Source: an uncultured bacterium
Lineage (GTDB): Bacteria > Fidelibacterota > Marinisomatia > Marinisomatales > TCS56
Length of the DNA: 64,000 nucleotides
Assembly (NCBI GenBank): GCA_964410945.1
Contig: CAYPJE010000003.1
Location: 3,398-67,397 of the forward strand
Reading direction: 5' to 3'
Within the stretch, counting starts at the first letter, position 1, and each line of letters begins with the position of its first letter. This document shows, in pieces, positions 1 through 64,000 of this stretch. The notes beneath the pieces were generated by a model. That model was not told where the DNA came from. It ran no database searches and saw only the letters and a program-made list of their open reading frames with translations. The position numbers and the translations under genes were made by a program.

Positions 1-1
1 T

Positions 2-274
2 GATTATTTCTCCAGTTTCGAAACCTCGGATTTGGTCGGTATTCTGCTGATCCTGGTGGCAATTCATTTATTGATACTGCGGGGACGCAAAAAGCTTACC
101 GTCCAGTATGGCAACATTCATGCCTGTCCCTATTGTAATCACGAAAAAATGAAACGTGTTAAACGGTTTTACTGGCATAAGCTTCTGGGGTACTCCCTGA
201 TGCTACGCACTAAGCATTATCGCTGCCTTTCCTGTAATAAAAGCACCATTACATTTTCACAGATGAAACCTTAG
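2..274 (+). CDS. hypothetical membrane-anchored zinc-ribbon protein (5' end may lie outside the window)
   Basis: ORF track 32..274 begins at TTG, but the same frame is open back to nt 2. Hydrophobic helix VGILLILVAIHLLIL is followed by two CxxC pairs (CPYC, CLSC). Confidence 0.4.
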   Translation, partial: DYFSSFETSDLVGILLILVAIHLLILRGRKKLTVQYGNIHACPYCNHEKMKRVKRFYWHKLLGYSLMLRTKHYRCLSCNKSTITFSQMKP

Positions 275-426
275 ATATTTACGGATTTTTCTGCTGTTTA
301 CAGATTAAAATTACCACAATTATCGGCGGTCAGTTAAAAAATCAACCATCAGGATTTAAAGTGTTTGGCAGGCTGGTTTGGCTGACCTAAATTCGCCACC
401 GCTCTTTAGAGTAAAAATGTAAATAT

Positions 427-498
427 GGCCCGTTCGTCTAGTGGTTAGGACACCAGGTTTTCATCCTGGCAGCAGGAGTTCGATTCTCCTACGGGCTA
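427..498 (+). tRNA. tRNA-Glu (anticodon UUC)
   Basis: 72-nt cloverleaf read by hand. Acceptor GGCCCGT/ACGGGCT (G1-U72 wobble). D-arm GTCT-AGTGGTTA-GGAC. Anticodon stem CCAGG/CCTGG with loop TTTTCAT (anticodon TTC). T-arm AGGAG-TTCGATT-CTCCT. No encoded CCA. Confidence 0.85.
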
Positions 499-2303
499 CT
501 CCTTTTTTCCCTTGATTTTCCCATTTGATTTTCCAATTCTTCCCATTCAGTATACAAACCGCTCAATTCCTTATCGATCTGTTGTTTTTCCGCTAATAGT
601 TCATTGAGCTTGTCGGCATCGCTGGCATAGCGGGGATCGTTTAACGTATTGCTTACCTCTGCCAGCATCTGCTCAGCCTTCCCGATCTGCTTCTCCACAC
701 GGTTAATGGCCTTCTGCAGTTCGCGGCGCACCCGGGCCGGTTTGGGTGTCTGCTCTGCTTTGTCAGCGGCCTTTTCCACCTTACCAGTCAACTGGTGGCG
801 ATATAGTTGACTGTAATCAGCAAAATATTTCACTTCACCCCCGGTATCAAGATAGATCAGCTCATGGCATAACCGGTCGATCAGATAGCGATCATGGGAT
901 ATCATAACAATGGCTCCGGGAAACTCACGCAGGTTTTCTTCCAGCACCTCCAGGGTCGGGATATCCAGATCATTGGTTGGCTCATCCAGGAGCAGAATTT
1001 CGGCTGGTTTTAGCATCAGGTTGGCCAGCAGAACCCGGGCCCTTTCCCCGCCGGATAACTGCGCTACCGGTAATTCCAGTTGTTCAGGTGTAAACAGGAA
1101 GCGTTTGGCCCAGGAAATAATGTGAATCGTCTTACCCCGGTAAATCACGCTATCACCGGATGTGACCAGCGCCTGCTGCAGGGATTGGGATTCATCCTTC
1201 AGGAAGCGCTTCTGATCGAATTTCACCATCTTGACGCCATCAGCCCGCCTGACGTAACCCTTTTCCGGTTCCAGCATTCCATAAAGAATGTCGATCAACG
1301 TGCTTTTCCCGCTGCCATTGCGCCCCATGATACCAATGCACTTACCCGGCGTAAGCAGCAGGTCGAGATTGGTGAACAACAAGTTCCCGGAGCGTGTCTT
1401 GCTCAGGTTTTTACCTTCCAGCAGCCGTTTGGTCTTCCGCTCGGTGGCATCAAAATCGATTCGGGCGGACCGTTTCAGGGTATTGCGGAATTTGATCTCT
1501 TCCAAATCGCCGATCTTCCGATGGGCCGTATCAATCCGTGAGCGGGCTTTGCTGGTCCGTGCTTTCGGTCCCCGGCGCAGCCATTCGATCTCCCGCCGCA
1601 CGGTATTGGACAGGGTCAATTCCTTCCGGGACTGTTGTGCAATATACTGTTCTCGCCGCTCAATGAAAGTACTGTAATTGCCCTCAACCTTCAGATAACC
1701 GTTGTTGTAACGTTTATCCAGCTCAACTATGCGATTGGTGACATTTTCCAGAAAATAGCGGTCATGGCTCACTACCAGAAAGGCAAACGGTGACGATTGC
1801 AGCAGCTTTTCCAGCCATAGGATTCCTTCCAGATCCAGGTGATTGGTGGGCTCATCCATCAGCAGGACATCGGGTCGCCGCAGTAGAGCCTGGGCGATCG
1901 CCAGCCGCTTACGCCATCCCCCGGACAGCGTACTTACCGGTTGATCCAAATCAGAAAACTCAACCAAAGTCCGAATCTCATCCAATTGCTTGGCCTGCTC
2001 CCAGTTTTCCAGTTCACCCGGAATATCAGCCAACAAGATTTCTCCAACGGTCTTGTTTTCATTAAATACATCCACCTGGGAAAGATAGATCAGACGCACA
2101 CCCCGTTGACGGCCCACTTCACCGGAATCGGGATACTCCAGATCGGCCAGGATTTTCATCAAAGTGGATTTGCCGGTACCGTTGGGACCGATCAGACCCA
2201 TTTTTTCCGTTGGCAAAAAACTGAAGGACAAATCCGTAAACAGGGGTCGTGACCCAAAAGATTTGGAGATTGAGTGGGTGGTTATATAGGGCAGGCTGGA
2301 CAT
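489..2303 (-). CDS. ABC-F family ATPase (soluble tandem ABC protein, Uup/YheS-like)
   Basis: Two cassettes: Walker A GPNGTGKST and GRNGSGKST, signatures LSGGWRKR and LSGGERAR, Walker B LLMDEPTNHLD and LLLDEPTNDLD. No TM segments. C-terminal coiled-coil-like tail. Confidence 0.9.
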   Translation of the reverse strand: MSSLPYITTHSISKSFGSRPLFTDLSFSFLPTEKMGLIGPNGTGKSTLMKILADLEYPDSGEVGRQRGVRLIYLSQVDVFNENKTVGEILLADIPGELENWEQAKQLDEIRTLVEFSDLDQPVSTLSGGWRKRLAIAQALLRRPDVLLMDEPTNHLDLEGILWLEKLLQSSPFAFLVVSHDRYFLENVTNRIVELDKRYNNGYLKVEGNYSTFIERREQYIAQQSRKELTLSNTVRREIEWLRRGPKARTSKARSRIDTAHRKIGDLEEIKFRNTLKRSARIDFDATERKTKRLLEGKNLSKTRSGNLLFTNLDLLLTPGKCIGIMGRNGSGKSTLIDILYGMLEPEKGYVRRADGVKMVKFDQKRFLKDESQSLQQALVTSGDSVIYRGKTIHIISWAKRFLFTPEQLELPVAQLSGGERARVLLANLMLKPAEILLLDEPTNDLDIPTLEVLEENLREFPGAIVMISHDRYLIDRLCHELIYLDTGGEVKYFADYSQLYRHQLTGKVEKAADKAEQTPKPARVRRELQKAINRVEKQIGKAEQMLAEVSNTLNDPRYASDADKLNELLAEKQQIDKELSGLYTEWEELENQMGKSREKRSSP

Positions 2304-2324
2304 TTCAATCGAAAAAGGAAAACC

Positions 2325-2579
2325 TTAACGTTTACGGTGAACGGAACGGGTTGTTTTTACCCTGATCTCTTTCCCAAGAATATTTTTCTTATTCAGTTCT
2401 TTAATCGCAGCCTGGGCTTCAACGGCCCGGGGCATTTCAATAAATCCAAAACCCTTGGTTTTTCCAGTATACTCATCCATCACCAGATCACAGGATTTGA
2501 TTTTCCCGAATGGCTGAAATAACTCTCGCAGTTCCCTTTCCGTAAAACTGCGTGGTAAATTGCGGGCAATAATTTTCAT
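2325..2579 (-). CDS. RRM-type RNA-binding protein
   Basis: 84 aa. RNP-1 octamer KGFGFIEM and an RNP-2-like IIARNL. Typical bacterial single-RRM size. Confidence 0.85.
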   Translation of the reverse strand: MKIIARNLPRSFTERELRELFQPFGKIKSCDLVMDEYTGKTKGFGFIEMPRAVEAQAAIKELNKKNILGKEIRVKTTRSVHRKR

Positions 2580-2773
2580 AATTCCTCAAATAATTGGTTC
2601 CTGAAATTACACATCCATCAGACAGTACATTTGTTTTCTTTTGGGCCAATGAAGGATAAATCCTCGGTAACCTTGACAGAATATTTAACATTTGATATTC
2701 AACTATCCCCGGTTTAGCTTCCGTAAGTTAATACATACCATTCTATAATTCAGAACATGCCTGGAATTGACAG

Positions 2774-3904
2774 ATGAAAACCGCCCTCCTGATTATCCTG
2801 ATCCTGATTGTTATTATCATTCCCTCCCGCAAGGCAATGGTCAGATACAAACGCCTGCTGTTTTTCGGCTTGAGTCTGTTTACCAATGGCGAATCCCGGC
2901 TGGTGCGCCTGTTTTCCCGGCCGATCGATTGCACGCTCACCGAATATGATGATGAAGGACAGAATTACCCCATCAAGATATTCCAGCCACCAAAGGTAAA
3001 GCATCCCCTTCCCGCCGTTATCCTGTACCATGGAGCCACCCCCTTCGGACTGGATCATCCCACCATGAATCTGCTGGCGGAAAACCTGGTCCGCCTGGGA
3101 GTGCGGGTTTTCCATCCCCTCATGCCGCAACTGGCAAATATGAAGCTTTCACCACAGACTATCCCCCGGATGAAACGGTTTTACCGGCAGGTGGAACAGA
3201 GGGACGATATCCAGGCAGATAAAATCATGATCGCCGGCGTGAGTTTTTCCGGCGGTATGGTGGTACGCCTCAGTACCGATCCGGAAATCAATCCCGCCAG
3301 TGTAATTTCGTATGGCAGCTATTACGACCTGGCGACTACCCTGCAGTTTTTCTTTACCGGCCAGGCCCGGTTCGGAGATACTGAAATTGAAATGACACCA
3401 CATGAGTATACCAAGGCGGTCTGGTTCTGGAATTATATTGACAAACTTAAGCTGCCATTCGATACCGGCCCCGTTACCGAAGCAATTGAAATTTTTATTC
3501 GCCGGGATTACGAGGAAGCAAAAAGATACCAGGCTGAGTGTACACCTGAACAACAGGAATTCCTGGACCATGTTTTCACTCCCGCTGATCCGCGATCGCT
3601 GCCCTACCTGAAAGAAGCGGCGGAAAAAGTTCAGGAAGATGTAGAATCAATATCGCCACGTTATTTTATCGATGATATACAATCACCGTTGTTTGTCATC
3701 CATGGCACACAGGATGATATGATCCCCTATACCGAAAATCTGGCCATGACTACTGCCCTGGACGAGCACAATAAAAACTACTACTCACATCTGATCCGGT
3801 TATTTGGCCACACAGCAGCCAATAGAGCATCACTCTGGGGTCTGGTAAAAGAGGTTACACACTTGATCAAATTGCTGGTGCGCCTGATAAAAACAATCGA
3901 ATGA
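2774..3904 (+). CDS. membrane-anchored alpha/beta-hydrolase (dienelactone hydrolase / S9-like)
   Basis: N-terminal TM helix ALLIILILIVIIIP. Nucleophile elbow GVSFSGG. C-terminal HGTQDDMIPY and a later GH, consistent with a Ser-Asp-His triad. Confidence 0.65.
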   Translation: MKTALLIILILIVIIIPSRKAMVRYKRLLFFGLSLFTNGESRLVRLFSRPIDCTLTEYDDEGQNYPIKIFQPPKVKHPLPAVILYHGATPFGLDHPTMNLLAENLVRLGVRVFHPLMPQLANMKLSPQTIPRMKRFYRQVEQRDDIQADKIMIAGVSFSGGMVVRLSTDPEINPASVISYGSYYDLATTLQFFFTGQARFGDTEIEMTPHEYTKAVWFWNYIDKLKLPFDTGPVTEAIEIFIRRDYEEAKRYQAECTPEQQEFLDHVFTPADPRSLPYLKEAAEKVQEDVESISPRYFIDDIQSPLFVIHGTQDDMIPYTENLAMTTALDEHNKNYYSHLIRLFGHTAANRASLWGLVKEVTHLIKLLVRLIKTIE

Positions 3905-3905
3905 T

Positions 3906-5027
3906 ATGGAAGTTAAAACCCAGTCATATTCCGCCATCGTAATCGGCGGTGGCATCAATGGTTGCGGTATCGCTTCCGAGTTGACCGATCGTGGACAGGA
4001 GGTACTGCTGCTTGAGAGGAATGCCATCGCCAGTGGTACTTCGTCCAAATCGTCCCGGTTGATCCATGGTGGTTTGCGATATCTGGAAATGGCCCGGTTC
4101 GGTCTGGTACGGGAGGCCCTGCACGATCGTCAGGAACTGCTGCAACGCTACCCCGACCTGGTACATTTGAAACCGTTTTATCTCCCGGTATATAAATCAA
4201 GTCCACGTCCGGCCTGGATAATCCGTGCGGGACTGAAAATATATGATATTCTATCCGGTAAATTCTCCGAAGTCCAATCCAGCCGTGTTCCACTGGAAGA
4301 ATTCGGGCAACACGCCCCGGCCCTTTCCCAGGATGATCTGCGGGCCGTGTTCCGCTATTACGACGGTAAGACCGACGATCTGGAACTGACCCGCCGCATT
4401 GCCCGTGATGCCCACCGGAACGGCTGCCAGATCCATGAACATATCATTATCAGGCAAATTGAAAAAGATAATCATAATTATATCATAACCACTAATCGTG
4501 GTATTTTTACCAGTTCCACCTTAATCAATGCCACCGGTCCCTGGATCGATGAGTTCAATGAAGAATTCAATCTGCCGGCCCGTTTCACTATCCGCAAGAT
4601 CAGCGGGATTCATATTGTGATCGACGGACTGCTGACCAATGACCTGATGTTCATGCAGACCGGCAATAAACGTATCTTCTTCATCATACCGGAAGCAGAA
4701 TACAATCGCACGATCATCGGAACCACCGAACGTGAGGAAACCCTGCTCTGCGATGCTGTCAACTACAATGACGAGGATATCGAATATCTATTGGAAAATA
4801 TTAATCGCTACCTGACCGCAGACCGGCACCTGGAAATGAATGATGTGACCGATGTATGGATTGGCATTCGGCCCCTGATCGCCAGAAAAGATAATCCCAC
4901 CGATCTGTCCCGTGAATACGCCCTGGATCATCATCAGGATGGACAGACCAACCTGATTCATGTTTTTGGCGGCAAGCTTACGACTTTTTTATCGCTGGCC
5001 AGGAAAACAGCTACTCTTCTGGAATAG
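3906..5027 (+). CDS. FAD-dependent glycerol-3-phosphate dehydrogenase-like oxidoreductase
   Basis: Dinucleotide-binding VIGGGINGCGIA. SSKSSRLIHGGLRYLE motif as in GlpD/GlpA. At 373 aa it is shorter than canonical GlpD. Confidence 0.7.
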   Translation: MEVKTQSYSAIVIGGGINGCGIASELTDRGQEVLLLERNAIASGTSSKSSRLIHGGLRYLEMARFGLVREALHDRQELLQRYPDLVHLKPFYLPVYKSSPRPAWIIRAGLKIYDILSGKFSEVQSSRVPLEEFGQHAPALSQDDLRAVFRYYDGKTDDLELTRRIARDAHRNGCQIHEHIIIRQIEKDNHNYIITTNRGIFTSSTLINATGPWIDEFNEEFNLPARFTIRKISGIHIVIDGLLTNDLMFMQTGNKRIFFIIPEAEYNRTIIGTTEREETLLCDAVNYNDEDIEYLLENINRYLTADRHLEMNDVTDVWIGIRPLIARKDNPTDLSREYALDHHQDGQTNLIHVFGGKLTTFLSLARKTATLLE

Positions 5028-5535
5028 TGGCCTGTTTCAATTTATCCAATTCCATCAGAATATCGGTAGCATGAGTTGTAACATCAACTTCCTCATAGAT
5101 TTTACGAACAATACCTTCCGGATCGATCAGAAAGGTTTTCCGTCTCGGGAACATCATCCCCTTAGCACCGAAAAGCTCTGATACATTCTTTTCAACATCG
5201 GAAAGGAGAGTAAACGGCAGGGCATGTTTTTCTTGGAAAGCTTTGTGACTTTTCGGGCTGTCATAACTGATTCCTAAAACAATCACTTCATTCTTCTCAA
5301 ACTTAGAATAATTATCACGCAAACCGCAGGCTTCAGCCGTACAACCGGGGGTATCGTCCTTGGGATAAAAATATACAACTATCCACTGACCTCTATAGTC
5401 GCTTAACCGGTGCTGTTCCTCGTCCTGATCATGCAACATAAAATCGGGGACAGCATCACCATTACTCAGGCCATCAGGTTTGCTACACAGCAATCCGCTG
5501 GCCAAAAACATGAAAACAATTAGATAACGCATCAA
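5011..5535 (-). CDS. bcp: peroxiredoxin (Bcp-type thiol peroxidase) with N-terminal signal/lipoprotein-like sequence
   Basis: PKDDTPGCTAEAC peroxidatic-Cys motif of the AhpC/TSA family. N-terminus MMRYLIVFMFLASGLLC. Converges on and overlaps the previous gene by 17 nt. Confidence 0.8.
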   Translation of the reverse strand: MMRYLIVFMFLASGLLCSKPDGLSNGDAVPDFMLHDQDEEQHRLSDYRGQWIVVYFYPKDDTPGCTAEACGLRDNYSKFEKNEVIVLGISYDSPKSHKAFQEKHALPFTLLSDVEKNVSELFGAKGMMFPRRKTFLIDPEGIVRKIYEEVDVTTHATDILMELDKLKQATIPEE

Positions 5536-5610
5536 TCACTCCTCCAGACTACCATTTCAATTTAATCATGGTAGTATAATGACCACTGATTAGTTCCGGC
5601 CGGCAATATC

Positions 5611-6837
5611 TCAGTCAGAGGGTACGCGAAAGAAGTCTGGCCGTATCCAGGCCGTCATCAATACACCGACCATACTGAGCCAGAACAATCCGGATGTTAC
5701 CCGCAGACTCACCGCCACACTGGACCATTCCGCCACCCAACCGGCAGCAAGGGTGCTCAGTATTACCAGCAGACGCGTAATTACACCCAGGATGGTCTGT
5801 GCCCGGCCCATCACTTCATTGGGAATCAATTCCATCATGATCGTCCGGCTGACAATCCGGGCCGAATTATTGTGCAGGCCCATGATCAGAAAGAGAACCA
5901 TGGCCCATGCCAGCGAAGGCATATCCGGCAGGAAGAAGCAGGTCAGGCCGGAAATCATATAGGCTACCAACAGGAAATTTTTACGCCGGAATAACCCGGT
6001 GGCCCACACAGCATATACTGTAGCAATCAGGGCACCCACCCCATAGGCGCCGTCCATTAATCCGAAACCTTCGGCACCGGTATTCAAAATATCCAGTGAC
6101 AGGGCAATGGTCAGCACGGCCAGGGCACCCCAGATAGCCACATCGGACAGGACCGAAATACAACCGTAAAACAAGATCATTTTGCGCTTTCCCATGTAAC
6201 GCAGCCCATTGATAAAGCTCTGCCAGATCGGTTCGGTCTTGTGCAGATGGGAGGCGGGTTTGTAATTCGCTGTAGCGATCAAGGTGGCAGAAACCAGATA
6301 GGTCATTCCATCAATGGTCAGTGCGATGTGCGCTCCCCACCAGGAGACCACAAAACCACCCAGGGCTGAACCCAGCAGGGCTCCGGCCTGGTAACTGGCC
6401 GAGAGCAGTGAATTGGCCGACAGATAGTCGCGCTCCGGCACCAGTTCCTGGACAAATGCACTGGCACAGGGCCAGAATATCCCGAAAGCAATTCCTGATA
6501 GAAAACTTACGACATAAAGTTGCCATAACTGGAATTGACCGATGAAGAACAACAGGGGAATCGATAGGGTCAGAATTCCGCGATACAAGTCCAGGATCAC
6601 CAGCAACCGTTTGCGGTTCATACGGTCGATGATAGTCCCGACATAGAGGGCAATCACCAGACCCGGCAGAGTTGAAATTGCCACCAGCTTGCCCAGGGCC
6701 AGTTTGGACCCGGTCATATCCAGCACAATCCAGCTGATGGCGATATAATTCAGGCCCCAGCCGATCAGGGAAATGACATTCCCAATAAAGAAACGGGCAA
6801 AAGCCTGGTTACGGAGTAAACGGAATTGCTGAAGCAT
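5611..6837 (-). CDS. MFS transporter
   Basis: 408 aa, about 12 hydrophobic helices. MFS motif-A-like GTIIDRMNRKR between the second and third helices. Confidence 0.8.
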   Translation of the reverse strand: MLQQFRLLRNQAFARFFIGNVISLIGWGLNYIAISWIVLDMTGSKLALGKLVAISTLPGLVIALYVGTIIDRMNRKRLLVILDLYRGILTLSIPLLFFIGQFQLWQLYVVSFLSGIAFGIFWPCASAFVQELVPERDYLSANSLLSASYQAGALLGSALGGFVVSWWGAHIALTIDGMTYLVSATLIATANYKPASHLHKTEPIWQSFINGLRYMGKRKMILFYGCISVLSDVAIWGALAVLTIALSLDILNTGAEGFGLMDGAYGVGALIATVYAVWATGLFRRKNFLLVAYMISGLTCFFLPDMPSLAWAMVLFLIMGLHNNSARIVSRTIMMELIPNEVMGRAQTILGVITRLLVILSTLAAGWVAEWSSVAVSLRVTSGLFWLSMVGVLMTAWIRPDFFRVPSD

Positions 6838-6993
6838 AAGGGAAATTAGCAGGAATTATTAATAGTTAATAGTATCACCATTCGATACAACTACGTTAAA
6901 GTTCATCTGCCACAGCACCTTTGGTGCGAAGGCATGGCTTCGTTGCACTTGCCAGTTCAGGGTTACAACTATATACTCTAAATAAATAGGTGC

Positions 6994-7055
6994 GTCATGC
7001 TGAGCCTGCCGAAGCAGGGCGGGCCAATTTCACCCTTCGACAAGCCCAAGGTGAC
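6994..7055. repeat. hairpin-forming intergenic repeat, family A, copy 1
   Basis: GTCATGCTGAGCCTGCCGAAGCA ... CCCTTCGACAAGCCCAAGGTGAC. The two arms are imperfect inverted repeats. Closely related to 54849..54913. Confidence 0.7.
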
Positions 7056-7070
7056 AGATTTTAATAGGTA

Positions 7071-7129
7071 TGTCATGGTGAGCTTGATCCATAGGAACCT
7101 CTACGGGGTCGAAGCATTGTGCTGTCAGG
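7071..7129. repeat. degenerate family A repeat, copy 2
   Basis: TGTCATGGTGAGCTTGATCC ... GGGGTCGAAGCATTGTGCTGTCAGG shares the GTCATG-TGAGC and TCGAAGCA cores with copy 1. Confidence 0.45.
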
Positions 7130-7142
7130 TATTAGCGGGCCG

Positions 7143-8213
7143 TTAACGCCGTTTATCGCCTTTCAACACTCCCTTGACCATTTTCCCGAATTCCTTATCC
7201 CGGTTGCGCTTTTCCAGGTAGGAGCGTTCGTAGTGGGCCGACTCACGCTCCAGCTTCCGGTAATTATCCAAGCGCTGCTGTGTTAATTGTCCGCTGGCAA
7301 TGGCCGCCAGTACGGCACAACCCTGTTCATGCTGGTGGGTACAGTCCCGAAAACGGCATTCATCCGCAAATTCAAAAATATCAGCATATGTGGCGGAAAT
7401 ACCCTCCCCGGCGCCGAAATTCCCCAGTTCCCGCATCCCTGGTGTATCGATAATCAAGGCACCCTCAGGCAAGCGGATCAACTGGCGGTTAGTAGTAGTG
7501 TGACGCCCGCGACCATCGCTGGTGCGCACCGCAGCCGTTATAAAATCTTCCGTGCCCAGCAAACGGTTTAACAGGGTGGTTTTGCCAACTCCCGATGAAC
7601 CAATCATACAGACTGTTTGGCTGGAATTCAAATATTGCCGGATCTTTTCAAATCCGGTCCCGTCCTGGTTACTCAAAGCAATAACCGGTAAATCAGGCTC
7701 ATTGGCATTAACCTGTCTGATCAAATCATCGATTGATTCCCCGGACAAGAGATCGCTTTTACTTAAAATTAAAACCGGTTGAATACGAGTCGCGCGTACC
7801 ATAACCAGGTAACGCTCCAGACGATTGATACTGAAATCGCTCTCTGCCGCCTGAATGATGAAGGCAAAATCCAGGTTAGCGGCAATGGCCTGGTATTCAA
7901 CCTGCTTGCCGGCGGTTTTTCGTTTCAGTAATGACTGCCGGGGGACCAGATCATGAATTACCGCAAAATCACTATCATCTATGAATTGGACATAGACCCA
8001 GTCACCGACCGCCGGGTAATCCAGGCTTGATTCTATTCCATACTGCAGCCGACCAGTCAACTCAGCTTTAAGCTCCCGTTCGCCATCACTTATCCGGTAC
8101 TGTTCACGATGGACCGCTATTACACGGGCAATCTCAAACTGGTTAAGTTTGTCCTGATCGAGAGTTGATTCAATTTCAGAACTGAATCCAATATTCTTTA
8201 ATTTCATAAACAT
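7143..8213 (-). CDS. rsgA: ribosome small-subunit-dependent GTPase A
   Basis: G1 GSSGVGKTTLLNRL, DTPGMRE, and C-terminal zinc knuckle CRFRDCTHQHEQGCAV. I trimmed the track ORF (to 8294) to Met28 because the extension runs through the upstream terminator hairpin. Confidence 0.9.
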   Translation of the reverse strand: MFMKLKNIGFSSEIESTLDQDKLNQFEIARVIAVHREQYRISDGERELKAELTGRLQYGIESSLDYPAVGDWVYVQFIDDSDFAVIHDLVPRQSLLKRKTAGKQVEYQAIAANLDFAFIIQAAESDFSINRLERYLVMVRATRIQPVLILSKSDLLSGESIDDLIRQVNANEPDLPVIALSNQDGTGFEKIRQYLNSSQTVCMIGSSGVGKTTLLNRLLGTEDFITAAVRTSDGRGRHTTTNRQLIRLPEGALIIDTPGMRELGNFGAGEGISATYADIFEFADECRFRDCTHQHEQGCAVLAAIASGQLTQQRLDNYRKLERESAHYERSYLEKRNRDKEFGKMVKGVLKGDKRR

Positions 8214-8261
8214 GACTGATAAATAATTATATAAGGCAGCGAAGTTAGAATGGTGGGCAAT

Positions 8262-8288
8262 AAAAAAAAAGGCCGGACGAGACCGGCC
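8262..8288 (-). terminator. rho-independent terminator after the 8311..8703 gene
   Basis: Minus strand reads GGCCGG-TCTCGT-CCGGCC followed by T9. Confidence 0.7.
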
Positions 8289-8310
8289 TATCATGCTGAC
8301 GGTTATATAT

Positions 8311-8703
8311 TTAACGGCTACTTTTAAGTTTTACGGGTTTATAAGAAATCTTTTCCGGTTTTGCAGAACCAGAGATACGATCAAGTTTGAATAAGGCGTT
8401 TTTCAGCCTGCCGGTATCATTGGATTGGGAACAACACTTCTGTAGAATTCGTCTGGTCTCATCAATATTGAAATCAGGGGTATTTTTTACCAGAATCGGC
8501 ATACCGTATTCATCGTTGATACTGGCATTAATCTGCTCGATTTGACCATCAAAGCTGTCAGCAATCGTCTGGCTGTCAAGCCGGTATCCATCCTTATCCA
8601 CATTCAACTGGATCGATGATAATAATAAAAAAATGGCGGTTACTGTTACCGGCAGTAACAGATAACTCAGTCTGGTAATAATGTTACTGATAAAATTCAA
8701 CAT
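8311..8703 (-). CDS. hypothetical membrane-anchored protein
   Basis: 130 aa with one N-terminal hydrophobic helix (LLPVTVTAIFLLLSSI). No recognisable motif. Followed by a clean terminator. Confidence 0.5.
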   Translation of the reverse strand: MLNFISNIITRLSYLLLPVTVTAIFLLLSSIQLNVDKDGYRLDSQTIADSFDGQIEQINASINDEYGMPILVKNTPDFNIDETRRILQKCCSQSNDTGRLKNALFKLDRISGSAKPEKISYKPVKLKSSR

Positions 8704-8837
8704 AGCGTTGATTCACTTTCTCCCGCTCTCCTGGTTGGTAAAAAATCGGTCTTGACCGTCACTATCCTCAACCAATATTAAGGCCTAAATATTTCAGATA
8801 AAAGGATTATTTGAGAATGAATCTCATTTATTATAAA

Positions 8838-10376
8838 TCAGTGTCGATGGAGATCCTTGTGCATTATCTTCCTGGTTTCGTATAATCGATCGTCGGCAGG
8901 TAGATCGATCAATTTCTGGTTGATGAATTCATCATTTTCACCATCAAGTAATTCGGCCATATAATCTATTATACTGGCAGGGAAAATACCTTCCCGCTCA
9001 TATAATTCACGTTTTGTTTCTATCACCCGGGATGATCCGACACAGCTATGGGGCAGCTGGGGTAGATTTTTCAACAGATCTCTATTCTGAAATATATTAC
9101 CGCTGACTTCCAGCTTTCGGGCCAGCTCAACCGCTTCAGGATTCGTCAATCCCCACTCGACAGCCATCGTTATCCCCGCCAGCAGCAAGTGGACGATGGC
9201 ACTTCCATCGGGACTGCGCAATTCAACCGTCTGCCGGCTCCGGTGCCGCTGGTATTCTTCGCTGTCCTGTGGATTCAAGGTAGATCCCAGTATATCTACA
9301 TGACTCCATCCCAGGGGTACCCTGATCATAGCACTGCGATTCCGGTCGCTCCAGCAGATATTTGTTGGGGCTTCCTGATTTGGGACCAGCCGCAGGTAAG
9401 CCGATGATGTTGTGTTACCAAAAGCTGTCAACGAATCGGCATAATGGCACATACCGCCAATAGCCTTAATGGCTGTATCAGACAGCTTACCATCCGGAGC
9501 AGTCATTATATTATCACCATTTTTGCTTACTGCCGTATGGATATGGAAACCGTTCCCGGCCACACCCTCCTCCAGTTTCGGTGCAAAGGTGGCCACACAA
9601 TCATATTTATAAGCGATATTCCTTATCAGCCAGCGGGCCAGGGCCAGATGATCACCGGCATCGACTACCGGGGTCAACTGAAACTCGATCTCAATCTGCT
9701 CGGCCTGCTTGCCTCTGATCTCATCCAGGTTGCTGCGCACACTCTCTACATATCCCACTTCACTGTGGGCATATTTTACCGCACCGGTTATCTGGGTGAT
9801 ATGACGGACCATTTCATCCAGAATCTGGCCGCTTTTAACATAGGGCGAGGCCGCATGGTAGCCCTGTTGCTTGGCTGAGACAAAAATATTGGAGCGGGGA
9901 TTCTGAATCAGGAAAAATTCCAACTCACCGAGAGCGTTTAATTCGCAACCGGTATTCTTTGTGAAAAGATCACTGGAACGCTGGAGGATATTATCCAGTG
10001 CGAAGGGAGCCAACTCGCCTTCATGGGTCATGAAACGACAGATAAAATCGAGGCTGGTTGAATCGAACGGATTCAGGAAGGCGGTCTTGTAGATCGGTAC
10101 AACATACAGATCCGACAGTGATGCATCTACCAGGCCCTTGAACAGCGAGGAACCATCCACGCGTTCACCTTCGGCCAGAATCCGGTCAGCCTGGCGCTGA
10201 TTGGCGATTGGGAGCTTCAGTTCTTTCAGCTTGCTGTCCAGAGCGGTATAATGAAAGGTGATTTTTTCAATTCTCTTTTCAGCGATAACCTTTAGCAGAT
10301 CGGCCCGGGTAAAAGCATCCCGATCCTTGTCAACAATAAGTGAAACTGGATTTGCCAGGGCATAATCGTGATTCAT
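8838..10376 (-). CDS. glutamine synthetase family protein
   Basis: GS catalytic-domain motifs: GELEFFL, GNGFHIH, NRSAMIRVP, VELRSPDGSA. I prefer the ATG at 10376 (preceded by GGGGAG) over the TTG at 10400. Confidence 0.75.
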   Translation of the reverse strand: MNHDYALANPVSLIVDKDRDAFTRADLLKVIAEKRIEKITFHYTALDSKLKELKLPIANQRQADRILAEGERVDGSSLFKGLVDASLSDLYVVPIYKTAFLNPFDSTSLDFICRFMTHEGELAPFALDNILQRSSDLFTKNTGCELNALGELEFFLIQNPRSNIFVSAKQQGYHAASPYVKSGQILDEMVRHITQITGAVKYAHSEVGYVESVRSNLDEIRGKQAEQIEIEFQLTPVVDAGDHLALARWLIRNIAYKYDCVATFAPKLEEGVAGNGFHIHTAVSKNGDNIMTAPDGKLSDTAIKAIGGMCHYADSLTAFGNTTSSAYLRLVPNQEAPTNICWSDRNRSAMIRVPLGWSHVDILGSTLNPQDSEEYQRHRSRQTVELRSPDGSAIVHLLLAGITMAVEWGLTNPEAVELARKLEVSGNIFQNRDLLKNLPQLPHSCVGSSRVIETKRELYEREGIFPASIIDYMAELLDGENDEFINQKLIDLPADDRLYETRKIMHKDLHRH

Positions 10377-10396
10377 ATGCTCCCCTTTCTTGAAGG

Positions 10397-10828
10397 TCAA
10401 TTAACTAAACGCGTAGCAATCAGCAATTGGGCGGGGCGTCTTGCCAGCCGGCGTACCCCCAACCAGGAAAGACCGGCGCCGACTGCCAGGCCGATCAATC
10501 CACTCAGGAACAGGATCAATTCATTATTTTCTGAATCGGACAGCACGTAACTGATTCCGATACCGCACAGGAATCCCAGCAACGGAATACCATACTGGAA
10601 GGCCGACATTTTCAACAGCAGGTTACCTTCCTCCGCCACCTCAACCTTATCGCCCACCTGGGCATCGATGGCATTATAAGCTACTATGGTGCGTGAATTT
10701 TCACCACCGGGTGAACAGAGAATCCGGGCACCACAGGATTCACAGGCTTCACCGGCCTCGACTTTGATCCGGATGTTGGCACCCTCCCGGGCTACCACCA
10801 CCCCCCGATCAATGATAACGTCAGTCAA
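10397..10828 (-). CDS. RseC/MucC-family small membrane protein (Rnf-associated)
   Basis: N-terminal soluble part with CESCGARILC, then two hydrophobic helices. Lies directly after rnfB with 0-nt spacing. Confidence 0.65.
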   Translation of the reverse strand: MTDVIIDRGVVVAREGANIRIKVEAGEACESCGARILCSPGGENSRTIVAYNAIDAQVGDKVEVAEEGNLLLKMSAFQYGIPLLGFLCGIGISYVLSDSENNELILFLSGLIGLAVGAGLSWLGVRRLARRPAQLLIATRLVN

Positions 10829-11665
10829 TTAAGCTGCCGCCTCCTCTGATTCAAATTCTTCATGACCATAGGTCACGAAAGCACCCGGGGCGCATTTCTC
10901 GGTCGGTATAATGGGAACCCGTCCATATTTATCATAGTCGATTTTTGCCAAATTATTCTCAATGACAATCTCGCCATCTTCCACGGCCCGGACACAGATT
11001 CCGCAACCGATACAGGCCTTGATACAGGTCTGGCGGGCTTCCTTGGGAGCATCGGTATTGTTGCACATAATGAACAACTTATGGCTCTCGGGATGCATTT
11101 CAATGACATTCCGCGGACAGACTTCGGCACAGTTACCACAACCGGTGCATTTGTCCTCAATGACCACCGGAAGGTGATTTTCATTCATATACATGGCATC
11201 GAACGGGCAGGCTTCCACACATTCGCCATAACCGATGCAGCCATGTTCACATAAACGGTCACCGCCACCTAACAGATGAGCAGCCGTGCAAGACATAATT
11301 CCGTCGTAGGTGCCTTTTTTGGCGGTTTCATAATCACCGCCCCGGCAAATTACCCGGGCAATCATTTTTTCACCGGTTTCGGCATCGACACCCATAATCA
11401 AGGCGATCGCTTCGGCACCATCAGCGGTATTAACCGGACAACCGGTTATTTTGGCTTTGCCATTGACAACATTTTCGGCAAAACTGGCGCAGCCGGGATA
11501 ACCACAACCACCACAATTAGCGCCTGGTAATTCTTCCATTACCTGTCCAATTCGGGGATCTTCCTCTACATATAATTTTTTATTAGCAATTGCCAGCCCG
11601 GTAGAGAACAGCAGTCCCAACCCCCCCATGCTGGCCATCGAAATCATAATTGCATTAATATCCAT
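10829..11665 (-). CDS. rnfB: Rnf electron transport complex subunit B
   Basis: N-terminal membrane anchor. CGGCGYPGC cluster motif. Multiple CxxCxxCxxxCP ferredoxin motifs. Confidence 0.9.
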   Translation of the reverse strand: MDINAIMISMASMGGLGLLFSTGLAIANKKLYVEEDPRIGQVMEELPGANCGGCGYPGCASFAENVVNGKAKITGCPVNTADGAEAIALIMGVDAETGEKMIARVICRGGDYETAKKGTYDGIMSCTAAHLLGGGDRLCEHGCIGYGECVEACPFDAMYMNENHLPVVIEDKCTGCGNCAEVCPRNVIEMHPESHKLFIMCNNTDAPKEARQTCIKACIGCGICVRAVEDGEIVIENNLAKIDYDKYGRVPIIPTEKCAPGAFVTYGHEEFESEEAAA

Positions 11666-11689
11666 ATTAATCTCTATTGTTCGGGGTTA

Positions 11690-12262
11690 TTAAATCAATC
11701 CGGCAAAGCCCATGAAAGCCAATGCCAGGCTACCAGCTATGATCATTGTAATACCGGCGCCCTGGAAAATTTTCGGAACATTGGCCAGTTCCAGCTCTTC
11801 ACGGATGCCCGCCATTAAAACCATAGCCAGGGTGAATCCCAATCCGGCACCGAGAGCATAGATAATTCCTTCTACAAAGGAATATTCCTTGGCTACGGCG
11901 AACAGGGCCAGTCCCATGATGGCACAGTTGGTAGTAATCAACGGCAGATATATACCTAACGCTTTGTACAGCGGCTGGCTGACCTTCTTGATAAACATTT
12001 CCACCAGCTGAACCAACGATGCAATCACCAGGATGAAAGAAACAGTCTGAAGAATACTCAGCCCAAACTGCACCAGGATATATTTGTTAATCAGAAAGGT
12101 GACTGCGGCTGTCAGGGTCATGACAAAAGTCACCGCCATTCCCATACTGATGGCTGAATCAACTTTTTTGGAAACACCAACGAACGGGCAGATTCCCAGG
12201 AACTGGGACAGAACGAAATTATTGACGATAGCTGCTGAGATGAACAAGGTCAGTAAACTCAT
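11690..12262 (-). CDS. rnfA: Rnf complex subunit A
   Basis: 190-aa polytopic protein of the RnfA/NqrE type ([24 protein letters not shown]). Confidence 0.9.
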
Positions 12263-12870
12263 GCCTTGGCCCTCCTGTCGTTATACCAGTTGGAAAGTCC
12301 AATCAATAGACCCAGAGTGAGAAATGCTCCCGGTGGCAGGATCATCACCAGCCAGGTATTGAAGGCCTCTGGCATGATAGCGATGCCGAAGATCGCTCCT
12401 TCACCCAGCAATTCGCGAATGGCGCCCAACAGTGTCAGCACCCAGGTAAATCCGACCCCCATGCCGATTCCATCCAGGATTGAGCGGCCCACATTGTTCT
12501 TGGATGAGAAAGCTTCCTGTCGCCCCAGGATCAGGCAGTTGACCACAATCAGCGGAATGAAAGCACCCAGGGCCTTGCTGATATCAGGTGTATAGGCCGC
12601 CAGAAATTTATCAACCAGGGTTACAAAAGTGGCGATCACGATAATATACGAGGCAATCCGCACCTGGGCCGGAATTATACTTCTGATCAGTGAAATCAGG
12701 ATACTGGAACTGAGCAGCACGAAGGTTGTTGCCAGTCCCATGGCCAGACCATTGACAGCAGCATTGGTCACCGCCAGGGTGGGACACAACCCCAGCAGCT
12801 GAATCAGGACCGGGTTTTCGGCCCAGATTCCTTTCAATACTTCGATACTTAATGAATTCTTCTTAGCCAT
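12259..12870 (-). CDS. rnfE: Rnf complex subunit E
   Basis: 203-aa polytopic RnfE/NqrD type ([30 protein letters not shown]). 4-nt overlap with rnfA. Confidence 0.9.
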
Positions 12871-13448
12871 TATTTACCTGCCATTTCAGGATTGTATAAT
12901 TCTCTGACTCGTTCGACCTGGCCGCTGATTATATCAACTACCGCTTTGGATGAAATCGTGGCACCGGAGATGGCCTGGATTCCACGGGTGGGATCGGCCG
13001 GTTTGACATTCTTGACGACTTCCGGTTTCCGATCATCCATTATCAGACCGATAAACTGATTCTTAAACCAACTGTCTTCAATTTTATTCCCCAGTCCCGG
13101 TGTTTCGGTCTGTTCGAGAATCTCAATTCCGGTCAGGCTGGTGAAATTAGGATTCATACCAACCATGACAGTCAAATCCGGTGAAAAACCGTTCCCTTTG
13201 GCTTTAAAGGCAATCCCGACGGAGTTGTTGACGGAATCCTTCCCTACATACAGAGTAATATCCTCGCCAACCAAAACTTCATCATAGTGGTCATATTCCG
13301 GCAGTACCATTGAAATGGCCTGCTTCAGCACTTTCAGACGATTGGCTTCAATCAGTGGGGCTGTTACCCCATCCCACATGGACAGGACACTCCCTGAGAG
13401 GGCAGCCACAACTGTCAGTACAATAATCATTTTTGTGGAGGTATTCAT
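12870..13448 (-). CDS. rnfG: Rnf complex subunit G (FMN-binding)
   Basis: N-terminal anchor. FMN attachment motif SGATISS near the C-terminus. Confidence 0.85.
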
Positions 13449-14524
13449 GCGCGTGGCTCCCCAAAATATTTAGGTCTGGTATAGCGGTTAATCAAGGGAG
13501 TCACCGCATTCATCAACAGGATGGAATACATGACGCCTTCCGGCAGGCCGCCGAATAACCTGATCACAACCAGGAGAATTCCGGCTCCGATACCGAAGAT
13601 CCAGGATCCTTTGGGTGTAATCGGTGAAGTAACCATATCGGTGGCCATGAAAAAGGCCCCCAGCATCAAGCCACCACTGAGCAGGTGGAAGACGGGATCG
13701 GGATATTCGGCCGGATTGATCAGCCAGAAAATACCGCCCAGGACAAAAACCGAACCCAGGTAACTGACCGGAATCCGCCAGTCAGCATATTTCTTGATAA
13801 TTAAGAACAGACCTCCCGCCATGATCACCACGGCGGATGTTTCCCCCAGACACCCGCCGGTGTTACCGTACAGGAGGTCTGGTAATGCTGTCGTTAACTT
13901 TTCAAATTTAAAGCCCCCCAGCGGAGTGGCTGTCGAAACCGCATCCACGGTTCGGGGATTGGTCCAGGTGGTGATCGCCACCGGAAAACTGGCCTGCAGA
14001 AAGGCTCGTCCCAGCAGAGCGGGATTGAAAATATTGTAGCCCAGCCCTCCGAAAATATGTTTGCCGACCGCAATGGCAAAGATTGAGCCTAGCGCACCAC
14101 TGGTCAGATTGAATGACGGCGGCAAGGTCAACGCCAGCAGCAGGCCGGTGATGGCAGCACTGCCATCTTTGATGGTCAGAGCCTCACCTTTCAGGTAATT
14201 CATAACCGCTTCGGTTGCTAATGCTGCCGCAATACAGGTTGCCATCATGGTGATCGCCGGCCAGCCGAAATAATAGACTGCCATCACCGCCGCCGGAACC
14301 AGCGCGACCACAACCGTCCACATAATACGGGTTACACTGTCGGCCGTCCCCAGATGGGGGCTGGACGACAGGATCAGATTATGTTCCGGTTTATACAGCT
14401 TGGCCCGGGGATCTTTTTTAGGTTTAATCTTCTTGGGCTTAGGTGCCGGTTTGGGAGCATCTCCAGCAGGTTTATCAACGGCTGGTTTTTCAGGCTGCTC
14501 GGGTAATTTTTTCTCTTCGTCCAT
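13445..14524 (-). CDS. rnfD: Rnf complex subunit D
   Basis: Polytopic RnfD/NqrB type with a Lys/Pro-rich N-terminal extension. Conserved FMATDMVTSP. Confidence 0.9.
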   Translation of the reverse strand: MDEEKKLPEQPEKPAVDKPAGDAPKPAPKPKKIKPKKDPRAKLYKPEHNLILSSSPHLGTADSVTRIMWTVVVALVPAAVMAVYYFGWPAITMMATCIAAALATEAVMNYLKGEALTIKDGSAAITGLLLALTLPPSFNLTSGALGSIFAIAVGKHIFGGLGYNIFNPALLGRAFLQASFPVAITTWTNPRTVDAVSTATPLGGFKFEKLTTALPDLLYGNTGGCLGETSAVVIMAGGLFLIIKKYADWRIPVSYLGSVFVLGGIFWLINPAEYPDPVFHLLSGGLMLGAFFMATDMVTSPITPKGSWIFGIGAGILLVVIRLFGGLPEGVMYSILLMNAVTPLINRYTRPKYFGEPRA

Positions 14525-14534
14525 TGCTTCCTCT

Positions 14535-15938
14535 CTAGGCCGCGTCTTGGGCTTTACGTTTCATTTCACCAACCCGCAGCTTGCCCAGGCGAATCCATTG
14601 GACCAGCGGTATATGGGATGGACAGACAAAGGCACAGGAACCGCATTCGATACAATTCATGATACCTAATTCTTCAGCTGCCTCGGGCTGATCCTTTTCA
14701 GACAACCGGGCAATTCTGGTCGGCAATAAAAACATCGGGCAGGCCGTCACACAGGAACCACAACGAATACAGGGCATTGCCCGTTCGGCCGGTTCACCTT
14801 TTGCAGCTGTACAAACAATACCGCTGGTTGCCTTGACCACCGGCACATTCATATTGTACTGGGCCATACCCATCATCGGGCCGCCCATAAATACGTGGGA
14901 GGCTTCGTCTTTCAAACCACCACAGTAGTTCAGAATGTCGGCAAATGGCGTTCCAATCCGGGCCAGGACATTTTTCGGCTGGCTGATTCCATCACCGGTT
15001 ACCGTTACGATCCTGTTCACCAGTGGTTTTCCTTCCAGAACTGCGTCAGCCACCGCCATGGCGGTCCCAATATTATTGACCACCGTACCAACATCCATGG
15101 GCAATCCACCGGTGGGAACCTGGCGTTTCAACACGGACTGGATCAACATCTTTTCCGCGCCCTGGGGATATTTGACCTGGAGGGAAACAACCTTGAAATT
15201 ATATTTACCACGAACCACGGCATTACGCATGGCATCAATGGCATCGGGCTTGTTGTTCTCAATCCCGATAAATCCGTTTTTGACACCCAGGATTTTCATG
15301 ATCATGGCCATCCCGGTCAAGACCTTCTCCGATTGCTCCACCATTGCCCGATGATCAGCTGTGAGATAAGGTTCACATTCGCAACCGTTCAGAATAAAGG
15401 TATCGATCGGCTTATCCTTGGGTGGTGCGAGCTTCACATGGGTCGGAAAGGCTGCGCCCCCCATTCCGACGACTCCCGCCTCCCGGATACGTTGATTCAG
15501 ATCCTCTACACTGGCAGACTGCCAATCTTTGATCGGTGCCATCAGATTCCACTCATCCTCCTCGGCGGTACGTTTGATGTACACCATCTGAACCTTGCCG
15601 CCCACCGGATGGGGGAAAGTACCGATATCCTTAACCGTACCGGTTACCGAAGAATGTACCGGACTTGATACATAGGCCTCGCTGGAACCGATCACCTGGC
15701 CGGTTTTTACCTCGGCCCCTTTTTCAACCGCTACGGTGCAGGGAGCACCGATATGCTGCTGGAGGGGAATAAAAACATGGTCTGGTAAGGGAAGTGTTTC
15801 AATCGCCTCGGAACAGGTAAAATGCTTAAAGTCGTTCGGATGAACGCCCTTCTTGAAGGTAGGTAATTTCACAGTCTGTCCTCTTCGTAAAAATGCAGTA
15901 TTATAAAAACCGTTCTTTGTAGCCGAAACCGGGTTCAA
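14535..15938 (-). CDS. rnfC: Rnf complex subunit C
   Basis: GMGGAAFPTHVKL nucleotide-binding region. Two ferredoxin motifs, CIRCGSCVTACP and CIECGSCAFVCP. Confidence 0.9.
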   Translation of the reverse strand: MNPVSATKNGFYNTAFLRRGQTVKLPTFKKGVHPNDFKHFTCSEAIETLPLPDHVFIPLQQHIGAPCTVAVEKGAEVKTGQVIGSSEAYVSSPVHSSVTGTVKDIGTFPHPVGGKVQMVYIKRTAEEDEWNLMAPIKDWQSASVEDLNQRIREAGVVGMGGAAFPTHVKLAPPKDKPIDTFILNGCECEPYLTADHRAMVEQSEKVLTGMAMIMKILGVKNGFIGIENNKPDAIDAMRNAVVRGKYNFKVVSLQVKYPQGAEKMLIQSVLKRQVPTGGLPMDVGTVVNNIGTAMAVADAVLEGKPLVNRIVTVTGDGISQPKNVLARIGTPFADILNYCGGLKDEASHVFMGGPMMGMAQYNMNVPVVKATSGIVCTAAKGEPAERAMPCIRCGSCVTACPMFLLPTRIARLSEKDQPEAAEELGIMNCIECGSCAFVCPSHIPLVQWIRLGKLRVGEMKRKAQDAA

Positions 15939-16197
15939 TAAACAGACCGGAAATTATAAAAAAATATCCATAAATAAGACCATTTTATCTTGTTTAAATT
16001 GCACCTGAATTACGATATTATCACTTGTTTCAACCACAGAGACATTAAGGGTGCAAAGAAATTTCAATTTTAAGATTTATGAATTATTTTCTCTCCGTAC
16101 TCAAATACTCCGTTACCCCAACCCTTCCAGGTAATAGTTCGACTATCCACCTTTCAGTTAACTCATAAAATCACCAATCATTTATTTCAAGAATTTT

Positions 16198-16236
16198 GTT
16201 TGCATTATACTACATATTTAGTAGTTTTACGCAAAC
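16198..16236. promoter_or_regulatory. nested inverted repeat abutting the abiEi start codon (candidate operator)
   Basis: GTTTGC-attat-ACTAC-atattta-GTAGT-tttac-GCAAAC, ending 4 nt before the ATG at 16240. Confidence 0.3.
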
Positions 16237-16239
16237 ATA

Positions 16240-17040
16240 ATGTTGATAAATTCAAAATATAAATATTTTGAGGAGTATATACTTGAAATCCAATCCAAGG
16301 GTAGATATTCATTAACCTTAGATGAATTGAAAACTAGATTTGATATTTCTGAAAAAGCTATTCTTCAAAAAATATTCAGGTTAAAAAACAAAAACCAACT
16401 GGCACAGGTGCGCCAGGAATTCTATGTCATTATTCCTCCTCAATACTCCATTCGAGGTATGGTGCCTCCAACACTCTTTATTGATGATATGATGGAATTT
16501 CTTAATAAAGAGTACTATGTAGGATTATTATCTGCTGCCGCTTTACACGGTGCCGGACATCAGCAGCCTATGGAATTTCAGGTTATAACCAAAAAGCCTG
16601 CTTTGCGTAGCATCAGAAATCAAAAACTTGTTATAAGTTTTTTTATAAAAGGTAAATGGGAACAGATCCAAATCAATGAAAAAAAAACTGAGACAGGATA
16701 CATTAAAGTTTCATCCCCTGCACTCACAGCTTTCGACCTTGTTTATTATAACAAAAAGATTGGAGGATTAAACCGAATTATTCCAATACTAGAAGACTTA
16801 GCCGAAAGCATCAATTCATATGAAATCAGAAAAGCCACCAAATTTCAAAAAATACCAACCATTCAACGTCTAGGCTATCTATTTGAAGTAATTGGTGCCA
16901 AGAAACTTGCCGATTCTCTTTTTAAAACAATAAATCAACAATCACTTAAAAAAACCCCACTCTCGTTGCTCTATAAGGAAAACAAAGGATGGGTTAATGA
17001 TAAATGGAATGTAATTGTAAATACAGAGCTTGATTTTTAA
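16240..17040 (+). CDS. type IV toxin-antitoxin system AbiEi-family antitoxin
   Basis: 266 aa. N-terminal wHTH-like region (LTLDELKTRFDISEKAILQKIFRLKNKNQL). Position and 1-nt overlap (TAATG) with an AbiEii gene. AT-rich. Confidence 0.7.
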   Translation: MLINSKYKYFEEYILEIQSKGRYSLTLDELKTRFDISEKAILQKIFRLKNKNQLAQVRQEFYVIIPPQYSIRGMVPPTLFIDDMMEFLNKEYYVGLLSAAALHGAGHQQPMEFQVITKKPALRSIRNQKLVISFFIKGKWEQIQINEKKTETGYIKVSSPALTAFDLVYYNKKIGGLNRIIPILEDLAESINSYEIRKATKFQKIPTIQRLGYLFEVIGAKKLADSLFKTINQQSLKKTPLSLLYKENKGWVNDKWNVIVNTELDF

Positions 17041-17828
17041 TGATACCAAGACGGTATATTGAAGAATGGAAAGAATTTGCTCCCTGGCCGGAAGATGCAC
17101 AGGTAGAGCAAGATCTCATTATTGAGAAAGCCGTACTGCAATTATTCAACGACCCATTCCTTCAACAGCGCCTTGCTTTCCGAGGTGGTACGGCTCTTCA
17201 TAAAATATATCTAAAACCTCAAGTGAGGTATTCGGAAGACATTGATCTTGTGCAAGTAAACGCAGAACATATCGGGGAAACAATAAATGCTGTACGCAAT
17301 CAATTAAATTTCCTTGGAAAACCGATAGTTAAACAAAAAGCAAACAACAATAGCCTGGTTTATCGATTTAGATCAGAAATAGCCCCAATTATAAATATGC
17401 GTCTCAAAATTGAAATCAATTGCCGTGAACATTTCACTGTTCTTGGGTACAAAAAGATAGATTATGGTATAAAGAATACATGGGGCACGGGGGAATGTAC
17501 ACTGTTATCCTATGAAGCAGAGGAAATGCTTGGAACCAAATTGAGAGCATTGTACCAAAGAAAGAAAGGACGCGATCTTTTCGACTTGTATCATGCAATT
17601 ACAAATTTGGATCTGGACACAGATATTCTTATAAAGTGCTACAAAAAGTACATTGCTTTTTCGGTAAATAAACCCCCAACAAAAGCACAATTTCTATTAA
17701 ACATAGAAGATAAACTGCAAAACCCTGACTTTACAGGAGACATTTATGCTTTATTAAGGCCTGGTGTGGAATATGATCAAAATAAAGCGTATGAGATTAT
17801 CAAAACCGAACTGATTGAAAAGATATAA
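17040..17828 (+). CDS. nucleotidyltransferase AbiEii/AbiGii-family toxin
   Basis: Hallmark FRGGTALHKIY ... RYSEDIDL motifs of the AbiEii (formerly DUF1814) family. Confidence 0.85.
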   Translation: MIPRRYIEEWKEFAPWPEDAQVEQDLIIEKAVLQLFNDPFLQQRLAFRGGTALHKIYLKPQVRYSEDIDLVQVNAEHIGETINAVRNQLNFLGKPIVKQKANNNSLVYRFRSEIAPIINMRLKIEINCREHFTVLGYKKIDYGIKNTWGTGECTLLSYEAEEMLGTKLRALYQRKKGRDLFDLYHAITNLDLDTDILIKCYKKYIAFSVNKPPTKAQFLLNIEDKLQNPDFTGDIYALLRPGVEYDQNKAYEIIKTELIEKI

Positions 17829-17948
17829 TATTAATTTGCATCACCTATAATTAGATTTGTGATTTACTTTGTTTTATACTGTTGAATAATTTACTACATT
17901 AAATCGTTCCTATTTTCATATCAACATGAGTATCCAAACTAAGTAATT

Positions 17949-18917
17949 TTGTCCGTGAATAATCTGCCCACTTTTGATACTGTCCTGGCTGCTTCCAGAC
18001 GACTCAATGGGGTTGTCAATAACACAGCTGTTGCTACCTCCCGCACCCTCAATCGGCGCTGTGGTGCTGAAATATTCTTGAAATGCGAAAATTTCCAGCG
18101 CATAGGTGCTTTCAAATTCCGCGGGGCTTATAACGCCATGGCACAATTGACAGCAGCCGAGAAAAGAAAAGGTGTGATCACCCACTCATCAGGAAACCAC
18201 GCCCAGGCCGTTGCCCTGGTGGGTTCGCTGCTGAATATTTCTACCACCATCGTGATGCCGGATAATGCTCCGGCTACCAAACGAATGGCCACCGAGGCCT
18301 ATGGCGCCCGGATCATCGAGTATGATCCGGAGATCACCACCCGCGAGGAATTGTCCCACTCGATTAAGGAAAAGGAAGGCCAGATACTTATCCCACCCTA
18401 TGACCACCCGGAAATCGTGGCTGGACAGGGAACCGCCGCCCTGGAATTATTAGATAAAGTCAAATCATTGGATTATGTTATCACACCTTGTGGCGGTGGT
18501 GGACTGCTCAGCGGTTCCGCCCTGGCAGCCAAAGGTCGAAATCCCGGCTGTAAAGTGATCGGCATAGAACCGGAACTGGCCGATGACGCCACCCGGTCAT
18601 TCCGCACCGGGAAACTGCACACCGTAAAAAATCCGCCCACAATTGCCGATGGAACCAGAACACCATCCCTGGGAAAAATCACCTTCCCATTAATTCTGAA
18701 CAATGTCGATGATATGATAACGGTAACCGAAGATGCCATCATCGAGGCTGTGTGTTTTCTGCTGTTCAGAATGAAACTGGTGGTGGAACCATCCGGCGCA
18801 CTGGGAGTAGCAGCGTTGTTATCAGGGGCGCTGAAAGTAGGTGGCCGGGTTGGTATCATCCTGAGTGGTGGAAATGTGGATAACAATACCCTGCAAAATA
18901 TTATCGCCTTAAATTAG
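17949..18917 (+). CDS. PLP-dependent serine/threonine dehydratase family enzyme (threonine ammonia-lyase / serine-racemase-like)
   Basis: TTG start. PLP-lysine region ENFQRIGAFKFRGAYN. SSGNHAQAVA. Glycine loop GGGGLLSG. Confidence 0.8.
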   Translation: MSVNNLPTFDTVLAASRRLNGVVNNTAVATSRTLNRRCGAEIFLKCENFQRIGAFKFRGAYNAMAQLTAAEKRKGVITHSSGNHAQAVALVGSLLNISTTIVMPDNAPATKRMATEAYGARIIEYDPEITTREELSHSIKEKEGQILIPPYDHPEIVAGQGTAALELLDKVKSLDYVITPCGGGGLLSGSALAAKGRNPGCKVIGIEPELADDATRSFRTGKLHTVKNPPTIADGTRTPSLGKITFPLILNNVDDMITVTEDAIIEAVCFLLFRMKLVVEPSGALGVAALLSGALKVGGRVGIILSGGNVDNNTLQNIIALN

Positions 18918-18978
18918 AATTTTCAGTCGAAATTCAGCCCCATAAAAAGCGGGATAATTTTCAAATAAGGGACTCCTA

Positions 18979-19887
18979 ATGATCGTATATTTCAATAACC
19001 AGTTTACACCAAATGATGAAGGCACATATCCTGAGTCGGATGAAAAATTCTTCTTAGACAAATCCATGGTGGAAATTTCACCGGATGACCGTGGTTTTAC
19101 ATTCGGCGATGGCGTATACGAGGTAATGAAAACTTATCGTGGTTTGATATTTGAACTGGGAACGCACCTGCAGCGACTTAACAACAGCCTGGCCGGAATT
19201 AATCTGCCCTCCTGGAATACCCTCAAGTTGGAACCAATTCTGAAACGTTTGATTAAGCACAATCACCTTGATAATAAAGAAGCAAAAATTTATGTCCAAA
19301 TAACCCGTGGCGATGCTCCGCGTGACCATGCTTTCCCCGCCCATGACACACCATTAACCATTTTTATATCAGCGGAAGAATCGTGGTCCAATCTTACACT
19401 GCAAGACAGCGGTGCCAAGGCAATTACTACCATCGACGAAAGGTGGAAACGCTGTCACATCAAGCAGATTGGCCTGGTTGCAAATGTCCTGGCCAACCAG
19501 GAGGCCAAGGCAGCCGACGCCTATGAGGCGGTCTATGTACGCAATGGCTTTATAACTGAAGGTTCACATACCAACTTTTGCGCCATTTTTAACGGTGCTC
19601 TGCACACCCATCCCCTGAATAATCTGATCCTGCCAGGAGTTACCCGCAAGGCCGTATTGGAAATCTGCTCTGATTTCAATTTTCCGGTTGTTGAAGAACC
19701 GATTCCCCTGTCAACCCTGCAACAGAAAATTTCAGATCCGGCAACCGAGTGCATGGTGCTGGGCACCATGACTGAAATCATGCCTATCATCAAACTCGAC
19801 GGACAACCAGTTGGTACCGGAAAGGTTGGCCAGCTCACCCAAAAGATTCAGCAGGAATTTCGGAAACGTACCCAGCCTGCTGCTTGA
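18979..19887 (+). CDS. class IV aminotransferase, D-amino-acid transaminase-like
   Basis: DRGFTFGDGVYEVMKTY N-terminal motif and overall length typical of the Dat/IlvE fold-type IV family. Confidence 0.75.
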   Translation: MIVYFNNQFTPNDEGTYPESDEKFFLDKSMVEISPDDRGFTFGDGVYEVMKTYRGLIFELGTHLQRLNNSLAGINLPSWNTLKLEPILKRLIKHNHLDNKEAKIYVQITRGDAPRDHAFPAHDTPLTIFISAEESWSNLTLQDSGAKAITTIDERWKRCHIKQIGLVANVLANQEAKAADAYEAVYVRNGFITEGSHTNFCAIFNGALHTHPLNNLILPGVTRKAVLEICSDFNFPVVEEPIPLSTLQQKISDPATECMVLGTMTEIMPIIKLDGQPVGTGKVGQLTQKIQQEFRKRTQPAA

Positions 19888-19891
19888 CATT

Positions 19892-20431
19892 GTGAATTCC
19901 AAGAACCGGAAAAAGATTGCTTTCACAGCATTGTTGGTCACGACCCTGGCAATTCTGGGTATTATGCGTATTGCCGATGACCACCTGAAAAATGACCTGG
20001 CGCCGGCGGGGATCGTATCACTGGAATTTGCCGCAGACCCGGAGAGCGCGCAAGATATTATCCAGAGCTGGGAAGGATCGCCCCGCTTCTGGGCCGGTTT
20101 CAGCATGGGCATGGATTTTCTTTTTTTGGCAGCTTACTCCGCCACCATTGCCTGGGGCTGCCTGCTGGTAGGTAAACGTCTGTCCAATCGTTGGCCCCTG
20201 GTAAAATCAACCAGTCATCTGGTCGCCGCAGCTGTTCTGGTTGCCGGTGGACTGGATATAATCGAAAATATCGCCCTTATCAAACTGATAGCCGGATCAA
20301 CGAATGCTGCCCTGCCAGTGATAGCGATCTGGTGTGCGGTGCCAAAATTCCTATTGGTATTGATCGGAGTAATCTACCTTCTGGCAGGACTGGTAATCAG
20401 TCGTCTGATCCGGAAACAGGCAACCTCTTAA
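19892..20431 (+). CDS. hypothetical polytopic membrane protein
   Basis: The track ORF starts at 19811 inside the preceding gene. An in-frame GTG at 19892 lies just after that gene's stop. Several hydrophobic helices. Confidence 0.45.
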   Translation: MNSKNRKKIAFTALLVTTLAILGIMRIADDHLKNDLAPAGIVSLEFAADPESAQDIIQSWEGSPRFWAGFSMGMDFLFLAAYSATIAWGCLLVGKRLSNRWPLVKSTSHLVAAAVLVAGGLDIIENIALIKLIAGSTNAALPVIAIWCAVPKFLLVLIGVIYLLAGLVISRLIRKQATS

Positions 20432-20492
20432 TAAAATTTCTGACTAAATTAGTCCATAAAATAATTATTCCAATTTTGCGGAGGAGGCTAAT

Positions 20493-21041
20493 ATGGCTGA
20501 ACCAAACGGGACTAACAATAAATCGGCCCTGGTAATCATCACCTTGGGAATCATCCTGTTGGTTTTCAATTTCCTGCCTGGGGTGACCAGTTCACAGGGC
20601 TGGTGGTTAATATTCATATTTTTGGCAATCGCATTTTTCACACCGGCCATTGTCTGGCCCGAAGCTCGATCCGGGCTGGCAGCACTCTTCATTCCCGGCA
20701 CCATAATGGCTACCATGGGCCTGATCTTCATGTACAACGTACTCACCGGCGACTGGGATTCCTGGTCATACATGTGGACCCTCCTGCCTGGATCGGTTGG
20801 AATCGGATTATTGCTGGCAGCCAAGACCGGCAACTGGGATCCCGGGGCCGGACGGGTGGGACAATGGCTGGCCATATTCAGTGGAGCGGCCTTCATTCTT
20901 TTCAGTTCAAGTGCGATCAAAATAGCCGGTGCCATTATTCTGATTACCACAGGAATTCTGATGCTGGCCAAATCGGATGGCTTTGGTCGCAAGAGCGAAA
21001 ACATCAATTCGGGGAAAGATAATGATGCCAAAACCGATTAA
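20493..21041 (+). CDS. hypothetical polytopic membrane protein
   Basis: Strong SD (GGAGGAGG) 5 nt before the ATG. 5-6 hydrophobic helices. Preferred over the antisense ORF 20465..21031. Confidence 0.6.
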   Translation: MAEPNGTNNKSALVIITLGIILLVFNFLPGVTSSQGWWLIFIFLAIAFFTPAIVWPEARSGLAALFIPGTIMATMGLIFMYNVLTGDWDSWSYMWTLLPGSVGIGLLLAAKTGNWDPGAGRVGQWLAIFSGAAFILFSSSAIKIAGAIILITTGILMLAKSDGFGRKSENINSGKDNDAKTD

Positions 21042-21594
21042 ATATTTTGTCCTGATTATTACCATATTGGTTATTGCCGGTTGTGCCGGCAGAATCCCGG
21101 ATGGTATCAATCCCAGCTATTATCCCGACGGCACCCTCAAAGCGGAAACAACCTTCCTGAAGAATAAAAAACACGGACTGACAAAGGAATACTACCAGAA
21201 TGGCCGGTTGAAGGCCGAATACAATTATGAGAAGAACATTCTCCAAGGTGAAACAAAAGAATATTTTAACAACGAACGAAACACCCTGATGAAGGTGTTG
21301 AATTACAAACTGGGAGCGAAAAATGGTCCGGCGGTGGAATATTATCCTTCCGGTGTTCGCAAATGGGAGGGTAAATATCTCAGTGATGAATTAACCGGTA
21401 ATGTTATTACCTACTACGAGAATGGCACCAAGAAAGAAGAGGCCAATTACTCCATCGGCCAGAAGCATGAGAGTGTTAAGACATTTTACGACAATGGTAA
21501 TATCAAAACCGATGAAATCTGGCTGAATAATCGCAAACACAAGGTCATCTATTATAATCAGGATGGTTCGATCCGGCATACCCAGGAATTCTGA
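21022..21594 (+). CDS. MORN-variant repeat lipoprotein (YwqK-like)
   Basis: Lipobox LVIAGC after MMPKPIKYFVLIITI. Repeated YYxNGxLKxE / YYPSGxxKWEG units. Confidence 0.7.
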   Translation: MMPKPIKYFVLIITILVIAGCAGRIPDGINPSYYPDGTLKAETTFLKNKKHGLTKEYYQNGRLKAEYNYEKNILQGETKEYFNNERNTLMKVLNYKLGAKNGPAVEYYPSGVRKWEGKYLSDELTGNVITYYENGTKKEEANYSIGQKHESVKTFYDNGNIKTDEIWLNNRKHKVIYYNQDGSIRHTQEF

Positions 21595-21596
21595 CA

Positions 21597-21986
21597 ATGT
21601 TTAGAAGGAACACTGTTTCTTCCAACTCACCATTTGAATCTGATATCGGTTTTTCACGCGCCGTTCGCCACGGCAATCTTCTGGTTGTTTCCGGGACAGC
21701 ACCACTCAACAGCGACGGATCAACCGCGTTCCCCGGTGATTTATACAACCAGACCAGACAGTGCCTCACAATAATAAAAGAAGCCATAGAAAAATCCGGT
21801 GCTGAATTGAAAGATGTTATCCGCACCCGTGTGATGCTTACTGACATCAGTCAGTGGGAATCTGCCGGCAAGGCACACGGCGAATTCTTTCGGGAAATAA
21901 GACCGGCCTGCACCTTTGTAGAAGTGAGCCGTTTCATATCACCGGACTGGCTGGTGGAAATCGAAGCCGACTGCTATATTGGATGA
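21597..21986 (+). CDS. RidA/YjgF-family protein
   Basis: 129 aa. GNLLVVSGTAPL..DG and VMLTDI ... C-terminal EIEA pattern typical of the Rid family. Confidence 0.75.
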   Translation: MFRRNTVSSNSPFESDIGFSRAVRHGNLLVVSGTAPLNSDGSTAFPGDLYNQTRQCLTIIKEAIEKSGAELKDVIRTRVMLTDISQWESAGKAHGEFFREIRPACTFVEVSRFISPDWLVEIEADCYIG

Positions 21987-22351
21987 TGAAACTGACTGAT
22001 CTTGAGGCAGTCCGTCAGGCCCTGCTTAAACTGCCTGGCGCCAGACAGGACCAACCATTCGGGCCGGAAGTACTGGTTTATAAAGTCGGAATGAAAATGT
22101 TCGCTATCCTGGCCTGGGAAAAGTCTCCCCTGGAAGTATCCTTGAAATGTGCCCCTGACAATGCCCTGTTCCTGCGGGAACATTTCCCGGCCGTACGTCC
22201 CGGCTACCATCTGAATAAAAAACACTGGAACACGGTTACCCTGGATGGTTCAATCACTGACAGTGATATAGAAAAAATGATCCTTGAGTCATATGAGCTG
22301 GTCTACGGATCACTAAGTAAAATTGCCAAGGCGGCCATTACCAGCCCCTGA
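21983..22351 (+). CDS. MmcQ/YjbR-family protein
   Basis: Start moved to MMKLTD (ATGATGA overlap with the ridA-like stop). PFGPEVLVYKVGMKMFAIL ... HLNKKHWNTV. Confidence 0.65.
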   Translation: MMKLTDLEAVRQALLKLPGARQDQPFGPEVLVYKVGMKMFAILAWEKSPLEVSLKCAPDNALFLREHFPAVRPGYHLNKKHWNTVTLDGSITDSDIEKMILESYELVYGSLSKIAKAAITSP

Positions 22352-22372
22352 CAATGGAATTCCGTTCTATCG

Positions 22373-22674
22373 CCCTTCGACCGGTCTATACTGCGCTACG
22401 AAAAAGGATGCTTCATACGACAGACACACTTGTCTGCCGGGGTAGTGAAATTGGGTAAATTGTGCAGACAGAACCTGCCGCGACGGAATACTCCCGGGAT
22501 GAAATCGGGATGTCTGCATTACGGTCGAGGGTATTTTGTTCAAAAGTTACCTCACCCGGGCACGTCATGCCGTGCCCCTACGATATCTGATGGATTTCTT
22601 CCTGTCTCCGGTCTCCTGTCCCCTTTTCTTCTCTGTTCCAAGTCCCCGGTCCCTCGTCCCCTGAGACTGGTCCC
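22373..22674. repeat. intergenic mosaic of short palindromic repeat fragments
   Basis: CCCTTCGAC core of family A. Inverted TGCAGACA (22472) / TGTCTGCA (22511). Hairpin GGGCAC-gtcatgcc-GTGCCC. About five spaced GTCCCY motifs at 22617-22675. Confidence 0.4.
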
Positions 22675-23943
22675 CTAATCAAATTCTTTCACCACTTTCT
22701 GCACAATCTCCTTGTGAACCATTACCAGCAGCATTTTCATTTTGATGTAGTCTTCCCGATAAAAATAATAGCCCGGATGCTGCCCCATATAGGCACCCGA
22801 ACCGGAATCCTTGATCAGGAACCAGTTATCCTTGCCGATCTTTTTATGTCCAACGATATGGATCAGATGGTCATCGGTGGTGGATTCATTGTAAAAACGG
22901 AGTTCCCTTGAATCCTGGCTGATCAGTTCCGCCGGAATGTCAAAAGAGGGAATAATAGCGGCATCCTGAAATACATCGATCCCCGGTTCAGAAATATCCC
23001 CTCCGATCAGGACCGAATATCCCATTTTGGATGCGGTTTCCACAATTGAATAAAACTCGCTCAGGGGAACGTTGTAATAGGAATTATCGAGCCACCAGTT
23101 ATCCGGGACCTCAAATTCACAAAATTCATAAAATGGATATTTTTTAGTCGAGACCAGGCAGACATAATCATCTACATCCACCCATAATATTTCTTCCAGA
23201 AACTCTACTGGTGTGTATTCGACACCATCATAAATAAAATGGTTCGGCGGCTGACCCAAATAGCGCTCCATGATAACCTTTACCGAATTAGTTACCAGTG
23301 TTTCATCCCAGAAATCCTGATCGTCGATCCAGTCCAGATAAGCCTCGATTTCCTGAAACATGGTTTTTTGTTGAAAACGTCCGTCAGTGCGAGTTACCCC
23401 CGGGTAGATATCGCGAGGAACCGCTCCATACTCCTGCCAGACCCTGGTAACGGCATTGGCCTCCGATCCTTGTCCCAGGTATGAATCACCCCGCTCTTTC
23501 ACATAGCGGCCGGCTTTTAACAGATATTCATTATATACCGTAAACATCTCGGATAATTTGATCTTTTTCCCATATTGCCGGTTGATTTCAGATTCCAGAA
23601 AGGAGGTGGTGGCAAAACTCCAGCAGGTACCGGTGAGGTACTGGCGGGTGGGCGGAAAATGCCAGATCTGCTTGAATTCCTCTGGTGAGCCAGGTTTTTT
23701 TATTCCATCCCAGTCGATGGCCAGAACCTGCCGTTCCAGCCGGGCCTGCCGGTCTTCCTCCCATTGCCGGTCCCGGATATTCTCGGTCTCTGCTTCCAGT
23801 TCCTCAACCAGCGAATCGAGTTCAGCCTTCATAGCTTCAATCTCCGGTTCAATCTGTACAGTACGGTACTGGAGTTCCTGGGCCAATAATGGTAGGGTAA
23901 AGATTGCCAATAAAATCAACGGGGTGCGAATCCTCATCAGCAT
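22675..23943 (-). CDS. secreted C1-family cysteine peptidase (aminopeptidase C / bleomycin hydrolase-like)
   Basis: Signal peptide. Catalytic-Cys motif QYLTGTCWSFATTSF. The His region (DHLIHIVGH) is consistent with the papain fold. Confidence 0.75.
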   Translation of the reverse strand: MLMRIRTPLILLAIFTLPLLAQELQYRTVQIEPEIEAMKAELDSLVEELEAETENIRDRQWEEDRQARLERQVLAIDWDGIKKPGSPEEFKQIWHFPPTRQYLTGTCWSFATTSFLESEINRQYGKKIKLSEMFTVYNEYLLKAGRYVKERGDSYLGQGSEANAVTRVWQEYGAVPRDIYPGVTRTDGRFQQKTMFQEIEAYLDWIDDQDFWDETLVTNSVKVIMERYLGQPPNHFIYDGVEYTPVEFLEEILWVDVDDYVCLVSTKKYPFYEFCEFEVPDNWWLDNSYYNVPLSEFYSIVETASKMGYSVLIGGDISEPGIDVFQDAAIIPSFDIPAELISQDSRELRFYNESTTDDHLIHIVGHKKIGKDNWFLIKDSGSGAYMGQHPGYYFYREDYIKMKMLLVMVHKEIVQKVVKEFD

Positions 23944-24023
23944 GGAATTATCCTCTGTTATTTGTTTCCCCGGTCAGACCGGGATAGACCTGAAATTATT
24001 TTTGCTATCGGATAAATGCTGAA

Positions 24024-26159
24024 TCAGCGGTGTATTTTACAGCGCTGGGTCGGCTCGGTACCACGGATAAAGATCTCGGTTGTACGTGGACAGTAGCGGG
24101 TGGGTTTATGCTTGGAAACTGCACATATTTCCACCTCGATGATACCTTCCGGACGGATAAATTTTGCTTTGGGGTCCAGTTCAGTGACCAGTGAATCGTA
24201 CGCTGTTCGCATAAAGCGTGCCCAGGTCGGCATGGCGGCTTTGGAACCATCCCGCCCCGCCCCCAGGCTGACTTGAGGATCGTCCACACCAAACCAGACA
24301 CCAGCCACCAATTGGGGGGTGAAGCCCATGAACCAGGCATCAGTCCAATTCTGGGTGGTACCGGTTTTCCCGGCTGCGGGAGCATAAAATTTATGATACC
24401 AGCGTGACCGGGCGGCGGTACCGCTGTCAACCACGGTGGACATCAGGCTGGTCATCAGGTAGGCCGTTTCGGCACTGAGGACTTCCTCCTGCTGGGCAGT
24501 ATACTCACGCAAAGTATTGCCGTATCGATCTACAATCCTGGTGATTGGATACGGTTCGGAACGCACACCCTGATTGGCCAGGGCACCATAGGCCGCAGCA
24601 GCCTCCAGCAGGTAGACTTCGGAAGTGCCCAGGGCGATGGCATCCACCGCACGGATAGAAGTGGAAATACCCAGCCGTTTGGCCATATTCACTACTTCGA
24701 TCGGTGGTACTACCTGCTGTATCATCCGCACCGCAATCAGGTTCAGGGACCAACGCAGGCCTTCCCTTAAAGTCGTGAGGCCCCCAGTACTGTTATCATA
24801 ATTGCGTGGATTCCATTGGATCCACTCACCTTCGGCATTTTGAACATTCAATACCACCGGCTGATTCATTAGTTGGTGGGTTACCGGCCAACCATTATCA
24901 AGGGCCGTGACATAGATAAACGGTTTAAACACCGATCCCGGCTGGCGGGCGGCCTGGACGGCGCGGTTGAATTGGTCGGGGTAGTCGGGCCGGCCACCGA
25001 TCAAAGCCTTGATTGCACCAGTACGGGGGTCGAGGGCAATGAAGGAACACTGCACCAGCAACTTATTACGCAAGTCACTGTACATGGCCATTTCACCCTG
25101 CATCATCATCTTAACCGTATCTTCCGGGTAAATCGCCAGGTAGGCCAGCTTGGAAAATTCTTCGTCGTCGTTGAACAGGCGTGTATTGAGATTTTCCTGA
25201 TTTTCTTCCAATCCAATGGACACCATATATTCGGCAATGGACTGCAGACGGGTGTCCAGGGTAGTATAAATCTTTAATCCGTCCCGGTAGATATTGACGC
25301 CCATTTCATCATCGATTTTTTCCAGGGTGCGGCGGACATATTCGGTGAAATAGGGGGCAATACCGGAACTTTTATCCTGAGTGACACTGCTCAACGACCT
25401 GGCCCGTGCCTCGGCATACTGGTCTTGGTCGATCCGGCCCTGATCGCGCATCAGGCGCAGGACGGTATTACGGCGGGTCCGGGCCCGCTGGGGATTTTTC
25501 AGAGGCGAATAATTGCCCGGTGAGGGCAACAGGCCCACCAGCAAAGCCGATTCATCCAGGGACAGATCCTTGGCATCCTTGCTGTAATAACGCTTGGCAG
25601 CGGCCTGGACCCCGTAGGTTCCATGACCGAAATGGACACTGTTCAGGTACATTTCCAGGATTTCATCCTTGGTATAGGTCCGCTCGATCTGGATGGCGGT
25701 AATGCCTTCCTTGATCTTTCTGACCAGTGTTTTCTTGAAACCGATCGTATCATACAGATTGCGCGCCAGCTGCTGGGTGATCGAGCTGAATCCGGTACTG
25801 TAACGCAGGGTTACAGTATTGATCACTACCGCCCGTAAAAAGTCACGCATGGAAACACCCCAGTGCGTATTGAACCGCTTATCTTCCGAGGCAATGGTGG
25901 CTTCCCGCATATGCCAGGGGATATCATCCAATTCGACAAAAATGCGTTTTTCCAGGAATAATTCATCCAGGACAACACCATCGACAGAGTAGATTCTGGT
26001 CACCAGATCGGGATCGTAATTCTCGAGCTGGTCCAGTGATGGCAGATCGCGTGCCAGGAATAGTATATATCCAAAACCAATGATTGCCACTGCGATCAGC
26101 ATCAGGATCGAATTGCGGGCTACTTTTCCCCAGGAGGTTGGTTTTCTGTACTCAGCCAT
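24024..26159 (-). CDS. penicillin-binding protein 1A (bifunctional transglycosylase/transpeptidase)
   Basis: N-terminal anchor. GT51 motifs EDKRFNTHWGV and ITQQLARN. Transpeptidase SxxK (GSVFKP), SLN and KTGT motifs. Confidence 0.9.
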   Translation of the reverse strand: MAEYRKPTSWGKVARNSILMLIAVAIIGFGYILFLARDLPSLDQLENYDPDLVTRIYSVDGVVLDELFLEKRIFVELDDIPWHMREATIASEDKRFNTHWGVSMRDFLRAVVINTVTLRYSTGFSSITQQLARNLYDTIGFKKTLVRKIKEGITAIQIERTYTKDEILEMYLNSVHFGHGTYGVQAAAKRYYSKDAKDLSLDESALLVGLLPSPGNYSPLKNPQRARTRRNTVLRLMRDQGRIDQDQYAEARARSLSSVTQDKSSGIAPYFTEYVRRTLEKIDDEMGVNIYRDGLKIYTTLDTRLQSIAEYMVSIGLEENQENLNTRLFNDDEEFSKLAYLAIYPEDTVKMMMQGEMAMYSDLRNKLLVQCSFIALDPRTGAIKALIGGRPDYPDQFNRAVQAARQPGSVFKPFIYVTALDNGWPVTHQLMNQPVVLNVQNAEGEWIQWNPRNYDNSTGGLTTLREGLRWSLNLIAVRMIQQVVPPIEVVNMAKRLGISTSIRAVDAIALGTSEVYLLEAAAAYGALANQGVRSEPYPITRIVDRYGNTLREYTAQQEEVLSAETAYLMTSLMSTVVDSGTAARSRWYHKFYAPAAGKTGTTQNWTDAWFMGFTPQLVAGVWFGVDDPQVSLGAGRDGSKAAMPTWARFMRTAYDSLVTELDPKAKFIRPEGIIEVEICAVSKHKPTRYCPRTTEIFIRGTEPTQRCKIHR

Positions 26160-26331
26160 TATTAAAATTTAAGCACTAATGCTTATTCAATGTAAAGACA
26201 GTAAAAAATAAAAGTTCGGGAAAATAATTTAAAACACTAATAATGCCTTGAAGGTCGCCAAACAAAGACCTTCAAGGTTTCAAAAATATTGTGTCACCCA
26301 CCAGTAGGGAAATGAAATCTGTCAATAATTC

Positions 26332-26362
26332 GCAGGGATAAGATTCTGAATCTTATCCCTGC
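26332..26362 (-). terminator. 31-nt palindrome (family B) immediately 3' of the 26374..29037 gene
   Basis: GCAGGGATAAGATTC-t-GAATCTTATCCCTGC. Sequence-related to the palindromes at 30056..30085 and 38489..38518. No strong T-run follows. Confidence 0.45.
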
Positions 26363-26373
26363 CAACAATAATT

Positions 26374-29037
26374 TCAATTACCAAACCAGTAAACGAATTT
26401 CACCAATAATATATTGGTAGGCTCAACCCGGATCAGATCACCATAATTATCGAAAACCGGTCCTCTGGAATGATTTATCACGTAATTAAAATCGTTCTGA
26501 TCGAACTGCCACACCAGGTAGAGGGCCGAACCGGGCCGGAATTCCCAGCGTAACACAGTGTTCAATTGCATTGAGTTATAATAGAAATCAGGATTGGTAA
26601 TAGAAAATTCATCAGCGGCAGAATCGCCGTCGGGATCGATGATATAATCACCGGTTTCATCCTGTTCAATTGTACCCGCATCGGTTCCGTAGGTATCAAA
26701 TTCATAGGAAGCCGGACGGGCCAATTGCTTGAACTGGCTGTAATCATAATCGGACACGTAGGGACACACTACCAGTTGGAGGGTCAATTCCGGAGAGAAG
26801 GTCCATTCCAGCCGTCCGGTGGCCCAGTGGGTTTTACCACTGAGATCGGAGAAAATATACCGGGTTCCAAAAGTTTCAGCGGCCAGATCATCTTCGATTG
26901 CATCGACATACTGGTTGGTGCGGTTACTGAAATCCAGACCGGTAGATAACTCAATATTGATATTCGACTGCGGTTTGTAGGCCATGGAAATTTCCGTATT
27001 CAAATCACCGGCCCCGGAATTATCCCGGGTTTTCCTGATATATGATCCGAACGACAGCTTCTTCCGGCTGTTCGAATTAAGTGAAAATGACAACTCTGTA
27101 TCCGCCAATCCGCGTACCAGCGGTCCGCCGCGTGTCAGGTGATCATCATAATGGGGAACCGACTGCTCGAACCTGAGATTCATATTCCATAGATTGGTGA
27201 AGTTGGCATAATATGACAACAATCCGTATGCCCAGACGAGGTCGCCGCCAAAATTCCAGGCCGGGAACCAGCCGGCCAGAAGCTGCCAGTAACGAATTTT
27301 TTCACCAGGATCGGTTTGGCGATATTTATACAAAATTCCCCAAGAGCGGTAATCGGCACGAACCTCAAAGCCGATATCATTGGGTTCAAACCCGGGACTT
27401 ACCTCGGCATAGGTGAATGATCCCTGGTGCCGGCCCTTGTTTTTCATCAGGGTCATTTCAAAGGAATGTCCGCTCAGAGCAGTGGCCGTTTCATCCAGTT
27501 CCATATAATCGGCATCGGGCCGTTGAAAATAACGGGGACTCGCCTCCTGGGCTTCGGTGATCACTGCCGCGCTGCCGTTTAGATAACTTTGTACGTAAAC
27601 ACCCGATGCAACCCAGTTTGGAAACTTGTTGATCCGGTGCTCAAAATCTATCCCGGCCAGAACGGCATTTTCCCGAAACTGATCTTCCAGTGCCGGTGTG
27701 GACAAGTTCCGGTTCACCATGGCACCATAGGCGCCCAGGTAACTGTTGCCGGCATTAAAATCCTGTTTGACGCGGCCCACCAGCGAATTCGCCAGTGGTT
27801 CCACTATTTCCTCCTTTTCCACACCAAGCGTATCGGTATAAACAGCTGATTCATTCATCGTGACGGCATCGAAGAAGCTGAGCGAGAGCCCCCGGTTGGT
27901 TTTCCCGCTGATCTTACTGGCTGCGGCGATCCTCGTCTTATCGGGATAATCTGAGTAATCCTCGGCACCATCGGAAATGCTGCCCTGAGGTGTCCTTCCT
28001 ACTCGCCGGGAATAAAACATAATCGGCAGGTTGGAATAGAAAGAACGGGTACTGCCGAAATCGATTATATCCACGCCTTCAACAAAGAAAGGCCGCTTTT
28101 CCACATAGAAGGTTTCATTGGCCGTCAGATTCACCTGGGCCGGGTCGGCTTCAACCTGGCCGAAGTCAGGATTGATGGCTGATGTGAGTGTAAAATTCGA
28201 TCCCAGACCGATCTTAAGATCGGCACCAATTCCACCGGTCAGATCGTATTCAGAATAGAAAGGATTGTCATTGTCTTCGGGAACATTGATTGCGCCACCT
28301 GAGGCATACGGCAGTACTTCAATCCTTTTGACCGGCGGTGGATGCACCAATCCCCGGAGCGTTCCATAAGCCGCAACCTCGCTGTTGGATTCCACCGGAA
28401 GATGGTTCCAGTAATCGTGCTCGTCATTACGGGAAATATAGCGATAGAATTGGATTCCCCATTCCGGCTGGGCAATGGTCTGATCGTACCGCAGCTGGGA
28501 GAATGGAATTCGCATTTCCACCGTCCAGCCCTCTCCATCGATGACCGCAACGCCGTCCCAGACCGCATCCCAGCTGGCATCACTGAATTCATCGTTGTAC
28601 CAGAGCATGTCCTGCTTTGTACCCAGTGGCGTGAGGTAAAACGAGAAGCCGGTGCGTTTATCGTTATAACTGTCTATTCCGACACCGAATTGATCCGACA
28701 CTCCCCGCGTGTCCCGGCGCAGCAACTGGGCCGAGATCAACTTGGGATCGTCGTACATCCGGGCGGCAATATAAATATAATCATCGTCGTATAGCACCCG
28801 GGCCTCGGTCGGCTGGATACCCGGCGCACCGGACTCCGGCATATACTGGGTGAACTTGTCGGCCACCACCGCTGACTCCCAAACAGGGTCATCCGGGACG
28901 CCATCGATGACCGGTGGAGTATCGATCTTTATGATAGTATAAATCCGGTTCTGGATATCTTCTCCCAGCAAGGCGACAACCGGCAAAATTATTAGTATTA
29001 TTTTTTTTAACGGTCCCATTACTTCCCCCTTAATCAA
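26374..29037 (-). CDS. large secreted/outer-membrane protein with CBM9-like N-terminal domain (DUF5916-like)
   Basis: Signal peptide. IDGVPDDPVWESA...F.QY.P motif typical of carbohydrate-binding family 9-like domains. Long beta-rich remainder ending ...FVYWFGN. Confidence 0.6.
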   Translation of the reverse strand: MIKGEVMGPLKKIILIILPVVALLGEDIQNRIYTIIKIDTPPVIDGVPDDPVWESAVVADKFTQYMPESGAPGIQPTEARVLYDDDYIYIAARMYDDPKLISAQLLRRDTRGVSDQFGVGIDSYNDKRTGFSFYLTPLGTKQDMLWYNDEFSDASWDAVWDGVAVIDGEGWTVEMRIPFSQLRYDQTIAQPEWGIQFYRYISRNDEHDYWNHLPVESNSEVAAYGTLRGLVHPPPVKRIEVLPYASGGAINVPEDNDNPFYSEYDLTGGIGADLKIGLGSNFTLTSAINPDFGQVEADPAQVNLTANETFYVEKRPFFVEGVDIIDFGSTRSFYSNLPIMFYSRRVGRTPQGSISDGAEDYSDYPDKTRIAAASKISGKTNRGLSLSFFDAVTMNESAVYTDTLGVEKEEIVEPLANSLVGRVKQDFNAGNSYLGAYGAMVNRNLSTPALEDQFRENAVLAGIDFEHRINKFPNWVASGVYVQSYLNGSAAVITEAQEASPRYFQRPDADYMELDETATALSGHSFEMTLMKNKGRHQGSFTYAEVSPGFEPNDIGFEVRADYRSWGILYKYRQTDPGEKIRYWQLLAGWFPAWNFGGDLVWAYGLLSYYANFTNLWNMNLRFEQSVPHYDDHLTRGGPLVRGLADTELSFSLNSNSRKKLSFGSYIRKTRDNSGAGDLNTEISMAYKPQSNINIELSTGLDFSNRTNQYVDAIEDDLAAETFGTRYIFSDLSGKTHWATGRLEWTFSPELTLQLVVCPYVSDYDYSQFKQLARPASYEFDTYGTDAGTIEQDETGDYIIDPDGDSAADEFSITNPDFYYNSMQLNTVLRWEFRPGSALYLVWQFDQNDFNYVINHSRGPVFDNYGDLIRVEPTNILLVKFVYWFGN

Positions 29038-29038
29038 A

Positions 29039-29890
29039 TCAACCGGACTTTGGTGGCAGTTGATTCAGCGATGATACATTTAACAATTCGTCATTGGCAC
29101 GTTCGTAAAATTCGGATACTATTCTTTCAACATCATCCAGGGTGTATTTCTCCCGCAGGCTGTGCATTATTTCATCTACGGCAATTTCCGTATTGATACC
29201 ATGATGATAGAGATATGATAATACCGGACTCCTGGTATAAACAGCCTGATAGATTTCACCATCATTCGAGATCAGCGCCACCAGGTGCTCTGAAGCATCC
29301 ACTACCATATTCATCCAACTGACACCCCAGCGGGAACTGAAACGGTCATCACGGCTTTCCGGAATAATTTTAGCGCCGGGGATGTCCAACGGTGCATAGG
29401 ATTTGATCAGCACCACCAGTCCCCGGTCGATTTCCGCCCGGACTACATCCATCAATTCATCATAGAACGTCGGATCGGCATCGATAACAGCAATCTTCTT
29501 GGCATTACGCAACATGGAGCGGAACTGGTCATACAGTTGTTCCAGCGACTGAATCTGGTAAACGTTGTTATCCCAATCGGCGGTTTTGATATCGGCCAGC
29601 GCCTCCTCGGCATTTTTCCTGGACTGCATAAAATTGCGTTCCAAGCGGTCCAGCATGTCACCGTAAGGTACGGCCCGGTACTGGCGGGTTTTACTGCGGT
29701 CGGTCAGGACAGCGCCCTGCTGCTCCAGCATTTCCAAGGCCTTATAAGTGTTAGCCACCGGCTTGCCAATCGCCTTGGCAATGCGGTAACCGGTGGCCGG
29801 GCTTTCAGCCACCAGGAAAGTATATATCCGGGCCGCCAGTTCGGTAAACCCCAGACTGACCAAGTTGTGGATTATTTTGTCTTTAGGCAT
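29039..29890 (-). CDS. TrmB-family transcriptional regulator
   Basis: N-terminal wHTH LVSLGFTELAARIYTFLVAESPATGYRIAKAIGKPVANTYKALEMLEQQGAV. Confidence 0.8.
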   Translation of the reverse strand: MPKDKIIHNLVSLGFTELAARIYTFLVAESPATGYRIAKAIGKPVANTYKALEMLEQQGAVLTDRSKTRQYRAVPYGDMLDRLERNFMQSRKNAEEALADIKTADWDNNVYQIQSLEQLYDQFRSMLRNAKKIAVIDADPTFYDELMDVVRAEIDRGLVVLIKSYAPLDIPGAKIIPESRDDRFSSRWGVSWMNMVVDASEHLVALISNDGEIYQAVYTRSPVLSYLYHHGINTEIAVDEIMHSLREKYTLDDVERIVSEFYERANDELLNVSSLNQLPPKSG

Positions 29891-29903
29891 ATTTTACTCT
29901 TTA

Positions 29904-29923
29904 TTAGTAGTGTATACTACTAA
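29904..29923. promoter_or_regulatory. perfect 8-4-8 inverted repeat upstream of trmB-family gene (candidate operator)
   Basis: TTAGTAGT-gtat-ACTACTAA, starting 14 nt upstream of the start codon at 29890. Confidence 0.35.
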
Positions 29924-30055
29924 TATTAGAAATAAATAAAAACTCAAACAAGTGAATTCTGCGTTTCAACAAATATCTATTCTGAGCAACCTTGAAGGTA
30001 TAATAAAACTAAATGCCATCCGCCATCTGGTGAATGGCATTAAAATATGATAATT

Positions 30056-30173
30056 GTAGGGACAAGATTCGAATCTTGTCCCTACCTGAAAATTATATTC
30101 CGATCAACTCCTTGACAATTTTATCGGAATCGGTTTTGATCTTGTCGTGGAGTGAATCGCCGTGGGAGTCCAT
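30056..30173. repeat. 118-bp direct repeat, left copy (terminator palindrome plus orphan 3' fragment of the fumarate hydratase beta gene)
   Basis: 114/118 identical to 38489..38606 by hand alignment. On the minus strand it encodes MDSHGDSLHDKIKTDSDKIVKELIGI-stop, preceded by an in-frame TGA. Confidence 0.9.
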
Positions 30174-30225
30174 TCAGGAAAATAACCCGATTTATTTATT
30201 ATCCCATTTCCTGTTAATCCGACTG

Positions 30226-30849
30226 TTAACTAATCAAATTCAGGCCTTCTGTTGCTGATTCATCACCGGGATTATATAATTTCACTTTTTGAAACAATAC
30301 TTTTGCCCTGATATAATTACCCTGAAAATAATTTGTCCATGCCAACATTAGCAGTCCATCATATCCGAACGGATAGAGATCGACAACTTTCTTAAATAGC
30401 GAATAGGCGCTGTTATAATCTTTTCGATCATAGTAAATCACTCCAAGCCGGTACATGACGGTTGTATTCTTCGGATTTATTTCCAAAATCTTTAGATATA
30501 AATCAATGACCTCATCCCATTCACCAAGTGCTGATTTGGGAAGAATTAAACCTAGCCTTCCTTCTTCCGAATATGGTAACAGTCTGTGTGCAATGGAATA
30601 ATACTTTACGGATTCCTTAAATAAACCAGCATTATAATTAAGCCATCCTAACCGCAAGTTGATTTCATAGGAATCCTCGTCATAGACTTCTTTAAGAACT
30701 CCTATTGAACCAGAATAATCCCCTTCTTTTTCCATTCGATAGCTATTTGAGAATGCTGATTCCAATGCTTCCTGGCTGTGTTGCGCATTGGCTGTTACGA
30801 CCACAAATAAGACTATAAAAATACTTATTATTCTTTTCAAAAATTCCAT
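30226..30849 (-). CDS. secreted tetratricopeptide-repeat protein
   Basis: Signal peptide IFIVLFVVVTANA. Repeated TPR-like units (YNSAYSLFKKVVDLYP, GNYIRAKVLFQKVKLYNP). Confidence 0.7.
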   Translation of the reverse strand: MEFLKRIISIFIVLFVVVTANAQHSQEALESAFSNSYRMEKEGDYSGSIGVLKEVYDEDSYEINLRLGWLNYNAGLFKESVKYYSIAHRLLPYSEEGRLGLILPKSALGEWDEVIDLYLKILEINPKNTTVMYRLGVIYYDRKDYNSAYSLFKKVVDLYPFGYDGLLMLAWTNYFQGNYIRAKVLFQKVKLYNPGDESATEGLNLIS

Positions 30850-32174
30850 GATAAACCAACGGTTAATGTCTGTTTAATGTAATCATAATTTATTGAATTA
30901 ATTTCTGTGTCATCATCGGTATAGGTCCGGTAGGTTTCTACAATATCCTGGTTAATATAACGAAATACTAAGTACATCTGTTCTCCCAGGGGGAAATACA
31001 GGCTCCCGATGAATTTCTGATTTGATTTCCCGGGAAAATTTGAAACCACAAAGCCGGCCGGTTCAATGAAATTTTCCATTTTTCCATTTAGGTACTGACT
31101 GTAAACATGGAGCTTTCCAAGTTGCAGCCCTCCTGATATACCTAAAGTATTTATCGCCAGATCACCGGTGGAAGTTGTCTTGAAGTAGATTCGAGGTGTA
31201 AAATATAGATTCGTATTAGAGAGGGGGTAATAAGTCAGCCAAGTAGATACTTGTATAAAATCAGTATCATATATATTAGCATAATTAACTTCCATGCCTG
31301 GCGACAAATTTCTCCAATGAAACCAAATCGATCCGGATAGCACACAATCGGTATAACTGTCGGTTATTTCACTATAATAGATGGTTGAATCCGATAAATA
31401 GATTCCATACAGATAGGTAATGTCACCTAGGATGAAATTAGCTGAAGAAGCAGCATTCAACCGTTTGCCCAGACTTAATTGCGGATTTACATAGTATTGG
31501 AACTGCGTGGTTTGAGAAGAATAAGTCTTTTGATCTCCGCGGTTAATCTGCTGCTGGCGATTGACACCAATCAATGTCAGATTATGATTAACGGAAAGGT
31601 TTGGCGATACACGATGACTCAGATCACAAGATTCGAAATGGTAATCTTTGAGAATGAAAGCCTGGCCATATTCATTTTCATTCAGCACAAGCTCATCGCC
31701 AATATTGCTGGCCGCCAGATTATCAAAGTCCGGATTCAGGCCATACCCGCCTTCGACAGCCAGCCTGGTCAACTCAGGAATATCGTAGCCAATCTTTTCC
31801 TGGAAACCAAGTGAAAAATCAACTGCCACCTCGGATGCTTTACCCGGTCTCCCCCCCCACAATAAACTGTAATACAGATACTCCTGTAGCCATTCAAAAG
31901 ACTTGTCCCTTTCCCAGGCTTTCAGGAGATATTCCGCCGCAATCCGATACTTCTTCAGCTTATAATAGGCAATACCGGTCCTGGCCTGCAAATAGAAAAA
32001 GTCGATTCCCTGACTTTGGGCCGCAATTGACAGTTGAATCAGTTCATCCCATTTCTTCTGGAAAAACAGTTCATATGATTTTTTGTCAACTTCGACTGTG
32101 CTTAACCTCGTCTGTGACGAAACCATTCCGACCACCATCAGCAGGAAAGCTATTAACCACCATCGTTTGTACAC
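30837..32174 (-). CDS. secreted protein with TPR-like N-terminus and putative outer-membrane beta-barrel C-terminus
   Basis: Signal peptide. N-terminal helical repeats (YRIAAEYLLKAWERD). C-terminal 300 aa rich in alternating aromatic/polar strands, ending LTVGLSWNF (aromatic terminal residue, OMP-like). Confidence 0.5.
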   Translation of the reverse strand: MYKRWWLIAFLLMVVGMVSSQTRLSTVEVDKKSYELFFQKKWDELIQLSIAAQSQGIDFFYLQARTGIAYYKLKKYRIAAEYLLKAWERDKSFEWLQEYLYYSLLWGGRPGKASEVAVDFSLGFQEKIGYDIPELTRLAVEGGYGLNPDFDNLAASNIGDELVLNENEYGQAFILKDYHFESCDLSHRVSPNLSVNHNLTLIGVNRQQQINRGDQKTYSSQTTQFQYYVNPQLSLGKRLNAASSANFILGDITYLYGIYLSDSTIYYSEITDSYTDCVLSGSIWFHWRNLSPGMEVNYANIYDTDFIQVSTWLTYYPLSNTNLYFTPRIYFKTTSTGDLAINTLGISGGLQLGKLHVYSQYLNGKMENFIEPAGFVVSNFPGKSNQKFIGSLYFPLGEQMYLVFRYINQDIVETYRTYTDDDTEINSINYDYIKQTLTVGLSWNF

Positions 32175-34378
32175 TTTATTCCGATCCTTGTATTATCAAA
32201 TTTCACTGAAATAGTGAAAACACCATCCGGACTGATATCTATCTTGATTTTATAGTCTTTTACCGTTCTCCCCAGGATTTTCTTAAGAATGATTACATCC
32301 ATTTCAATATTGTCCGAGGCTAGGATATCACCTGCTTCCCTGAATATCAGTCTATACTCTGCTCTTAGAAACAAAATCAGTGGCGCAATAAAGTCTTGCA
32401 AAATCTTAATCATACCCCCGAACATCATATTCACCGGAATATGATCCTTGATTTGACTATTGGGCAGATAGCCCAAGGGAATCTTAAACAACGACACAAA
32501 AAACCAGTAAAGAATTGTATATTTGTCCCCAATGAAATTGGTAAAATAATGTAGGTCGTTATTATTATATAGATAACCCACACCACTTTCCGATTCTGAG
32601 CGAATATAGGTATTGTTATAGGGATCGGTTTCAACGGTCCACAGATAATCACCGGAAAGTTTATTCCATCGATGTTTATCGGAATTCACTTCCGCCTGAA
32701 CTCGCAACCGTTGCCCGGGAATAAAATGTAAAACCCGGGTAATGATTTCATTCTTTACCGGGTTGGCCACTGCTTCACCTTTTTGGGGATTCCGGAAGGC
32801 CTTTAATTGAAACCCATGCTTTGCTTTAAGTAAGAACTGTCCGAAGGGATAGTCAATTGTGGGCGATCCAATATATGGTGTGGCCTGAAATTGAAAATGG
32901 AGGTGGGGATAGGGCGACCGGCCAGAATTTCCACAGCGTCCCAGAAGCTGGCCCTGTTGCACCTTATCACCAACCTCGACCACCAGGGATTTGCATTTTA
33001 AGTGACAGAGCTTTGAATACAGACTATCGGAATGTTTGATGATAATTGTGTTCCCCCAGTTATTCCTTGTGTTTATATCACCAATCGTATTATCATGAAT
33101 ATTACTTACAGTTTCAACGATGGTACCGTCAGCGGGTGCGACAACGGCTTTACCATAACAGAAATAATCCTCGGCGAAATTTCCATGGTCCCTATATTCT
33201 TTCCCGTTACTATCGGAAATAATAAAATCCCAGGCATGGCGCCATTCCCCTTGATGGGTATATTCGCCTTCATGAGCCTGGCTGATAGTCCATTCGCCAA
33301 AGAAAGGGAGCGAAAACGAAATCGGGTAGGCAGCTGGAAAACGTTTGGTATTACCGGCATAAAGATAAAAATTCTTCTCGGGCTTGCCTACCTGCACTGG
33401 TGTTTCAACCAAATAGTTGGATTTGTTGTCCCGTAGTTTCAAGGCATATAAAAACATTAAGACAACCATATTAAAAGGCAGGGAATACGGAGAAAGTTTA
33501 AAGAACAGAAGCAACGTCTGTGAACCAATGGTTACCAGGACCACAATGGGTAGCAGTAACGCTATCCACCCGAAACTTACACGATTAGGTACCAGGAAAT
33601 ATCCACCCAAGGCAATGGCTGTTAATATGTAATTAAAACCAATAAACGTATAGCTCAGCGAATTAAACTCGATGCCAACGATAATGTAGAACAAATAGGC
33701 AATTGAATATCCAAATATGGAAAGTACAAACGTGATTCGGGAATAAATAAGTAATCCGATGGCAATTATTATCCCGGCCAGTAACTGAAACTGGAAAAAA
33801 ATGGCACCCAGCGAATAAAAGTAAATACCAAAAAAAGATGACCCGATTGATTTTTCTAGCCATTCATAGACATTAACAAAAAGAGGTCCGCCCAGGGCAT
33901 ATAGTTCGTTATAAAAGTAAATACCGCGCTCGCTGATGTGGAGTAGTGTTAAACTGCTCCCGGATAAGACCGCAATCCAGATGGTTAATAAAAAAGGAAC
34001 GCTAAGAAAAGGTAAGCCGTATTTGCCTAGCAAACCCTGAAAAACAATAGTAAGAAAGAAGCAGATCACAGCTGTAATGGCAATATACAGGTAGAGTGGC
34101 AGGGAAGGCTGGTACAATAGACCAATCCCCAATCCGGTTAACAGTGCATTGAAACCATAGACTCCTGATGTGATCAAATATTTATTATACCCCAGCAACC
34201 AGGCCAATAAATTGGCTATCAACACTGAAAGTAAGCCACCTATCCCAGCCCCATAATCGAAAAAACTTATTCCCATTAATAAAAGGGCCAGCAATTTCGA
34301 AGTGGAAAAAAATACCTGCGAATAACTGTTCAGGATAGAGTAAATGAAATTGTTTATCTTACTGTGGCAGTTTCTCAT
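32153..34378 (-). CDS. urea-transporter-like membrane domain fused to M23 metallopeptidase domain
   Basis: N-terminal about 330 aa is polytopic, with SYSQVFF and GVYGFNALLTGLGIG motifs resembling the UT family. The C-terminal half has the M23 motifs HAWDF (HxxxD) and SPYPHLHFQ (HxH). Confidence 0.7.
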   Translation of the reverse strand: MRNCHSKINNFIYSILNSYSQVFFSTSKLLALLLMGISFFDYGAGIGGLLSVLIANLLAWLLGYNKYLITSGVYGFNALLTGLGIGLLYQPSLPLYLYIAITAVICFFLTIVFQGLLGKYGLPFLSVPFLLTIWIAVLSGSSLTLLHISERGIYFYNELYALGGPLFVNVYEWLEKSIGSSFFGIYFYSLGAIFFQFQLLAGIIIAIGLLIYSRITFVLSIFGYSIAYLFYIIVGIEFNSLSYTFIGFNYILTAIALGGYFLVPNRVSFGWIALLLPIVVLVTIGSQTLLLFFKLSPYSLPFNMVVLMFLYALKLRDNKSNYLVETPVQVGKPEKNFYLYAGNTKRFPAAYPISFSLPFFGEWTISQAHEGEYTHQGEWRHAWDFIISDSNGKEYRDHGNFAEDYFCYGKAVVAPADGTIVETVSNIHDNTIGDINTRNNWGNTIIIKHSDSLYSKLCHLKCKSLVVEVGDKVQQGQLLGRCGNSGRSPYPHLHFQFQATPYIGSPTIDYPFGQFLLKAKHGFQLKAFRNPQKGEAVANPVKNEIITRVLHFIPGQRLRVQAEVNSDKHRWNKLSGDYLWTVETDPYNNTYIRSESESGVGYLYNNNDLHYFTNFIGDKYTILYWFFVSLFKIPLGYLPNSQIKDHIPVNMMFGGMIKILQDFIAPLILFLRAEYRLIFREAGDILASDNIEMDVIILKKILGRTVKDYKIKIDISPDGVFTISVKFDNTRIGIKCTNDGG

Positions 34379-34387
34379 ACCGGCGGG

Positions 34388-35734
34388 TTATTTTTTGGGA
34401 TTGTATTCACCTTCCGTTATCGATTCCAATTTTTCCCTATGCCTGATAATATGAGTTTCCCCACTCAAGTCTATTAGTACCACATTGGGCCGGAAAGTAA
34501 TAAACTGCATCCATTGGGTTACATTATATGCTCCGACCCGTTCAATGACCAATTGATCGCCGACATTGACCAATGGGAAATTAATTGAATCACGAATCAC
34601 ATCAATATTCATGCATAAAGGACCATACACAGTTGTTTCCTCCTCATATTTAGAAACATTGGTCGTAGGACAGACCGACATGTTGTACCAGAACGAGGTA
34701 AAGAGAATATTAACGCCAGCGTCAATTACCATTAAACGTTTTCCAGTACTCGAACGTTTATTGGCCAGTACTGTGGTCAGTATATACCCGGCGTCATCGA
34801 TTAATGCCCGTCCGGTTTCCAGAAACAGGACCGGCAATTTTTCATGAGGTATTTCGGAAGCAATTATCCCATTGGTAATTGCTTCTGCATATGCATCAAA
34901 TGAAGGGCAGGTTTCAGAACCGGGCATGTAGGCACCTTTTAAGGTGCTTTTGGACGCAAAACCACCACCCAGATCCAGGTACTTTATCCAATGATCAAAT
35001 TTCCGGTAGGTTGCCATAATCAGGTGTGATAGCTTTTGTGCTGCTATCGCATAGGCAGACGTTGACAGAATATAGGTTCCGATATGCGTATGCAGGCCGA
35101 TCAGGTCAAGTTCATCAGCTAGCATTATACGGTTGATAGCATTCCAAGCTTCACCATTCTCATAATTGAAACCAAACCGATCCCACTTAGGAGAAATGCC
35201 TGTGTCCATATTGATACGGATGGCAACCCGCGCTTTTTTTCCACAATTTCGGGCAGTATCAATTAATAAATATAATTCATCAAAATGGTCAATGTGAACA
35301 CAGGCATTGTTGTTTAGCGCCATAACTATATCTTCGCCGGTCTTATTAGGCCCGTTAAAAAGGATTTTCGAACCGCACACACCCAGTCTCAGCGCTTTTT
35401 CAAATTCATATCTGGAAACAACTTCAGCCCAGGAACCCTCTTCATGATAGATACTGCAAACGGCATCCAGGTAATTTGTTTTATATGACCAGGCAAACTG
35501 GACCTTGGGATATCTGGTTTCAAAGGCCCTTTTGGCATCATTAAATGTTTCCCGGATAGTTTTCTCGGAAAATACAAAGACTGGAGATCCATATTTTTCG
35601 ATTAGGCTTGAGACAGGTATGCCATCAACATCAGCAATTATCTTTTGACGCGCCCCAAACCCAACCTTGTCCGGTACACCAGCGGTTATTTTACTGATGA
35701 CAGGTTTTTCATATACTAATTTCTCCATGGTCAT
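34388..35734 (-). CDS. PLP-dependent decarboxylase, Orn/DAP/Arg decarboxylase family (fold type III)
   Basis: FAWSYKTNY (PLP lysine region), HIGT, LDLGGGF, ETGRALI and a C-terminal beta-barrel region GAY, as in LysA/SpeA-type enzymes. Confidence 0.8.
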   Translation of the reverse strand: MTMEKLVYEKPVISKITAGVPDKVGFGARQKIIADVDGIPVSSLIEKYGSPVFVFSEKTIRETFNDAKRAFETRYPKVQFAWSYKTNYLDAVCSIYHEEGSWAEVVSRYEFEKALRLGVCGSKILFNGPNKTGEDIVMALNNNACVHIDHFDELYLLIDTARNCGKKARVAIRINMDTGISPKWDRFGFNYENGEAWNAINRIMLADELDLIGLHTHIGTYILSTSAYAIAAQKLSHLIMATYRKFDHWIKYLDLGGGFASKSTLKGAYMPGSETCPSFDAYAEAITNGIIASEIPHEKLPVLFLETGRALIDDAGYILTTVLANKRSSTGKRLMVIDAGVNILFTSFWYNMSVCPTTNVSKYEEETTVYGPLCMNIDVIRDSINFPLVNVGDQLVIERVGAYNVTQWMQFITFRPNVVLIDLSGETHIIRHREKLESITEGEYNPKK

Positions 35735-36795
35735 ATTTCCTTATTCATCGAAATAGCAGCAAATTTTTCAACATCAACAATCATGTCATAGGAATAGCGT
35801 ATAAACATTTTTCCTTTCTTGTATTCATGCATCGGATTAACCTTCCAGCCTAATGCCAGTTTTACCAATGCCTCCGGAATATTCTGTCCCGCTCCAACAG
35901 CCAGATACACCCAGGCCGGAATCCGCGGATTTATTTCAATCAGGTAATAATCATCTGATTGTGTTTTGATTAATTCCAGTTCCACCCCTCCCTTCCATCT
36001 TGTCTGTCTTATGATTGATTTTGTCAACGCTATCATTTTTTCATCAGACAAAGTAATCCCGCTCCAGGCCTTACCCAGCTCGGTAATATATTGCTTTCGC
36101 ATAGGTACGGCCGCAATGGTGTTCCCATCACCATCACCAAGGGCAACCACATTCACTTCCGTCCCTTCAATAAAATCCTGCACAATGACCGGTAATCCCC
36201 ATTTACCGGAAATTTTATCAAAGGCCTGCTTGGCCTGTTCCTCATTTTTTACCTTGCAGGCATCATAGAATTTTCCTTTAAGCATCACCGGATAATCAAA
36301 GATTTCTTCTATGTCCGAAATCTTGTCTTTGCTGGCCAATTCCATAATCTCTGGAGTCATGATATTATATTTTTTCCCAAAATCAGATAGTTTATCCTTC
36401 TGTCTTTCCTCAAATTGATTTAAGGTTGGCAAAAACGTATTTATCCCCTGATTTGCCAATCGTTTTTCATTAATGATAAATGAAAATAGTTCGGCGTCAA
36501 AATTGGGTATAAGCACATCTATGTTTTCCTGTTGGTGGATATATTCGATACGTTCCACCAATTCATCTGAACCTGAACTCGGGTATGGTATCTTAAAAAT
36601 CCTGTCACATAAGTTTACCATGTAAATCCCCGGCTCCATGTTCTCGTAAACCAGGCCAATTATCCTGGTCTCAAAATCACACGATTCCTTGATACCACGA
36701 ATTACCGGAATACCGGGGCCGGGATTATCCGTATTGTTCAACCCGGTTACCGCTATTGTTATCTTCTGCTTATTATCTGAATTCAAGTTGCCCAT
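35731..36795 (-). CDS. ATP-grasp family ligase
   Basis: FDYPVMLKGKF, VIVQDFIEGTEVNV and YLIEINPRIPA motifs characteristic of the ATP-grasp fold. ATGA overlap with the decarboxylase gene. Confidence 0.8.
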   Translation of the reverse strand: MGNLNSDNKQKITIAVTGLNNTDNPGPGIPVIRGIKESCDFETRIIGLVYENMEPGIYMVNLCDRIFKIPYPSSGSDELVERIEYIHQQENIDVLIPNFDAELFSFIINEKRLANQGINTFLPTLNQFEERQKDKLSDFGKKYNIMTPEIMELASKDKISDIEEIFDYPVMLKGKFYDACKVKNEEQAKQAFDKISGKWGLPVIVQDFIEGTEVNVVALGDGDGNTIAAVPMRKQYITELGKAWSGITLSDEKMIALTKSIIRQTRWKGGVELELIKTQSDDYYLIEINPRIPAWVYLAVGAGQNIPEALVKLALGWKVNPMHEYKKGKMFIRYSYDMIVDVEKFAAISMNKEI

Positions 36796-37036
36796 CCTGT
36801 ACGATTATCTGGTAATACTTCAACAATGTCACAAATTCGTAGAAATCTTTTTCAAAGATCAGGTCGTCAATATTATACCGGGATAGGAAATCCTGTTTGA
36901 TTTCGTCCGGTTTTTGACCCAGATTGATCATTTTCACCAATTCCAGGGCCACCGGATTCAAATTAAAGGAATCCCCAGTCTTTGAATTGAACAGGAAACC
37001 GTTTTCGCTGATATTCACTTCGTTTGATATTTTCAT
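36773..37036 (-). CDS. PqqD-family (RiPP recognition element-like) small protein
   Basis: 87 aa. The pattern ...FLFNSKTGDSFNLNPVALELVKMINLGQKPDEIKQDFLSRYNID...DFYEFVTLL resembles PqqD-like peptide chaperones. Overlaps the ATP-grasp gene by 23 nt. Confidence 0.6.
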   Translation of the reverse strand: MKISNEVNISENGFLFNSKTGDSFNLNPVALELVKMINLGQKPDEIKQDFLSRYNIDDLIFEKDFYEFVTLLKYYQIIVQDGQLEFR

Positions 37037-37274
37037 CTCCTTGATAATCCTACATTATTTATTCACATTATTCGCATTTATAATCTTGAGGAATTCGGTT
37101 CCTTCTATGAAGTTTGACAAACAAATCGGTAAAATATTCCAATTTATCATTCTTGCGTTCTCATACAATAAATCGTTTGTCAAAACCAGTTGCCAGATTC
37201 AATTAATCCATTGATTCATTTCAGAAATATGGAGTTGTGCTTAAGCTGGACATCATCTGGAACGAATATACCCA

Positions 37275-38029
37275 CTACATGCAGTTTCCATTATTGGTAA
37301 TATCATTTTCATATTCAATCACAAAGGCATAAAAAGTGGCCTTTTTCCCTCCCCGCAGATCACCGAAGCGGACTGGAAAATCGGCCCAAGTGGAAACGCG
37401 GGCAGATATTTCACCATAGCACATAACATCCTGATTTCCGTCGGTTGCATTGTTGGGCTGGTCATTGTTTCTGGGATCGGCATTGTAAACACCATCATCC
37501 AAATTTTTACACCAGTTGGTATAGTCCATACTGTTTCCGCTCAGCCAACGCCAACCTTCGGCCGGTGTGGATTCCCGGGAATTATCATACTCCTGAAAAC
37601 CGCCTATCGGAGGGCCATTGGTGACACCAGTCTCTGGCCAGACATACCAGTAGTCAGCATGATCAACCAGTGAAAATACAAATTCATTCTCATCCTGTGT
37701 TTCAGGGCAAACCAGATAACCACCGCTGATTTGAGCCAGAGAAGCCGCACATAGCCATTCCACACCCCCATTTGGAATTTCGATCAACTCATAATAGTGC
37801 GTGTCTCCATTTTCATTGGTAAAGCAGACCGCCTTTTTCTGATGTAGCTGCCGATTTCGTCCCAACCTCGGTATACATTCTCAAAACTTGATTTGGGATA
37901 AAAATCAGTAATATCCAGAGATGAACTTACTTGCGTAATAAGATCCTTTTTTACTTCCCTGTAGAAATAATCACCAGGCTCAGTGCAGAAAACATAAGCA
38001 GTATTCTTTTCATCACTCAATTCCTTCAA
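37275..38029 (-). pseudogene. C-type-lectin-like domain gene, apparently frameshifted and lacking an ATG start
   Basis: ORFs 37784..38029 and 37275..37865 both start at TTG and overlap in different frames. One extra A in the A5 run (plus-strand T5 at 37834..37838) would fuse them. CTLD motifs WRWLSGNSMDYTNW and DVMCYGE...WADFPV. Confidence 0.45.
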
Positions 38030-38488
38030 CTGAGGAGTTTATCCTCGCTCTATACCTTAGACGTCATTTCAAGGAAAAACCTGTACATAATTGATACAGA
38101 GGTATATAACCAAAAAAGCATACTGTGGTGCAACGACCGGCCTAGCAGTCCAGCCTGGCTGTGAAATAACCAGCAAAAATGAGGTGTAATACTATCCCAG
38201 CTAATATGCTTCCAGGGGATCTCTATCCACCTGGCATTGAAAGAACTTCAATCAACCCGCTAAAAATCTGCTAATCCTATCTATTTTTACCTATATCAGT
38301 CATAGCATCTATAGAAATCGTAACTAAACTGAGGGATAATAATTGATGGGGAGTGTTATATCAATACATCAAATAAAATCTCTAATACAAAAAATTACTG
38401 ATACCCGTATAGCACAATTCCATCGCCTATACTTTACCCCTACGATGGAAATAGCAGAGGCCGATTAATAATTACTCAGATGAAATTC

Positions 38489-38606
38489 GTAGGGACAAGA
38501 TTCGAATCTTGTCCCTACCTGAAAATTATATTCCGATCAACTCCTTGGCAATTTTATCGGAATCGGTTTTGATCTTGTCGTGGAGTGAATTGCCATGGGA
38601 ATCCAT
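38489..38606. repeat. 118-bp direct repeat, right copy (terminator palindrome plus functional 3' end of the fumarate hydratase beta gene)
   Basis: See 30056..30173. Contains the perfect 30-bp palindrome GTAGGGACAAGATTC/GAATCTTGTCCCTAC and the last 26 codons plus stop of the 38526..39104 gene. Confidence 0.9.
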
Positions 38607-39104
38607 GGTTACCACACAGGGGAAATCCTTCACTTTCAGGACCCACATGGCTTCCGGTACGCCGAATTCCTCCAGCTTGATCACGTCGGTAACTTTTTCC
38701 ACCGACTTGGCCAGCAGGGTGGCGGCGCCACCGATGGCATGGAGGTAAACGGCACCTGATTCCTGCAGCCCTGCCAGAGTCTTGGCACCCATTCCGCCTT
38801 TCCCCATCACACCGCGCAGTTTATAATCTTTGATCACGTCAGCCTGGTAGGGCTCTTCGCGTATTGACGTTGTAGGCCCGGCCGCCACGAATTTCCATTC
38901 GTCACCTTCCTTGGATACCACCGGTCCGCAGTGATAGATCACCGAACCTTCCAGCAGGCTACGGACCTCCTCAGGCTGTTCTTCAATCAGCCAGGCATGG
39001 GCCGCATCACGACCAGTGACCATGATACCATTCAGGGCAACTTCATCACCAACCTTCAGCTGGCGAACATCTTCCTCATTCAGCGGTAATTGCATCCTAA
39101 TCAT
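38526..39104 (-). CDS. class I fumarate hydratase / Fe-S hydro-lyase, beta (C-terminal domain) subunit
   Basis: 192 aa. GRDAAH, GPVV, AAGPTTSIR and MGKGGMG motifs of the Fumerase_C/TtdB type. Confidence 0.85.
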   Translation of the reverse strand: MIRMQLPLNEEDVRQLKVGDEVALNGIMVTGRDAAHAWLIEEQPEEVRSLLEGSVIYHCGPVVSKEGDEWKFVAAGPTTSIREEPYQADVIKDYKLRGVMGKGGMGAKTLAGLQESGAVYLHAIGGAATLLAKSVEKVTDVIKLEEFGVPEAMWVLKVKDFPCVVTMDSHGNSLHDKIKTDSDKIAKELIGI

Positions 39105-39984
39105 AGCTCACCTCGCTTTCCCTGAAGGTCATTTCCCGGTGCCGGTCGGCCCAGCACATGTAGGCTATCGAGACAAAAAATGAGGCCGGCAGCCGATGGA
39201 CCTGGCCGATTTTCACGCCCAGTACGGTGGTCTTGCCACCGAATCCCAGGGGGCCGATCCCCAATTTGTTCAGATCGGTAAACAGCCGTTTTTCAAGTGC
39301 ATCCAGCTGTTCATCGGAATTACTGTCATCCAGTTTGCGGAACAATTGCTGCTTGGCCATGACCATACCTGTGGCCCGGTCACCGCCGACGCCAATACCC
39401 AGTACACCGGGAGCGCAGCCCAATCCCTGGGCCTTGTTTACCGCATCGATAATGCATTTGTACACGCCTTCAAGATTCCGGCCGGCTTTCAGGCCGCTGT
39501 CCGGGAGCTTGTATTGTGTCGACACATTCTCACAGCCACCACCTTTCAACGCCAGCTGAACCCGGATAGCCGGTTCGTCCCATTCATCAAAATGGATGTA
39601 TGGTGACATCACACCGGTATTATCACCTGAATTCTTACCGGTCACCGAATCAACGGCATTGGGACGCAGGTAGGCTTTGGCGGTTGCCATTTTAGTTGCT
39701 TCGACAATGGCGGATTCAACCTTCCGCAGGGATACACCCTCCGGAATAGTGACGAAATGAATATTAGTGCCCGTATCCTGGCAGATCGGAGTACTGTCAT
39801 CACGAGCCATATCCACATTTTTCAGCATCGATCCCAGGACCGATTTGGCAGCGCTGTCCTGATCCTCATTGTCGCGGGCTTCTTCCATGGCCTTAATCAC
39901 ATCTTGTGGAAGCTGCGTGGATGTACGGCGGATCAGTTCAAGAACCGCGTCCTGAAATTTGTCCACGTTCAGTTTGAAACTCAT
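39097..39984 (-). CDS. class I fumarate hydratase / Fe-S hydro-lyase, alpha (N-terminal domain) subunit
   Basis: PICQDTGT cluster-ligand motif. KGGGCEN. 8-nt overlap with the beta subunit gene. Confidence 0.85.
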   Translation of the reverse strand: MSFKLNVDKFQDAVLELIRRTSTQLPQDVIKAMEEARDNEDQDSAAKSVLGSMLKNVDMARDDSTPICQDTGTNIHFVTIPEGVSLRKVESAIVEATKMATAKAYLRPNAVDSVTGKNSGDNTGVMSPYIHFDEWDEPAIRVQLALKGGGCENVSTQYKLPDSGLKAGRNLEGVYKCIIDAVNKAQGLGCAPGVLGIGVGGDRATGMVMAKQQLFRKLDDSNSDEQLDALEKRLFTDLNKLGIGPLGFGGKTTVLGVKIGQVHRLPASFFVSIAYMCWADRHREMTFRESEVSYD

Positions 39985-40013
39985 ACTATCCCCTCTCTTT
40001 GGATTAACTACTG

Positions 40014-41047
<1,034 letters not shown>

Positions 41048-41051
<4 letters not shown>

Positions 41052-42883
41052 CCTACAATCTTTTCTACTGCTTCGATTACATCGCGGGCCAGAAATGGAC
41101 GGCCGCGGACGATATTCAACTGCAGCGGATCAATCAGATATTCCGACCGAATGATCTGTGCCAACTGTCCCAGATTGATTTCCGGGATCAAAACATGTTT
41201 GAATCCGGCCAGCACATCACCTAGGTTCCCGGGTAGTGGATTAACCCAGCGCAGGTGCACATGGCTGACAGCATGCCCTTTGGCCTGCAGTTTCTGCAGG
41301 GCTGCCCGGCAGGCACCGCGCGTGCTGCCCCAACTGAGGATCAGCAGATCACCACTGTCTTCACCAATCACCCGGCAGGGCTCGACATCATCAACCACAT
41401 TGGCAATTTTTTCCGCCCGCAGGGAAATCATCAGGTGATGGTTGTCGGGATCGTAGTTAACATTACCACTGCCATCTTCCTTCTCCAATCCACCGATGCG
41501 GTGTTCCAGTCCCGGGGTACCGGGAATGACCCATTTCCTGGATTTCGATTCCGGGTCCCGTTTGTAGGGCAGGAACGGTGGATCGGTTACATTAGTCAGC
41601 ATGGGTGGTTCGATCTCCGGCAGATCGTCAACATCAGGGATTTTCCATGGTTCGGAACCATTACCCAGATAGCCATCGGTGAGCAGCATGACCGGGGTCA
41701 TGTATTTAACAGCGATCTGGGCCGCCTCGAAAGCGGCATAGAAACAGTCACCGGGGGAGCGGGCCGTGATCACCGGGATCGGTGCCTCACCATTACGTCC
41801 GTAAATGGCCTGAAAAAGATCGGATTGCTCAGTCTTGGTTGGTAATCCGGTTGAAGGACCACCGCGTTGGACATTGACAATCACCAGAGGCAGTTCGGTC
41901 ATTACCGCCAACCCCATGGCTTCGGTTTTTAGAGCAACACCGGGGCCTGAAGTTCCTGTGGCTGCCAGACATCCGGCATAGGCCGCGCCGATAGCGGAGG
42001 TGATCCCCGCAATCTCATCTTCGGCCTGGAAAGTACGGACCTTGAAATTCCTGAAACCAGCCAGGTAATGCAGAATATCGCTGGCGGGTGTAATCGGGTA
42101 GCTGCCATAAAACAGCGGCAAACCCGACTTGGCGGCAGCGGCTACCAATCCCAGGCTGGTGGCATAATTACCGCTGACATTGCGATAAGTACCGGCCGGC
42201 AGTTTGGCTGCGTCAACTTTATAGTTTGTAGTGAAAATCCGGTTGGTCGAACCATAATTGTAACCGGCATTCAAAGCACGGGTATTAGCCTCAACAATGT
42301 CCGGTTTACTGGCGAATTTGGATTTCAGCCATTCGATGGTCGATTCAATTGGACGGTTGTACATCCAGTACAAAAGACCCAGAGCAAACATATTTTTTGT
42401 ACGCTCAACGATCTTGGATGACAGGCCCATATCTTCGCAGGCATGGCTTACCAGGCGACTCATATCAATCGGGTAAACAATATAATCTTTAAGGGTTTCA
42501 TCTTCCAGCGGATTAATCTCATAGCCGGCCAGCTTGAGGTTCTTGGTAATGAAACTGGAGGTATTAATAATTATAATTCCTCCACGAACCAGTTCCTTCA
42601 TATGTACTTTGAGGGCTGCCGGATTCATAGCCACCAGCACATCGGGATCATCACCTGGCGTGAAAATCTCCTGGGAGCTGAAGTGCAGCTGAAAAGCACT
42701 TACACCGGCCAGCGAACCCGCGGGGGCCCGGATTTCGGCCGGATAGTCAGGCAGAGTACTGAGATCGTTACCGATGATGGCAGTGGCACTGGTAAAACGG
42801 TCACCGGTGAGCTGCATCCCATCACCGGAATCACCGGCAAACCGGATGGTTACATCATCGATCTGTTTTAGGGTTTTAGGCAT
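41048..42883 (-). CDS. korA: 2-oxoglutarate:ferredoxin oxidoreductase alpha subunit (fused gamma-alpha type)
   Basis: 611 aa. N-terminal gamma-like domain (IRFAGDSGDGMQLTG). The central alpha domain is YPITPASD ... VNVQRGGPSTGLPT. Confidence 0.85.
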
Positions 42884-43127
42884 ACAATATTCCTTATCAG
42901 GGGTTCAATTTCGGGTAATTCAACTAATGGCAGATAGGGCAGGTTCCACCTGTCAACATAGAAAAAAATTCGGTGTGTATACAGACATGGTCTGATGTTC
43001 AATAATTGTCGTATTCAAAGTTACTCTGTTAGTTTTATGTTAGGCAATCATATATGGTTTTATTTTAACATAAATCGTGCCAATTGCTATTAAGCTTACA
43101 AAGTCGTAAACTTGGCTTGGAGGTATT

Positions 43128-43931
43128 ATGTTTGACTTAAAGGATCCGCAGCAAATAGCTATGTTTCCCGAACTTTCGAAAAACACCGCTTTACCTTCAA
43201 TTGCGAGTCAGCCCCAGTTTGAAACAGCCCTGGCCAATCTGATCCGAATCAGCGATCTGGGTGCCTTTGTCCAACTGAATATCAACGGCATTGACAAAGG
43301 TTACAGTCTGAATGTAAATGAGCTGGAGATTCCGCCCGACTTCTTAAAGGACAACCCCTCCCTGACACCACTGTCTGTTCAATTGTTTCCTGCTCCGGTG
43401 AGGCGGCAACTGCAGAAACTGGTCTATGATATTAAAGCCTATTTTACTGCTGAGAATTCTCTCCATACCACCTTTGGCCCCTTTTTATACCGCCATCGAT
43501 TCAGTCACTGGAACCGGTTTCTGGAACTGGAAAAAGGCCGGCTGATTAAAACCGTTAAGCGTCTGCTGGGCAAAAAGACCTACTCCCGCTTCTTCATTGA
43601 TCAGTTCAAAGCAGGTTATGACATGTTTCAATCAGCAGCCGATATTACTGCTCCCTGGGAATTCCGGAGCAAGATTACAATGGCGTTAATTCGTGATCAG
43701 CGCCGGAGACTGGAGCAGAAAGAATTTGAGTTGAACAATCTCAGTCCCACCGATATCGACTTTCCGATGAAAATGATGATAATAAAAACACATCATATCC
43801 CCCTGAAACTGGATGATTACCTTAAACAGATAAATATCATTTCGTTTTTCAAAACCATCCATATCGAACACCTGGCTGATGTTGAAATCAATACCCTGGA
43901 TGATATCAGACATCTGTTTTCTCAATTTTAA
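43128..43931 (+). CDS. hypothetical protein (no recognisable domain)
   Basis: 267-aa ORF with an ATG start preceded by GGAGG. No motif that I recognise. Confidence 0.5.
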   Translation: MFDLKDPQQIAMFPELSKNTALPSIASQPQFETALANLIRISDLGAFVQLNINGIDKGYSLNVNELEIPPDFLKDNPSLTPLSVQLFPAPVRRQLQKLVYDIKAYFTAENSLHTTFGPFLYRHRFSHWNRFLELEKGRLIKTVKRLLGKKTYSRFFIDQFKAGYDMFQSAADITAPWEFRSKITMALIRDQRRRLEQKEFELNNLSPTDIDFPMKMMIIKTHHIPLKLDDYLKQINIISFFKTIHIEHLADVEINTLDDIRHLFSQF

Positions 43932-43984
43932 TTTTATACTTAAGCTCCCTCCTGTTTAATTAACCAACTCCGGCCAATTTGACC

Positions 43985-45031
43985 ATGAATAAAGAAGCTA
44001 TCCGACTTACCACCCTCAGCCACGGATCAGGGTGAGCCTGTAAAATAGGTCCGGAGGACTTGTCGAAAATTCTTGACTCCATCGAGACAGGCCATGATGA
44101 GCGCATTGTGGTCGGTTTTGATGGGACTGATGATGCGGCCGCAGTGCGACTCGATGATGGCCGGTTGTTGCTGCAGACGGTCGATTTCTTCACTCCCGTG
44201 GTGGACGATCCCTACCAATTCGGGCAGATCGCCGCTGCTAATTCACTATCCGATATCTATGCCATGGGCGGAAAACCGCTGTTTGCCCTCAATATCGTCG
44301 GCTTTCCGATCAAGTCCCTTCCCAGGGAAGTACTGACCAGGATTCTGCAAGGCGGTATCGACAAGGCCCGGGAGGCGGGAATTTCAATCGTTGGCGGCCA
44401 CAGTATTGACGATCCGGAACCAAAATACGGCCTGGTGGTGACCGGTGAAGTAGATGAATCGAGGATGCTGACCAACAGTAATGCCCGTCCGGGGGACACA
44501 TTGATTTTAACCAAACCGCTGGGAACCGGAATCATTGCCACTGCCATCAAACGCGGTACCGCCACTGAATCGGCTATTCAGGCAGCGGTTGAATCGATGA
44601 GCCAGTTGAACCAATTGGCCGCCGTCACGGCACAGGAATTGGACGCTCATTCGGTAACCGATGTTACCGGTTTCGGACTGCTTGGCCATCTGAGTGAAAT
44701 GTGTCGCGCCAGCAATGTTTCCGTAAGGGTTGATTTCTCAGCACTACCCTTCTTACCGACAGTTGAACAACTGGTGCAGGCCGATGTGATCCCGGGTGGA
44801 ACCAGGCGAAATCTTGAATACGCATCCAGGCATGTATCTTTCAACGATTCATTGTCCGACAATCAGAAATTGATGGCCGCCGATGCCCAGACTTCCGGAG
44901 GTTTACTGGTGGCGCTACCGGCTGACAAAGCCGGTGAATTCTGCTCTAAATACAATTCTCACTCAAATTTACCGGCTATCAAGGTGGGTACATTTACTGA
45001 GTCTCAGAAATATCTGATCAAGATCATTTAA
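43985..45031 (+). CDS. selD: selenide, water dikinase (selenophosphate synthetase), selenocysteine-containing
   Basis: ATG at 43985. Reads MNKEAIRLTTLSHGSG-TGA(44033..44035)-ACKIGPEDLSKIL, in frame with track ORF 44060..45031. This matches the E. coli SelD N-terminus [18 protein letters not shown], with U replacing Cys17. Confidence 0.85.
44045..44063 (+). promoter_or_regulatory. candidate SECIS hairpin downstream of the selD UGA
   Basis: ATAGGTCC-gga-GGACTTGT (8 pairings including two G-U), beginning 9 nt after the TGA. Confidence 0.35.
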
Positions 45032-45329
45032 CATCCTGAATCCGCTTAATATTTTAGTGGATTAATGAATTTTACTTGCCCTGTATTTTCGTAATGATGT
45101 ATGCTCAAACCAAGAAGAGTGCCGATTTTGAAAGACGACATACGACTCTGCTTTTCCGGTATACGATTTAAGGATTGATTTCCTTCCGGACCGCTCATTT
45201 CGATTAAGCAGTTACTGACTAAGAAGACGAATTTGCAGATTGGCTGAATTGCTCTGGTCAATTCAGCTGGTGAAACAATCACTGGTAAAAACCGGTGATT
45301 AAAATAACCCTACTGCGAAGGAGCATACG

Positions 45330-45599
45330 ATGAAGCTTAACTGCTGGGAGGTGAATCGCTGCGGTCGAGAACTAGGGGGTAAAAACTCCAAGGAACTGGG
45401 TGTTTGCTGCTCTGTAAAATTTACTGCTTTTAATGGCACAAATAACGGATTCAACGGTGGAAGGTACTGTTGGGCCGTAGCCGGATCATTAAAAGACACA
45501 CCCAAAGATTGTATCCACAATCCCCCGGGTAATGATTGTACCGAATGTAATTTTTATTCCAAAGTCAAGGAGGAAGAAAGTATAAACTTCATTGCCTGA
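45330..45599 (+). CDS. small cysteine-rich two-CW-type protein
   Basis: 89 aa. NCWEVNRCGRE ... GRYCWAVAG ... CTECNFY pattern. SD GAAGGAG upstream. Confidence 0.55.
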   Translation: MKLNCWEVNRCGRELGGKNSKELGVCCSVKFTAFNGTNNGFNGGRYCWAVAGSLKDTPKDCIHNPPGNDCTECNFYSKVKEEESINFIA

Positions 45600-45677
45600 C
45601 GTACCCCGAATTCGATCCATTCCGAATATGACGCAAGTAACCTCCAACCAAAATTCATTAAGAGCAAAAGGTGTATC

Positions 45678-45983
45678 ATGAACTATTGGCGTGTGCCATT
45701 TGATATCAATAAAATTGAAATCCCCCATGGTGATATCCAAATCCTGGTCGAACGCTGCAAGGGCTGCGGCTTCTGTGTGGAATATTGCCCCAAGCAAACC
45801 CTTGAAATGTCGGCTGATTTTAATCGCAAGGGTTATCATTATCCTGATATAGTCCGCGAGGGAACCTGCGTGAACTGTAATCTATGTGAGACTATCTGCC
45901 CCGAATTTGCCATTTTCGTACTGGAGGATAAACCCCGGCACCCGGATGCCGATGAAGTGCTGGGAAAGGAAGGTGACCAATGA
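45678..45983 (+). CDS. 2-oxoacid:ferredoxin oxidoreductase delta subunit (2x[4Fe-4S] ferredoxin)
   Basis: CKGCGFCVEYCP and CVNCNLCETICP motifs. 4-nt overlap with the alpha subunit gene. Confidence 0.8.
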   Translation: MNYWRVPFDINKIEIPHGDIQILVERCKGCGFCVEYCPKQTLEMSADFNRKGYHYPDIVREGTCVNCNLCETICPEFAIFVLEDKPRHPDADEVLGKEGDQ

Positions 45984-47137
45984 AGGCTGATCCCAAAGGT
46001 GTTGCCACCGGAGCCCACTATCTGGATGGTGACCACGCCTGTTCCGAAGGTTCAATCGCCGCCGGTTGCCGATTCCTGGCCGGCTATCCCATCACCCCCT
46101 CCACGGAAGTAGCCGAACGAATTGCCGTCCGCTTCCCAAAAGTCGGAGGTATGTTCATCCAGATGGAGGACGAGCTGGCATCGATGGCCGCTGTGGTTGG
46201 TGCCACCTGGTCCGGTGTTAAGGCCATGACTGTTACCTCAGGGCCCGGCTTCTCCCTGATGATGGAAAACCTCGGGCTGGCCGTTATGATGGAAACACCC
46301 TGCGTAGTGGTCAACGTTCAGCGCGGCGGTCCATCTACCGGGTTGCCAACCCTGACCGGACAGGCCGATATGATGCAGGCCCGCTGGGGATCGCACGGGG
46401 ATTATGAAATAATCGCCATTTCACCCAATTCCCCGCAGGAATGCTTCGACCTGTCCATTACCGCCTTTAACCTGGCGGAAAAATGGCGCGTCCCGGTCCT
46501 GTTCATGATGGACGAATGTGTCGGTCACATGACTGAAAAAGTCGTTATTCCCGAAGCGGATGAAATCGAGATCACTCCTCGTGAATACTACCAGGGCACA
46601 AACGGTTCCTACCGACCGTATAAATTTAATGAAGGTGAACTGACTCCAATGATCAAGGCCGGTGATGGCCATAACATACATATTACCGGGCTGACCCACG
46701 ACGAACGTGGCTATCCAATTATCAATGCCGAAGCCCAGGAGAAAAACGTAACCCACCTGGTAAATAAAATCCGCGACAATGCGGACAAGATCCATATAAT
46801 TGAAGAGGATCAGATAGAAGGTGCCGAGGTGGTTGTGATATCATATGGTATTTCATCACGAGTGGCCCTGAAAGCGGTGGATGATGCCCGCACCAAAGGA
46901 ATAAAAGTCGGAACGATGCGCCTGGTTACGGTATGGCCCTTCCCTGAGAAACGAATCCTTGAATTGGCCGGCAAGGTTAAGGCCCTGGTGGTTCCGGAGA
47001 TCAATCTGGGACAAGTAGTTTTGGAAGTTGAACGCTGTGCCCAGGGTAAATGCAAAACTATCCTGGTACCACATGCCGGTGGCTGGGTTCATGATCCAAT
47101 CAATATCTTAAAAGCAATCGAAGAAGGTGCGTCATGA
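45980..47137 (+). CDS. 2-oxoacid:ferredoxin oxidoreductase alpha subunit
   Basis: YPITPSTE and VNVQRGGPSTGLPT motifs. 385 aa. Confidence 0.85.
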   Translation: MKADPKGVATGAHYLDGDHACSEGSIAAGCRFLAGYPITPSTEVAERIAVRFPKVGGMFIQMEDELASMAAVVGATWSGVKAMTVTSGPGFSLMMENLGLAVMMETPCVVVNVQRGGPSTGLPTLTGQADMMQARWGSHGDYEIIAISPNSPQECFDLSITAFNLAEKWRVPVLFMMDECVGHMTEKVVIPEADEIEITPREYYQGTNGSYRPYKFNEGELTPMIKAGDGHNIHITGLTHDERGYPIINAEAQEKNVTHLVNKIRDNADKIHIIEEDQIEGAEVVVISYGISSRVALKAVDDARTKGIKVGTMRLVTVWPFPEKRILELAGKVKALVVPEINLGQVVLEVERCAQGKCKTILVPHAGGWVHDPINILKAIEEGAS

Positions 47138-48072
47138 GTGAAATTACCGCTGATATGACCAGTACGCTCCAAATCCCCGACCCGGAAGAGACACTAAAGC
47201 ATCCCATGGAACGCTTCCTGCGCACCGAACGTCTACCTCACATCTGGTGTGCTTCCTGCGGAATCGGCACCGTGATCACCGCCTACATCACCGCCCTGCA
47301 GAAGTCCGAACTGGACCCGGAAAAAGTGGCTGTTGTATCCGGTATCGGCTGCTCTGGTCGTGCCGCAGGCTATTTAAGGCTGGATTCCTTCCACTCCACC
47401 CATGGCCGGGCGATTCCCTTTGCCACCGGACTGGCAGTTGGCAATCCGGAATTGAAAGTGACCGTCATTAGTGGCGACGGTGATTTAATCGCCATCGGTG
47501 GTAATCATCTGATCCACGCCGCCCGGCGGAATATCAACATGACCATCATCTGTATCAATAATTTCAACTATGCCATGACCGGAGGCCAGGCCGGGCCAAC
47601 CACACCGGTTACGGCTAATGCCTCCACGGCACCTTACGGCTGTTACGAATTCCCCTTCAACCTGCCCTTCCTGGCGGAATCATCGGGTGCAATTTTCGTG
47701 GCCCGCTGGACGGCCCTGCATATCAGGCGGATGGCTAAATCCATAGAAAAAGCCCTGCTCAAACCAGGCTTCTCATTTATTGAGATAATTGCTCCCTGCT
47801 CCACCCTTTATGCCCGGCGCAATCGTCTGGGATCGGGGCTGGATCTGATGAAATTTTATCATGATAATGCTATCATCAAGCACGGAATAGACACCCGGGA
47901 AGTTGATATCGACTTCCAGGAAAGTATCATGGTGGGTGAATTCGTCGATAAGGATAAACCTCATTTCCTGGCCAAACGGGATCAGTTCCTGAAAATGAAA
48001 CTGGGTGATAAATACATCCCCTATCTGGGCCCTGATTCCACTCCTTCAACCATGAAGCAGGGAGTAGAATAA
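47134..48072 (+). CDS. 2-oxoacid:ferredoxin oxidoreductase beta subunit (TPP-binding)
   Basis: WCASCGIG, GIGCSGR and SGDGDLIAIGGNH motifs. Confidence 0.85.
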   Translation: MSEITADMTSTLQIPDPEETLKHPMERFLRTERLPHIWCASCGIGTVITAYITALQKSELDPEKVAVVSGIGCSGRAAGYLRLDSFHSTHGRAIPFATGLAVGNPELKVTVISGDGDLIAIGGNHLIHAARRNINMTIICINNFNYAMTGGQAGPTTPVTANASTAPYGCYEFPFNLPFLAESSGAIFVARWTALHIRRMAKSIEKALLKPGFSFIEIIAPCSTLYARRNRLGSGLDLMKFYHDNAIIKHGIDTREVDIDFQESIMVGEFVDKDKPHFLAKRDQFLKMKLGDKYIPYLGPDSTPSTMKQGVE

Positions 48073-48635
48073 TGGATATTCGATTTTCTGGTTTTGGCGG
48101 GCAGGGAATAATCAAATCCGGAATCCTGATCGGCAAGGCAGCCTCATTGCACGACAATAAATTCGGCACAATGACCCAGAGCTTCGGCCCCGAAGCCCGG
48201 GGTGGCGCCTGTTCCGCCCAGGTGGTTGTCGATGATAAACCGATACTTTATCCCTATATCGTAGCACCTCAAATCCTGGTATCGATGTCACAGGAGGCTT
48301 ACGAGAAATTCCTCGATGAACTGGTTCCCGACGGTATCCTGCTCACTGATTCCGACCTGGTAAAGCCGGAACGAACCCGGGATGATGTCCGCATGTACTC
48401 GATCCCTTCGACCCGGATTGCCGAAGATATGGGTAATCGTATTTTTGCCAACGTGGTCATGGTTGGATTCTTAACCGGTATTACCAGAGTGATAAGTGCC
48501 GAATCGGTGAAGGCCGCTTTGCCTGATTCGGTACCGGAACGTTTTATCGATGTAAATATCAAAGCCTTTGAGCGCGGCTATGATTATGCGCTCGAACAAT
48601 TGGAGAAGGAAACCAAAGAACCGGTCAAAGCCTGA
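48072..48635 (+). CDS. 2-oxoacid:ferredoxin oxidoreductase gamma subunit
   Basis: IRFSGFGGQGI ... FGPEARGG motifs. Start overlaps the beta subunit stop. Confidence 0.85.
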   Translation: MDIRFSGFGGQGIIKSGILIGKAASLHDNKFGTMTQSFGPEARGGACSAQVVVDDKPILYPYIVAPQILVSMSQEAYEKFLDELVPDGILLTDSDLVKPERTRDDVRMYSIPSTRIAEDMGNRIFANVVMVGFLTGITRVISAESVKAALPDSVPERFIDVNIKAFERGYDYALEQLEKETKEPVKA

Positions 48636-48641
48636 GAAAAC

Positions 48642-50978
48642 ATGAGCAGTACAGCTACCTCCCCTGTTAAGGATAAAATTTTTCCCGCTAACTCCACCCT
48701 GATCATTGATGGTCCCCAACGGCAGGAATACACGGTTGGCCCGGTGGAACCATCGCCCTGCACAATGGCCTGTCCCGCCGGTGTAAATGTAAAAGCCTAT
48801 GTTTCACTGATGGCTGCCGGTCGTTTCCGGGAGGCCTTGGAAGTAATTCGTGAACGCAATCCCCTGCCGGGAATCTGTGGCCGGGTATGCACGCATCCCT
48901 GCGAGGCGGCCTGCAATCGGAATCAGGTTGATCAACCGGTGGCGGTCAGATGGCTGAAACGTTTCGCTGCCGATTGGGAACTGGCCAATCAGATTGCAGA
49001 TCCGGTTCCTTTCAATACAGCAAAGACCGGAAAAATTGCCGTGATCGGTTCCGGACCCAGCGGTTTAACAGCGGCCAACGACCTGGTACGCCAGGGTTAT
49101 GCGGTGACAGTTTTTGAGGCAATGGATGAACCGGGTGGTATGCTGATCGCCGGAATTCCGGCCTACCGCCTGCCCAGAAAAATATTATCCACTGAAATTA
49201 AATACCTTGAGAAACTTGGCATTAAAATCAGAACCGGGGAAAAAATCAGCGGTGATAAGGCACTGGAAAAATTATTTGCCCAGGGTTATAAGGCAATTTA
49301 CCTGGCAATCGGTGCCCAGGATGGAAAAAAATTAAATATCAAGGGAGAGGGTAAAACCGAAGGAGTACTGGATGCTGTCACTTTCCTGAATCAGGTAAAT
49401 CTGTCAGCAGCCAGTAAACCGGGTGATAATATTATTGTAATCGGCGGCGGTAACTCTGCCGTCGATTCAGCCCGGACCGCCCTGCGCCTGGGAAGTAAAA
49501 AAGTGCATATCGTCTATCGCCGAACCAGGCAGGAAATGCCGGCTGACGAAGAGGAAATAGTGGAAGCGGAACACGAAGGTGTGGAAATAACCTATCTGGT
49601 CGCCCCCCTGGAAGTACTGGTGGACAGTGATAAAATCACCGGACTGAAGTGCCAGAAGATGAAACTGGGTAAACCGGATGACAGTGGGCGGCGGCGGCCG
49701 GTTCCAATCGAAGGTTCGGAATTTACCATTGAATGTGACACGGTGATTTCCGCCGTCAGCCAGCAGCTGCGCTTGGACTTCGGTCTGGGTGAAGTCGAAT
49801 TATCGCGCTGGAATACGTTGGCAGCCGATGAGTCAACCATGGCTACCAGTCAGCCGGGTATCTTCGCCGGAGGTGATGCGGTAACTGGTCCCAGCACGGT
49901 GATTGATGCCATTGCCGCCGGGCACCGGGCCGCCGAATCAATCATGCGGTATCTGGATAATGAACCTTTGCAGGCAGACCCATTGCCGGCACCGGGAACA
50001 GAATTTGAAATAAAGATCGATATCGACCAGCGGCCGGCCCAGAACCGGGCTGTTATGCCGGCCAAGAAGATTCAGCAACGATTGGGTAATTTTGATGAAG
50101 TCGAGTTTGGTTTTGATGAAACGACCGCCATTGCTGAAGCCCGACGCTGTCTGCGCTGTGGCCCATGTGTCGAATGCGACAGTTGTCTGACACTATGCGA
50201 TAAGCAACCGGTTCTGCTGACCATCCCGGACCAGTCAGGTGAATATTTATTCCGTGTTCCTGCTGCCCTTCAGTCACAAATAAAAGCCAGTGGCGGGCTT
50301 TCGGTTGATTTGAAAACCGGAGGTAAAGCAACTTCACCGGTCCTGCTGCAGTCCCTCCAACCTCAAGTGGCAGCGAATATCTGCCGCGGTTGCGGCGAGT
50401 GTATCAACATCTGTGAATATGATGCTATCAGCATGATCCCGACCGAAGGTGATTTATCCGTTTCAGTAGTCAATAACGATCTTTGTCGGTCCTGTGGTAC
50501 CTGCGTGGCAACCTGTCCCAACGGTGCCATGCTGCCGGGTTATACCGATTATCAATGGCTGGATTCAAAGCTGGCACATCTCAAACCGGGGAAAATCAAC
50601 CTGGTGGTATTTTCCTGCCGCTGGAATGGTTCCAGTCTGGCAGCGGATGAGATCAGCAAACTCCAGTCCGGCAGAATAAACCTCAATCTGGTGCAGACAA
50701 TCTGCGGGGGACGCATTGATCCAAGCTTTACATTACGGGCAATTTCGGCCGGAGCCACCGGAGTCCTGATCAGCACATGTGCCGATGATGATTGCCATTA
50801 CGGTACCGGTGCCAGCCAGACAAAAGCAGCTTTTGAAGAAACAAAAAACCTGGTTCATATTCTAGGAACCGATACCAGGCGGATCAAATTAATCCAGATT
50901 CCCGGGAATGATTCCGTTGAATTCATTAAAGCCGTTAAATCCTTTGGCACCAAATTAAAAAAACTGGCGAGTAACTAG
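48642..50978 (+). CDS. GltD-like NAD(P)H flavoprotein fused to ferredoxin and MvhD-like domains
   Basis: GltD N-terminal cluster region CPAGVNV...GRVCTHPCEAACNR. GSGPSGLTAA and GGGNSAVD Rossmann motifs. CxxCxxCxxxC motifs. C-terminal FSCRWNG...CGGRID...CHYG (MvhD-like). Confidence 0.8.
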   Translation: MSSTATSPVKDKIFPANSTLIIDGPQRQEYTVGPVEPSPCTMACPAGVNVKAYVSLMAAGRFREALEVIRERNPLPGICGRVCTHPCEAACNRNQVDQPVAVRWLKRFAADWELANQIADPVPFNTAKTGKIAVIGSGPSGLTAANDLVRQGYAVTVFEAMDEPGGMLIAGIPAYRLPRKILSTEIKYLEKLGIKIRTGEKISGDKALEKLFAQGYKAIYLAIGAQDGKKLNIKGEGKTEGVLDAVTFLNQVNLSAASKPGDNIIVIGGGNSAVDSARTALRLGSKKVHIVYRRTRQEMPADEEEIVEAEHEGVEITYLVAPLEVLVDSDKITGLKCQKMKLGKPDDSGRRRPVPIEGSEFTIECDTVISAVSQQLRLDFGLGEVELSRWNTLAADESTMATSQPGIFAGGDAVTGPSTVIDAIAAGHRAAESIMRYLDNEPLQADPLPAPGTEFEIKIDIDQRPAQNRAVMPAKKIQQRLGNFDEVEFGFDETTAIAEARRCLRCGPCVECDSCLTLCDKQPVLLTIPDQSGEYLFRVPAALQSQIKASGGLSVDLKTGGKATSPVLLQSLQPQVAANICRGCGECINICEYDAISMIPTEGDLSVSVVNNDLCRSCGTCVATCPNGAMLPGYTDYQWLDSKLAHLKPGKINLVVFSCRWNGSSLAADEISKLQSGRINLNLVQTICGGRIDPSFTLRAISAGATGVLISTCADDDCHYGTGASQTKAAFEETKNLVHILGTDTRRIKLIQIPGNDSVEFIKAVKSFGTKLKKLASN

Positions 50979-50979
50979 T

Positions 50980-52128
50980 ATGGATACTGAACTGATCACC
51001 GCCGTACACAACACCAATGCCCTGGCCTGCCTGGAGTGCGGGAAATGTACCAGTGTTTGTCCTGTTTCCCGATTCAGCCAGGATTATTCGCCACGGTTGA
51101 TGCTGAATAAGGCTGTCAAACAGGAATTCTCCGGTCTCTTCGCCGACTATGATTTATGGTCCTGTCTGACCTGCAAGCGCTGTGACCTGGTCTGCCCCAG
51201 CAATATCAGTTATATCGAATTGACACAAACTTTACGTAACCGGGCCGATTCGACCCAATTCAAGGGCCAGTGTTCCCATTCCAGTGTTCTGGAAACACTC
51301 CAGAAGATGATGACCACCAGGGAATTGAATCAGAATAGGGTGGATTGGATTACTGGGGATCTGGATGTCTCATTTGATACCGGAGAGGTTCTTTATTTCG
51401 TCGGTTGTGCTCCTTACTTCGATGCCTTTTTCACTGAGCTGGAACTATCCACTCTGGAAGCCGCCCTCAGCAGTATCAAGCTTCTGAATCTTCTGGATAT
51501 AAAGCCGGTTTTACTGCCTCAGGAACGCTGCTGCGGTCACGATTTATACTGGAATGGCGATATCGAAAATTTCAGGATGCTGGCCGAACAGAACCTGGAA
51601 ATGATCGAAGCTACCGGTGCAAAAACAATCCTGTTCTCTTGCGCCGAATGCCAGAGCGCCTTCGAAAATCTTTATAAAAACAACGGATTTAAAGTCCCCT
51701 GGAAATTACAGCATATGAGCCAGTTCCTGGCTGAAAAAGTGGATTCGGGAGAACTTCAATTGGCGGAAAATGATACTCCCATCACCTTCCAGGATCCCTG
51801 CCGGCTGGGACGCCATTTGAATGAATACGATGCTCCGCGGGCCTTATTGAAACCCAATGGTGAAACCAATCTGCTGGAAATGAAACAAACCAGTAAGGGA
51901 TCCCTGTGCTGTGGTGTCGTAGCCTGGATGAATTGTGATGGAACAACCCGTAAAATCCAGAATGAACGGTTGGATCAGGCCTATACCACCGGGGCCGAAA
52001 TCCTGGCAGTAGCCTGCCCGAAATGCCATATCCATCTGCAATGCACTCAACAGCATACCAGTGTAGAGGGACCTGAAATCAAGATTAGAGATATTTCTAC
52101 AATTACATTAGAAAGAATTGAGAATTAA
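50980..52128 (+). CDS. HdrD-like (HdrC+HdrB fused) Fe-S protein with CCG domains
   Basis: CLECGKCTSVCP and CLTCKRCDLVCP ferredoxin motifs. Cys-rich CCG elements ERCCGHD, DPCRLGRH, SLCCG. Confidence 0.8.
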   Translation: MDTELITAVHNTNALACLECGKCTSVCPVSRFSQDYSPRLMLNKAVKQEFSGLFADYDLWSCLTCKRCDLVCPSNISYIELTQTLRNRADSTQFKGQCSHSSVLETLQKMMTTRELNQNRVDWITGDLDVSFDTGEVLYFVGCAPYFDAFFTELELSTLEAALSSIKLLNLLDIKPVLLPQERCCGHDLYWNGDIENFRMLAEQNLEMIEATGAKTILFSCAECQSAFENLYKNNGFKVPWKLQHMSQFLAEKVDSGELQLAENDTPITFQDPCRLGRHLNEYDAPRALLKPNGETNLLEMKQTSKGSLCCGVVAWMNCDGTTRKIQNERLDQAYTTGAEILAVACPKCHIHLQCTQQHTSVEGPEIKIRDISTITLERIEN

Positions 52129-52282
52129 ACACAGAGACACAAAGTCCACGGAGAACAGAGAAAAAAACCGGATTGAAGTGAAAATGCTCAGGCTATTAAT
52201 CATACTTTCCCCAATTTTCATTTTCCAATCTACAATTTCCAATTCTCTCTGTGTCCTTGGTGATCTTAGTGCCTTGGTGGTA
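52129..52282. repeat. intergenic inverted-repeat element between hdrD-like and hdrA
   Basis: ACACAGAGACACAAAG... at the left, ...CTCTCTGTGTCCTTGGTG at the right. The centre has TTTCCAAT-type short tandem motifs. Confidence 0.4.
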
Positions 52283-52306
52283 AAAAATTAAAAAAAGGAG
52301 CAATAG

Positions 52307-54793
52307 ATGAATGACGACGGTCTGAGAGTCGGGGTGTTCGTATGTGAATGCGGCAAGAATATAGCCGGTTCACTGGATTGCCAGAAGGTTAGCGACTATG
52401 CCGCTACCCTGCCCGATGTGGCCTGTTCGGTGGTAAATAAATATACCTGTGCCGAACCGGGCCAGCAGGAGATCAAGCGCTACATCAAGGAGCACAACCT
52501 CAACCGGGTGGTTGTAGCTTCCTGTACGCCGCGTATGCACGAACCCACCTTCCGCAATTGTGTATCCGAAGCCGGACTGAATCCATACCTGATGGAAATG
52601 GCCAATATTCGCGAACACGTAAGCTGGGCCCATATCAATGACTGGGACGCAGCGACACAGAAGGCCATGGATTCGGTACGTATTGCCGTGGCCCGTGCCA
52701 AATTATTAAGACCCCAAACCGAGGCCCGCATCCCTGTAACCAGGGAAGTGCTGGTGATCGGTGGCGGAGTCGCCGGTATTCAATCTGCGCTGGACCTGGC
52801 CGATGCTGGTTACCAGGTTAACTTAGTAGAAAAGGAGGCATCCATTGGAGGGATCATGGCCGCGCTGGACAAGACCTATCCCACCATGGATTGTTCCATA
52901 TGAATACTCGGACCAAAAATGATGGATGTCGGTCGACATCCCCGGATTAATTTATATACGCACAGCGAAATAGAAGACGTCAGCGGCTACATCGGCAACT
53001 TCCAGGTGAAGGTGCGGAAAAAGGCCCGCTATGTAAATGAAGATGAATGCAACGCCTGTGGTGAATGTGAGAAGGTCTGCCCCGTGGTTGGACCCGATGG
53101 ATTCCAGGAAGGTTTTTCCTCCCATAAGGCAATCTACATGCCGTTCCCCCAGGCCGTACCATCGGTCTATATTTTGGACGATGAACTCTGTCTGGGCCAT
53201 AATCCCATTGCCTGCGGGAAATGTGCCGATGTCTGCGAGAAACAGTGCATCGATTTCGACATGGAAGATGAAATCATCGAATTGGATGTCGGTGCCGTGA
53301 TCGTTGCCACCGGGATGGATGTTTATGATCCTACTGAGATGGATGAATACGGCTACACCCGTTTCGAAAATGTTATCACCAGCATGGAATTCGAACGGCT
53401 GATTTCAGCCGGTGGTCCCACGGAAGGTCATTTCGTCCGGCCCAGCGACCAGGAAACACCAAAACGGATCGCCTTCATCCAGTGTGTTGGATCGCGGTCC
53501 AACAGCGCGGTGGGTAATCCTTACTGCAGCAATATCTGCTGCATGAATACCGTCAAGGACAGCCTGTTGCTGAAGGATCATTATCCTGACATAGAAATCA
53601 CTGTATTCTACATGGATATCCGGGCCTTTGGTAAAGGTTTCGAGGACCTTTTCATGCGCAGTAAGATGGCCGGGGTCCAGTATATCCGCGGTTTGCCCGG
53701 TGAATTCTTTGAAGATCCAACCACAAGGAATATCACCTTGATTGCCGAAGACACCAATACCGGTGCCATCCAGGATTATGAATTCGATACGGTGGTACTT
53801 TCAGTTGGTGTAATTCCCCGCAAGGACAGTGATATGGTCCGGCAGCTCTTCACCCTGTCCCGCACCGAAGACGGATTCTTCATGGAATCCCATCCCAAGC
53901 TCAAGCCGGTTGATGCTCCTACCGGCGGGGTGTTCTTTGCCGGTTGCGTGGAATATCCCAAGGATGTGAAGGACAGCGTTACCCAGGCCAGTGCTGCGGC
54001 GGCCCGCGCCCAGGTACTGCTGAACGCCGGTGATATAAGTATCGAGGCCATTACCTCCGAATGCCATACCGAGGACTGTTCATCCTGTGGCATCTGTGTT
54101 AAAGTATGTCCGTTCAACGCTATCCGTGGTGGCGATGCCAAAGCCAAGATACCCGCCGAGGTGATCGAAGCAATGTGCAAAGGCTGTGGTACCTGCGCCG
54201 CCGAATGTAACTTCGATGCCCTGACCATGAAGCATTTCGAGGATGCCCAGTATATCGCCCAGATCGATGCCATGCTGGAAGGCGACAATATGGCAAATAC
54301 AGTGGTCTTTGCCTGCAACTGGTGTTCATACGCCGGTGCCGACCTGGCTGGTTTGTCGCGCCTGCAGTACCCGGCCAATCAACGTATCATGCGTACCATG
54401 TGCAGCGGCCGCGTTGATTCGGAATTCATCCTGCATGCCTTTGAAAAAGGCGCCCCGATCGTCCTGGTATCCGGCTGTCATTTCGCCGATTGCCATTACA
54501 TTGATGCCAATCGCTGGACGGTCAAGCGGGTCGAGAAACTGTGGGATAAAATGGAAAAACTTGGTATTCGTCCCGAACGGTTGCAGCTGGAGTGGATCTC
54601 CGCTGCCGAAGGCCAGAAATGGGCCCGCACGATGCGTGAGCTGGAGGAGATGCGCCAGAAGGTCACCAAGGACGAGGTAAAGCACACCATACAAGTCCTA
54701 AAAGAGGAACGGGAAAAGGCTGAAGCCAGGGCCGCCAAAAAAGCAGAAAAGAAGCTGAAGCCCAAACCAGTTCCGGTAAAGGCGGAAGCATAA
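52307..54793 (+). CDS. hdrA: heterodisulfide reductase subunit A-like flavoprotein with C-terminal MvhD domain, selenocysteine-containing
   Basis: Track ORFs 52307..52903 and 52919..54793 are in the same frame, separated only by TGA (52901..52903). The read-through gives KTYPTMDCSI-U-ILGPKMMDVGRHPRINL, matching the conserved HdrA DCS-x-C-ILxPK motif. GGGVAGIQSA FAD motif. C-terminal FACNWCSY...CSGRVD...CHY. Confidence 0.85.
52924..52941 (+). promoter_or_regulatory. candidate SECIS hairpin downstream of the hdrA UGA
   Basis: GGATGTC-ggtc-GACATCC: perfect 7-bp stem with a 4-nt loop GGUC, beginning 20 nt after the TGA. Confidence 0.55.
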
Positions 54794-54848
54794 GATCGAA
54801 ATCTGTCACCTTGCACCAGTTGCCGGGTAGCACAATATAGTAAAAAAT

Positions 54849-54913
54849 GTCATGCTGAGCCTGTCGAAGCATGATAATCAATGTCAGTCACCCTTCGACA
54901 GGCTCAGGGTGAC
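54849..54913. repeat. hairpin-forming intergenic repeat, family A, copy 3
   Basis: GTCATGCTGAGCCTGTCGAAGCA-...-CCCTTCGACAGGCTCAGGGTGAC. The arms are near-perfect inverted repeats. It sits just 3' of hdrA. Confidence 0.75.
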
Positions 54914-54929
54914 AATAGTTAAAACTGTA

Positions 54930-55070
54930 ATGGAAGAAGCACCATTCAAATGTCTGCGCTGCGGCCATGATTTCACTATGCCATATGATAAAAATGTCAT
55001 GGTGGAACGGGCCTGCCCCAAATGTGGCAGCAACAGCGTCCGTCGGCTAAAGAAAAAACCGGCCAAATAA
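54930..55070 (+). CDS. small zinc-ribbon protein
   Basis: MEEAPFKCLRCGHDF...CPKCGSNSVRR (two CxxC pairs). The track ORF start at 54852 lies inside the repeat, so I trimmed to Met27. Confidence 0.5.
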   Translation: MEEAPFKCLRCGHDFTMPYDKNVMVERACPKCGSNSVRRLKKKPAK

Positions 55071-55201
55071 AAAACAAGCCGGTTTACTCACACTGCAATC
55101 TTACTCGACAGGATTTCCAGCTATTGTTGGCTATCCAAAAAATATCCGTTGACATTCATTACGCGTTAACCTATAATAAATATAAACATGCGGGAGGTAG
55201 C

Positions 55202-55786
55202 ATGGGTGAAAACAAGAGTATCAATTATTTCCGGGCCTTTGCCGATATCAGCAAAGCCATCAGTTCGACGTTGAAGTTGCACAAGGTACTGGATCGAATA
55301 TTATTTAACACTATTGAAGCCCTGGATCTGAAAGCCGGGGCGATCAGTCTGTGGAACAAAGGTGCTAATCGTCTGGAGATGATTGCTCATGTCAACCTGA
55401 GTGAGGAGTTCTTGAACAAGGGACCGGTCCTGGGCGATAAATCGATGCCCCGGGCCCTTAAAACCGGCCAACCAGTCATCGTCCCTGATATATACAAAGA
55501 TGACCAGTTGCAGTATCCCGAAGCCTGCAAAAAGGAAGGTATAACCGCCCTGCTGTCGATCCCCATCATCTTTAAGGATAATATTATCGGTGTCCTCAGG
55601 CTCTATAACGCTTCTGAGCGCGATTTTACCAACCGGGAGGTGGAATTCATGACTGCCATTGCCGAACAGGGCGGGGTGGCGATTGAAAATGCCCGGGTAA
55701 TGCAGCAGTTAAGCAAAGACCACAAGCGTGAAATGGATGATCTGTGGAACTGGTTCAGCGATTTCTCAGATAAATCAGGATATTAG
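55202..55786 (+). CDS. GAF-domain protein
   Basis: ATG at 55202 preceded by GGGAGG. GAF-like pattern (LHKVLDRILFNTIEALDLKAGAISLW ... ITALLSIPIIFKDNIIGVLRLYN). Confidence 0.65.
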   Translation: MGENKSINYFRAFADISKAISSTLKLHKVLDRILFNTIEALDLKAGAISLWNKGANRLEMIAHVNLSEEFLNKGPVLGDKSMPRALKTGQPVIVPDIYKDDQLQYPEACKKEGITALLSIPIIFKDNIIGVLRLYNASERDFTNREVEFMTAIAEQGGVAIENARVMQQLSKDHKREMDDLWNWFSDFSDKSGY

Positions 55787-55851
55787 TTCATCGTCCGGTT
55801 ATTTTGATTAATTTTCACCGGGGCTAATAATTAAAGAATTTGGGTATCAAG

Positions 55852-57090
55852 ATGAAACATAAGCGAGTGGTAGTAACCGGATTGGGAGTCGTCTCACCGG
55901 TTGGAACAGGTAAAGAAGAATTCTGGCAGGGTTTGAAATCCGGTCGCAATGGGGCCGGACCGGTAACCCATTTCGATGCCAGTGACTACCGGGCCAAACT
56001 GGCGGGTGAAGTCAGGGATTTTGATCCTGTCCAATGGATAGAGCCCAAGACCGCTGCCCGCATGGATCGTTTTACCCAGTTTTCCATGGCCGCAGCAACT
56101 ATGGCCCTGGAAGATGCTGGTCTGGACTCATTTGATTTCGATGGTAATCGTTTCGGTATTATTGTCGGCTCGGGAATCGGTGGATCAAAAACGATCGAAG
56201 ACGGCTATGATATTCTTAACACTCGTGGCCCCGGCGGACTGAATCCATTCTTCGTCTCGAAGCTGCTGATCAATATGGCCGCCTGTATGGTATCGATAAA
56301 ATACGGTTTAAAAGGTCCGATTTCGGCTCCTTCGGTGGCCTGCTCCACCGGCGGCAATGCCATTGGTGACGCCTTCCGTATTCTCCAGCGGGGCGATGCC
56401 GATATCATGCTGGCCGGCAGCTCGGAGGCGGCTATCAATCCCCTGCCTTATGGCGGATTCTGTGCCACCCGTTCCATGACGCCCAGCCTCGATCCCGAAA
56501 CCGCCAGCCGGCCCTTTGATAAGGACCGGGACGGCTTCATGATGGGCGAGGGCTGCGGACTGGTAACACTGGAAACGCTGGAACATGCTCAAACCCGGGG
56601 TGCTGCCATCTATGGCGAGCTGGCCGGCTATGGCAATACGGCCGATGCCTACCATTTTACCGCCCCCCATCCCGAAAGTGACGGTATGATCCGGGTTATG
56701 ACAAATGCTTTGGATGATGCTGGTATGCAACCAGGTGATCTGGATTATATCAACGCTCACGGTACATCAACCAAGCTCAACGATCAACGCGAAACAGCAG
56801 CTATTCAACAGGTCTTTGGCGACTACGCCGCAAACTTGAAAATCAGTTCAACAAAATCAATGATCGGCCACCTGCTAGCCGCTTCCGGAGCGGTGGAATT
56901 CGTGGCAACCATGCTTTGCCTGCACCACCGGACCGTCCACCCCACCATCAATTATGCCACACCAGATCCTGACTGCCCGCTGGATTACGTACCCAACGAA
57001 GCACAACCACTGGATATTAGGGCCGCAATCTCCAATTCATTTGGCTTCGGCGGCGGGAACGTGAGTTTGCTGGTCAAGCGGTTTGAATGA
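55852..57090 (+). CDS. fabF: beta-ketoacyl-ACP synthase II
   Basis: MKHKRVVVTGLGVVSPVG. Active-site ACSTGGNA. HGTSTKLND and GHLLAASG His motifs. Confidence 0.9.
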   Translation: MKHKRVVVTGLGVVSPVGTGKEEFWQGLKSGRNGAGPVTHFDASDYRAKLAGEVRDFDPVQWIEPKTAARMDRFTQFSMAAATMALEDAGLDSFDFDGNRFGIIVGSGIGGSKTIEDGYDILNTRGPGGLNPFFVSKLLINMAACMVSIKYGLKGPISAPSVACSTGGNAIGDAFRILQRGDADIMLAGSSEAAINPLPYGGFCATRSMTPSLDPETASRPFDKDRDGFMMGEGCGLVTLETLEHAQTRGAAIYGELAGYGNTADAYHFTAPHPESDGMIRVMTNALDDAGMQPGDLDYINAHGTSTKLNDQRETAAIQQVFGDYAANLKISSTKSMIGHLLAASGAVEFVATMLCLHHRTVHPTINYATPDPDCPLDYVPNEAQPLDIRAAISNSFGFGGGNVSLLVKRFE

Positions 57091-57967
57091 CAGCCGCCAG
57101 TTGATCCAGTAATAATCCCTTCTCGGATACATCCAGTGGTGCCTGTGGTGGCACCAGATTCAGCCATGTACGATCACCGGTCTGTTCGGCTATGGCCAGC
57201 TTCAAAGCAGGGATCATGGCATACTGCTCAAACTGATCCCTTATTTCATCCAGCTTTTTTTGCAGTGCCGGTCTTTCAGTTGCCGGCCGGTCGAATACCT
57301 GGCGCATTAACTGGCTGGTCAAATTAGCGGTGGCGGAAATACATCCGGCACCATTGACTTCCAATATGTCGCTCAGGAACCGTTCACTGCCTGCGTAAAC
57401 CTCGAAGCCTGGGAATTCATCAATTACTGTACGCATATGGTTATAGTCACCACTGGAATCTTTCATTCCAAGGACGATACCCGGGAAATCCCGTAACAGT
57501 TTTTCAATCAGATTATGACTGAATGATACAGCACTCATTTGAGGAAAATGATATAAATAAATATTCAGGTCCGGTGTACCAGCCGCATCAATTAACCGGG
57601 CAATTCCAGCATAGATACCCGCATCAGATACCGATTTATAGTAAAACGGGGGCAGCAATAAAATACCACCAACCTTATAATCAACCGCCTGGCGCGTCAG
57701 TTCAATTGTATCGTCCAGGGCCGAACAGCCGGTACCAACCAGCAATTTCTCCGGAGGTACCCCACCCTCCAAAACAGTCGCCAATGCGGTTCTACGTTGC
57801 TTAACACTGAAGGAATTGGCCTCTCCTGTGGTTCCAAGCAGACATACCCCGTCGCAACCATTATTCATTAACCGGCGGCAGTGTTCATTCAAACGTTCAT
57901 AGTCGATTTCCAGTTCATCTGTAACTGGTGTAAGACTGGCCGCGTATATTCCTCTGGGAATTCCCAT
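57074..57967 (-). CDS. dihydrodipicolinate synthase (DapA/NAL) family lyase
   Basis: GTTGE motif (LLGTTGEANS). Schiff-base lysine context GMKDSSGD. Converges on and overlaps fabF by 17 nt. Confidence 0.8.
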   Translation of the reverse strand: MGIPRGIYAASLTPVTDELEIDYERLNEHCRRLMNNGCDGVCLLGTTGEANSFSVKQRRTALATVLEGGVPPEKLLVGTGCSALDDTIELTRQAVDYKVGGILLLPPFYYKSVSDAGIYAGIARLIDAAGTPDLNIYLYHFPQMSAVSFSHNLIEKLLRDFPGIVLGMKDSSGDYNHMRTVIDEFPGFEVYAGSERFLSDILEVNGAGCISATANLTSQLMRQVFDRPATERPALQKKLDEIRDQFEQYAMIPALKLAIAEQTGDRTWLNLVPPQAPLDVSEKGLLLDQLAAVIQTA

Positions 57968-58773
57968 TATTTATCGGCGTCAGAGTATAGCTGAGCCGCA
58001 TTCCTGGCTGAGAGTGTGATCCCTTTGATCATGGCTGATGAGAAACCTTCATGCTCCATCTGGTTCAGTCCGGCAATCGTGCAGCCCCGGGGCGTGGTGA
58101 CACGGTCAATTTCATCCTCGGGATGGTTTTCATTTTCCAGTAACAAAGAAGCCGCTCCTTTGGCTGTCTGGGCGGCAATTTTTATTGCTTCCTGTGAATG
58201 AAAACCGATTTCGATTCCCCCCTGGGAGGCGGCCCGAACCGCCCGCAGGAAAAAAGCCACTCCGCAGGCCCCCAGAGCCGTAGCGGCAATCATCCGGTTT
58301 TCATCGATTACCAGGGTCGTGCCGACTGTTTCAAATATCTCCCGGGCTACTTCCAGGGCATTATCATTGCCGGAGGTCAGACAGGTCATCGATTCCCGCA
58401 CGGCAATGGCTGTGTTGGGCATGGCCCGGACAATCGGGATTGAGCCATCGATTTTAACACGAATCTGATCGGTGCTCACGCCGGTTACAACCGAAATGAT
58501 CGTATGCCGGCCACTTTTAAGTTCAGGCCCGATTTCATCCAGTACCGGGTCAATCTGTTGTGGCTCAACAGCAACAATAATCACTGCTGCGTTTTTTACA
58601 GCTGTGAGATTATCGGCCACCATGAAGCCCTGCTCCTTCATTGGTCCCAGCAGATTCAATTTGCGTCTGGTCAAAATGATATCGGTGGCCTGATAACGAT
58701 TGGAAACCGTAAGTCCACGGGCAATGGCTGTCCCCAGATTCCCGGTTCCAATAATGGCTATTTTATTCTGCAT
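57967..58773 (-). CDS. proC: pyrroline-5-carboxylate reductase
   Basis: N-terminal IAIIGTGNLGTAIARG Rossmann motif. C-terminal TPRGCTIAGL motif. Confidence 0.85.
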   Translation of the reverse strand: MQNKIAIIGTGNLGTAIARGLTVSNRYQATDIILTRRKLNLLGPMKEQGFMVADNLTAVKNAAVIIVAVEPQQIDPVLDEIGPELKSGRHTIISVVTGVSTDQIRVKIDGSIPIVRAMPNTAIAVRESMTCLTSGNDNALEVAREIFETVGTTLVIDENRMIAATALGACGVAFFLRAVRAASQGGIEIGFHSQEAIKIAAQTAKGAASLLLENENHPEDEIDRVTTPRGCTIAGLNQMEHEGFSSAMIKGITLSARNAAQLYSDADK

Positions 58774-58966
58774 GTTGATTTTCCTTAATAATGCCCCCTA
58801 ATCCTCCCACAAGGGGGATCGATTTTAACGGTAGTGGTTATTACGGTCAAGGATTCACTATTCAAGTATTGAAACAAATAATAATCCGATTGCGTTGACC
58901 AGATAGCTCCGATAAATTGGCTTTAATAAATTCACCCTTCACCAATTAGAGAATTCATTCACAATT

Positions 58967-60247
58967 ATGATTATCGAACTATTGCAGATTTTTATATCAG
59001 AAACCTGGCTGGTGTTAACACAGATGGGGCCCTATCTCCTGTTTGGATTCCTGGTAGCAGGCATCCTGTCGGTTTATATCGATTCAGAATGGGTTGAACG
59101 ACACCTGGGCGGCAAGGGAATCATGCCGGCCATCAAAGCAGCCCTCTTCGGAGTTCCTCTGCCCCTCTGCTCCTGTGGTGTAATTCCGGTCTCGACCGGC
59201 ATTTACCGCCATGGTGCCAGCCGTTCCGCCACTACTTCATTCCTGTTGTCAACACCACAAACCGGGGTCGACTCCATCCTGGTTACCTATGCCCTTTTGG
59301 GGCCGGTCTATGCCGTGTTCCGTCCGGTAGTGGCATTAATTACGGGAATTGTCGGCGGCGGTCTGGTTCAATTGGCGGATAAGGATAATCCATCCAATCC
59401 GGATGTTGAAGTTCAGGAAACGGATGATGATTGCGACTGTGACAGCTGCGCCGATGCCGATAATCCCAGCAAGATTTCCCGGATCATGAAATACGGATTC
59501 ATTAACCTGCCTAAGGATATTGGTTCGGCCCTGTTCATCGGAATAATGATCGCCGGTGCCATGGCGGCCCTGGTGCCACCTGATTACCTGGGTGGACTCA
59601 TTGGCGGTGGAATTATTTCCATCCTGATTCTGATGGCGGCCGGTGTCCCGGTCTATGTCTGTGCCACCGCCTCGGTACCAATTGCCGCCGGCTTCATTCA
59701 CATGGGTGCTTCACCCGGTGCTGCCCTGGCCTTTCTGATCGCCGGTCCCGCCACTAATGCTGCAACATTCACAACAATACTGAAGGTACTGGGGAAAAAA
59801 ACCGCTACGATCTACCTGACCACCGTAGCCGTGACTGCTGTTATTAGTGGCCTTATCCTGAACTGGCTTGTCCCGGTCATGGAGAATATTGTACCACAGA
59901 TAAGTGGGCATGTCCATGATTCGGAAAGCATTACCTGGTGGTCACATTTGTCAGCCGTCGTTCTACTTGCAGTAGTAGCTTACTCCTATTATTACAAACC
60001 TAAACCGGTCATAACTCCGATCAACGTACTTAGTACAGAGATTGAACAGCTAGAATTCAGTGTTACCGGAATGACCTGCAGTCACTGTGCTGCAAATGTC
60101 CACCAAGCAGTAGCTGAATCGTCCGGGGTTGAATCGGTCACCGTTGATCTGGACAGTGGTCGTGTGAAGGTGTCGGGTACAGCGGTTGATGAAGAAGAAG
60201 TAATATCAGCAATCCATTCCCGGGGTTACTCAGCCACCTTACTTTAG
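58967..60247 (+). CDS. permease with C-terminal heavy-metal-associated domain (SO_0444-type Cu/Zn efflux-like)
   Basis: Polytopic. LCSCGVIPV motif. Acidic Cys-rich loop DDDCDCDSC. C-terminal HMA domain GMTCSHCAANV. Confidence 0.75.
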   Translation: MIIELLQIFISETWLVLTQMGPYLLFGFLVAGILSVYIDSEWVERHLGGKGIMPAIKAALFGVPLPLCSCGVIPVSTGIYRHGASRSATTSFLLSTPQTGVDSILVTYALLGPVYAVFRPVVALITGIVGGGLVQLADKDNPSNPDVEVQETDDDCDCDSCADADNPSKISRIMKYGFINLPKDIGSALFIGIMIAGAMAALVPPDYLGGLIGGGIISILILMAAGVPVYVCATASVPIAAGFIHMGASPGAALAFLIAGPATNAATFTTILKVLGKKTATIYLTTVAVTAVISGLILNWLVPVMENIVPQISGHVHDSESITWWSHLSAVVLLAVVAYSYYYKPKPVITPINVLSTEIEQLEFSVTGMTCSHCAANVHQAVAESSGVESVTVDLDSGRVKVSGTAVDEEEVISAIHSRGYSATLL

Positions 60248-60323
60248 CATTAAAAGGGCCCTTGCCCTTCCGCCCATCGCTCTGTAATATTGTTTTCAGA
60301 CTTGGGCTTTGAGAGGAGGGCTA

Positions 60324-61100
60324 ATGCAGATTCCATATTTCCAGATTGATGCCTTTACGTCACAGGTATTCAAGGGTAATCCAGCGGGCGTCTGTCCGCT
60401 TGAAAAGTGGCTTCCTGATGATATACTCTTAGCAATAGCCGCCGAGAACAACCTGTCGGAAACCGCCTTTTTCATTCCCACCGATGAAGGCTACCAACTG
60501 CGCTGGTTTACACCCCTGGTTGAAGTTGACCTTTGCGGTCATGCTACTCTGGCAACTTCATTTGTTCTATTTAACGAGCCGGGGTATAACAACGACACCA
60601 TTAGATTTACATCCATAAGCGGTAAGCTCACCGTACGCCGGCATGAACAGCTGATCTCTATGGATTTTCCAGCCCGGCCGCCAGGGCCATGCACACCACC
60701 AGCCGATCTGCTGATTGGATTAGGTTCACCCCCGGTTGAGACACTAATGGCAGAGGATTATCTGGTAATCTTCAATACGGCAGATCAGATTCTCAACCTG
60801 CAACCACAAATGGAATATCTGTCTCGTTTCCCACGGGGTGTTATTGCATCAGCACCCGGGAAAGATTGTGATTTTGTATCACGATTCTTCGCACCGTCCC
60901 TGGGTGTACCGGAAGATCCCGTTACCGGATCAGCCCATTGTGTGCTGGTGCCCTATTGGTCACAGCGCCTGGGTAAATCAGAATTAAAAGCTCATCAGAT
61001 TTCAGCCCGGGGTGGTGAATTATTCTGTACTGCTGCCGGGGAGCGAACAATCATTGCTGGCCAGGCTGTAAAATACCTGGCTGGTACGATCACAATATAA
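60324..61100 (+). CDS. PhzF-family isomerase
   Basis: MQIPYFQIDAFTSQVFKGNPAGV N-terminus typical of PhzF. ATG at 60324 preceded by GGAGGG. Confidence 0.8.
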   Translation: MQIPYFQIDAFTSQVFKGNPAGVCPLEKWLPDDILLAIAAENNLSETAFFIPTDEGYQLRWFTPLVEVDLCGHATLATSFVLFNEPGYNNDTIRFTSISGKLTVRRHEQLISMDFPARPPGPCTPPADLLIGLGSPPVETLMAEDYLVIFNTADQILNLQPQMEYLSRFPRGVIASAPGKDCDFVSRFFAPSLGVPEDPVTGSAHCVLVPYWSQRLGKSELKAHQISARGGELFCTAAGERTIIAGQAVKYLAGTITI

Positions 61101-61114
61101 CCAGGGAGGAACCA

Positions 61115-61711
61115 ATGCAGGTAATACCTGATCGTAAATTATTGACTAAGCAATGGCTGATATTGCTGACTGTATCGGCTTTTGAATTAATTACCGCGGG
61201 AATCATCCACCTGGCAATATTATTAATTACCGGAATAGTAACCAAGCAAACGGCGGTGATCCTTTGGCTGATCACCTGTGGAGTAGTCCTGCTCCAGGGG
61301 ATAATTGCTGTTCCACTGATTTACCTGTGGATAAAAAATCTCTCCTACCGGATCGAGGATGAACGAGTGACAATTTTCAAAGGTATCCTCACCAAGGTGC
61401 AGCAGAATATTCCCTACCGGGCTGTGACCGATTTCATGCTGCAGCGGACCATTTATGATCGGTTACTCGGTATTGGATCGATCTGTATCCAGACTGCCGG
61501 GCAGTCACTAAGCGCTACTGGTTATGAAGGACAATTGAGCGGACTGGTCAACTTCGATAATCTACATCGAAACCTTCGGTCCAAGCTGAAAACCCTACAC
61601 CCCCAATCGGAATCAGCCGCAGTCGCCGAACCTGATGCTTCCGATGCCGATACGGTGAATGCGATTTTGCAGGAAATTAAGGCGATCCGTTCCCTGCTGG
61701 AAAAAAAATAA
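61115..61711 (+). CDS. membrane protein with bacterial PH (bPH_2/YdbS-like) domain
   Basis: Two N-terminal helices, then YRIEDERVTIFKGILTKVQQNIPYRAVTDF...LGIGSICIQTAG. Confidence 0.65.
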   Translation: MQVIPDRKLLTKQWLILLTVSAFELITAGIIHLAILLITGIVTKQTAVILWLITCGVVLLQGIIAVPLIYLWIKNLSYRIEDERVTIFKGILTKVQQNIPYRAVTDFMLQRTIYDRLLGIGSICIQTAGQSLSATGYEGQLSGLVNFDNLHRNLRSKLKTLHPQSESAAVAEPDASDADTVNAILQEIKAIRSLLEKK

Positions 61712-61761
61712 GGACCGGATGTCTAATCACGATTATAATCACATTAGGATGCAGTCCGGCA

Positions 61762-62169
61762 ATGGAGATTGATCGGGCCATAAATGAACTTCTAGCTGTT
61801 GACCGGGAATTTTCAAAAATATCAGAGACCAAAGGAGTACCGACAGCCTTTAACCGCTTCATGACCGACGATGCGATCATCTACCGTGACCGGCAGGAAC
61901 CTGTCGTTGGACGGGCCGCGATTCAGGACCTGTTCTCTGATTTTCCCGATGCCAGACTGACCTGGGAACCATTCAAGGCTGAGATCGGCAGTGGAGGAGA
62001 CTTGGGTTACACCCTTGGTAAATGGGAGTTAATTTCCACCAGCGAAGATGATCATAAACAGGTTGGATATGGTTTTTATGTAACAATCTGGAAACGACAA
62101 TCTGATGGCAATTGGAAATATGTTTTTGATACCGGAATCAACGCCCCGCCGGATTATAAACCCCATTAA
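61762..62169 (+). CDS. SnoaL/DUF4440-like (NTF2-fold) protein
   Basis: 135 aa. C-terminal GFYVTIWKRQSDGNWKYVFDTG, typical of the NTF2-like family. Confidence 0.55.
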   Translation: MEIDRAINELLAVDREFSKISETKGVPTAFNRFMTDDAIIYRDRQEPVVGRAAIQDLFSDFPDARLTWEPFKAEIGSGGDLGYTLGKWELISTSEDDHKQVGYGFYVTIWKRQSDGNWKYVFDTGINAPPDYKPH

Positions 62170-62385
62170 TATCAATATAAAATACCATTTGCTGTTACTG
62201 CAGATTTTATTTGACTCGTATTCAATTTAGTCGTAATAACCGGCGTTAAAATTAGGCTTTGTTTAAGTACTTACTGCCCTGCAGCATCCGTGTTTATGCA
62301 TCTCGCTAACCCGTATGGCCTATAAAATGAAAATGAAAACCGTTCCGGTAAATGGAATGGGTTAATTCAGGAGTTTAATTAGTCA

Positions 62386-62652
62386 ATGAAGAAACTATAT
62401 GTCGGTAATCTGCCTTTCACATCCACCGAGGATGATATCAAGGAATTATTCGCTGAACATGGTGATGTCAGTTCCGTTAAGCTGATCACCGACCGCGACA
62501 CGGGTCGCTCCCGTGGGTACGCCTTCATCGAGTTAGATGATGATGCGGCCGATAAAGCAATCGATGCCTTAAATGGTGCCGATGTTGGTGGACGGAATAT
62601 TAAAGTTAATACCGCCCGCGAACGTCAAGACCGTGGTGGATTTCGTCGCTAG
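62386..62652 (+). CDS. RRM-type RNA-binding protein
   Basis: RNP-2 LYVGNL and RNP-1 RGYAFIEL. Gly/Arg-rich tail. Confidence 0.85.
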   Translation: MKKLYVGNLPFTSTEDDIKELFAEHGDVSSVKLITDRDTGRSRGYAFIELDDDAADKAIDALNGADVGGRNIKVNTARERQDRGGFRR

Positions 62653-62675
62653 ATTAGCCGAGATACCTATTAAGA

Positions 62676-62702
62676 AGGGACAATTTATTGTCCCTTTTTT
62701 TT
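62676..62702 (+). terminator. rho-independent terminator after the RRM gene
   Basis: AGGGACAA-ttta-TTGTCCCT followed by a T8 run. Confidence 0.75.
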
Positions 62703-62776
62703 ATTCCGGATCTTTGGCCTCAATGCACTAGTCCGTAAGTTTATTTATTAAAATAAATCAAATAAATGGAAGTAAA

Positions 62777-63160
62777 ATGAAATTCTGTACTACGATTAAT
62801 TGCATGGACGGGCGTGTTCAGGAACCAGTGATAAATTTCCTTAAGACCAGATTTGAAGCCACCTATGTTGACTCAATCACCGAACCTGGCCCAATTGCCA
62901 TTCTGGCCGCCGGTAGTGATAAGCCAATATTGGATAATCTCATCAAGCGTATTGATATATCGGTTAATAAGCACGGTTCACAGGGAATTGCCGTTGCCGG
63001 TCATTATGATTGTGCCGGGAATCCGGTCCCAAAAAACGAGCAGCTGAAACAACTGAAAACATCCTGTGAATTTCTGATAGTAAAATATCCGGCTGTTGAA
63101 ATCATAGGACTGTGGGTGGATGACAACTGGGCTGTTACCGAAATAAATTTTAATGACTGA
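62777..63160 (+). CDS. small conserved hypothetical protein with a beta-carbonic-anhydrase-like CxDxR...HxxC signature
   Basis: 127 aa. CMDGR at residues 9-13 and HYDC at about residue 86. Confidence 0.4.
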   Translation: MKFCTTINCMDGRVQEPVINFLKTRFEATYVDSITEPGPIAILAAGSDKPILDNLIKRIDISVNKHGSQGIAVAGHYDCAGNPVPKNEQLKQLKTSCEFLIVKYPAVEIIGLWVDDNWAVTEINFND

Positions 63161-63722
63161 CACGCGGATTCTTCCGGAAAAATTCCCGGTACTGGAAACA
63201 GATCGGCTGATCCTTAAAGCGCTGGAATTCGAGGATGCCGGTCAGATTCAGGTTCTGGCGGGCGACCGCAACATCGCCGCGACAACATTATTGATACCCC
63301 ACCCCTATGAGGATGGTTTGGGCGAGGAATGGATTGCAAAATGTCGAGATCAGTTTGAATCCGATAAAGCCATCACCTGGGGTATTTTCCAGAATGACGA
63401 AAAAACCCTGATTGGCGCCAACGGATTAGCATTTTTTCATCAGCATGAGCGAGCCGAAATGGGCTACTGGATCGGCAAACCATACTGGAGACAAGGCTAC
63501 TGCACCGAAGCAGCCCAGGCTGTACTTGACTTTGCCTTTCAAACAATCAATCTGCATCGCATAACCGCATCTCATTTTGGATCAAATCCGGCTTCCGGCA
63601 GCGTTATGCAGAAACTGGGTATGAATTATGAAGGCCTGATGCACGACCATGTGAAAAAATGGGATCGTTTTGAGGATTTTGTAGTATACGGAGTCTTAAA
63701 CCCCAAACATCAGGACAAATGA
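63153..63722 (+). CDS. GNAT-family N-acetyltransferase (RimJ/RimL-like)
   Basis: MGYWIGKPYWRQGYCTEAAQAVLDFAF acetyl-CoA-binding region. 8-nt overlap with the previous gene. Confidence 0.85.
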   Translation: MTDTRILPEKFPVLETDRLILKALEFEDAGQIQVLAGDRNIAATTLLIPHPYEDGLGEEWIAKCRDQFESDKAITWGIFQNDEKTLIGANGLAFFHQHERAEMGYWIGKPYWRQGYCTEAAQAVLDFAFQTINLHRITASHFGSNPASGSVMQKLGMNYEGLMHDHVKKWDRFEDFVVYGVLNPKHQDK

Positions 63723-63726
63723 TACC

Positions 63727-64000
63727 TTGCAGAAATCAGTAAGTGTAATATCAATCTTCTGCCTGTTAATTCTGTCTGCCTGTCAAAGATCGGAACATGA
63801 AATGTCAACAGATAATAAAAATTTGAAACCAGCACAGGAGAAGCTGGCCCGTCAGTATTTCAATCAAACCTGGAATCTCCTGGAAAAACCTGACCGCAGC
63901 CCCGAGGAAGAGATTGCCATGATTCATGCTGCACACACCTCATGCTATTTATGGATGCAGGTTGGTACAGCGGTGAATCACCAGCGTGGTGAATGGCAGG
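63727..64000 (+). CDS. putative lipoprotein, 3'-truncated by the window edge
   Basis: Not in the ORF track (no stop within the window). A frame opens at TTG 63727, with the lipobox-like ILSAC, and continues ...QYFNQTWNLLEKPDRSPEEEIAMIHAAHTSCYLWMQ to nt 64000. Confidence 0.4.
   Translation, partial: MQKSVSVISIFCLLILSACQRSEHEMSTDNKNLKPAQEKLARQYFNQTWNLLEKPDRSPEEEIAMIHAAHTSCYLWMQVGTAVNHQRGEWQ

Follow-up and report, generated by a model that had tools for sequence, protein, structure and literature searches.

A horizontally acquired six-gene operon between att-like repeats downstream of a fumarate hydratase gene in an uncultured Marinimicrobia bacterium

The island and its direct repeats

The window analysed here is a 64,000-nucleotide stretch of an uncultured Marinimicrobia genome (GenBank assembly GCA_964410945.1, contig CAYPJE010000003.1). 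It contains a korA-korB-fumA-fumB block of which fumB, encoding the class I fumarate hydratase beta subunit, is the last gene. An inserted island bounded by a direct repeat follows fumB and is in turn followed by a trmB-DUF5916 block and PBP1A. The features of this region, in window positions, are as follows.

24024..26159, minus strand: PBP1A, transglycosylase/transpeptidase, the far edge of the variable site
26332..26362, no strand assigned: third palindrome (hp3), a diverged copy, reading on the minus strand GCAGGGATAAGATTCAGAATCTTATCCCTGC then GAATTAT
26374-29037, minus strand: CBM9/DUF5916 protein
29039-29890, minus strand: trmB-family regulator
30047-30055, minus strand: frayed extension of the left repeat copy
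30056..30173, minus strand: left, distal repeat copy, with an orphan fumB 3' fragment (26 codons), stop codon, spacer and hpL
30056-30085, minus strand: palindrome hpL of the left copy
30174..38488, minus strand: inserted island, 8,315 bp, GC 0.404, all genes on the minus strand
30226..30849, minus strand: TPR protein, 207 aa, last cassette gene
30837..32174, minus strand: TPR/beta-rich protein, 445 aa, no Pfam family
32153..34378, minus strand: urea-transporter-family membrane domain, M23 peptidase domain and unassigned C-terminal region (UT-M23 protein), 741 aa
34388..35734, minus strand: PLP-dependent decarboxylase, Orn/DAP/Arg fold, 448 aa
35731..36795, minus strand: ATP-grasp ligase, 354 aa
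36773..37036, minus strand: PqqD-family small protein, 87 aa, first of the six cassette genes
37275..38029, minus strand: frameshifted C-type-lectin-like pseudogene (Lectin_C, E 0.12), outside the conserved cassette
38030..38488, no strand assigned: non-coding stretch, 459 bp, fumB-proximal end of the island
38480-38488, minus strand: frayed 9-nt extension of the right repeat copy
38489..38606, minus strand: right, gene-proximal repeat copy (alignment and repeat search)
38489-38518, minus strand: perfect 30-bp palindrome hpR of the right copy
38519-38525, minus strand: 7-nt spacer of the right copy
38526-38606, minus strand: last 26 codons and stop codon of fumB in the right copy
38526..39104, minus strand: fumB, the insertion target (Pfam Fumerase_C, E 1e-50)

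The two repeat copies are identical at 114 of 118 positions (30056-30173 versus 38489-38606; ungapped alignment, four mismatches), as a first-pass annotation of this DNA had described, and comparison of the window with itself widens the match to 127 nt at 94% identity (30047-30173 and 38480-38606). The fumB ORF (38526-39104, 192 aa) has its genuine end in the right copy. The left copy is an orphan with a TGA immediately before its ATG, and differs from the functional copy by two silent and two replacement changes, also in agreement with the earlier description. In plus-strand coordinates (left/right), these are Val/Ala at 30115/38548, Asp/Asn at 30158/38591, and silent changes in a His codon at 30162/38595 and an Asp codon at 30168/38601. 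All four are confined to the gene-proximal 59 nt, and the 59 nt that hold the spacer and palindrome are identical between the copies. The edges of the repeat are frayed, with three mismatches at most 16 nt from one edge and a mismatch or indel at most 9 nt from the other. A perfect central 59 nt with frayed edges fits recombination between pre-existing similar sites better than a fresh target duplication.

The island is not an artefact of one assembly, a concern that had been raised at the outset. In Logan unitigs, which are 31-mer based and were built from independent sequencing runs, the island and its two flanks recur at 99.98-100% identity (L089, window 38518..30128, covering the island; L001, 30083..19039; L006, 49984..38561), and these unitigs break exactly where both repeat copies share 31-mers. 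This coverage indicates that one end of the island DNA is physically joined to a fumB-like fragment and the opposite end to the palindrome. Because the breaks fall inside the repeat, the unitigs fit two states equally well: the integrated form, and an uninterrupted fumB-hairpin-trmB chromosome plus a separate circle (cassette and attP), threaded together through the shared repeat. Such an artefact of assembly or state is highly improbable: the longest identical stretch is only 59 nt, so that 100-150-nt reads and k-mers above about 61 tie the private mismatches to their own flanks; the source contig is 138.6 kb long; and island and flanks co-occur in the same runs. Even then the element would carry a fumB-derived att site, and the biology would be the same.

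The GC content of the island is 40%, compared with about 49-50% in the flanks and a mean of 0.490 +/- 0.044 for core genes, and GC3 ranges over 0.33-0.51 in the island genes, where the core mean is 0.53, bearing out the earlier impression of an AT-rich insert. At its fumB-proximal end, the lectin-like pseudogene consists of two overlapping ORFs (37784-38029 and 37275-37865) separated by a frameshift near residue 70 in the window copy; intact homologues are 247-253 aa long and stand alone, without a nearby integrase. The adjoining stretch (38030..38488) contains no family-matching ORF, is without an Rfam match and does not resemble any phage or plasmid record. Of the earlier proposal that these two features are the eroded end of a once larger element, the decay of the lectin-like gene holds; no ICE or IME remnant was found in the 460-bp stretch.

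The insertion site in relatives and its hairpins

The island is absent from the orthologous site of related Marinimicrobia, the nearest of which are only 83-88% identical in FumB. In ten related loci (among them L009, L010, L012-L014, L016, L018, L024 and L025), PBP1A lies directly after fumB, and a peptidase C1 homologue is also found downstream in L009, L010 and L012. An empty site with the trmB-family gene directly after fumB had been expected; none was found among the related Marinimicrobia loci, which have PBP1A there instead. The trmB and DUF5916 genes are thus also lineage-specific, and the DNA missing from the relatives amounts to ~12.3 kb (26.2-38.5 kb), in two layers. The closest TrmB homologue (63% identity) is on another contig of the MAG of L009, away from fumB. 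The trmB-DUF5916 block has a genome-like composition (GC3 0.56-0.58), yet it is missing at this position in all related loci; the arrangement suggests that, of the two layers, this one is the older.

The window has exactly two occurrences of palindrome GTAGGGACAAGATTCGAATCTTGTCCCTAC, one per repeat copy as first reported, and 100 shuffles gave no match even with three mismatches allowed. A third, diverged copy, hp3, lies 11 nt past the DUF5916 stop codon and 172 nt ahead of the PBP1A start; the first-pass annotation did not list it. Two stem pairs, both compensated, and one base in the centre set it apart from hpL and hpR, and the sequence that it shares with them is only about 37 nt. In L010, a perfect 30-nt palindrome ~60 nt past fumB has the same 10-nt outer arms as hp3, a link between short sequences in an intergenic region that otherwise shows no significant alignment (z about 1.8). 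The presence of hp3 beyond DUF5916 suggests two successive insertions at a reused site, not a single event.

The hairpins have no T-run, and a consensus terminator scan calls none of them. The palindrome would most likely be a terminator-like stem-loop of fumB that now closes the island operon too. A rival explanation separates the repeat from how the cassette entered: after an illegitimate insertion, the fumB tail and hairpin would have been copied in place by template switching or unequal exchange, and the copies kept because each operon gains its own terminator-like hairpin. Consistent with this, each hairpin closely follows the end of a gene (at 7 nt from the fumB stop codon and 11 nt from that of DUF5916), the compensated changes keep the hairpin symmetrical, implying a structure under constraint, and perfect palindromes are found directly 3' of fumB in other phyla (L030, L078 and L086). 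However, 81 coding nucleotides of fumB would be superfluous in a terminator copy, a newly made duplication would have sharp and initially identical ends instead of frayed edges around a perfect core, and two separate rare events would be required per layer. We therefore regard duplication in place as distinctly improbable.

Mode of insertion

The repeat, the composition and the gene order of relatives support a real, horizontally acquired, though fairly ordinary, island whose att-like repeats regenerate the fumB 3' end, as the first-pass annotation had proposed. That annotation had left the route as site-specific or homology-mediated: insertion at the fumB 3' end stands, and the mechanism can only be inferred.

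No integrase, transposase or excisionase is encoded by any island ORF according to Pfam and NCBIfam scans, which agrees with the initial reading, and no recombinase was found in stop-to-stop fragments of 37990-38530. Nor did the island, or 20 further window ORFs that were scanned, contain an integrase fragment, excisionase or mobilisation gene. Searches of viral contigs, plasmids and metagenome loci returned no recombinase-bearing related element and no attP-bearing contig, and the cassette had no match on viral contigs or plasmids.

Three classes of element were considered and rejected. Integrons have an IntI integrase with attI nearby, and their attC sites are imperfect stems with extrahelical bases and GTTRRRY core sites; here no integrase was found, and the palindromes are perfect, without bulges or a GTTRRRY core. 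A transposon or insertion sequence is not indicated, there being no transposase, no inverted repeats at the ends other than the palindromes, and a duplication of 118 bp where a short target-site duplication would be expected. For IMEX, which use host XerCD and are flanked by a 28-bp dif-like site at the replication terminus, the palindrome is unlike the dif consensus (compared by eye) and GC skew does not change sign at the hairpins.

Our preferred reading, to which we assign a probability of about 0.5, is that the island is a decayed, integrase-less element at a reused site after fumB, which entered by Campbell-type insertion at the 3' end and hairpin. A circular molecule equipped with a fumB tail and hairpin of its own (attP-like) would have recombined with the chromosomal copy; fumB would thereby have been restored intact, and the other copy left beyond the island as an orphan. 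The recombinase gene, expected beside the gene-proximal repeat, would later have been lost, and what remains where it was may be the frameshifted lectin gene together with the 460-bp non-coding stretch. The trmB-DUF5916 block would have entered earlier at the same hairpin and then been pushed outward by the newer island. The element-borne fumB tail is 97% identical to the host gene but far less similar to that of the nearest sampled relatives, which have no palindrome, so the element must have gained or evolved its site within this lineage, an origin that homology-driven routes explain equally well.

Homology-facilitated illegitimate recombination and Campbell-type single-crossover insertion are established by natural-transformation studies, and insertion by homology without a site-specific recombinase could have followed two routes. 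In one, a circularised fragment from a sibling strain, carrying the cassette and a piece of fumB, integrated by a single RecA crossover; in the other, a linear fragment anchored in fumB was joined illegitimately at codon 167, so that the fumB tail and hairpin native to the recipient would remain downstream. Such insertions need no element-encoded recombinase and can duplicate a recipient stretch, with copies that differ by donor-recipient divergence. Here, neither a recombinase gene nor a remnant of one was found in the island, its fragments or the 20 other window ORFs, and the repeat copies differ by 3.4% in a population that is 99.98-100% identical over >10 kb, as divergence between donor and recipient would give. 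The left repeat boundary is also sharp and lies inside coding sequence without functional logic, and the element-borne tail must stem from a very close relative of the host. Against this, repeated use of the same hairpin is not predicted by homology-driven insertion, and the older trmB-DUF5916 block, also bracketed by hairpins, needs a second coincidence at the same few bases. Moreover, the orphan should be ancestral if it is the recipient's original end, but at three of the four mismatches the functional copy shares the state of L009, L010 and L011, and the orphan is derived. Its two replacements hit residues conserved in L009-L011. Overall, we judge a homology-driven origin to be somewhat unlikely. 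The derived states fit an orphan free of constraint; they could also arise by decay after insertion.

An improbable further reading is that the palindrome, besides being a terminator-like hairpin, is the recognition and crossover site of a recombinase encoded elsewhere in the genome, which would make this a case of chromosomal, hairpin-guided module accretion in Marinimicrobia. The trmB-DUF5916 block and then the Bacteroidota-type cassette would have been stacked behind fumB, each closed by a hairpin, with a logic comparable to that of pdif/IMEX modules at a different site.

Among known systems, the preferred reading of a decayed element resembles CIMEs, which are decayed ICE or IME derivatives first described at the fda 3' end in Streptococcus thermophilus. 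CIMEs keep att sites, carry cargo without recombination, conjugation or mobilisation genes, and occur in tandem with other elements at the same site (PMC7563491). The island, too, lies at the 3' end of a housekeeping protein gene and has kept an att-like direct repeat at either end, without recombination, conjugation or mobilisation genes. Unlike CIMEs, it has no detected remnant of an ICE or IME module and no integrase-bearing partner element, and its host (Marinimicrobia), target (fumB) and long repeat (118-127 bp) also differ.

A second parallel is with integrase-type islands that occupy the 3' ends of genes for tRNA, tmRNA or proteins, among them the tycheposon remnants in Prochlorococcus islands. 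They, too, duplicate the target 3' end on the far side and have atypical composition, and, as proposed here, the newer element lies next to the target and the older one is pushed outward. In tycheposons, newer elements push older ones outward in this way, and degenerate integrase-less remnants occur (10.1101/2020.12.28.424599). In contrast, the island has no tyrosine recombinase or fragment of one and no mobile relative in viral or metagenome collections, and its target is a protein-coding gene with a downstream hairpin instead of a tRNA gene.

The cargo operon

About 80 metagenome loci have the six-gene cassette in conserved form (41-78% amino acid identity), and there its GC content equals that of its flanks. 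Flanking repeats were absent from the 6 metagenome cassette loci scanned for them, and tRNAs from the 11 scanned. The cassette is a native chromosomal operon in many low-GC genomes. The nearest relatives that have a name belong to the Bacteroidota (Draconibacterium, Prolixibacteraceae, Mariniphaga, Maribellus and Dysgonamonadaceae). The locus is a clean case of cross-phylum gene flow, in which a whole Bacteroidota-type operon has passed into Marinimicrobia, an uncultured and ecologically important marine phylum. Scars of the insertion can still be read, and the site, beside central-metabolism genes (kor-fum), appears to have been used more than once. To our knowledge, active mobile elements are almost unknown in Marinimicrobia; the fumB tail and hairpin provide a site by which they can be searched for.

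The nearest solved relative of the decarboxylase is FslC, an N-citrylornithine decarboxylase (7kh2, E 5e-59), and BtrK is also matched (2j66/7ru7, E about 5e-23). Butirosin BtrI/BtrJ/BtrK and rhizoferrin FslA/FslC likewise combine an ATP-dependent amide-forming ligase with a PLP enzyme of the DAP-decarboxylase fold, which acts on the ligated amino acid. The cargo differs in that the partner is a PqqD-family protein instead of an acyl carrier protein, and the ligase an unassigned ATP-grasp enzyme instead of an NIS synthetase. With low confidence, we infer that the ligase, decarboxylase and PqqD-like protein make a small amide-linked, decarboxylated amino-acid conjugate, which the membrane and TPR proteins may handle at the envelope.

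A RiPP biosynthetic cluster combines a precursor peptide gene with a PqqD-type recognition element and a modifying enzyme. The PqqD-like and ATP-grasp genes are present here; inspection of the region upstream of PqqD, in the window and in 18 related loci, revealed no conserved small ORF. The 445-aa protein has TPR-like repeats in its N-terminal part and a beta-rich C-terminal part that ends in ...GLSWNF, and is probably an outer-membrane protein. The 207-aa TPR protein closes the cassette, its stop codon lying 52 nt short of the left repeat. For the UT-M23 protein there are 3,461 homologues at E <= 1e-30, and a full-text literature search for the gene combination returned no published account, which makes this widespread operon a candidate whose function could be studied in cultivable Prolixibacteraceae.

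A duplicated fumB end brackets an AT-rich island

The island, 8,315 bp long (window 30174-38488), lies between two direct copies of the 3′ end of the fumarate hydratase beta gene (fumB), at 30056-30173 and 38489-38606. Self-comparison gave 4 mismatches in a gap-free alignment of 118 nt, and a repeat finder lengthened both copies to 127 nt, over which they are 94% identical; the duplication reported in the first-pass annotation is therefore real. On the minus strand, the final 26 codons of fumB and their stop are followed in each copy by a spacer of 7 nt and a perfect 30-bp palindrome, GTAGGGACAAGATTCGAATCTTGTCCCTAC. The right copy closes a fumB ORF of 192 amino acids (Fumerase_C, E 1e-50). The left copy is an orphan fragment with a TGA immediately ahead of its ATG, and differs from the functional end by two silent and two replacement changes. 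The longest stretch identical between the copies is central and 59 nt long, and both edges fray: one has three mismatches in its outermost 16 nt, and the other a mismatch or indel in the 9 nt past the palindrome. Outgroups agree at three of the mismatched sites, and at these the functional copy has the outgroup state and the orphan the derived one; among the derived changes are an Asn-to-Asp and an Ala-to-Val replacement, both at residues conserved in the three related loci L009-L011. With its two silent and two replacement changes, the orphan copy looks unconstrained. The fragment can also be read as a 26-codon ORF with an ATG start (window 30096-30173, minus strand), 52 nt past the last gene of an operon encoding a PqqD-type peptide-binding protein; this position is almost certainly a coincidence and the ORF is putative.

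The island is not an artefact of a single assembly. Logan unitigs from several sequencing runs, retrieved by exact-protein look-up, match the window at 99.98-100% identity and end exactly at 31-mers common to both repeat copies:

L001, window 30083..19039, Logan unitig
L006, window 49984..38561, Logan unitig
L089, window 38518..30128, Logan unitig covering the entire island

In these independent data, one island end abuts a fumB-like fragment with the private variants of the left copy and the other end the palindrome, an arrangement that fits an integrated island and a circle plus empty site alike. Because the identical stretch is just 59 nt, ordinary reads and larger k-mers resolve the two copies; the source contig is 138.6 kb. 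The AT-richness noted at first pass is also borne out: GC is 0.404 across the island's 8,315 bp against a core-gene mean of 0.490 ± 0.044, and GC3 is 0.33-0.51 for the island genes against a core mean of 0.53.

Island cargo and its relatives

All island genes are on the minus strand. In gene order from the fumB side, the contents are:

Non-coding DNA, 459 bp
C-type-lectin-like gene, minus strand, split by a frameshift
PqqD-family protein, minus strand, gene 1 of the six-gene operon (the cassette)
ATP-grasp ligase, minus strand, gene 2
PLP decarboxylase, minus strand, gene 3; nearest FslC and related to BtrK
Urea-transporter/M23 fusion (UT-M23), minus strand, gene 4
445-aa protein, minus strand, gene 5; has TPR-like repeats, and its C-terminal part is beta-rich and ends in GLSWNF
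TPR protein, minus strand, gene 6

Intact lectin homologues are 247-253 amino acids long (70-76% identity); in an alignment with one of these, the two lectin ORFs of the window match residues 41-72 and 70-248. The neighbourhoods of these intact homologues are mutually unrelated and contain no integrase. No conserved precursor peptide was found upstream of the PqqD gene in the window and 18 related loci, Rfam gave no match to the island below E 0.89, and a single-sequence AlphaFold model of the 445-aa protein was unusable (pLDDT 32).

About 80 metagenome loci share the six-gene operon (window 30226-37036) as a conserved unit, with amino acid identities of 41-78%. In these loci, the operon and its flanks agree in GC (0.31-0.49; about 0.36-0.44 in the closest loci), and neither direct repeats (0 of 6 loci scanned) nor tRNA genes (0 of 11) were found around it. 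UT-M23 alone has 3,461 homologues at E ≤ 1e-30; the named relatives among its best matches are Bacteroidota (Draconibacterium, Prolixibacteraceae, Mariniphaga, Maribellus and Dysgonamonadaceae; 63-68% identity). The closest relative of the cassette, at 69% nucleotide identity and a GC of 0.43, is a second version on a Logan unitig (L178 1-7122, SRR31802798, 12 samples) from the sample series that also yielded the window's population, and the ends of this unitig carry no fumB-like repeat. Neither the lectin gene nor the non-coding DNA has a counterpart beside native cassettes, and thus the island is a mosaic. A full-text literature search found no paper on this gene combination, and the function of the cassette appears to be uncharacterised in the literature; this widespread cargo operon is the part most deserving follow-up.

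Scans with Pfam and NCBIfam detected no integrase, transposase or excisionase among the island ORFs, in agreement with the first-pass annotation, nor any among fragments of the non-coding stretch or the 20 other window ORFs scanned. Six-frame fragments of the 460-bp stretch gave no integrase remnant against Pfam, and blastn of this stretch gave no match to phage and plasmid records. Searches for a carrier were similarly negative: a 34-nt fumB-tail pattern had no match in viral contigs, viral contigs held no UT-M23 relatives, and plasmids yielded only distant ATP-grasp matches (<30% identity); the cassette was found in neither collection.

A second block and a third hairpin downstream of fumB

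FumB relatives place the window's host in the Marinimicrobia (Candidatus Neomarinimicrobiota), with best matches in L009 (88%), L010 (87%) and L011 (strain TCS56; 83%), three loci that keep the korA-korB-fumA-fumB order. The first-pass annotation had predicted an empty site in which trmB directly follows fumB. Relatives have a different arrangement: in ten related loci (including L009, L010, L012-L014, L016, L018, L024 and L025), fumB is followed directly by a homologue of PBP1A (window 24024-26159), with a peptidase C1 homologue (window 22675-23943) further downstream in L009, L010 and L012, and none of the ten has trmB, DUF5916 or island genes downstream of fumB. The lineage-specific DNA, of which trmB and DUF5916 are part, thus amounts to about 12.3 kb. 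A TrmB-homologue search for the fumB-trmB empty site returned only the identical protein and one homologue at 63% identity, the sole close one, which lies among unrelated neighbours on a separate contig of the MAG of L009. FumB, searched as an exact protein from either of two possible start codons, gave no record, and hence no full-length context in other assemblies. In contrast to the AT-rich island, trmB and DUF5916 have native composition (GC3 0.56-0.58), which points to an insertion long ago or to a move from elsewhere in the genome.

The region downstream of fumB varies among relatives. In L012, an insert of about 6.3 kb (about 7050-13400) separates the homologues of PBP1A and peptidase C1; in L024, about 1 kb of DNA holding a 152-aa ORF lies between fumB and PBP1A (10580-11580); and L011 has wholly different DNA downstream (9838-19834; DUF4268, TRAP transporter).

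The palindrome GTAGGGACAAGATTCGAATCTTGTCCCTAC occurs exactly twice in the window, in the right (hpR) and left (hpL) repeat copies; 100 shuffles gave zero matches even with 3 mismatches tolerated, and neither viral nor metagenome contigs contained the exact palindrome. When the repeat served as query in a sensitive search, a third, diverged copy emerged:

hp3, window 26332-26362, minus strand, GCAGGGATAAGATTCAGAATCTTATCCCTGC followed by GAATTAT

It lies 11 nt past the DUF5916 stop and 172 nt ahead of the PBP1A start, and differs from hpL and hpR by two arm changes, each compensated in the opposite arm, and one extra central base. No other perfect palindrome in the 64-kb window has arms of 10 nt or longer. 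The minus strand reads fumB-hpR, island, fumB fragment-hpL, trmB-DUF5916, hp3, PBP1A. This makes two blocks, both with a copy of the hairpin at the end, and the one that is newest by composition adjoins fumB. The single event envisaged at first pass is not supported by this layout, in which the third hairpin closes a second lineage-specific block, trmB-DUF5916.

L010 carries a 30-nt perfect palindrome, TGCAGGGACAACTCATGAGTTGTCCCTGCA, with the same outer 10-nt arms, about 60 nt past fumB and before PBP1A. A link between this hairpin and hp3 is suggestive only, since the remaining intergenic DNA up to PBP1A does not align significantly (global alignment, z about 1.8). Elsewhere in the 2.2 Mb of fetched loci, the motif occurs only at window 62676-62695, in a short hairpin, AAGGGACAATTTATTGTCCCTT followed by T8, that shares an 8-nt arm motif with the fumB palindromes. 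This hairpin is probably an ordinary terminator, and it shows that the arm motif is not exclusive to the island.

The simplest reading of the fumB hairpin is a terminator-like stem-loop, because it lies 7 nt past the stop codon, its symmetry is preserved through compensated changes, and three loci from other phyla (L030, L078 and L086) have perfect palindromic terminators right behind fumB. Its RNA folds into a 13-bp stem; it has no T-run and is not called by a terminator consensus scan. Symmetry about the palindrome centre was considered as a sign of protein binding, an argument weakened by the palindromic terminators of other phyla. That the hairpin is itself a recombinase site is improbable. 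Between the left repeat and trmB, a second stem-loop (window 30003-30041, AATGCCAT...ATGGCATT) is followed by a T-run and looks nearer to a canonical terminator than the palindrome does.

Origin of the island

The first-pass proposal of insertion at the fumB 3′ end is right in its general idea, and of the two routes it left open, site-specific or homology-mediated, we favour Campbell-type integration as the inferred mechanism. A circular element would have integrated at the fumB tail and hairpin, and later loss of its recombinase would have left it recognisable by its att sites alone. Three observations underlie this preference: the fraying of the repeat, the states of the orphan copy and the second hairpin-bracketed block. 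Fraying at both edges is the pattern expected from recombination of two pre-existing similar sites (attP with attB) and not from a fresh target duplication. The main rival, homology-driven insertion from a sibling strain, would account for the absent integrase and for copies that differ by 3.4% when the population is almost clonal, but leaves the older hairpin-bounded block unexplained. Under Campbell-type integration, the island fits the published definition of CIMEs as elements reduced to att sites (PMC7563491), and its layout matches the tandem, outward-pushed remnants described for tycheposons (10.1101/2020.12.28.424599). It would thus add one more case of a familiar kind of element, from a phylum that has been little studied.

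Two other features of the window were recorded. An AbiEi antitoxin/AbiEii toxin pair (window 16240-17828) has GC 0.33-0.37 and GC3 0.29-0.32, well under core values; no flanking direct repeats were found, and the pair is probably another horizontally acquired piece. Gene orientation flips at about 43000-44000, from minus between about 22.7 and 42.9 kb to plus on the right (genes left of 22.7 kb are mostly minus strand), and there GC skew passes from negative to about zero or positive, a change that follows the coding strand and has no relation to the island.

Follow-up and report, generated by a model that had tools for sequence, protein, structure and literature searches.

A conserved six-gene cassette of Bacteroidota encodes a candidate pathway for the synthesis and export of a small N-acyl-diamine-like metabolite

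The window, a 64,000-nucleotide stretch of DNA from an uncultured bacterium, contains six genes that are inherited as one unit and match no known system. We propose, with a probability of roughly 0.35, that they encode a ligate-then-decarboxylate pathway yielding a small N-acyl-diamine-like metabolite, which would be exported over both membranes, often under metal control. Of the encoded proteins, the enzymes are assigned to the cytoplasm, one protein to the inner membrane, a TPR protein to the periplasm, and a TPR/barrel to the outer membrane (Table 1). The oddities that lie beyond known systems are a PqqD/RRE protein without a precursor, a urea-transporter (UT) domain fused to an apparently cytoplasmic M23 domain, and a FigC-like decarboxylase pocket.

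Organization and conservation of the cassette

ORF calling in the window verified the coordinates of all six minus-strand ORFs exactly. The tight packing described in the initial annotation was reproduced at every junction, with overlaps of 23, 4 (ATGA, read in the sequence), 22, and 13 nt and a single gap of 9 nt. The ATP-grasp protein comprises 354 residues when read from the ATG at 36795 and 351 when read from the TTG at 36786; because its homologues have 348 residues, the choice between these starts and the size of the overlap are uncertain. The domain calls made earlier from the translations (PqqD, ATP-grasp, decarboxylase, UT, M23, and TPR) all held in profile HMM searches.

Table 1. Features of the cassette and its leader, in coordinates of the window.
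Feature	Positions	Strand	Evidence
207-aa signal-peptide TPR protein, periplasmic	30226-30849	-	TPR_2 1e-17 and other TPR families
445-aa secreted protein, TPR-like N-terminus and 14-strand outer-membrane beta-barrel	30837-32174	-	AlphaFold2, Foldseek
741-aa UT::M23 fusion protein, whole ORF	32153-34378	-	PF03253 and PF01551
Polytopic membrane domain with urea-transporter fold (741-aa protein, aa 14-313)	33440-34339	-	PF03253 4e-54
M23 metallopeptidase domain, ~aa 360-500 of the 741-aa protein, probably cytoplasmic	32879-33301	-	PF01551 1e-16
Beta-rich C-terminal domain, aa 540-741 of the 741-aa protein	32156-32761	-	Confident AlphaFold part; no Pfam match
448-aa alanine-racemase-fold PLP decarboxylase, FigC/FslC-like	34388-35734	-	PF02784 and PF00278
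ATP-grasp ligase, carbamoyl-phosphate-synthetase-like branch	35731-36795	-	PF15632 and PF02655
Small PqqD-family protein of 87 aa, RRE-type; leads the operon	36773-37036	-	PF05402 9e-6, 26.4 bits
AT-rich leader/promoter region, 238 nt, upstream of the PqqD gene	37037-37274	-	No Rfam family, no conserved small ORF

Comparison of gene neighbourhoods bore out the proposal of a single unit, showing co-inheritance against differing flanks. Among the 43 related loci possessing both flanks, 41 contain the five larger genes, and all 41 of these complete loci are collinear, with identical order and strand. The ATP-grasp and decarboxylase genes are present in 48 of 50 loci, and where the downstream flank is long enough, the TPR/barrel gene is found in 62 of 64 loci and the 207-aa TPR gene in all 64. 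The flanking genes are unrelated between loci.

A metal-sensor regulator of the HMA-AraC type lies directly upstream of the cassette in 26 loci, about a third of the lineages, and is absent from the window and from most Prolixibacteraceae loci. Because of this position, expression of the operon is probably metal-responsive, the metal likely being copper, and a metal-binding or metal-stress compound is a possible product. A DUF2202 gene, nearby in 12 loci, also points to metals. A T9SS-sorted protein recurs in 27 loci. In the leader, an Rfam search at E values up to 1 returned two chance-level matches only, and a riboswitch or leader RNA was therefore rejected. Scans for sigma-70 promoters and terminators gave counts near the shuffled expectation, with a sigma-70 model that does not cover Bacteroidota promoters.

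The statement that this combination is no characterised system also stands. No NCBIfam equivalog reached its cut-off for the six proteins, public sources give none of the six genes a functional name, and our literature search found no account of the six-gene combination. PADLOC returned no anti-phage defence match, and a reading as a defence system was rejected.

The ligase, the decarboxylase, and the PqqD-like protein

The ATP-grasp protein matches the NCBIfam model PRK12767 ("CPS-like protein", 8e-29), and its motif E287-x-N289-P-R291 is invariant. When its profile was searched against the PDB, the carbamoyl phosphate synthetase (CPS) large subunit (2.6e-10) and the CPS-like protein 2pn1 (1.1e-8) were recovered, and the relatives found were CPS-like, biotin-carboxylase, and PurD proteins only. 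RimK and LysX gave no match at E < 0.1 in this search, nor in NCBIfam. The analogy to LysX and BtrJ drawn initially is thus not upheld, since neither LysX/RimK/BtrJ nor graspetide ligases were among the matches, and a LysX/BtrJ-type or graspetide-type enzyme was rejected. Its sequence relationships assign the enzyme to a small-substrate, CPS-like branch.

The best PDB match of the decarboxylase is the N-citrylornithine decarboxylase 7kh2 (5e-59), compared with 5e-41 for diaminopimelate decarboxylase (DAPDC) and 5e-23 for BtrK. Although it shares its fold with BtrK, to which it had been likened, FigC is the far nearer relative (203 versus 84 bits) and the nearest one of solved structure. Residues K85, H215/H217, DLGGG, E306/R309, and C374 are invariant. 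In place of the DAPDC "CES" motif and R343, the enzyme has CMN and T346; C374-M375 and T346 (where DAPDC has R343) do not vary among 66 orthologues, and both are as in FigC. A methionine after the catalytic cysteine and a threonine at the R343 position have been tied to a side-chain-acylated substrate (PMC7857480). The citrate-contacting residues H357 and R387 of FigC align to I377 and Q407 and are thus not conserved. Scores against the NCBIfam models for FslC (NF041039, 225.6 bits, cut-off 500) and LysA (TIGR01048, 221 bits, cut-off 297.9) both fall short, and a true DAPDC or ODC was rejected on scores and specificity residues. The invariance of the pocket across the 66 orthologues implies a single substrate, and none of those known is a fit for this FigC-like pocket.

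The closest known logic is that of FigA/FigC (FslA/FslC) in rhizoferrin synthesis of Francisella and of SbnH in that of staphyloferrin B, where a carboxylate-amine ligase is followed by an alanine-racemase (AR)-fold PLP decarboxylase acting on a side-chain-acylated diamino acid (PMC7857480). However, the ligase here is an ATP-grasp enzyme, whereas that of the FigA/FigC system is an NIS (IucA/IucC) synthetase; the window cassette contains neither an MFS exporter nor a siderophore receptor, and the FigA/FigC pathways contain no PqqD, UT::M23, or TPR/barrel proteins.

The match of the small protein to PqqD exceeds the family cut-off of 23.4 bits, and its best NCBIfam matches are the lasso-peptide and HPr-rel-A PqqD chaperones, all under cut-off. 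Across 55 orthologues the core is kept (S10, G13-F14, G21-[DE]-S23, N27, Y54, F61-E62, and D-F68), and the C-terminal tail differs in length and sequence. A first precursor search covered the upstream side only and a second all intergenic space, with ORFs of 8-89 aa accepted whatever their start codon. In ~80 loci, over a span reaching 1.2 kb upstream and 0.9 kb downstream of the cassette, no conserved small ORF besides PqqD was found; among the 1,498 small ORFs collected, PqqD itself was the sole conserved one, and a clustered precursor was rejected because both searches gave only PqqD and its out-of-frame shadows. A LysW-like carrier role for PqqD was rejected on the unconserved tail, and Pfam detected no PP-binding domain, as expected of an acyl carrier protein (ACP), in any of the six proteins. 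Of the templating by a peptide or carrier suggested in the initial annotation, the PqqD family assignment survives, but no precursor near the cassette, no conserved carrier-like tail, and no ACP were found. As in the RRE/PqqD pathways for RiPPs (lasso peptide B1, PqqD/PqqE, and mycofactocin MftB), a stand-alone PqqD of ~87 aa stands at the head of an operon that also encodes an ATP-dependent amide ligase and a peptidase domain; the cassette differs from them in having no class-defining RiPP enzyme, in addition to the missing clustered precursor and an ATP-grasp enzyme that is not of graspetide type.

The fusion protein and the outer-membrane components

The UT domain is well supported by Pfam (184 bits) and by its alignment to dvUT (2e-20), and scores 122 against the Yut equivalog TIGR03441 (cut-off 275). 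We used the published urea-transporter pore residues as the standard for comparison (PMC11589576). Relative to dvUT, Q21-V22, F76, and F248 are kept, S126 and S299 replace the pore threonines, and A192 replaces the Pb Q/E; with respect to the urea recognition motif (Q-V, F/Y, and T per half), the Pa half is thus kept, the Pb Q/E has become alanine, and both threonines have become serine. As the pore residues are largely kept, the cargo should be a small solute. The protein shares with dvUT, Yut, and SLC14 the 10-TM fold, the Pa Q-V, and both pore phenylalanines, but differs in the substitutions above and in a probably cytoplasmic extension of 430 aa made up of the M23 and beta domains; there are no urease genes near the cassette. 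The linker between the UT and M23 parts (aa 314-365) is conserved.

In the M23 domain, H459 and H492-x-H494 (H492-L-H494) align to the active enzymes Pgp3, ShyA, lysostaphin, and LytM, and 40 diverse members of the family all retain H375, D384, H459, H492, and H494. The motif PHLHFQ noted earlier does contain the invariant HxH, but the histidine of HAWD (H381) is not conserved, and the invariant first-motif pair is H375-x8-D384 (canonical motif HxxxD). In UT-A and UT-B both termini are cytoplasmic. No hydrophobic segment lies between TM10 and the M23 domain, and the N-terminus and the stretch following TM10 are rich in K/R, so that the sequence places the M23 domain probably in the cytoplasm. 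The M23 domain had been assigned the trimming or release of the product; its position after a 10-TM UT fold with cytoplasmic termini would put any trimming in the cytoplasm. AlphaFold2 modelled the UT and M23 parts poorly (pLDDT 56), and this topology is therefore drawn from homology and from the bias in charge. Confident modelling was confined to the domain of aa 540-741 (pLDDT 80-90), which is weakly similar to calycin/CRABP and LolA-like barrels (Foldseek E ~5e-3, TM 0.4-0.48 to target).

The 445-aa protein, for which neither Pfam nor NCBIfam gave a match, was modelled by AlphaFold2 at a pLDDT of 88.9 as a signal peptide followed by TPR-like helices at residues 26-127 and a beta-barrel of 14 strands at 134-444, in agreement with the TPR-like N-terminus and beta-rich C-terminus read from its translation. 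Foldseek returned outer-membrane barrels only, with FadL best at a low TM of 0.43-0.45 and BcsC also listed. A TPR module joined to an outer-membrane barrel, accompanied by a separate TPR protein, recalls BcsC, PgaA, and AlgK/AlgE, and polymer export had been suggested on this basis. However, the barrel is small and has 14 strands rather than 16-18, its best structural matches are small-molecule barrels of the FadL type, the largely kept UT pore residues fit a small solute, and no c-di-GMP module is present. No polysaccharide synthase or glycosyltransferase is encoded in the cassette or its conserved neighbours. Polysaccharide export was rejected on the strand number and the missing synthase.

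Proposed pathway and alternative explanations

In the pathway that we favour, the CPS-like ATP-grasp enzyme would couple a small carboxylate to a diamino acid of the ornithine/lysine type through the side-chain amine of the latter, and the decarboxylase, as its specificity residues in common with FigC suggest, would take off the alpha-carboxylate to leave an N-acyl-diamine. The cytoplasmic M23 and beta-barrel module may receive the product and bind it or trim a protecting group, after which it would pass the inner membrane through the urea-transporter-type pore. The 207-aa TPR protein and the TPR/14-strand barrel could then carry it over the periplasm and the outer membrane. Instead of reading a RiPP leader, the PqqD-like protein may serve as a peptide-binding adaptor through which the enzymes dock onto a partner, which is the least certain step. 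By analogy, FigA/FigC and SbnH (PMC7857480), as well as BtrJ/BtrK, offer a precedent for a ligase working with an AR-fold decarboxylase. It is hard to see what a cytoplasmic M23 peptidase would do in such a pathway, which argues against it, as do the unconserved citrate-contacting residues of FigC and the lack of the HMA-AraC regulator in the window and most Prolixibacteraceae loci. To our knowledge, PqqD/RRE proteins have no established role in non-ribosomal small-molecule pathways, and for this reason export of a small metabolite leaves the strict conservation of PqqD unexplained.

That conservation, together with a PqqD match above cut-off whose nearest NCBIfam models are RiPP chaperones, would be accommodated if PqqD presented a ribosomal peptide or small protein encoded elsewhere in the genome (a RiPP-like, pearlin-like, or LysW-like scaffold), to which the ATP-grasp enzyme attached an amino acid that the decarboxylase modified and the M23 domain cleaved off beside the channel. 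LysX and LysK follow an attach-and-release logic with just such a pair, an ATP-grasp ligase and a metallopeptidase. Butirosin synthesis (BtrI/BtrJ/BtrK) similarly places an ATP-grasp enzyme and a DAPDC-family decarboxylase on a tethered amino acid, and the need of the decarboxylase for a side-chain-attached substrate would fit a tethered residue. A scaffold peptide can, moreover, escape notice in a well-studied cluster (PMC13622209). We nevertheless consider a scaffold unlikely: the span searched in the ~80 loci yielded no conserved small ORF besides PqqD, the variable PqqD tail and the six proteins offer neither a LysW-like carrier nor an ACP, the ATP-grasp enzyme stands outside the RimK/LysX and graspetide branches, and the narrow UT pore would not admit peptides. 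If a scaffold were nonetheless involved, peptide-templated small-molecule biosynthesis would be extended to ATP-grasp chemistry.

Two further explanations, both improbable in our estimate, turn on where the M23 domain lies and in which direction the solute moves. M23 enzymes are classically peptidoglycan endopeptidases, as are all the best matches of this domain, and a periplasmic M23 could cut the wall while the enzymes supplied an amine to be put on the wall or a surface glycan. The TPR/barrel, the T9SS-sorted protein (27 loci), and a membrane acyltransferase, Acyl_transf_3/HGSNAT (9 loci), would then form a surface-modification machine, and a PBP1a gene lies 4 kb away in the window. Such envelope remodelling is opposed by the topology described above, by the absence of these accessory genes from the window and most loci, and by the PBP1a neighbour, which is not conserved across loci. 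Alternatively, the barrel and the UT domain might import a small amide- or urea-like compound for hydrolysis by the cytoplasmic M23 domain and further processing by the ATP-grasp enzyme and decarboxylase. Because UT channels work passively and in both directions, the channel does not tell export from import; the pore residues are kept, and the CPS-like clade includes enzymes of urea/bicarbonate chemistry (urea amidolyase and biotin carboxylases, both weak PDB matches). Yet ATP-dependent ligation followed by decarboxylation has an anabolic logic, no SusC/D or TonB-dependent system, by which Bacteroidota usually import, is conserved here, and the cassette encodes no urease or amidase.

Should the proposed export of an N-acyl-diamine be right, the cassette would provide a new small metabolite, possibly metal-linked, of a major environmental phylum and a new way of crossing the Gram-negative envelope. 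In a more elaborate and more doubtful form of this proposal, the cassette may represent a new, Bacteroidota-wide trans-envelope machine, in which a UT channel fused to a cytoplasmic M23 domain and a ligand-binding barrel takes the product of PqqD-assisted ATP-grasp and FigC-like enzymes to the TPR/14-strand pore, in many lineages under a copper-type HMA-AraC sensor. If true, a metallophore-like or metal-stress metabolite would be reached by a new route, and the PqqD/RRE fold would be put to a new use independent of any precursor.

Relatives of the fusion protein occur in at least ~590 species-level genomes of Bacteroidota and their relatives, and sediments, digesters, and marine habitats are the source of many of these genomes. 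Cultured hosts, namely Maribellus comscasis, Draconibacterium sediminis, and Mariniphaga anaerophila, make the cassette directly testable. Two exceptional loci without the enzymes are secondary rearrangements: in one (L024) an integrase is inserted upstream and the enzymes are missing, and in the other (L066) the apparent "ATP-grasp" is an AraC regulator. In the window, the GC content of the cassette is 8 points under that of its flanks (difference -0.083). The same difference averages 0 in 34 other genomes, so that low GC was rejected as a general trait of the cassette, which looks recently acquired in the window's genome.

A co-inherited six-gene unit

The six minus-strand ORFs of the cassette were found at exactly the positions assigned in the initial annotation (see table), and the junctions described there hold: the PqqD and ATP-grasp genes overlap by 23 nt, the ATP-grasp and decarboxylase genes share an ATGA overlap (read in the sequence), a 9-nt gap follows, and overlaps of 22 nt and 13 nt lead into the last two genes. 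Because the ATP-grasp orthologues are 348 aa long, the start of this gene is uncertain (ATG 36795 or TTG 36786). Profile searches backed every domain call. The PqqD protein scored 26.4 bits against PF05402 (Pfam cut-off 23.4), the ATP-grasp protein matched PF15632 and PF02655, the decarboxylase matched Orn_Arg_deC_N and Orn_DAP_Arg_deC, the 207-aa protein matched TPR families, and the single 741-aa protein, UT::M23, matched both a urea transporter (UT, 4e-54) and Peptidase_M23 (1e-16).

Relatives of UT::M23 fall into 697 clusters (50% identity) at E <= 1e-30, many of them full-length with 32-47% identity, and a scan in which each species was represented by one genome gave at least 593 confirmed matches. 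The best 80 of these at least 593 matches are nearly all from Bacteroidota of several orders, plus one from Ignavibacteria. Co-occurrence was counted in these 80 loci. The proposal that the genes form one unit was confirmed by their co-occurrence and collinearity across related loci: the five larger genes keep the same order and strand in all 41 loci that carry all five, while the flanking genes differ and are unrelated between genomes. The rare exceptional loci are rearrangements, such as L024, where an integrase is inserted upstream. Conservation is highest in the enzymes (55-79% identity) and lowest in the barrel (21-54%).

Positions of the cassette genes and associated features; fractions give presence among loci with enough flank
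Feature	Position	Occurrence or context
PqqD gene	window 36773-37036 (-)	45/50 (tblastn)
ATP-grasp gene	window 35731-36795 (-)	48/50, with decarboxylase
Decarboxylase gene	window 34388-35734 (-)	48/50, with ATP-grasp
UT::M23 gene	window 32153-34378 (-)	
M23 domain, PRK06148 match	window 32879-33301 (-)	
Beta-barrel gene	window 30837-32174 (-)	62/64
TPR protein gene	window 30226-30849 (-)	64/64
Broken upstream gene	window 37275-38016 (-)	directly upstream of operon
Its signal peptide	window 37951-38016	
Its middle part	window 37784-38029	
AbiEi/AbiEii pair	window 16240-17828 (+)	
T9SS-sorted protein, ~264 aa	e.g. L001:14163-14954, L036:13189-13983, L076:1738-2517	27 loci; directly after TPR gene or between ATP-grasp and decarboxylase
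Acyl_transf_3/HGSNAT membrane acyltransferase	e.g. L066:66-1103, L027:2345-3388, L019:5558-6613	9 loci, adjoining cassette
IF-2B-family gene	L037:8015-8932, L044:8053-9000, L056:7339-8295, L058:8013-8921	4 loci, one clade; between decarboxylase and UT::M23
DUF2202 lipoprotein		nearby in 12 loci
HMA-AraC regulator, ~200 aa	e.g. L036:5580-6155, L043:4501-5094, L022:5446-6051	26 loci, directly upstream of PqqD
Inserted ORF, ~146 aa	L008:7538-8721 (two copies), L017:1889-2328	between decarboxylase and UT::M23

The GC content of the cassette is 0.406 in the window, against 0.489 in its flanks (region 30000-38000). In 34 other genomes the mean cassette-minus-flank difference is zero, and the window shows the largest deviation among the 35 compared. 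This low GC, together with the position between housekeeping genes and next to a frameshifted gene, suggests that the cassette was recently acquired by horizontal transfer in this genome.

Immediately upstream of the operon lies a gene split over three reading frames, probably a pseudogene at the margin of the low-GC cassette; its 196-aa C-terminal part weakly resembles C-type lectins (Lectin_C E 0.12, below cut-off). The window contains another island of low GC (0.34), which encodes an AbiEi antitoxin/AbiEii nucleotidyltransferase toxin pair (PF09407 4e-31, PF08843 2e-30).

Protein components of the cassette

The closest solved relative of the decarboxylase is FigC (203 bits), the N-citrylornithine decarboxylase of rhizoferrin synthesis, whereas no genuine DAP decarboxylase exceeds 144 bits and BtrK scores 84 bits. 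The catalytic residues K85, H215/H217, DLGGG, E306/R309, and C374 are invariant in 66 orthologues. FigC owes its acceptance of a substrate whose side-chain amine is acylated to two features (PMC7857480): the catalytic Cys is followed by Met in place of an acidic residue, and a Thr stands where R343 of DAPDC holds the distal carboxylate. Both features are present and invariant in the cassette enzyme (C374-M375 and T346), but it lacks the citrate-contacting H357 and R387 of FigC and has an invariant pocket of its own (FTSFWY, CMNID, NxTQWMQF). These residue patterns argue for one specific substrate, predicted to be neither DAP, Orn, Lys, nor citrylornithine.

A 23-sequence profile of the ATP-grasp protein matched the carbamoyl-phosphate synthetase (CPS) large subunit at 2.6e-10 and, at 1.1e-8, 2pn1, a CPS-like stand-alone protein without a known function, followed more weakly by biotin carboxylases and PurD; it gave no match to LysX, RimK, BtrJ, or graspetide ligases. 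The top NCBIfam match is PRK12767, "CPS-like protein". In the PqqD protein, the fold-defining core is strongly conserved among 55 orthologues but both the length and the sequence of the C-terminal tail vary, which counts against a carrier of the LysW type, where the attachment residue is fixed.

The UT domain of the fusion protein aligns to dvUT at 2e-20. Compared with the described pore motif (PMC11589576), it retains the Pa-helix Q21-V22 and both pore phenylalanines (F76, F248), with Ser at both pore threonines and Ala at the Pb Q/E. Judged from sequence, this pattern is typical of a narrow channel for small solutes and not of an exporter of peptides or polymers. TM10 is followed by no further hydrophobic segment, and K/R-rich sequence is found both at the N-terminus and just after TM10. 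The termini of studied urea transporters lie in the cytoplasm, and the M23 and C-terminal domains are therefore probably cytoplasmic. The second half of the M23 domain aligns to active enzymes, and 40 diverse family members all keep H375, D384, H459, H492, and H494. The M23 domain had been recognized in part by a HAWD motif; the domain stands, but the His of this motif (H381) is not conserved, and the invariant first-motif pair is H375...D384. The UT-M23 linker is conserved (SPE-NLY...RF). The C-terminal domain (aa 540-741), the sole well-modelled part of the fusion protein, weakly resembles calycin or LolA-like ligand-binding barrels.

The M23 domain also weakly matches PRK06148 in NCBIfam (E 0.0016), a model of 1015 positions with no name beyond "hypothetical protein". 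We take PRK06148 proteins to be large fusion enzymes that act in amine metabolism in the cytoplasm and carry an M23 domain internally; in that case they would offer a precedent for a cytoplasmic M23 domain.

The 445-aa protein has no match in Pfam or NCBIfam. Its AlphaFold2 model (pLDDT 89, built from 35 homologues) comprises a signal peptide, TPR-like helices (26-127), and a 14-strand beta-barrel (134-444), and its Foldseek matches are exclusively outer-membrane barrels.

Proposed pathway and alternatives

The cassette falls outside every known family considered. Its enzymatic logic is closest to that of FigA/FigC and SbnH, but an NIS synthetase is missing; pathways that pair an ATP-grasp enzyme with a PLP decarboxylase, BtrJ/BtrK among them, are remoter parallels. 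It differs from the butirosin Btr module in having no ACP, from LysW systems in having no LysW-type tail, from RiPP pathways in having neither a precursor peptide at the locus nor a graspetide ligase, and from polysaccharide export porins in its 14-strand barrel and the lack of a polysaccharide synthase. Its proteins score under the equivalog cut-offs for FslC, LysA, and Yut. Public sources name them only "urea transporter", "peptidase M23", "ATP-grasp domain-containing protein", or "hypothetical protein". The initial annotation was right about novelty, as the gene combination and the fusion architecture have no characterised counterpart; its BtrJ/LysX analogy is largely unsupported given the CPS-like ATP-grasp and FigC-like decarboxylase, as is its polymer-export analogy given the barrel, the missing synthase, and the UT signature. 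The cassette is a real, widespread, and unnamed system of known domain families in an uncharacterised combination, categorically new at the system level, whose function we infer.

Tentatively, with a probability of about 0.35, we propose a ligate-then-decarboxylate pathway that exports a small N-acyl-diamine-type compound. The CPS-like ATP-grasp would acylate the side-chain amine of a diamino acid, and the FigC-like enzyme would then remove the alpha-carboxylate. The product would be received by the cytoplasmic M23/beta-barrel module, pass the UT pore, and cross the periplasm and outer membrane via the TPR protein and the TPR/14-strand barrel. PqqD may act as a docking adaptor, for which the conserved UT-M23 linker is a speculative ligand. 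Observation covers the architecture, the co-inheritance, the residue patterns, and the metal-sensor link; the substrate, the reaction order, the transport direction, and the parts played by M23 and PqqD are deduced from these.

Templating by a peptide or carrier, as originally suggested, is largely unsupported given the variable PqqD tail and the missing ACP. Because a scaffold peptide can go overlooked for years (PMC13622209), the precursor search was repeated over every 8-89 aa ORF, whatever its start codon, in a region that began 1.2 kb upstream of the cassette and reached 0.9 kb beyond its downstream end in ~80 loci. Among the resulting 1,498 ORFs, none but PqqD was conserved. The precursor could possibly be encoded elsewhere in the genome, and a peptide-scaffold pathway with such a remote precursor is an unlikely explanation. 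Envelope or peptidoglycan remodelling would place the M23 domain in the periplasm, and uptake and assimilation would use the UT channel and outer-membrane barrel for import; we regard both as improbable.

Recurrent partner genes

All flanking ORFs of the loci were clustered for recurrent partners. The most informative, and the link of the cassette to a metal sensor, is the HMA-AraC regulator, in which an N-terminal domain with an (I/V)KNMxCxCC motif is fused to an AraC HTH. Searched as a profile, this domain matches CopZ (2.5e-7) and the metal-binding domains of copper ATPases (1e-27), and Pfam HMA is matched in 10 of 15 members. Because this metal-binding domain belongs to an upstream regulator, the operon is probably metal-responsive in the lineages that bear it. 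No description of such regulators was found in the literature searched.

The T9SS-sorted secreted protein carries its T9SS sorting domain at the C-terminus, and no relatives of its N-terminal domain were detected. The acyltransferase gene lies immediately upstream of UT::M23 in two loci. The IF-2B-family protein resembles sugar-phosphate isomerases (ribose-1,5-bisphosphate or methylthioribose-1-phosphate isomerase, all matches below cut-off), and its insertion may hint at a link to ribose-phosphate or polyamine/methionine salvage. The window contains neither the regulator nor any of the T9SS-sorted, acyltransferase, IF-2B, and DUF2202 partners. The ~146-aa ORF inserted in two loci looks like a small transposase.

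Follow-up and report, generated by a model that had tools for sequence, protein, structure and literature searches.

A selD gene with a predicted selenocysteine at codon 17 and a candidate proximal SECIS hairpin in an uncultured Marinimicrobia-like bacterium

The selD gene, its neighbours and its catalytic column

Positions 43985-45031 on the plus strand of the window (the whole 64-kb stretch of DNA that was analysed) are identified as one gene, selD (selenide, water dikinase; selenophosphate synthetase). With UGA read as selenocysteine (Sec), 43985..45031 is a complete coding sequence of 348 codons plus stop, with the ATG start at 43985-43987, a sole in-frame TGA at 44033-44035, and the TAA stop at 45029-45031. 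The frame reads MNKEAIRLTTLSHGSG up to the TGA and ACKIGPEDLSKILDSIE directly after it, and then stays open to the TAA, giving a read-through product of 348 residues, Sec counted. Upstream, the frame is limited by an in-frame stop at 43961-43963, and TTG at 43979 is the only alternative start within it. The ORF at 44060..45031 (+), a mechanical call of 323 aa with a TTG start, belongs to this frame, beyond the TGA, and is an annotation artefact, a truncated selD without the catalytic loop. The preliminary description of this DNA had proposed that the ORF track cuts a Sec-containing selD at an in-frame UGA, and the frame leading from the ATG at 43985 through the TGA at 44033..44035 into this ORF was confirmed.

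The same 323-aa form was yielded by gene callers on independent contigs and is held, at 100% identity, in public protein collections (P0001). The practical value of recognising the UGA lies in annotation, the gene being stored as a fragment that lacks the catalytic loop. In stored full-length SelD homologues that derive from ENA metagenome gene calls (P0002, P0003, P0005, P0006, P0024, P0061, and P0094), the Sec position is occupied by Trp (SHGSGWACK). The likeliest source of the Trp at the Sec column of these ENA-derived homologues is a translation-table artefact, not biology, and such records could mislead alignment-based surveys of Sec and Cys.

The gene order at the locus is a 267-aa protein directly upstream of selD (43128-43931, +; no Pfam family match), selD, an 89-aa Cys-rich ORF (45330-45599, +; CWEVNRCG...CC...CW...C...CTEC, no Pfam match), a 2x[4Fe-4S] ferredoxin, 2-oxoacid:ferredoxin oxidoreductase (OFOR) alpha, beta, and gamma, an NfnB/GltD-like flavoprotein-MvhD fusion, an HdrD/GlpC-like protein, and HdrA(Sec)-MvhD. 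In the related loci L084 and L085, synteny covers at least three genes, namely a 256-267-aa protein, selD, and the 89-aa ORF. A 267- or 256-aa protein stands at the same place in L084, L085, and the exact-match contigs, which is a conserved synteny, and the 89-aa ORF has a called counterpart in its place in L081, L083, L084, and L085. Two OFOR gene sets flank selD on opposite strands, at 40014-42883 (-) and 45980-48635 (+), and differ in make-up: one has a fused gamma-alpha gene plus beta, and in the other the ferredoxin is followed by alpha, beta, and gamma as separate genes. The best SelD relatives were found in Marinimicrobia / Neomarinimicrobiota / Fidelibacterota MAGs.

The read-through product, with Sec written as Cys, scored 409.3 bits against the TIGR00476 HMM (cut-off 125) and 390.2 bits against NF002098 (cut-off 299). 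A PurM-like two-domain architecture (AIRS plus AIRS_C) is given by the precomputed PF00586 and PF02769 matches on P0001. Three SelD crystal structures align over about 315 residues of the product, and the alignment to E. coli SelD (PDB 3u0o; E=5e-83) covers residues 1-316, beginning at residue 1. The earlier naming of the gene as SelD is supported by these results, with both HMM cut-offs exceeded and the E. coli protein aligned from its first residue.

Residues 1-37 of the product align to 3u0o without a gap, and the UGA (codon 17; 44033..44035, +) therefore falls on the Cys17 column. Cys19 and Lys20 (E. coli numbering) are kept, the loop reading SHGSG-U-ACK in the product and SHGAG-C-GCK in E. 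coli. The likeness to the E. coli enzyme, a Cys17 form, thus consists of the SHG-G-x-x-CK loop with Cys19 and Lys20, whereas Cys17 there is replaced by UGA/Sec here and Gly at residue 18 by Ala. Cys/Sec17 and Lys20 of the glycine-rich loop of SelD are essential (E. coli numbering). The UGA also matches the corresponding Cys of the Aquifex aeolicus SelD structure 2yye, a residue that we take to be an engineered substitute for the native Sec.

The codon at the Cys17/Sec column was read in 164 homologous loci, comprising species genomes, metagenomes, and protein-anchored contigs. It was TGA in 136, TGT in 16, and TGC in 12, with nothing else found. The TGA-bearing loci span many phyla and include all Marinimicrobia-like relatives, which are the closest (55-71% identity). 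The earlier placement of the UGA at the catalytic Cys/Sec column holds, with an exact match to Cys17 in the structure alignment, these homologue codons, and agreement among three assemblies.

Sec at the catalytic Cys of SelD is a well-known arrangement, and the biology is as expected; the recoding hairpin is slightly unusual. SelD is the second most widespread prokaryotic selenoprotein family (PMC13188914), and a term search of that selenoproteome review gave no mention of the Marinimicrobia-like host lineage. Sec-containing bacterial SelD (e.g., that of Haemophilus influenzae or Aquifex aeolicus) and the predicted product belong to the same family, have Sec in the N-terminal loop at one and the same catalytic column, and have a hairpin inside the coding sequence directly downstream. 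The protein itself is without any difference; what differs is the host, which is uncultured and Marinimicrobia-like, and the truncated form in which the gene is stored.

Hairpins downstream of the UGA

A hairpin beginning 9 nt after the UGA (hp1; 44045..44063, +) is present, as the preliminary description had it, and is the best SECIS candidate. Its stem of 8 bp, including three G-U/U-G pairs, is formed by 44045-44052 with 44056-44063 and closes a GGA loop (44053-44055) at a UGA-to-loop spacing of 17 nt; the energy is -7.1 kcal/mol alone and -7.8 kcal/mol with dangling ends. The bSECIS model given in the legend to Fig. 2 of a review from 2026 (PMC13188914) has a loop of 3-9 nt, an upper stem of 4-16 bp, a spacing of 16-37 nt from the UGA, a G in the first two loop positions, and an MFE <= -7.5 kcal/mol. 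The loop, stem, G, and spacing of hp1 are all within these limits, and its energy is borderline. By chance, hairpins of this grade and geometry occur at 3.4% of the window's coding positions, and 4.3% of synonymous re-codings of the peptide contain one. Taken alone, hp1 is only mildly unusual against chance, and its weight comes from the comparative data.

The core of hp1, GGUCC-GGA-GGAC, does not vary, its four synonymous sites included, in a four-member subclade (the window, L002, L084, and L085) in which the flanking codons do; because the core is invariant, it holds no compensatory changes within the subclade. Rfam searches, run at the gathering threshold over the whole window and permissively over 43900-44200, returned only tRNA-Glu and noise, and Rfam has no selD bSECIS family.

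Most Sec-type selD genes carry two hairpins after the UGA, as found in a codon alignment of the 51 nt that follow it in 61 such genes (alignment A1). The distal hairpin, hp2, has the form GCNCAG-GUN-CUGN'GC over the codons A-Q-V-L-G/R, with its loop 33 nt after the UGA, and its six pairs (columns 31-36 with 40-45 of A1) are paired at 90%. Covariation is seen at pair 33-43 (CG 23, GC 23, UA 2, and AU 1), which ties a synonymous site in the Ala codon to a non-synonymous one in the G/R/S/C codon. Base 3 of the Ala codon varies together with base 1 of a codon that alternates among Gly, Arg, Ser, and Cys, in the combinations GCC..GGC, GCG..CGC, GCU..AGU, and GCA..UGC (A1 columns 31-45; e.g., L039:3064-3078, L021, and L030). 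The RNA structure of hp2 appears to constrain the amino acid at this Gly/Arg/Ser/Cys position. The peptide at the hp2 site is much more variable in lineages without the hairpin. In Cys-type homologues hp2 is not kept, the mean local MFE being -8.6 kcal/mol there versus -14.9 kcal/mol in Sec-type genes.

In the E. coli fdhF SECIS, the upper stem-loop is GCAGGUCUGC, with G23 and U24 of the loop essential and a UGA-to-loop distance of about 20 nt. The apical hairpin of fdhF is resembled by hp2 of the relatives (GCGCAG-GUC-CUGCGC), and its loop GGUC is common with that of the hdrA hairpin described below. The spacing of the hp1 loop is close to that in fdhF, but the GGA loop of hp1 is without the U and no bulged U is evident.

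With the sample for the SECIS tally doubled by a metagenome scan, hp2 (at least 5/6 pairs) was present in 97 of 121 distinct Sec-selD sequences, every one of them with a GU-first loop. A two-stem selD bSECIS has already been reported, with a stem1 and a stem2, the loop of stem2 being minimal (3-4 nt) and fitting the Zhang & Gladyshev model (Mariotti et al. 2015, PMC4561486, Supplementary S6). At the site homologous to hp2 in the window (44063..44077, +; UCGAAAAUUCUUGAC), the hairpin is absent, with 2 of 6 pairs, the loop AUU, and the peptide SKILDS. It is also absent in L002, L084, and L085, the three closest relatives of the window (1-3 of 6 pairs across the subclade), and no closer SelD relative above about 68% identity was found in the metagenome scan. 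The published two-hairpin layout is thus that of the 97 sequences, and at the place of stem1 the window, too, has a hairpin; unlike that layout, the window and its three relatives are without stem2/hp2 and have the proximal hairpin only, with an invariant GGA loop. The missing hp2 bears on the recoding element, not on membership in the SelD family.

The 24 sequences that lack hp2 include an actinobacterial-type group (7-bp GCCCCAA-GGAC-UUGGGGC), some Chloroflexota, and an Alicyclobacillus. All 24 have a G within the two opening positions of the hp1 loop, and in 18 the loop starts with GG or GU; among the 97 sequences with hp2, the corresponding counts are 41 and 8. The mean hp1 energy is -8.9 kcal/mol where hp2 is absent and -6.5 kcal/mol where it is present. 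The association of hp2 loss with a G-first hp1 loop has a Fisher's exact p=1e-10 with kinship ignored, the 24 sequences representing perhaps 6-8 independent lineages. Our conclusion is that, in sequences without hp2, the SelB-binding features would reside in the proximal hairpin, and that the window falls in this predicted class. A single proximal hairpin structure across all phyla was also considered and rejected; the proximal hairpin occurs in at least three registers in different lineages and is therefore not one homologous helix.

The suggestion that hp1 could be the SECIS stands in part, since the published bSECIS geometry is found in it but it is not the element most conserved in Sec-type selD. 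On these comparisons, hp1 is probably the SECIS of selD. The main alternative is that Sec is inserted but that the functional SECIS is a larger or different structure than the simple hairpin at 44045-44063, in the form of a larger fold that includes hp1. The candidates are a Y-shaped fold at 44033-44094, with hp1 and a second small hairpin lying inside a stem of GCCUGU (44036-41) and ACAGGC (44088-93), and an outer stem in which the UGA itself takes part. A 68-nt fold is stabler than shuffled sequences (z=-2.1, -19.7 kcal/mol), RNAalifold, applied to the four sequences of the subclade, gives an additional outer stem between UGAG and a downstream CUC/CUU, and hp1 by itself is energetically marginal. 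However, L002, L084, and L085 do not share the window's long-range stem, which has no compensatory changes, and the other local hairpin (loop CUCCA) is without a G in its loop. The sole element conserved in the subclade is hp1, with the loop feature common to all hp2-lacking lineages, and the larger fold is regarded as unlikely.

With hp1 as the putative SECIS, a history of the element can be proposed, to which we give even weight for and against. The selD SECIS may have moved in this lineage, SelB binding having passed from an ancestral distal GUN hairpin (33 nt), since lost, to a proximal hairpin that already existed (codons G-P-E-D, GGA, 17 nt); similar independent takeovers may have occurred in the actinobacterial-type group, some Chloroflexota, and Firmicutes, and the loss of hp2 would have freed the peptide AQVLG, elsewhere constrained in part by the RNA, to drift to SKILDS. 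Two SECIS layouts exist among Sec-type selD, and the window is in the minority with the proximal hairpin only. As a small point, the Sec-selD layouts offer a natural series on shifting SelB recognition sites within a coding sequence.

Decoding of the UGA

Coding conservation was found on both sides of the UGA, upstream in the codon-position pattern and downstream in the HMM and structure alignments. In nearly all of 20 relatives, the 11 codons 5' of the UGA specify IRLTTLSHGSG, and pairwise DNA differences over these codons are 0.275, 0.138, and 0.616 at codon positions 1, 2, and 3, respectively. As the differences lie mostly at third positions and the peptide is kept, the segment upstream of the UGA is taken to be translated. 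Gene callers and public databases render the gene as if the UGA were a true stop, the product being either the 323-aa protein from the TTG at 44060 or that of a pseudogene. Such a 323-aa protein would, however, be without the catalytic loop (Sec/Cys17, Cys19, and Lys20), the 16 codons upstream correspond to the N-terminus of SelD and show purifying selection, and the TGA is kept at the column in the 136 loci from many phyla. A true stop is very improbable on this evidence.

TGA terminates 21 of the 56 long ORFs of the window, which is therefore read with the standard genetic code. A genome-wide reassignment of UGA (code 4 or 25), giving Trp or Gly here, would fit the W at this column in some public (ENA) translations of close homologues, but it is hardly credible against those 21 terminations, the occurrence of only Cys otherwise at the column, and the explanation of the W as a translation-table artefact. 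That the TGA is a misread or misassembled TGC or TGT, for which one base change would be enough, can be practically dismissed on the base-for-base identity of the 1047-nt gene in three independent assemblies from different sequencing runs and on the TGA in all close relatives.

The reading held with high confidence is that of a selD with a UGA-encoded Sec at codon 17 in the catalytic loop, with hp1 as the most likely SelB tether, in a lineage without the distal hairpin. When the ribosome arrives at the UGA, SelB with its Sec-tRNA(Sec) would be tethered to a hairpin of the mRNA a short way downstream, from where it would deliver Sec in place of termination. In this selD, the tether would most likely be hp1 (44045-44063), with its GGA loop 17 nt after the UGA, and the distal GUN-loop hairpin, present in most Sec-type selD, would have been lost in this lineage.

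A second in-frame UGA and other candidates in the window

An hdrA2-type gene fused to an MvhD domain lies at 52307..54793 (+) and has an in-frame UGA at 52901-52903 (MDCSI-U-ILGPK), as assigned by HMM and alignment. The ORF track splits it into 52307..52903 and 52919..54793. The product scored 1172 bits against NF040770 HdrA2 (cut-off 1100), and the UGA sits on the conserved Cys of DCSICIL; in the HdrA structure of Methanothermococcus (5odc_A), its aligned counterpart is the Cys of TNDCSICILAPK. The candidate SECIS of hdrA is a 7-bp hairpin (GGAUGUC/GACAUCC) at 52924..52941 (+) with the loop GGUC at 52931-52934, which starts 27 nt after the UGA; its energy is -9.4 kcal/mol, and synonymous resampling gave p=0.057. 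The second Sec gene that had been proposed for the window is borne out by the conserved Cys column and the HdrA2 score, and its UGA may be counted as independent, indirect support for an organism that decodes UGA as Sec.

Such an organism would be expected to possess selA, selB, and selC (tRNA-Sec). None of the three was found within the 64-kb window, and ARAGORN found no tRNA-Sec in the window or beside selD in 60 related loci. Once recognised, the Sec-type selD marks the uncultured Marinimicrobia-like organism as a probable selenocysteine user, with at least two predicted selenoproteins (SelD and HdrA) in 64 kb. Use of Sec would bear on the energy metabolism and the selenium requirement of the organism.

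The window was scanned in all six frames for in-frame TGA codons with open frames on both sides, and besides selD and hdrA, no translated candidate with a convincing frame across the TGA was found. The TGA candidates at 8715, 23976, 61016, and 14563 were rejected, as they have no convincing upstream coding sequence. A read-through at 48633 was also rejected; this TGA is the stop of OFOR gamma and is in frame with the ATG of the next gene at 48642, and the two are adjacent genes with separate domain sets. The arrangement at 48072-50978 (+), OFOR gamma followed by the NfnB/GltD-like-MvhD fusion, mimics a read-through candidate. The gene at 58967-60247 (+), which has no UGA, encodes an SO_0444-type Cu/Zn efflux transporter with a CopZ-like metal-binding domain fused to its C terminus; against the 'UxxU metal-binding (seleno)protein' model, this domain gives a weak match of 32.6 bits (cut-off 95).

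Follow-up and report, generated by a model that had tools for sequence, protein, structure and literature searches.

A probable selenocysteine-containing HdrA2-MvhD fusion protein, annotated as two fragments, in an uncultured bacterium

The locus lies within a 64,000-nt stretch of DNA (the 64-kb window), and its features are collected in Table 1. Two ORFs, 52307..52903 and 52919..54793, occupy the same frame and are separated solely by the TGA at 52901-52903, as the original prediction had stated with coordinates that proved exact to the base. Gene callers accordingly report two ORFs for hdrA2, of 198 and 624 aa. Translation through the TGA gives a product of 828 aa (...LDKTYPTMDCSI-U-ILGPKMMDVGRHPRINLY...), ending at the stop codon 54791-54793. 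The next in-frame ATG after the TGA lies at 52919, and no site comparable to the AGGAG ahead of ATG 52307 could be read from the sequence before it.

Table 1. Features of the hdrA2 locus, in window coordinates
Feature	Position	Strand	Details
selD (selenophosphate synthetase), itself a selenoprotein	43985..45031	+	TGA 44033-44035 (HGSG-U-ACK); hairpin 44045-44063, loop GGA
Four-subunit 2-oxoacid/2-oxoglutarate:ferredoxin oxidoreductase (delta, alpha, beta, gamma)	45678..48635	+	directly upstream, same orientation; Pfam/NCBIfam
NAD(P)-binding GltD/NfnB-like flavoprotein, 2x[4Fe-4S], C-terminal MvhD domain	48642..50978	+	Pfam Fer4_20, Pyr_redox_2, FlpD; likely electron-input subunit
HdrD-like (fused HdrC/HdrB-type) subunit, 4Fe-4S dicluster, two CCG domains	50980..52128	+	Pfam CCG, Fer4_8; likely disulfide-reducing partner
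AGGAG Shine-Dalgarno-like site of start ATG 52307	52296..52300	+	6 nt upstream; read from sequence
hdrA2(Sec)-mvhD, probable single gene	52307..54793	+	828 aa plus stop; translation, profile and structure matches, tblastn
HdrA core, aa 7-657	52325..54277	+	N-terminal Fe-S, FAD/thioredoxin-reductase-like, inserted and C-terminal ferredoxin domains; 5ODC_A and 8RVU_a alignment; Pfam Fer4, FAD_oxidored, Pyr_redox_2
UGA codon 199, probably read as selenocysteine (CSIU motif)	52901..52903	+	aligned with Cys197 of solved HdrA
Bacterial SECIS apical hairpin (predicted)	52924..52941	+	7-bp stem GGATGTC (52924-52930)/GACATCC (52935-52941), loop GGTC (GGUC in RNA; 52931-52934)
Fused MvhD/FlpD domain, aa 666-781, Cys form (CNWC)	54302..54649	+	PF02662 E 4e-45; MvhD chains 5odc_D and 9sw2_D match

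The read-through protein matches HdrA of Methanothermococcus thermolithotrophicus (5ODC_A) with an E-value of 2.8e-244 over residues 7-657, and the alignment is free of gaps, including at the UGA. Further solved structures (8RVU, 9SFI and 7BKB) also match. The HdrA2 profile (NCBIfam NF040770, hetero_SS_HdrA2) is matched from its position 1 to position 775 of 777, and the score of 1171.8 bits exceeds the cut-off of 1100. The VCxCG, YxCAxPG, ASCTPR and DCSI(U) motifs align with 5ODC_A, the N-terminal Cys ligands are all conserved, and a VIGGGVAG FAD Rossmann motif is matched by both FAD_oxidored and Pyr_redox_2. A Lys/Ala/Pro-rich tail follows the MvhD/FlpD domain, so that the protein length of about 828 aa, the MvhD-like end and the tail all agree with what had been foreseen from the letters. 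Using tblastn in orthologous loci, we found that the match runs through the TGA over residues 1-828.

In the DCSxC motif, the UGA takes the place of the second Cys, which is Cys197 in 5ODC_A. This site holds Cys in all 116 full-length homologues among the best 120 matches, which bears out the expectation that the UGA falls on a conserved HdrA cysteine. At least 120 species, spread over many phyla, have a TGA at the same codon in the pattern DCS-x-TGA-IL-x-PK, and all of these sequences are true HdrA. HdrA has been catalogued as a bacterial selenoprotein (CxxU) since about 2005. It is an established family under the name 'heterodisulfide reductase alpha subunit' (PMC1794560, PMC13188914), listed in PMC13188914 as NF040770 with the motif CxxU, and the replacement of Cys by Sec at this site in methanogens and Deltaproteobacteria, which the original prediction had stated, is documented (PMC1794560; PMC13188914). 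The window gene thus adds one more member to a well-known selenoprotein family.

A perfect 7-bp hairpin begins 20 nt past the TGA, exactly as described beforehand, and its apical GGUC loop begins 27 nt past the UGA. Published bacterial SECIS (bSECIS) elements are modelled with an apical loop of 3-9 nt, an upper stem of 4-16 bp, a G in the first two loop positions, a UGA-loop distance of 16-37 nt and a minimum free energy of -7.5 kcal/mol or lower (PMC13188914); the hairpin falls within all of these bounds (loop of 4 nt, stem of 7 bp, spacing of 27 nt, -10.2 kcal/mol). Of the 2617 TGA trinucleotides in the window, only 12 (0.46%) precede a perfect hairpin with bSECIS geometry and a stem of 7 bp or more. 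Taken by itself, the folding energy is unremarkable: the 24-nt hairpin has z = -2.05, the 60-nt region is no better than shuffles (z = -0.40) and the 75-nt region is likewise unremarkable, and thermodynamics of a single sequence cannot decide on a SECIS. A lower helix between UCGG (52908-52911) and CCGG (52942-52945), predicted from the single sequence, was dropped as it is not conserved in relatives. No Rfam family matched at the hairpin, either at gathering thresholds over the whole window or at E-values up to 10 on 52880-52980; this result merely means that no model matches, and is no evidence against a SECIS.

Comparison of relatives was more informative. RNAalifold predicted five of the seven pairs from a 60-sequence alignment, with a small covariation term; we judged conservation instead by explicit pair counts and by the contrast between Sec and Cys forms. 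In the Sec-form alignment, 94.8% of cells are paired, as compared to 24-56% when the register is slid. Among the Sec forms of this HdrA subfamily, 44 of 55 retain all seven pairs and 48 of 55 the GGUC loop, while most of the 115 Cys forms that share the flanking motif have two to five pairs and variable loops. One stem pair covaries (CG:30, UA:19, UG:8), with both variants recurring within KSB1, Anaerolineae, Desulfobacteraceae and Planctomycetota; true two-sided covariation is confined to this pair, and the others are invariant and partly also constrained by coding. Codon choice follows the same division: for identical peptides, Sec forms fix GAT, GTC/GCC, GGT, CGR/AGG and CAT, and Cys forms vary those codons. 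Thus Gly is GGT in 51 of 51 Sec forms, Val is GTC, Ala is GCC and His is CAT, with GUC/GCC coupled to CGA/CGG. The hairpin is missing from the three archaeal (Asgard-type) Sec forms, in keeping with the location of SECIS elements there in the 3'-UTR. The covariation, the register controls, the Sec-Cys contrast and the frozen codons together indicate, at the level of sequence, that the hairpin is under RNA-level selection tied to the UGA.

The hairpin had also been likened to the SECIS of Escherichia coli fdhF, and this likeness holds for the loop alone. Of 5426 E. coli genomes, 5419 carry the fdhF SECIS sequence within fdhF; folding it gives an apical GGUC loop, identical to that of the hdrA2 hairpin. 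Both elements therefore present a 4-nt GGUC loop on a short upper helix 3' of the UGA, and by analogy the loop G and U presumably contact SelB in both. The fdhF upper stem, however, carries a bulged U that is missing from the perfect HdrA stem, and the loop lies at +21 to +24 from the U of the UGA in fdhF but at +30 to +33 in HdrA, 9 nt farther, so that the loop G/U of HdrA do not fall at positions 23-24 from the UGA as in the fdhF SECIS. The HdrA hairpin also has no stem sequence similarity to fdhF and no conserved lower helix containing the UGA. The HdrA element would thus work like the fdhF SECIS, yet it is outside its sequence family.

Selenium metabolism is represented in the window by selD, 8 kb upstream of hdrA2. 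The read-through SelD scores 409 bits against TIGR00476 (cut-off 125), and its TGA and GGUCC-GGA-GGAC hairpin are conserved in two orthologous loci (L001 and L004). No selA or selB turned up in the 64-kb window when 58 ORFs, the majority of those with 120 aa or more, were scanned with Pfam and NCBIfam, and ARAGORN found no tRNA-Sec there. Following the bacterial paradigm, we would expect SelB with Sec-tRNA(Sec) to bind the GGUC-loop hairpin downstream of the UGA and hold it near the ribosomal A site, such that Sec is inserted and termination does not occur. Selenophosphate would be supplied by SelD, which would need the same machinery for its own Sec.

We assign a probability of about 0.93 to the reading that 52307..54793 is one HdrA2-type gene (HdrA fused to MvhD) with its UGA codon 199 decoded as selenocysteine. 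With a genuine stop at the TGA, the N-terminal Fe-S/FAD part would instead be made as a separate 198-aa polypeptide, and the remaining 624 aa would be translated from ATG 52919. All public gene calls for hdrA2 and its close relatives have this form (198-aa and 623/624-aa products; the four closest homologues, at 89-100% identity, are all called as 623-624-aa fragments), and UGA termination in selenium starvation would yield the shorter piece. We nevertheless consider a true stop very unlikely, given that the five codons between the TGA and ATG 52919 encode the conserved HdrA residues ILGPK in frame, that ATG 52919 has no ribosome-binding site, and that termination would break the FAD-binding domain inside a conserved motif. 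The TGA falls, moreover, exactly on the Cys invariant in the full-length homologues and is followed by a hairpin specific to Sec forms, and no genuine two-gene split was seen in the homologues checked. A lone in-frame stop in an otherwise intact gene is also the usual signature of a sequencing or assembly error, or of an inactivating mutation that leaves a pseudogene. This explanation has a negligible probability, and we regard it as already refuted because the TGA is conserved: it is kept in orthologous loci from independent NCBI, ENA, JGI and Logan assemblies, recurs at the same codon across the many phyla noted above, and sits in an ORF whose remainder is intact and highly conserved.

The UGA might also be read as another amino acid, by a reassigned code in which it means Trp or Gly, by near-cognate decoding or by insertion of Cys. 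Such readings have precedents, since UGA is reassigned in some uncultured bacterial lineages and other systems, when short of selenium, can place Cys at Sec codons. Here this appears extremely improbable: among 44 long ORFs in the window, 16 end at TGA as a normal stop, and the homologues have Cys at the site, never Trp or Gly. A scan of the window for in-frame TGAs with open frames on both sides left only two credible cases, SelD and HdrA, both at the catalytic Cys/Sec residue of families already known as selenoproteins, the rest being ordinary gene ends or noise. The hairpin could, in turn, be unrelated to Sec decoding, as a by-product of the MDVGRHP codons or as an intrinsic terminator of the minus strand. 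The weak regional folding z-score and the limited variation at six of the seven pairs are compatible with such an origin, and a consensus scan flags the reverse complement (52941-52924, then ATCATTTTTG) as terminator-like. We rejected the terminator reading, as such sites are not enriched in the window (3 found against 3.0 expected) and no minus-strand gene ends at the hairpin. A coding by-product is contradicted by the Cys forms, in which, even where the D[VA]GRHP peptide is encoded, the hairpin is mostly missing and synonymous codons vary, by the frozen and coupled codons of the Sec forms, and by the archaeal Sec forms, which have no hairpin. The comparative evidence makes a chance hairpin untenable, and an origin unrelated to Sec decoding is accordingly most unlikely overall.

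The genes upstream of hdrA2 suggest a role for the probable selenoprotein. The GltD/NfnB-like flavoprotein scores 533 bits against NCBIfam NF009410 (cut-off 516), and the gene order from the oxidoreductase to hdrA is repeated in five loci (L001, L004, L005, L111 and L145). Of the 87 Sec loci with any tblastn match, 56 have an HdrD-like homologue within the same 8 kb, and it stands directly upstream of hdrA in every locus where both were found. No hydrogenase genes were found near the hdrA2 locus. From homology and gene order, HdrA2 would carry the FAD and bifurcate electrons at the core of a soluble complex. The adjacent HdrD-like CCG protein would be its likely partner for disulfide reduction, and the NAD(P)-binding GltD/MvhD protein its likely source of mid-potential electrons. 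Such a complex would exchange low-potential electrons with ferredoxin, which may also be used by the co-located 2-oxoacid:ferredoxin oxidoreductase and an Rnf complex. It is conceivable, though we hold it only tentatively, that the korDABC-like oxidoreductase, GltD/MvhD, the HdrD-like CCG protein and Sec-HdrA2 form an uncharacterised bifurcating or confurcating complex linking 2-oxoacid-derived reduced ferredoxin and NAD(P)(H) to a disulfide in Marinimicrobia-like and other uncultured anaerobes.

Sec199 would sit at the Cys197 site, whose role is discussed in PMC9012536 and PMC13518236. Published structures present the residue either as a ligand that reaches from one HdrA protomer to the partner's N-terminal [4Fe-4S] cluster, or as one half of a Cys-Sec selenylsulfide relay connecting FAD and the N-terminal cluster; Sec199 could accordingly act as a [4Fe-4S] ligand or in a selenylsulfide relay. 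If the tentative complex exists, near-universal Sec at this site in such lineages would amount to tuning of the low-potential branch, through an Fe-Se ligand or a selenylsulfide relay. The window gene opens no new question in this respect, as the role of Sec197 in HdrA has already been posed as one (PMC13518236).

Sec-HdrA proteins of Methanococcales and Methanopyrus, and of Deltaproteobacteria and Firmicutes, belong to the same family and carry the same Sec residue (C-S-I-U), and the bacterial members share with the window gene a SECIS within the coding region, immediately 3' of the UGA. The window gene differs from these in its HdrA2 architecture with a C-terminal MvhD fusion, and in its context of HdrD-like, GltD/MvhD and 2-oxoacid:ferredoxin oxidoreductase genes in place of an hdrA-frhD-frhG-frhA hydrogenase operon. 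Its nearest named relative belongs to a Neomarinimicrobiota MAG (80% identity), and the host is therefore probably neither a methanogen nor a sulfate reducer. The HdrA2 subclass was described for HdrA2B2C2 of Methanosarcina acetivorans (PMC5296606), which is likewise an HdrA-MvhD fusion, and ferredoxin-linked flavin-based electron bifurcation would be expected of the window protein by analogy. The M. acetivorans complex, however, works with F420H2 and CoM-S-S-CoB and has HdrB2 and HdrC2 as separate subunits (PMC5296606), while the window locus encodes a fused HdrD-like partner and a donor subunit that is probably NAD(P)-binding; the paper on that complex does not mention selenocysteine (PMC5296606). 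The HdrA subunit of HdrABC-MvhAGD from M. thermolithotrophicus (5ODC) aligns with the window protein along the entire HdrA core and shares every cluster-binding Cys with it, and the M. maripaludis Hdr-Vhu-Fwd complex has Sec197 at the site of the window's Sec199 (PMC13518236). In both of these complexes MvhD is a separate subunit docking a [NiFe] hydrogenase, whereas in the window protein it is fused.

The main value of these observations is a correction of annotation. Calls in NCBI, JGI/IMG, ENA and Logan give two nameless fragments of 198 and 623/624 aa, so that a full-length bifurcating HdrA2 would be absent from metabolic reconstructions of these uncultured anaerobes, and their selenoproteins would be counted too low. 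The comparative set, with at least 120 Sec forms, a hairpin at one fixed register and Cys forms without it, is of modest wider use. An HdrA-specific bSECIS model, which is absent from Rfam, could be built directly from its alignment, and the set gives a clean example of a putative SECIS constraining both codon choice and peptide downstream of Sec.

That hdrA is split, in the ORF track as in public gene calls, is an annotation artefact. As originally described, two ORFs in one frame are separated only by a TGA, and reading through it gives 828 residues containing ...LDKTYPTMDCSI-U-ILGPKMMDVGRHPRINLY..., with an MvhD/FlpD domain at the C-terminus (aa 666-781, Pfam E 4e-45) and a Lys/Ala/Pro-rich tail, both also noted originally. 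With Cys put in place of the stop, residues 7-657 aligned (E 2.8e-244) with the crystal structure 5ODC_A, HdrA of Methanothermococcus thermolithotrophicus; none of the N-terminal cluster cysteines is lost, and the UGA falls, within a gap-free stretch, on Cys197 of DCSIC, in agreement with the proposal that it occupies a conserved HdrA Cys position. The product also passes NCBIfam NF040770, the curated model of the MvhD-fused subclass HdrA2 (1171.8 bits, cut-off 1100), and tblastn crosses the TGA unbroken (residues 1-828). Among the best 120 database homologues, Cys stands at the UGA site in 116/116 full-length proteins (~802-865 aa, 65-69% identity, many named HdrA2 from Chloroflexota); the four closest (89-100% identity) were entered as 623-624-aa fragments starting at the downstream ATG, and their contigs have the identical 198 + 624 split, TGA and gene neighbourhood. 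Sec forms, with TGA at this codon, are deposited as unnamed 198-aa and 623/624-aa fragments in NCBI, JGI/IMG, ENA and Logan (clusters of the public protein entries P0001-P0003, P0008 and P0132-P0136), which means that metagenome annotations consistently mis-call selenoprotein HdrA.

Features of the window
Feature	Position	Strand	Remarks
Probable Rnf-type cluster	10829-15938	-	partly Pfam
Four downstream ORFs	10829-13448	-	assigned G/E/A/B by size and order only
RnfD	13445-14524	-	Pfam
RnfC	14535-15938	-	Pfam
AbiEi antitoxin/AbiEii nucleotidyltransferase toxin pair	16240-17828	+	type IV toxin-antitoxin or abortive-infection module
Fe-S fumarate hydratase alpha/beta pair	38526-39984	-	adjoins second 2-oxoacid oxidoreductase
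Second 2-oxoacid:acceptor oxidoreductase, two-subunit	alpha 41048-42883, beta 40014-41051	-	
selD (selenophosphate synthetase)	43985-45031	+	TIGR00476 409 bits, cut-off 125
In-frame TGA of selD	44033-44035	+	HGSG-U-ACK; MNKEAIRLTTLSHGSG-U-ACKIGP
selD SECIS-like hairpin	44045-44063	+	GGUCC-GGA-GGAC
Small two-CW-domain protein	45330-45596	+	NF045718, 77 bits; between selD and oxidoreductase operon
Four-subunit 2-oxoacid:ferredoxin oxidoreductase	45678-48635	+	hdrA cluster
NAD(P)-binding GltD-like flavoprotein	48642-50978	+	own MvhD domain; hdrA cluster
HdrD-like CCG protein	50980-52128	+	hdrA cluster
hdrA start	ATG 52307	+	AGGAG just before, 52296-52300
In-frame TGA of hdrA	52901-52903	+	frame opened by the hdrA start
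hdrA frame past TGA	ATG 52919, stop 54791-54793	+	ATA CTC GGA CCA AAA, then ATG
hdrA hairpin	52924-52941	+	GGATGTC/GGTC/GACATCC, 20 nt past TGA

A search of one genome per GTDB species with the degenerate DNA pattern D-C-S/T-x-TGA-I-L-x-P-K returned at least 120 loci, and every match listed is an HdrA homologue whose frame runs on through the TGA. The listed matches fall in Desulfobacterota, Chloroflexota, Planctomycetota, Bacillota, KSB1, Zixibacteria, Calditrichota, Neomarinimicrobiota, Gemmatimonadota, Acidobacteriota, Cloacimonadota and Asgard archaea, and include a MAG labelled Bathyarchaeota and the cultured Desulfosarcina variabilis. The window organism has not reassigned TGA, which ends 16 of 44 long ORFs in the window; only two in-frame TGAs there look genuine, those of hdrA and selD. 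Of the Sec machinery, selD is present and itself encodes Sec; selA, selB and tRNA-Sec were not found within the 64-kb window. A Sec-requiring SelD is strong internal evidence that the insertion machinery exists in this organism. The selD TGA and its downstream hairpin are kept in orthologous contigs. From UGA to loop the distance is 17 nt in selD vs 27 nt in hdrA, so a single SelB would need to serve both. Gene callers shorten selD to about 309-323 aa.

The perfect GGUC-loop hairpin described after the hdrA UGA is indeed there (-10.2 kcal/mol, z = -2.05). Folding of its 60-nt context gave z of only -0.40, and of the TGA trinucleotides that the window contains, 0.46% have an equally good hairpin after them in an allowed position. 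With its 4-nt loop, 7-bp stem and 27-nt spacing, it fits the bacterial SECIS model throughout (loop 3-9 nt, stem 4-16 bp, G at loop positions 1 and 2, spacing 16-37 nt, MFE <= -7.5 kcal/mol; PMC13188914); it matched none of the Rfam models. Taken by itself, the hairpin is only suggestive as SECIS evidence. The comparison with the E. coli fdhF loop was correct: the fdhF SECIS sequence occurs in that gene in 5419 of 5426 complete E. coli genomes and folds with an apical GGUC loop. The likeness between the two elements ends with this loop: the hdrA stem has no U bulge, and the loop above it is positioned at +30 from the UGA, as against +21 in E. coli fdhF. The hdrA hairpin would work like the fdhF element, yet is no sequence-level relative of it.

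Comparison across Sec and Cys forms was more decisive. Across the 60 distinct members of the ILGPK subfamily, as defined at protein level (among the matches listed), 94.8% of cells are paired in the window's register, vs 24-56% with the 3' arm slid by 1-3 nt. Alignment columns 29/36 hold C-G in 30, U-A in 19 and U-G in 8, and both variants recur inside KSB1, Anaerolineae, Desulfobacteraceae and Planctomycetota. All seven pairs form in 44/55 of the listed Sec forms, with a GGUC loop in 48/55, whereas the control set of 115 distinct metagenomic Cys-form genes sharing the flanking motif has mostly 2-5 pairs and variable loops. Sec forms with the peptide D[VA]GRHP fix the codons GAT, GTC/GCC, GGT (51/51), CGA/CGG/AGG and CAT; the identical peptide occurs in a few Cys forms, whose choice of synonymous codons is scattered. 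Pairing, covariation, the Sec/Cys contrast and the frozen codons decide the question: the hairpin is an RNA element that has been under selection jointly with the UGA. The three archaeal (Asgard-type) Sec forms among the matches listed are without the hairpin, as expected since archaeal SECIS elements lie in the 3'-UTR. Several hairpin classes occur among Sec-HdrA genes (loci L008-L127, offsets +18 to +40 from the TGA): window-like (GGAUGYC-GGUC-GRCAUCC), E-A-G-R-S-P (GAGGCC-GGUC-GGUCUC), Anaerolineae (UGACGC-GGC-GCGUCA, shifted ~1.5 nt) and a large Desulfobacterota class (SM-U-ILSPKLVEVGRHP, GGUC at +26) that folds weakly in the window's register.

HdrA has been a catalogued selenoprotein family of bacteria and archaea for two decades (PMC1794560, PMC13188914), with 16 bacterial Sec-HdrA genes on record, seven of them in Syntrophobacter fumaroxidans (PMC1794560), and NF040770 listed among selenoproteins with the motif CxxU (PMC13188914). 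The window gene is correctly identified as a further member with HdrA2-type architecture, its host probably being a Marinimicrobia-related anaerobe. The novelty that remains is less in the recoding event, which is of a known kind, than in the surrounding gene cluster, which is uncharacterised.

Following the bacterial paradigm, SelB bound to the hairpin would direct Sec decoding at the UGA. The replaced residue has been described as a ligand given by one protomer to its partner's N-terminal [4Fe-4S] cluster (PMC9012536) and, in the Sec-containing M. maripaludis enzyme, as part of a Cys-Sec197 selenylsulfide relay from FAD to that N-terminal cluster, a role its authors treat as not settled (PMC13518236). 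hdrA is the last gene of a co-oriented cluster. Its most likely function, as proposed from homology to HdrABC and HdrA2B2C2 (PMC5296606), is in a soluble complex for flavin-based bifurcation or confurcation, which would link NAD(P)(H), ferredoxin and a disulfide. Among the Sec loci listed, 56 of the 87 giving any tblastn match have an hdrD-like homologue within the same 8 kb, and wherever both genes were located it immediately precedes hdrA. The entire arrangement recurs in one Cys-form metagenome contig and in L111, a Neomarinimicrobiota MAG locus and the nearest named relative (80% identity). The Rnf-type cluster fits a ferredoxin-centred energy metabolism.

The GltD/MvhD and HdrD-like proteins (48642-52128, +) each match part of NCBIfam NF045663 'diclust_near_Sec' at scores below threshold; this family is described as a pyridine nucleotide-disulfide oxidoreductase/dicluster-binding protein; the family name suggests recurrent association with selenium genes. 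A short direct repeat (TTTCCAAT...ATTTCCAAT) lies in the 178-nt spacer that separates the hdrD-like gene from hdrA (52129-52306), and in another locus, L006, a PDDEXK_3-family ORF is inserted in this spacer; a promoter or regulatory site specific to hdrA may be present. Just 3' of hdrA is a long imperfect inverted repeat (54841-54921; ...GTCATGCTGAGCCTGTCGAAGCATGA / TCACCCTTCGACAGGCTCAGGGTGAC...), with 34-nt arms that are 79% complementary and separated by 13 nt. The first codons of a small Zn-ribbon ORF (54852-55070) fall within this repeat, which may be a terminator or REP-like element.
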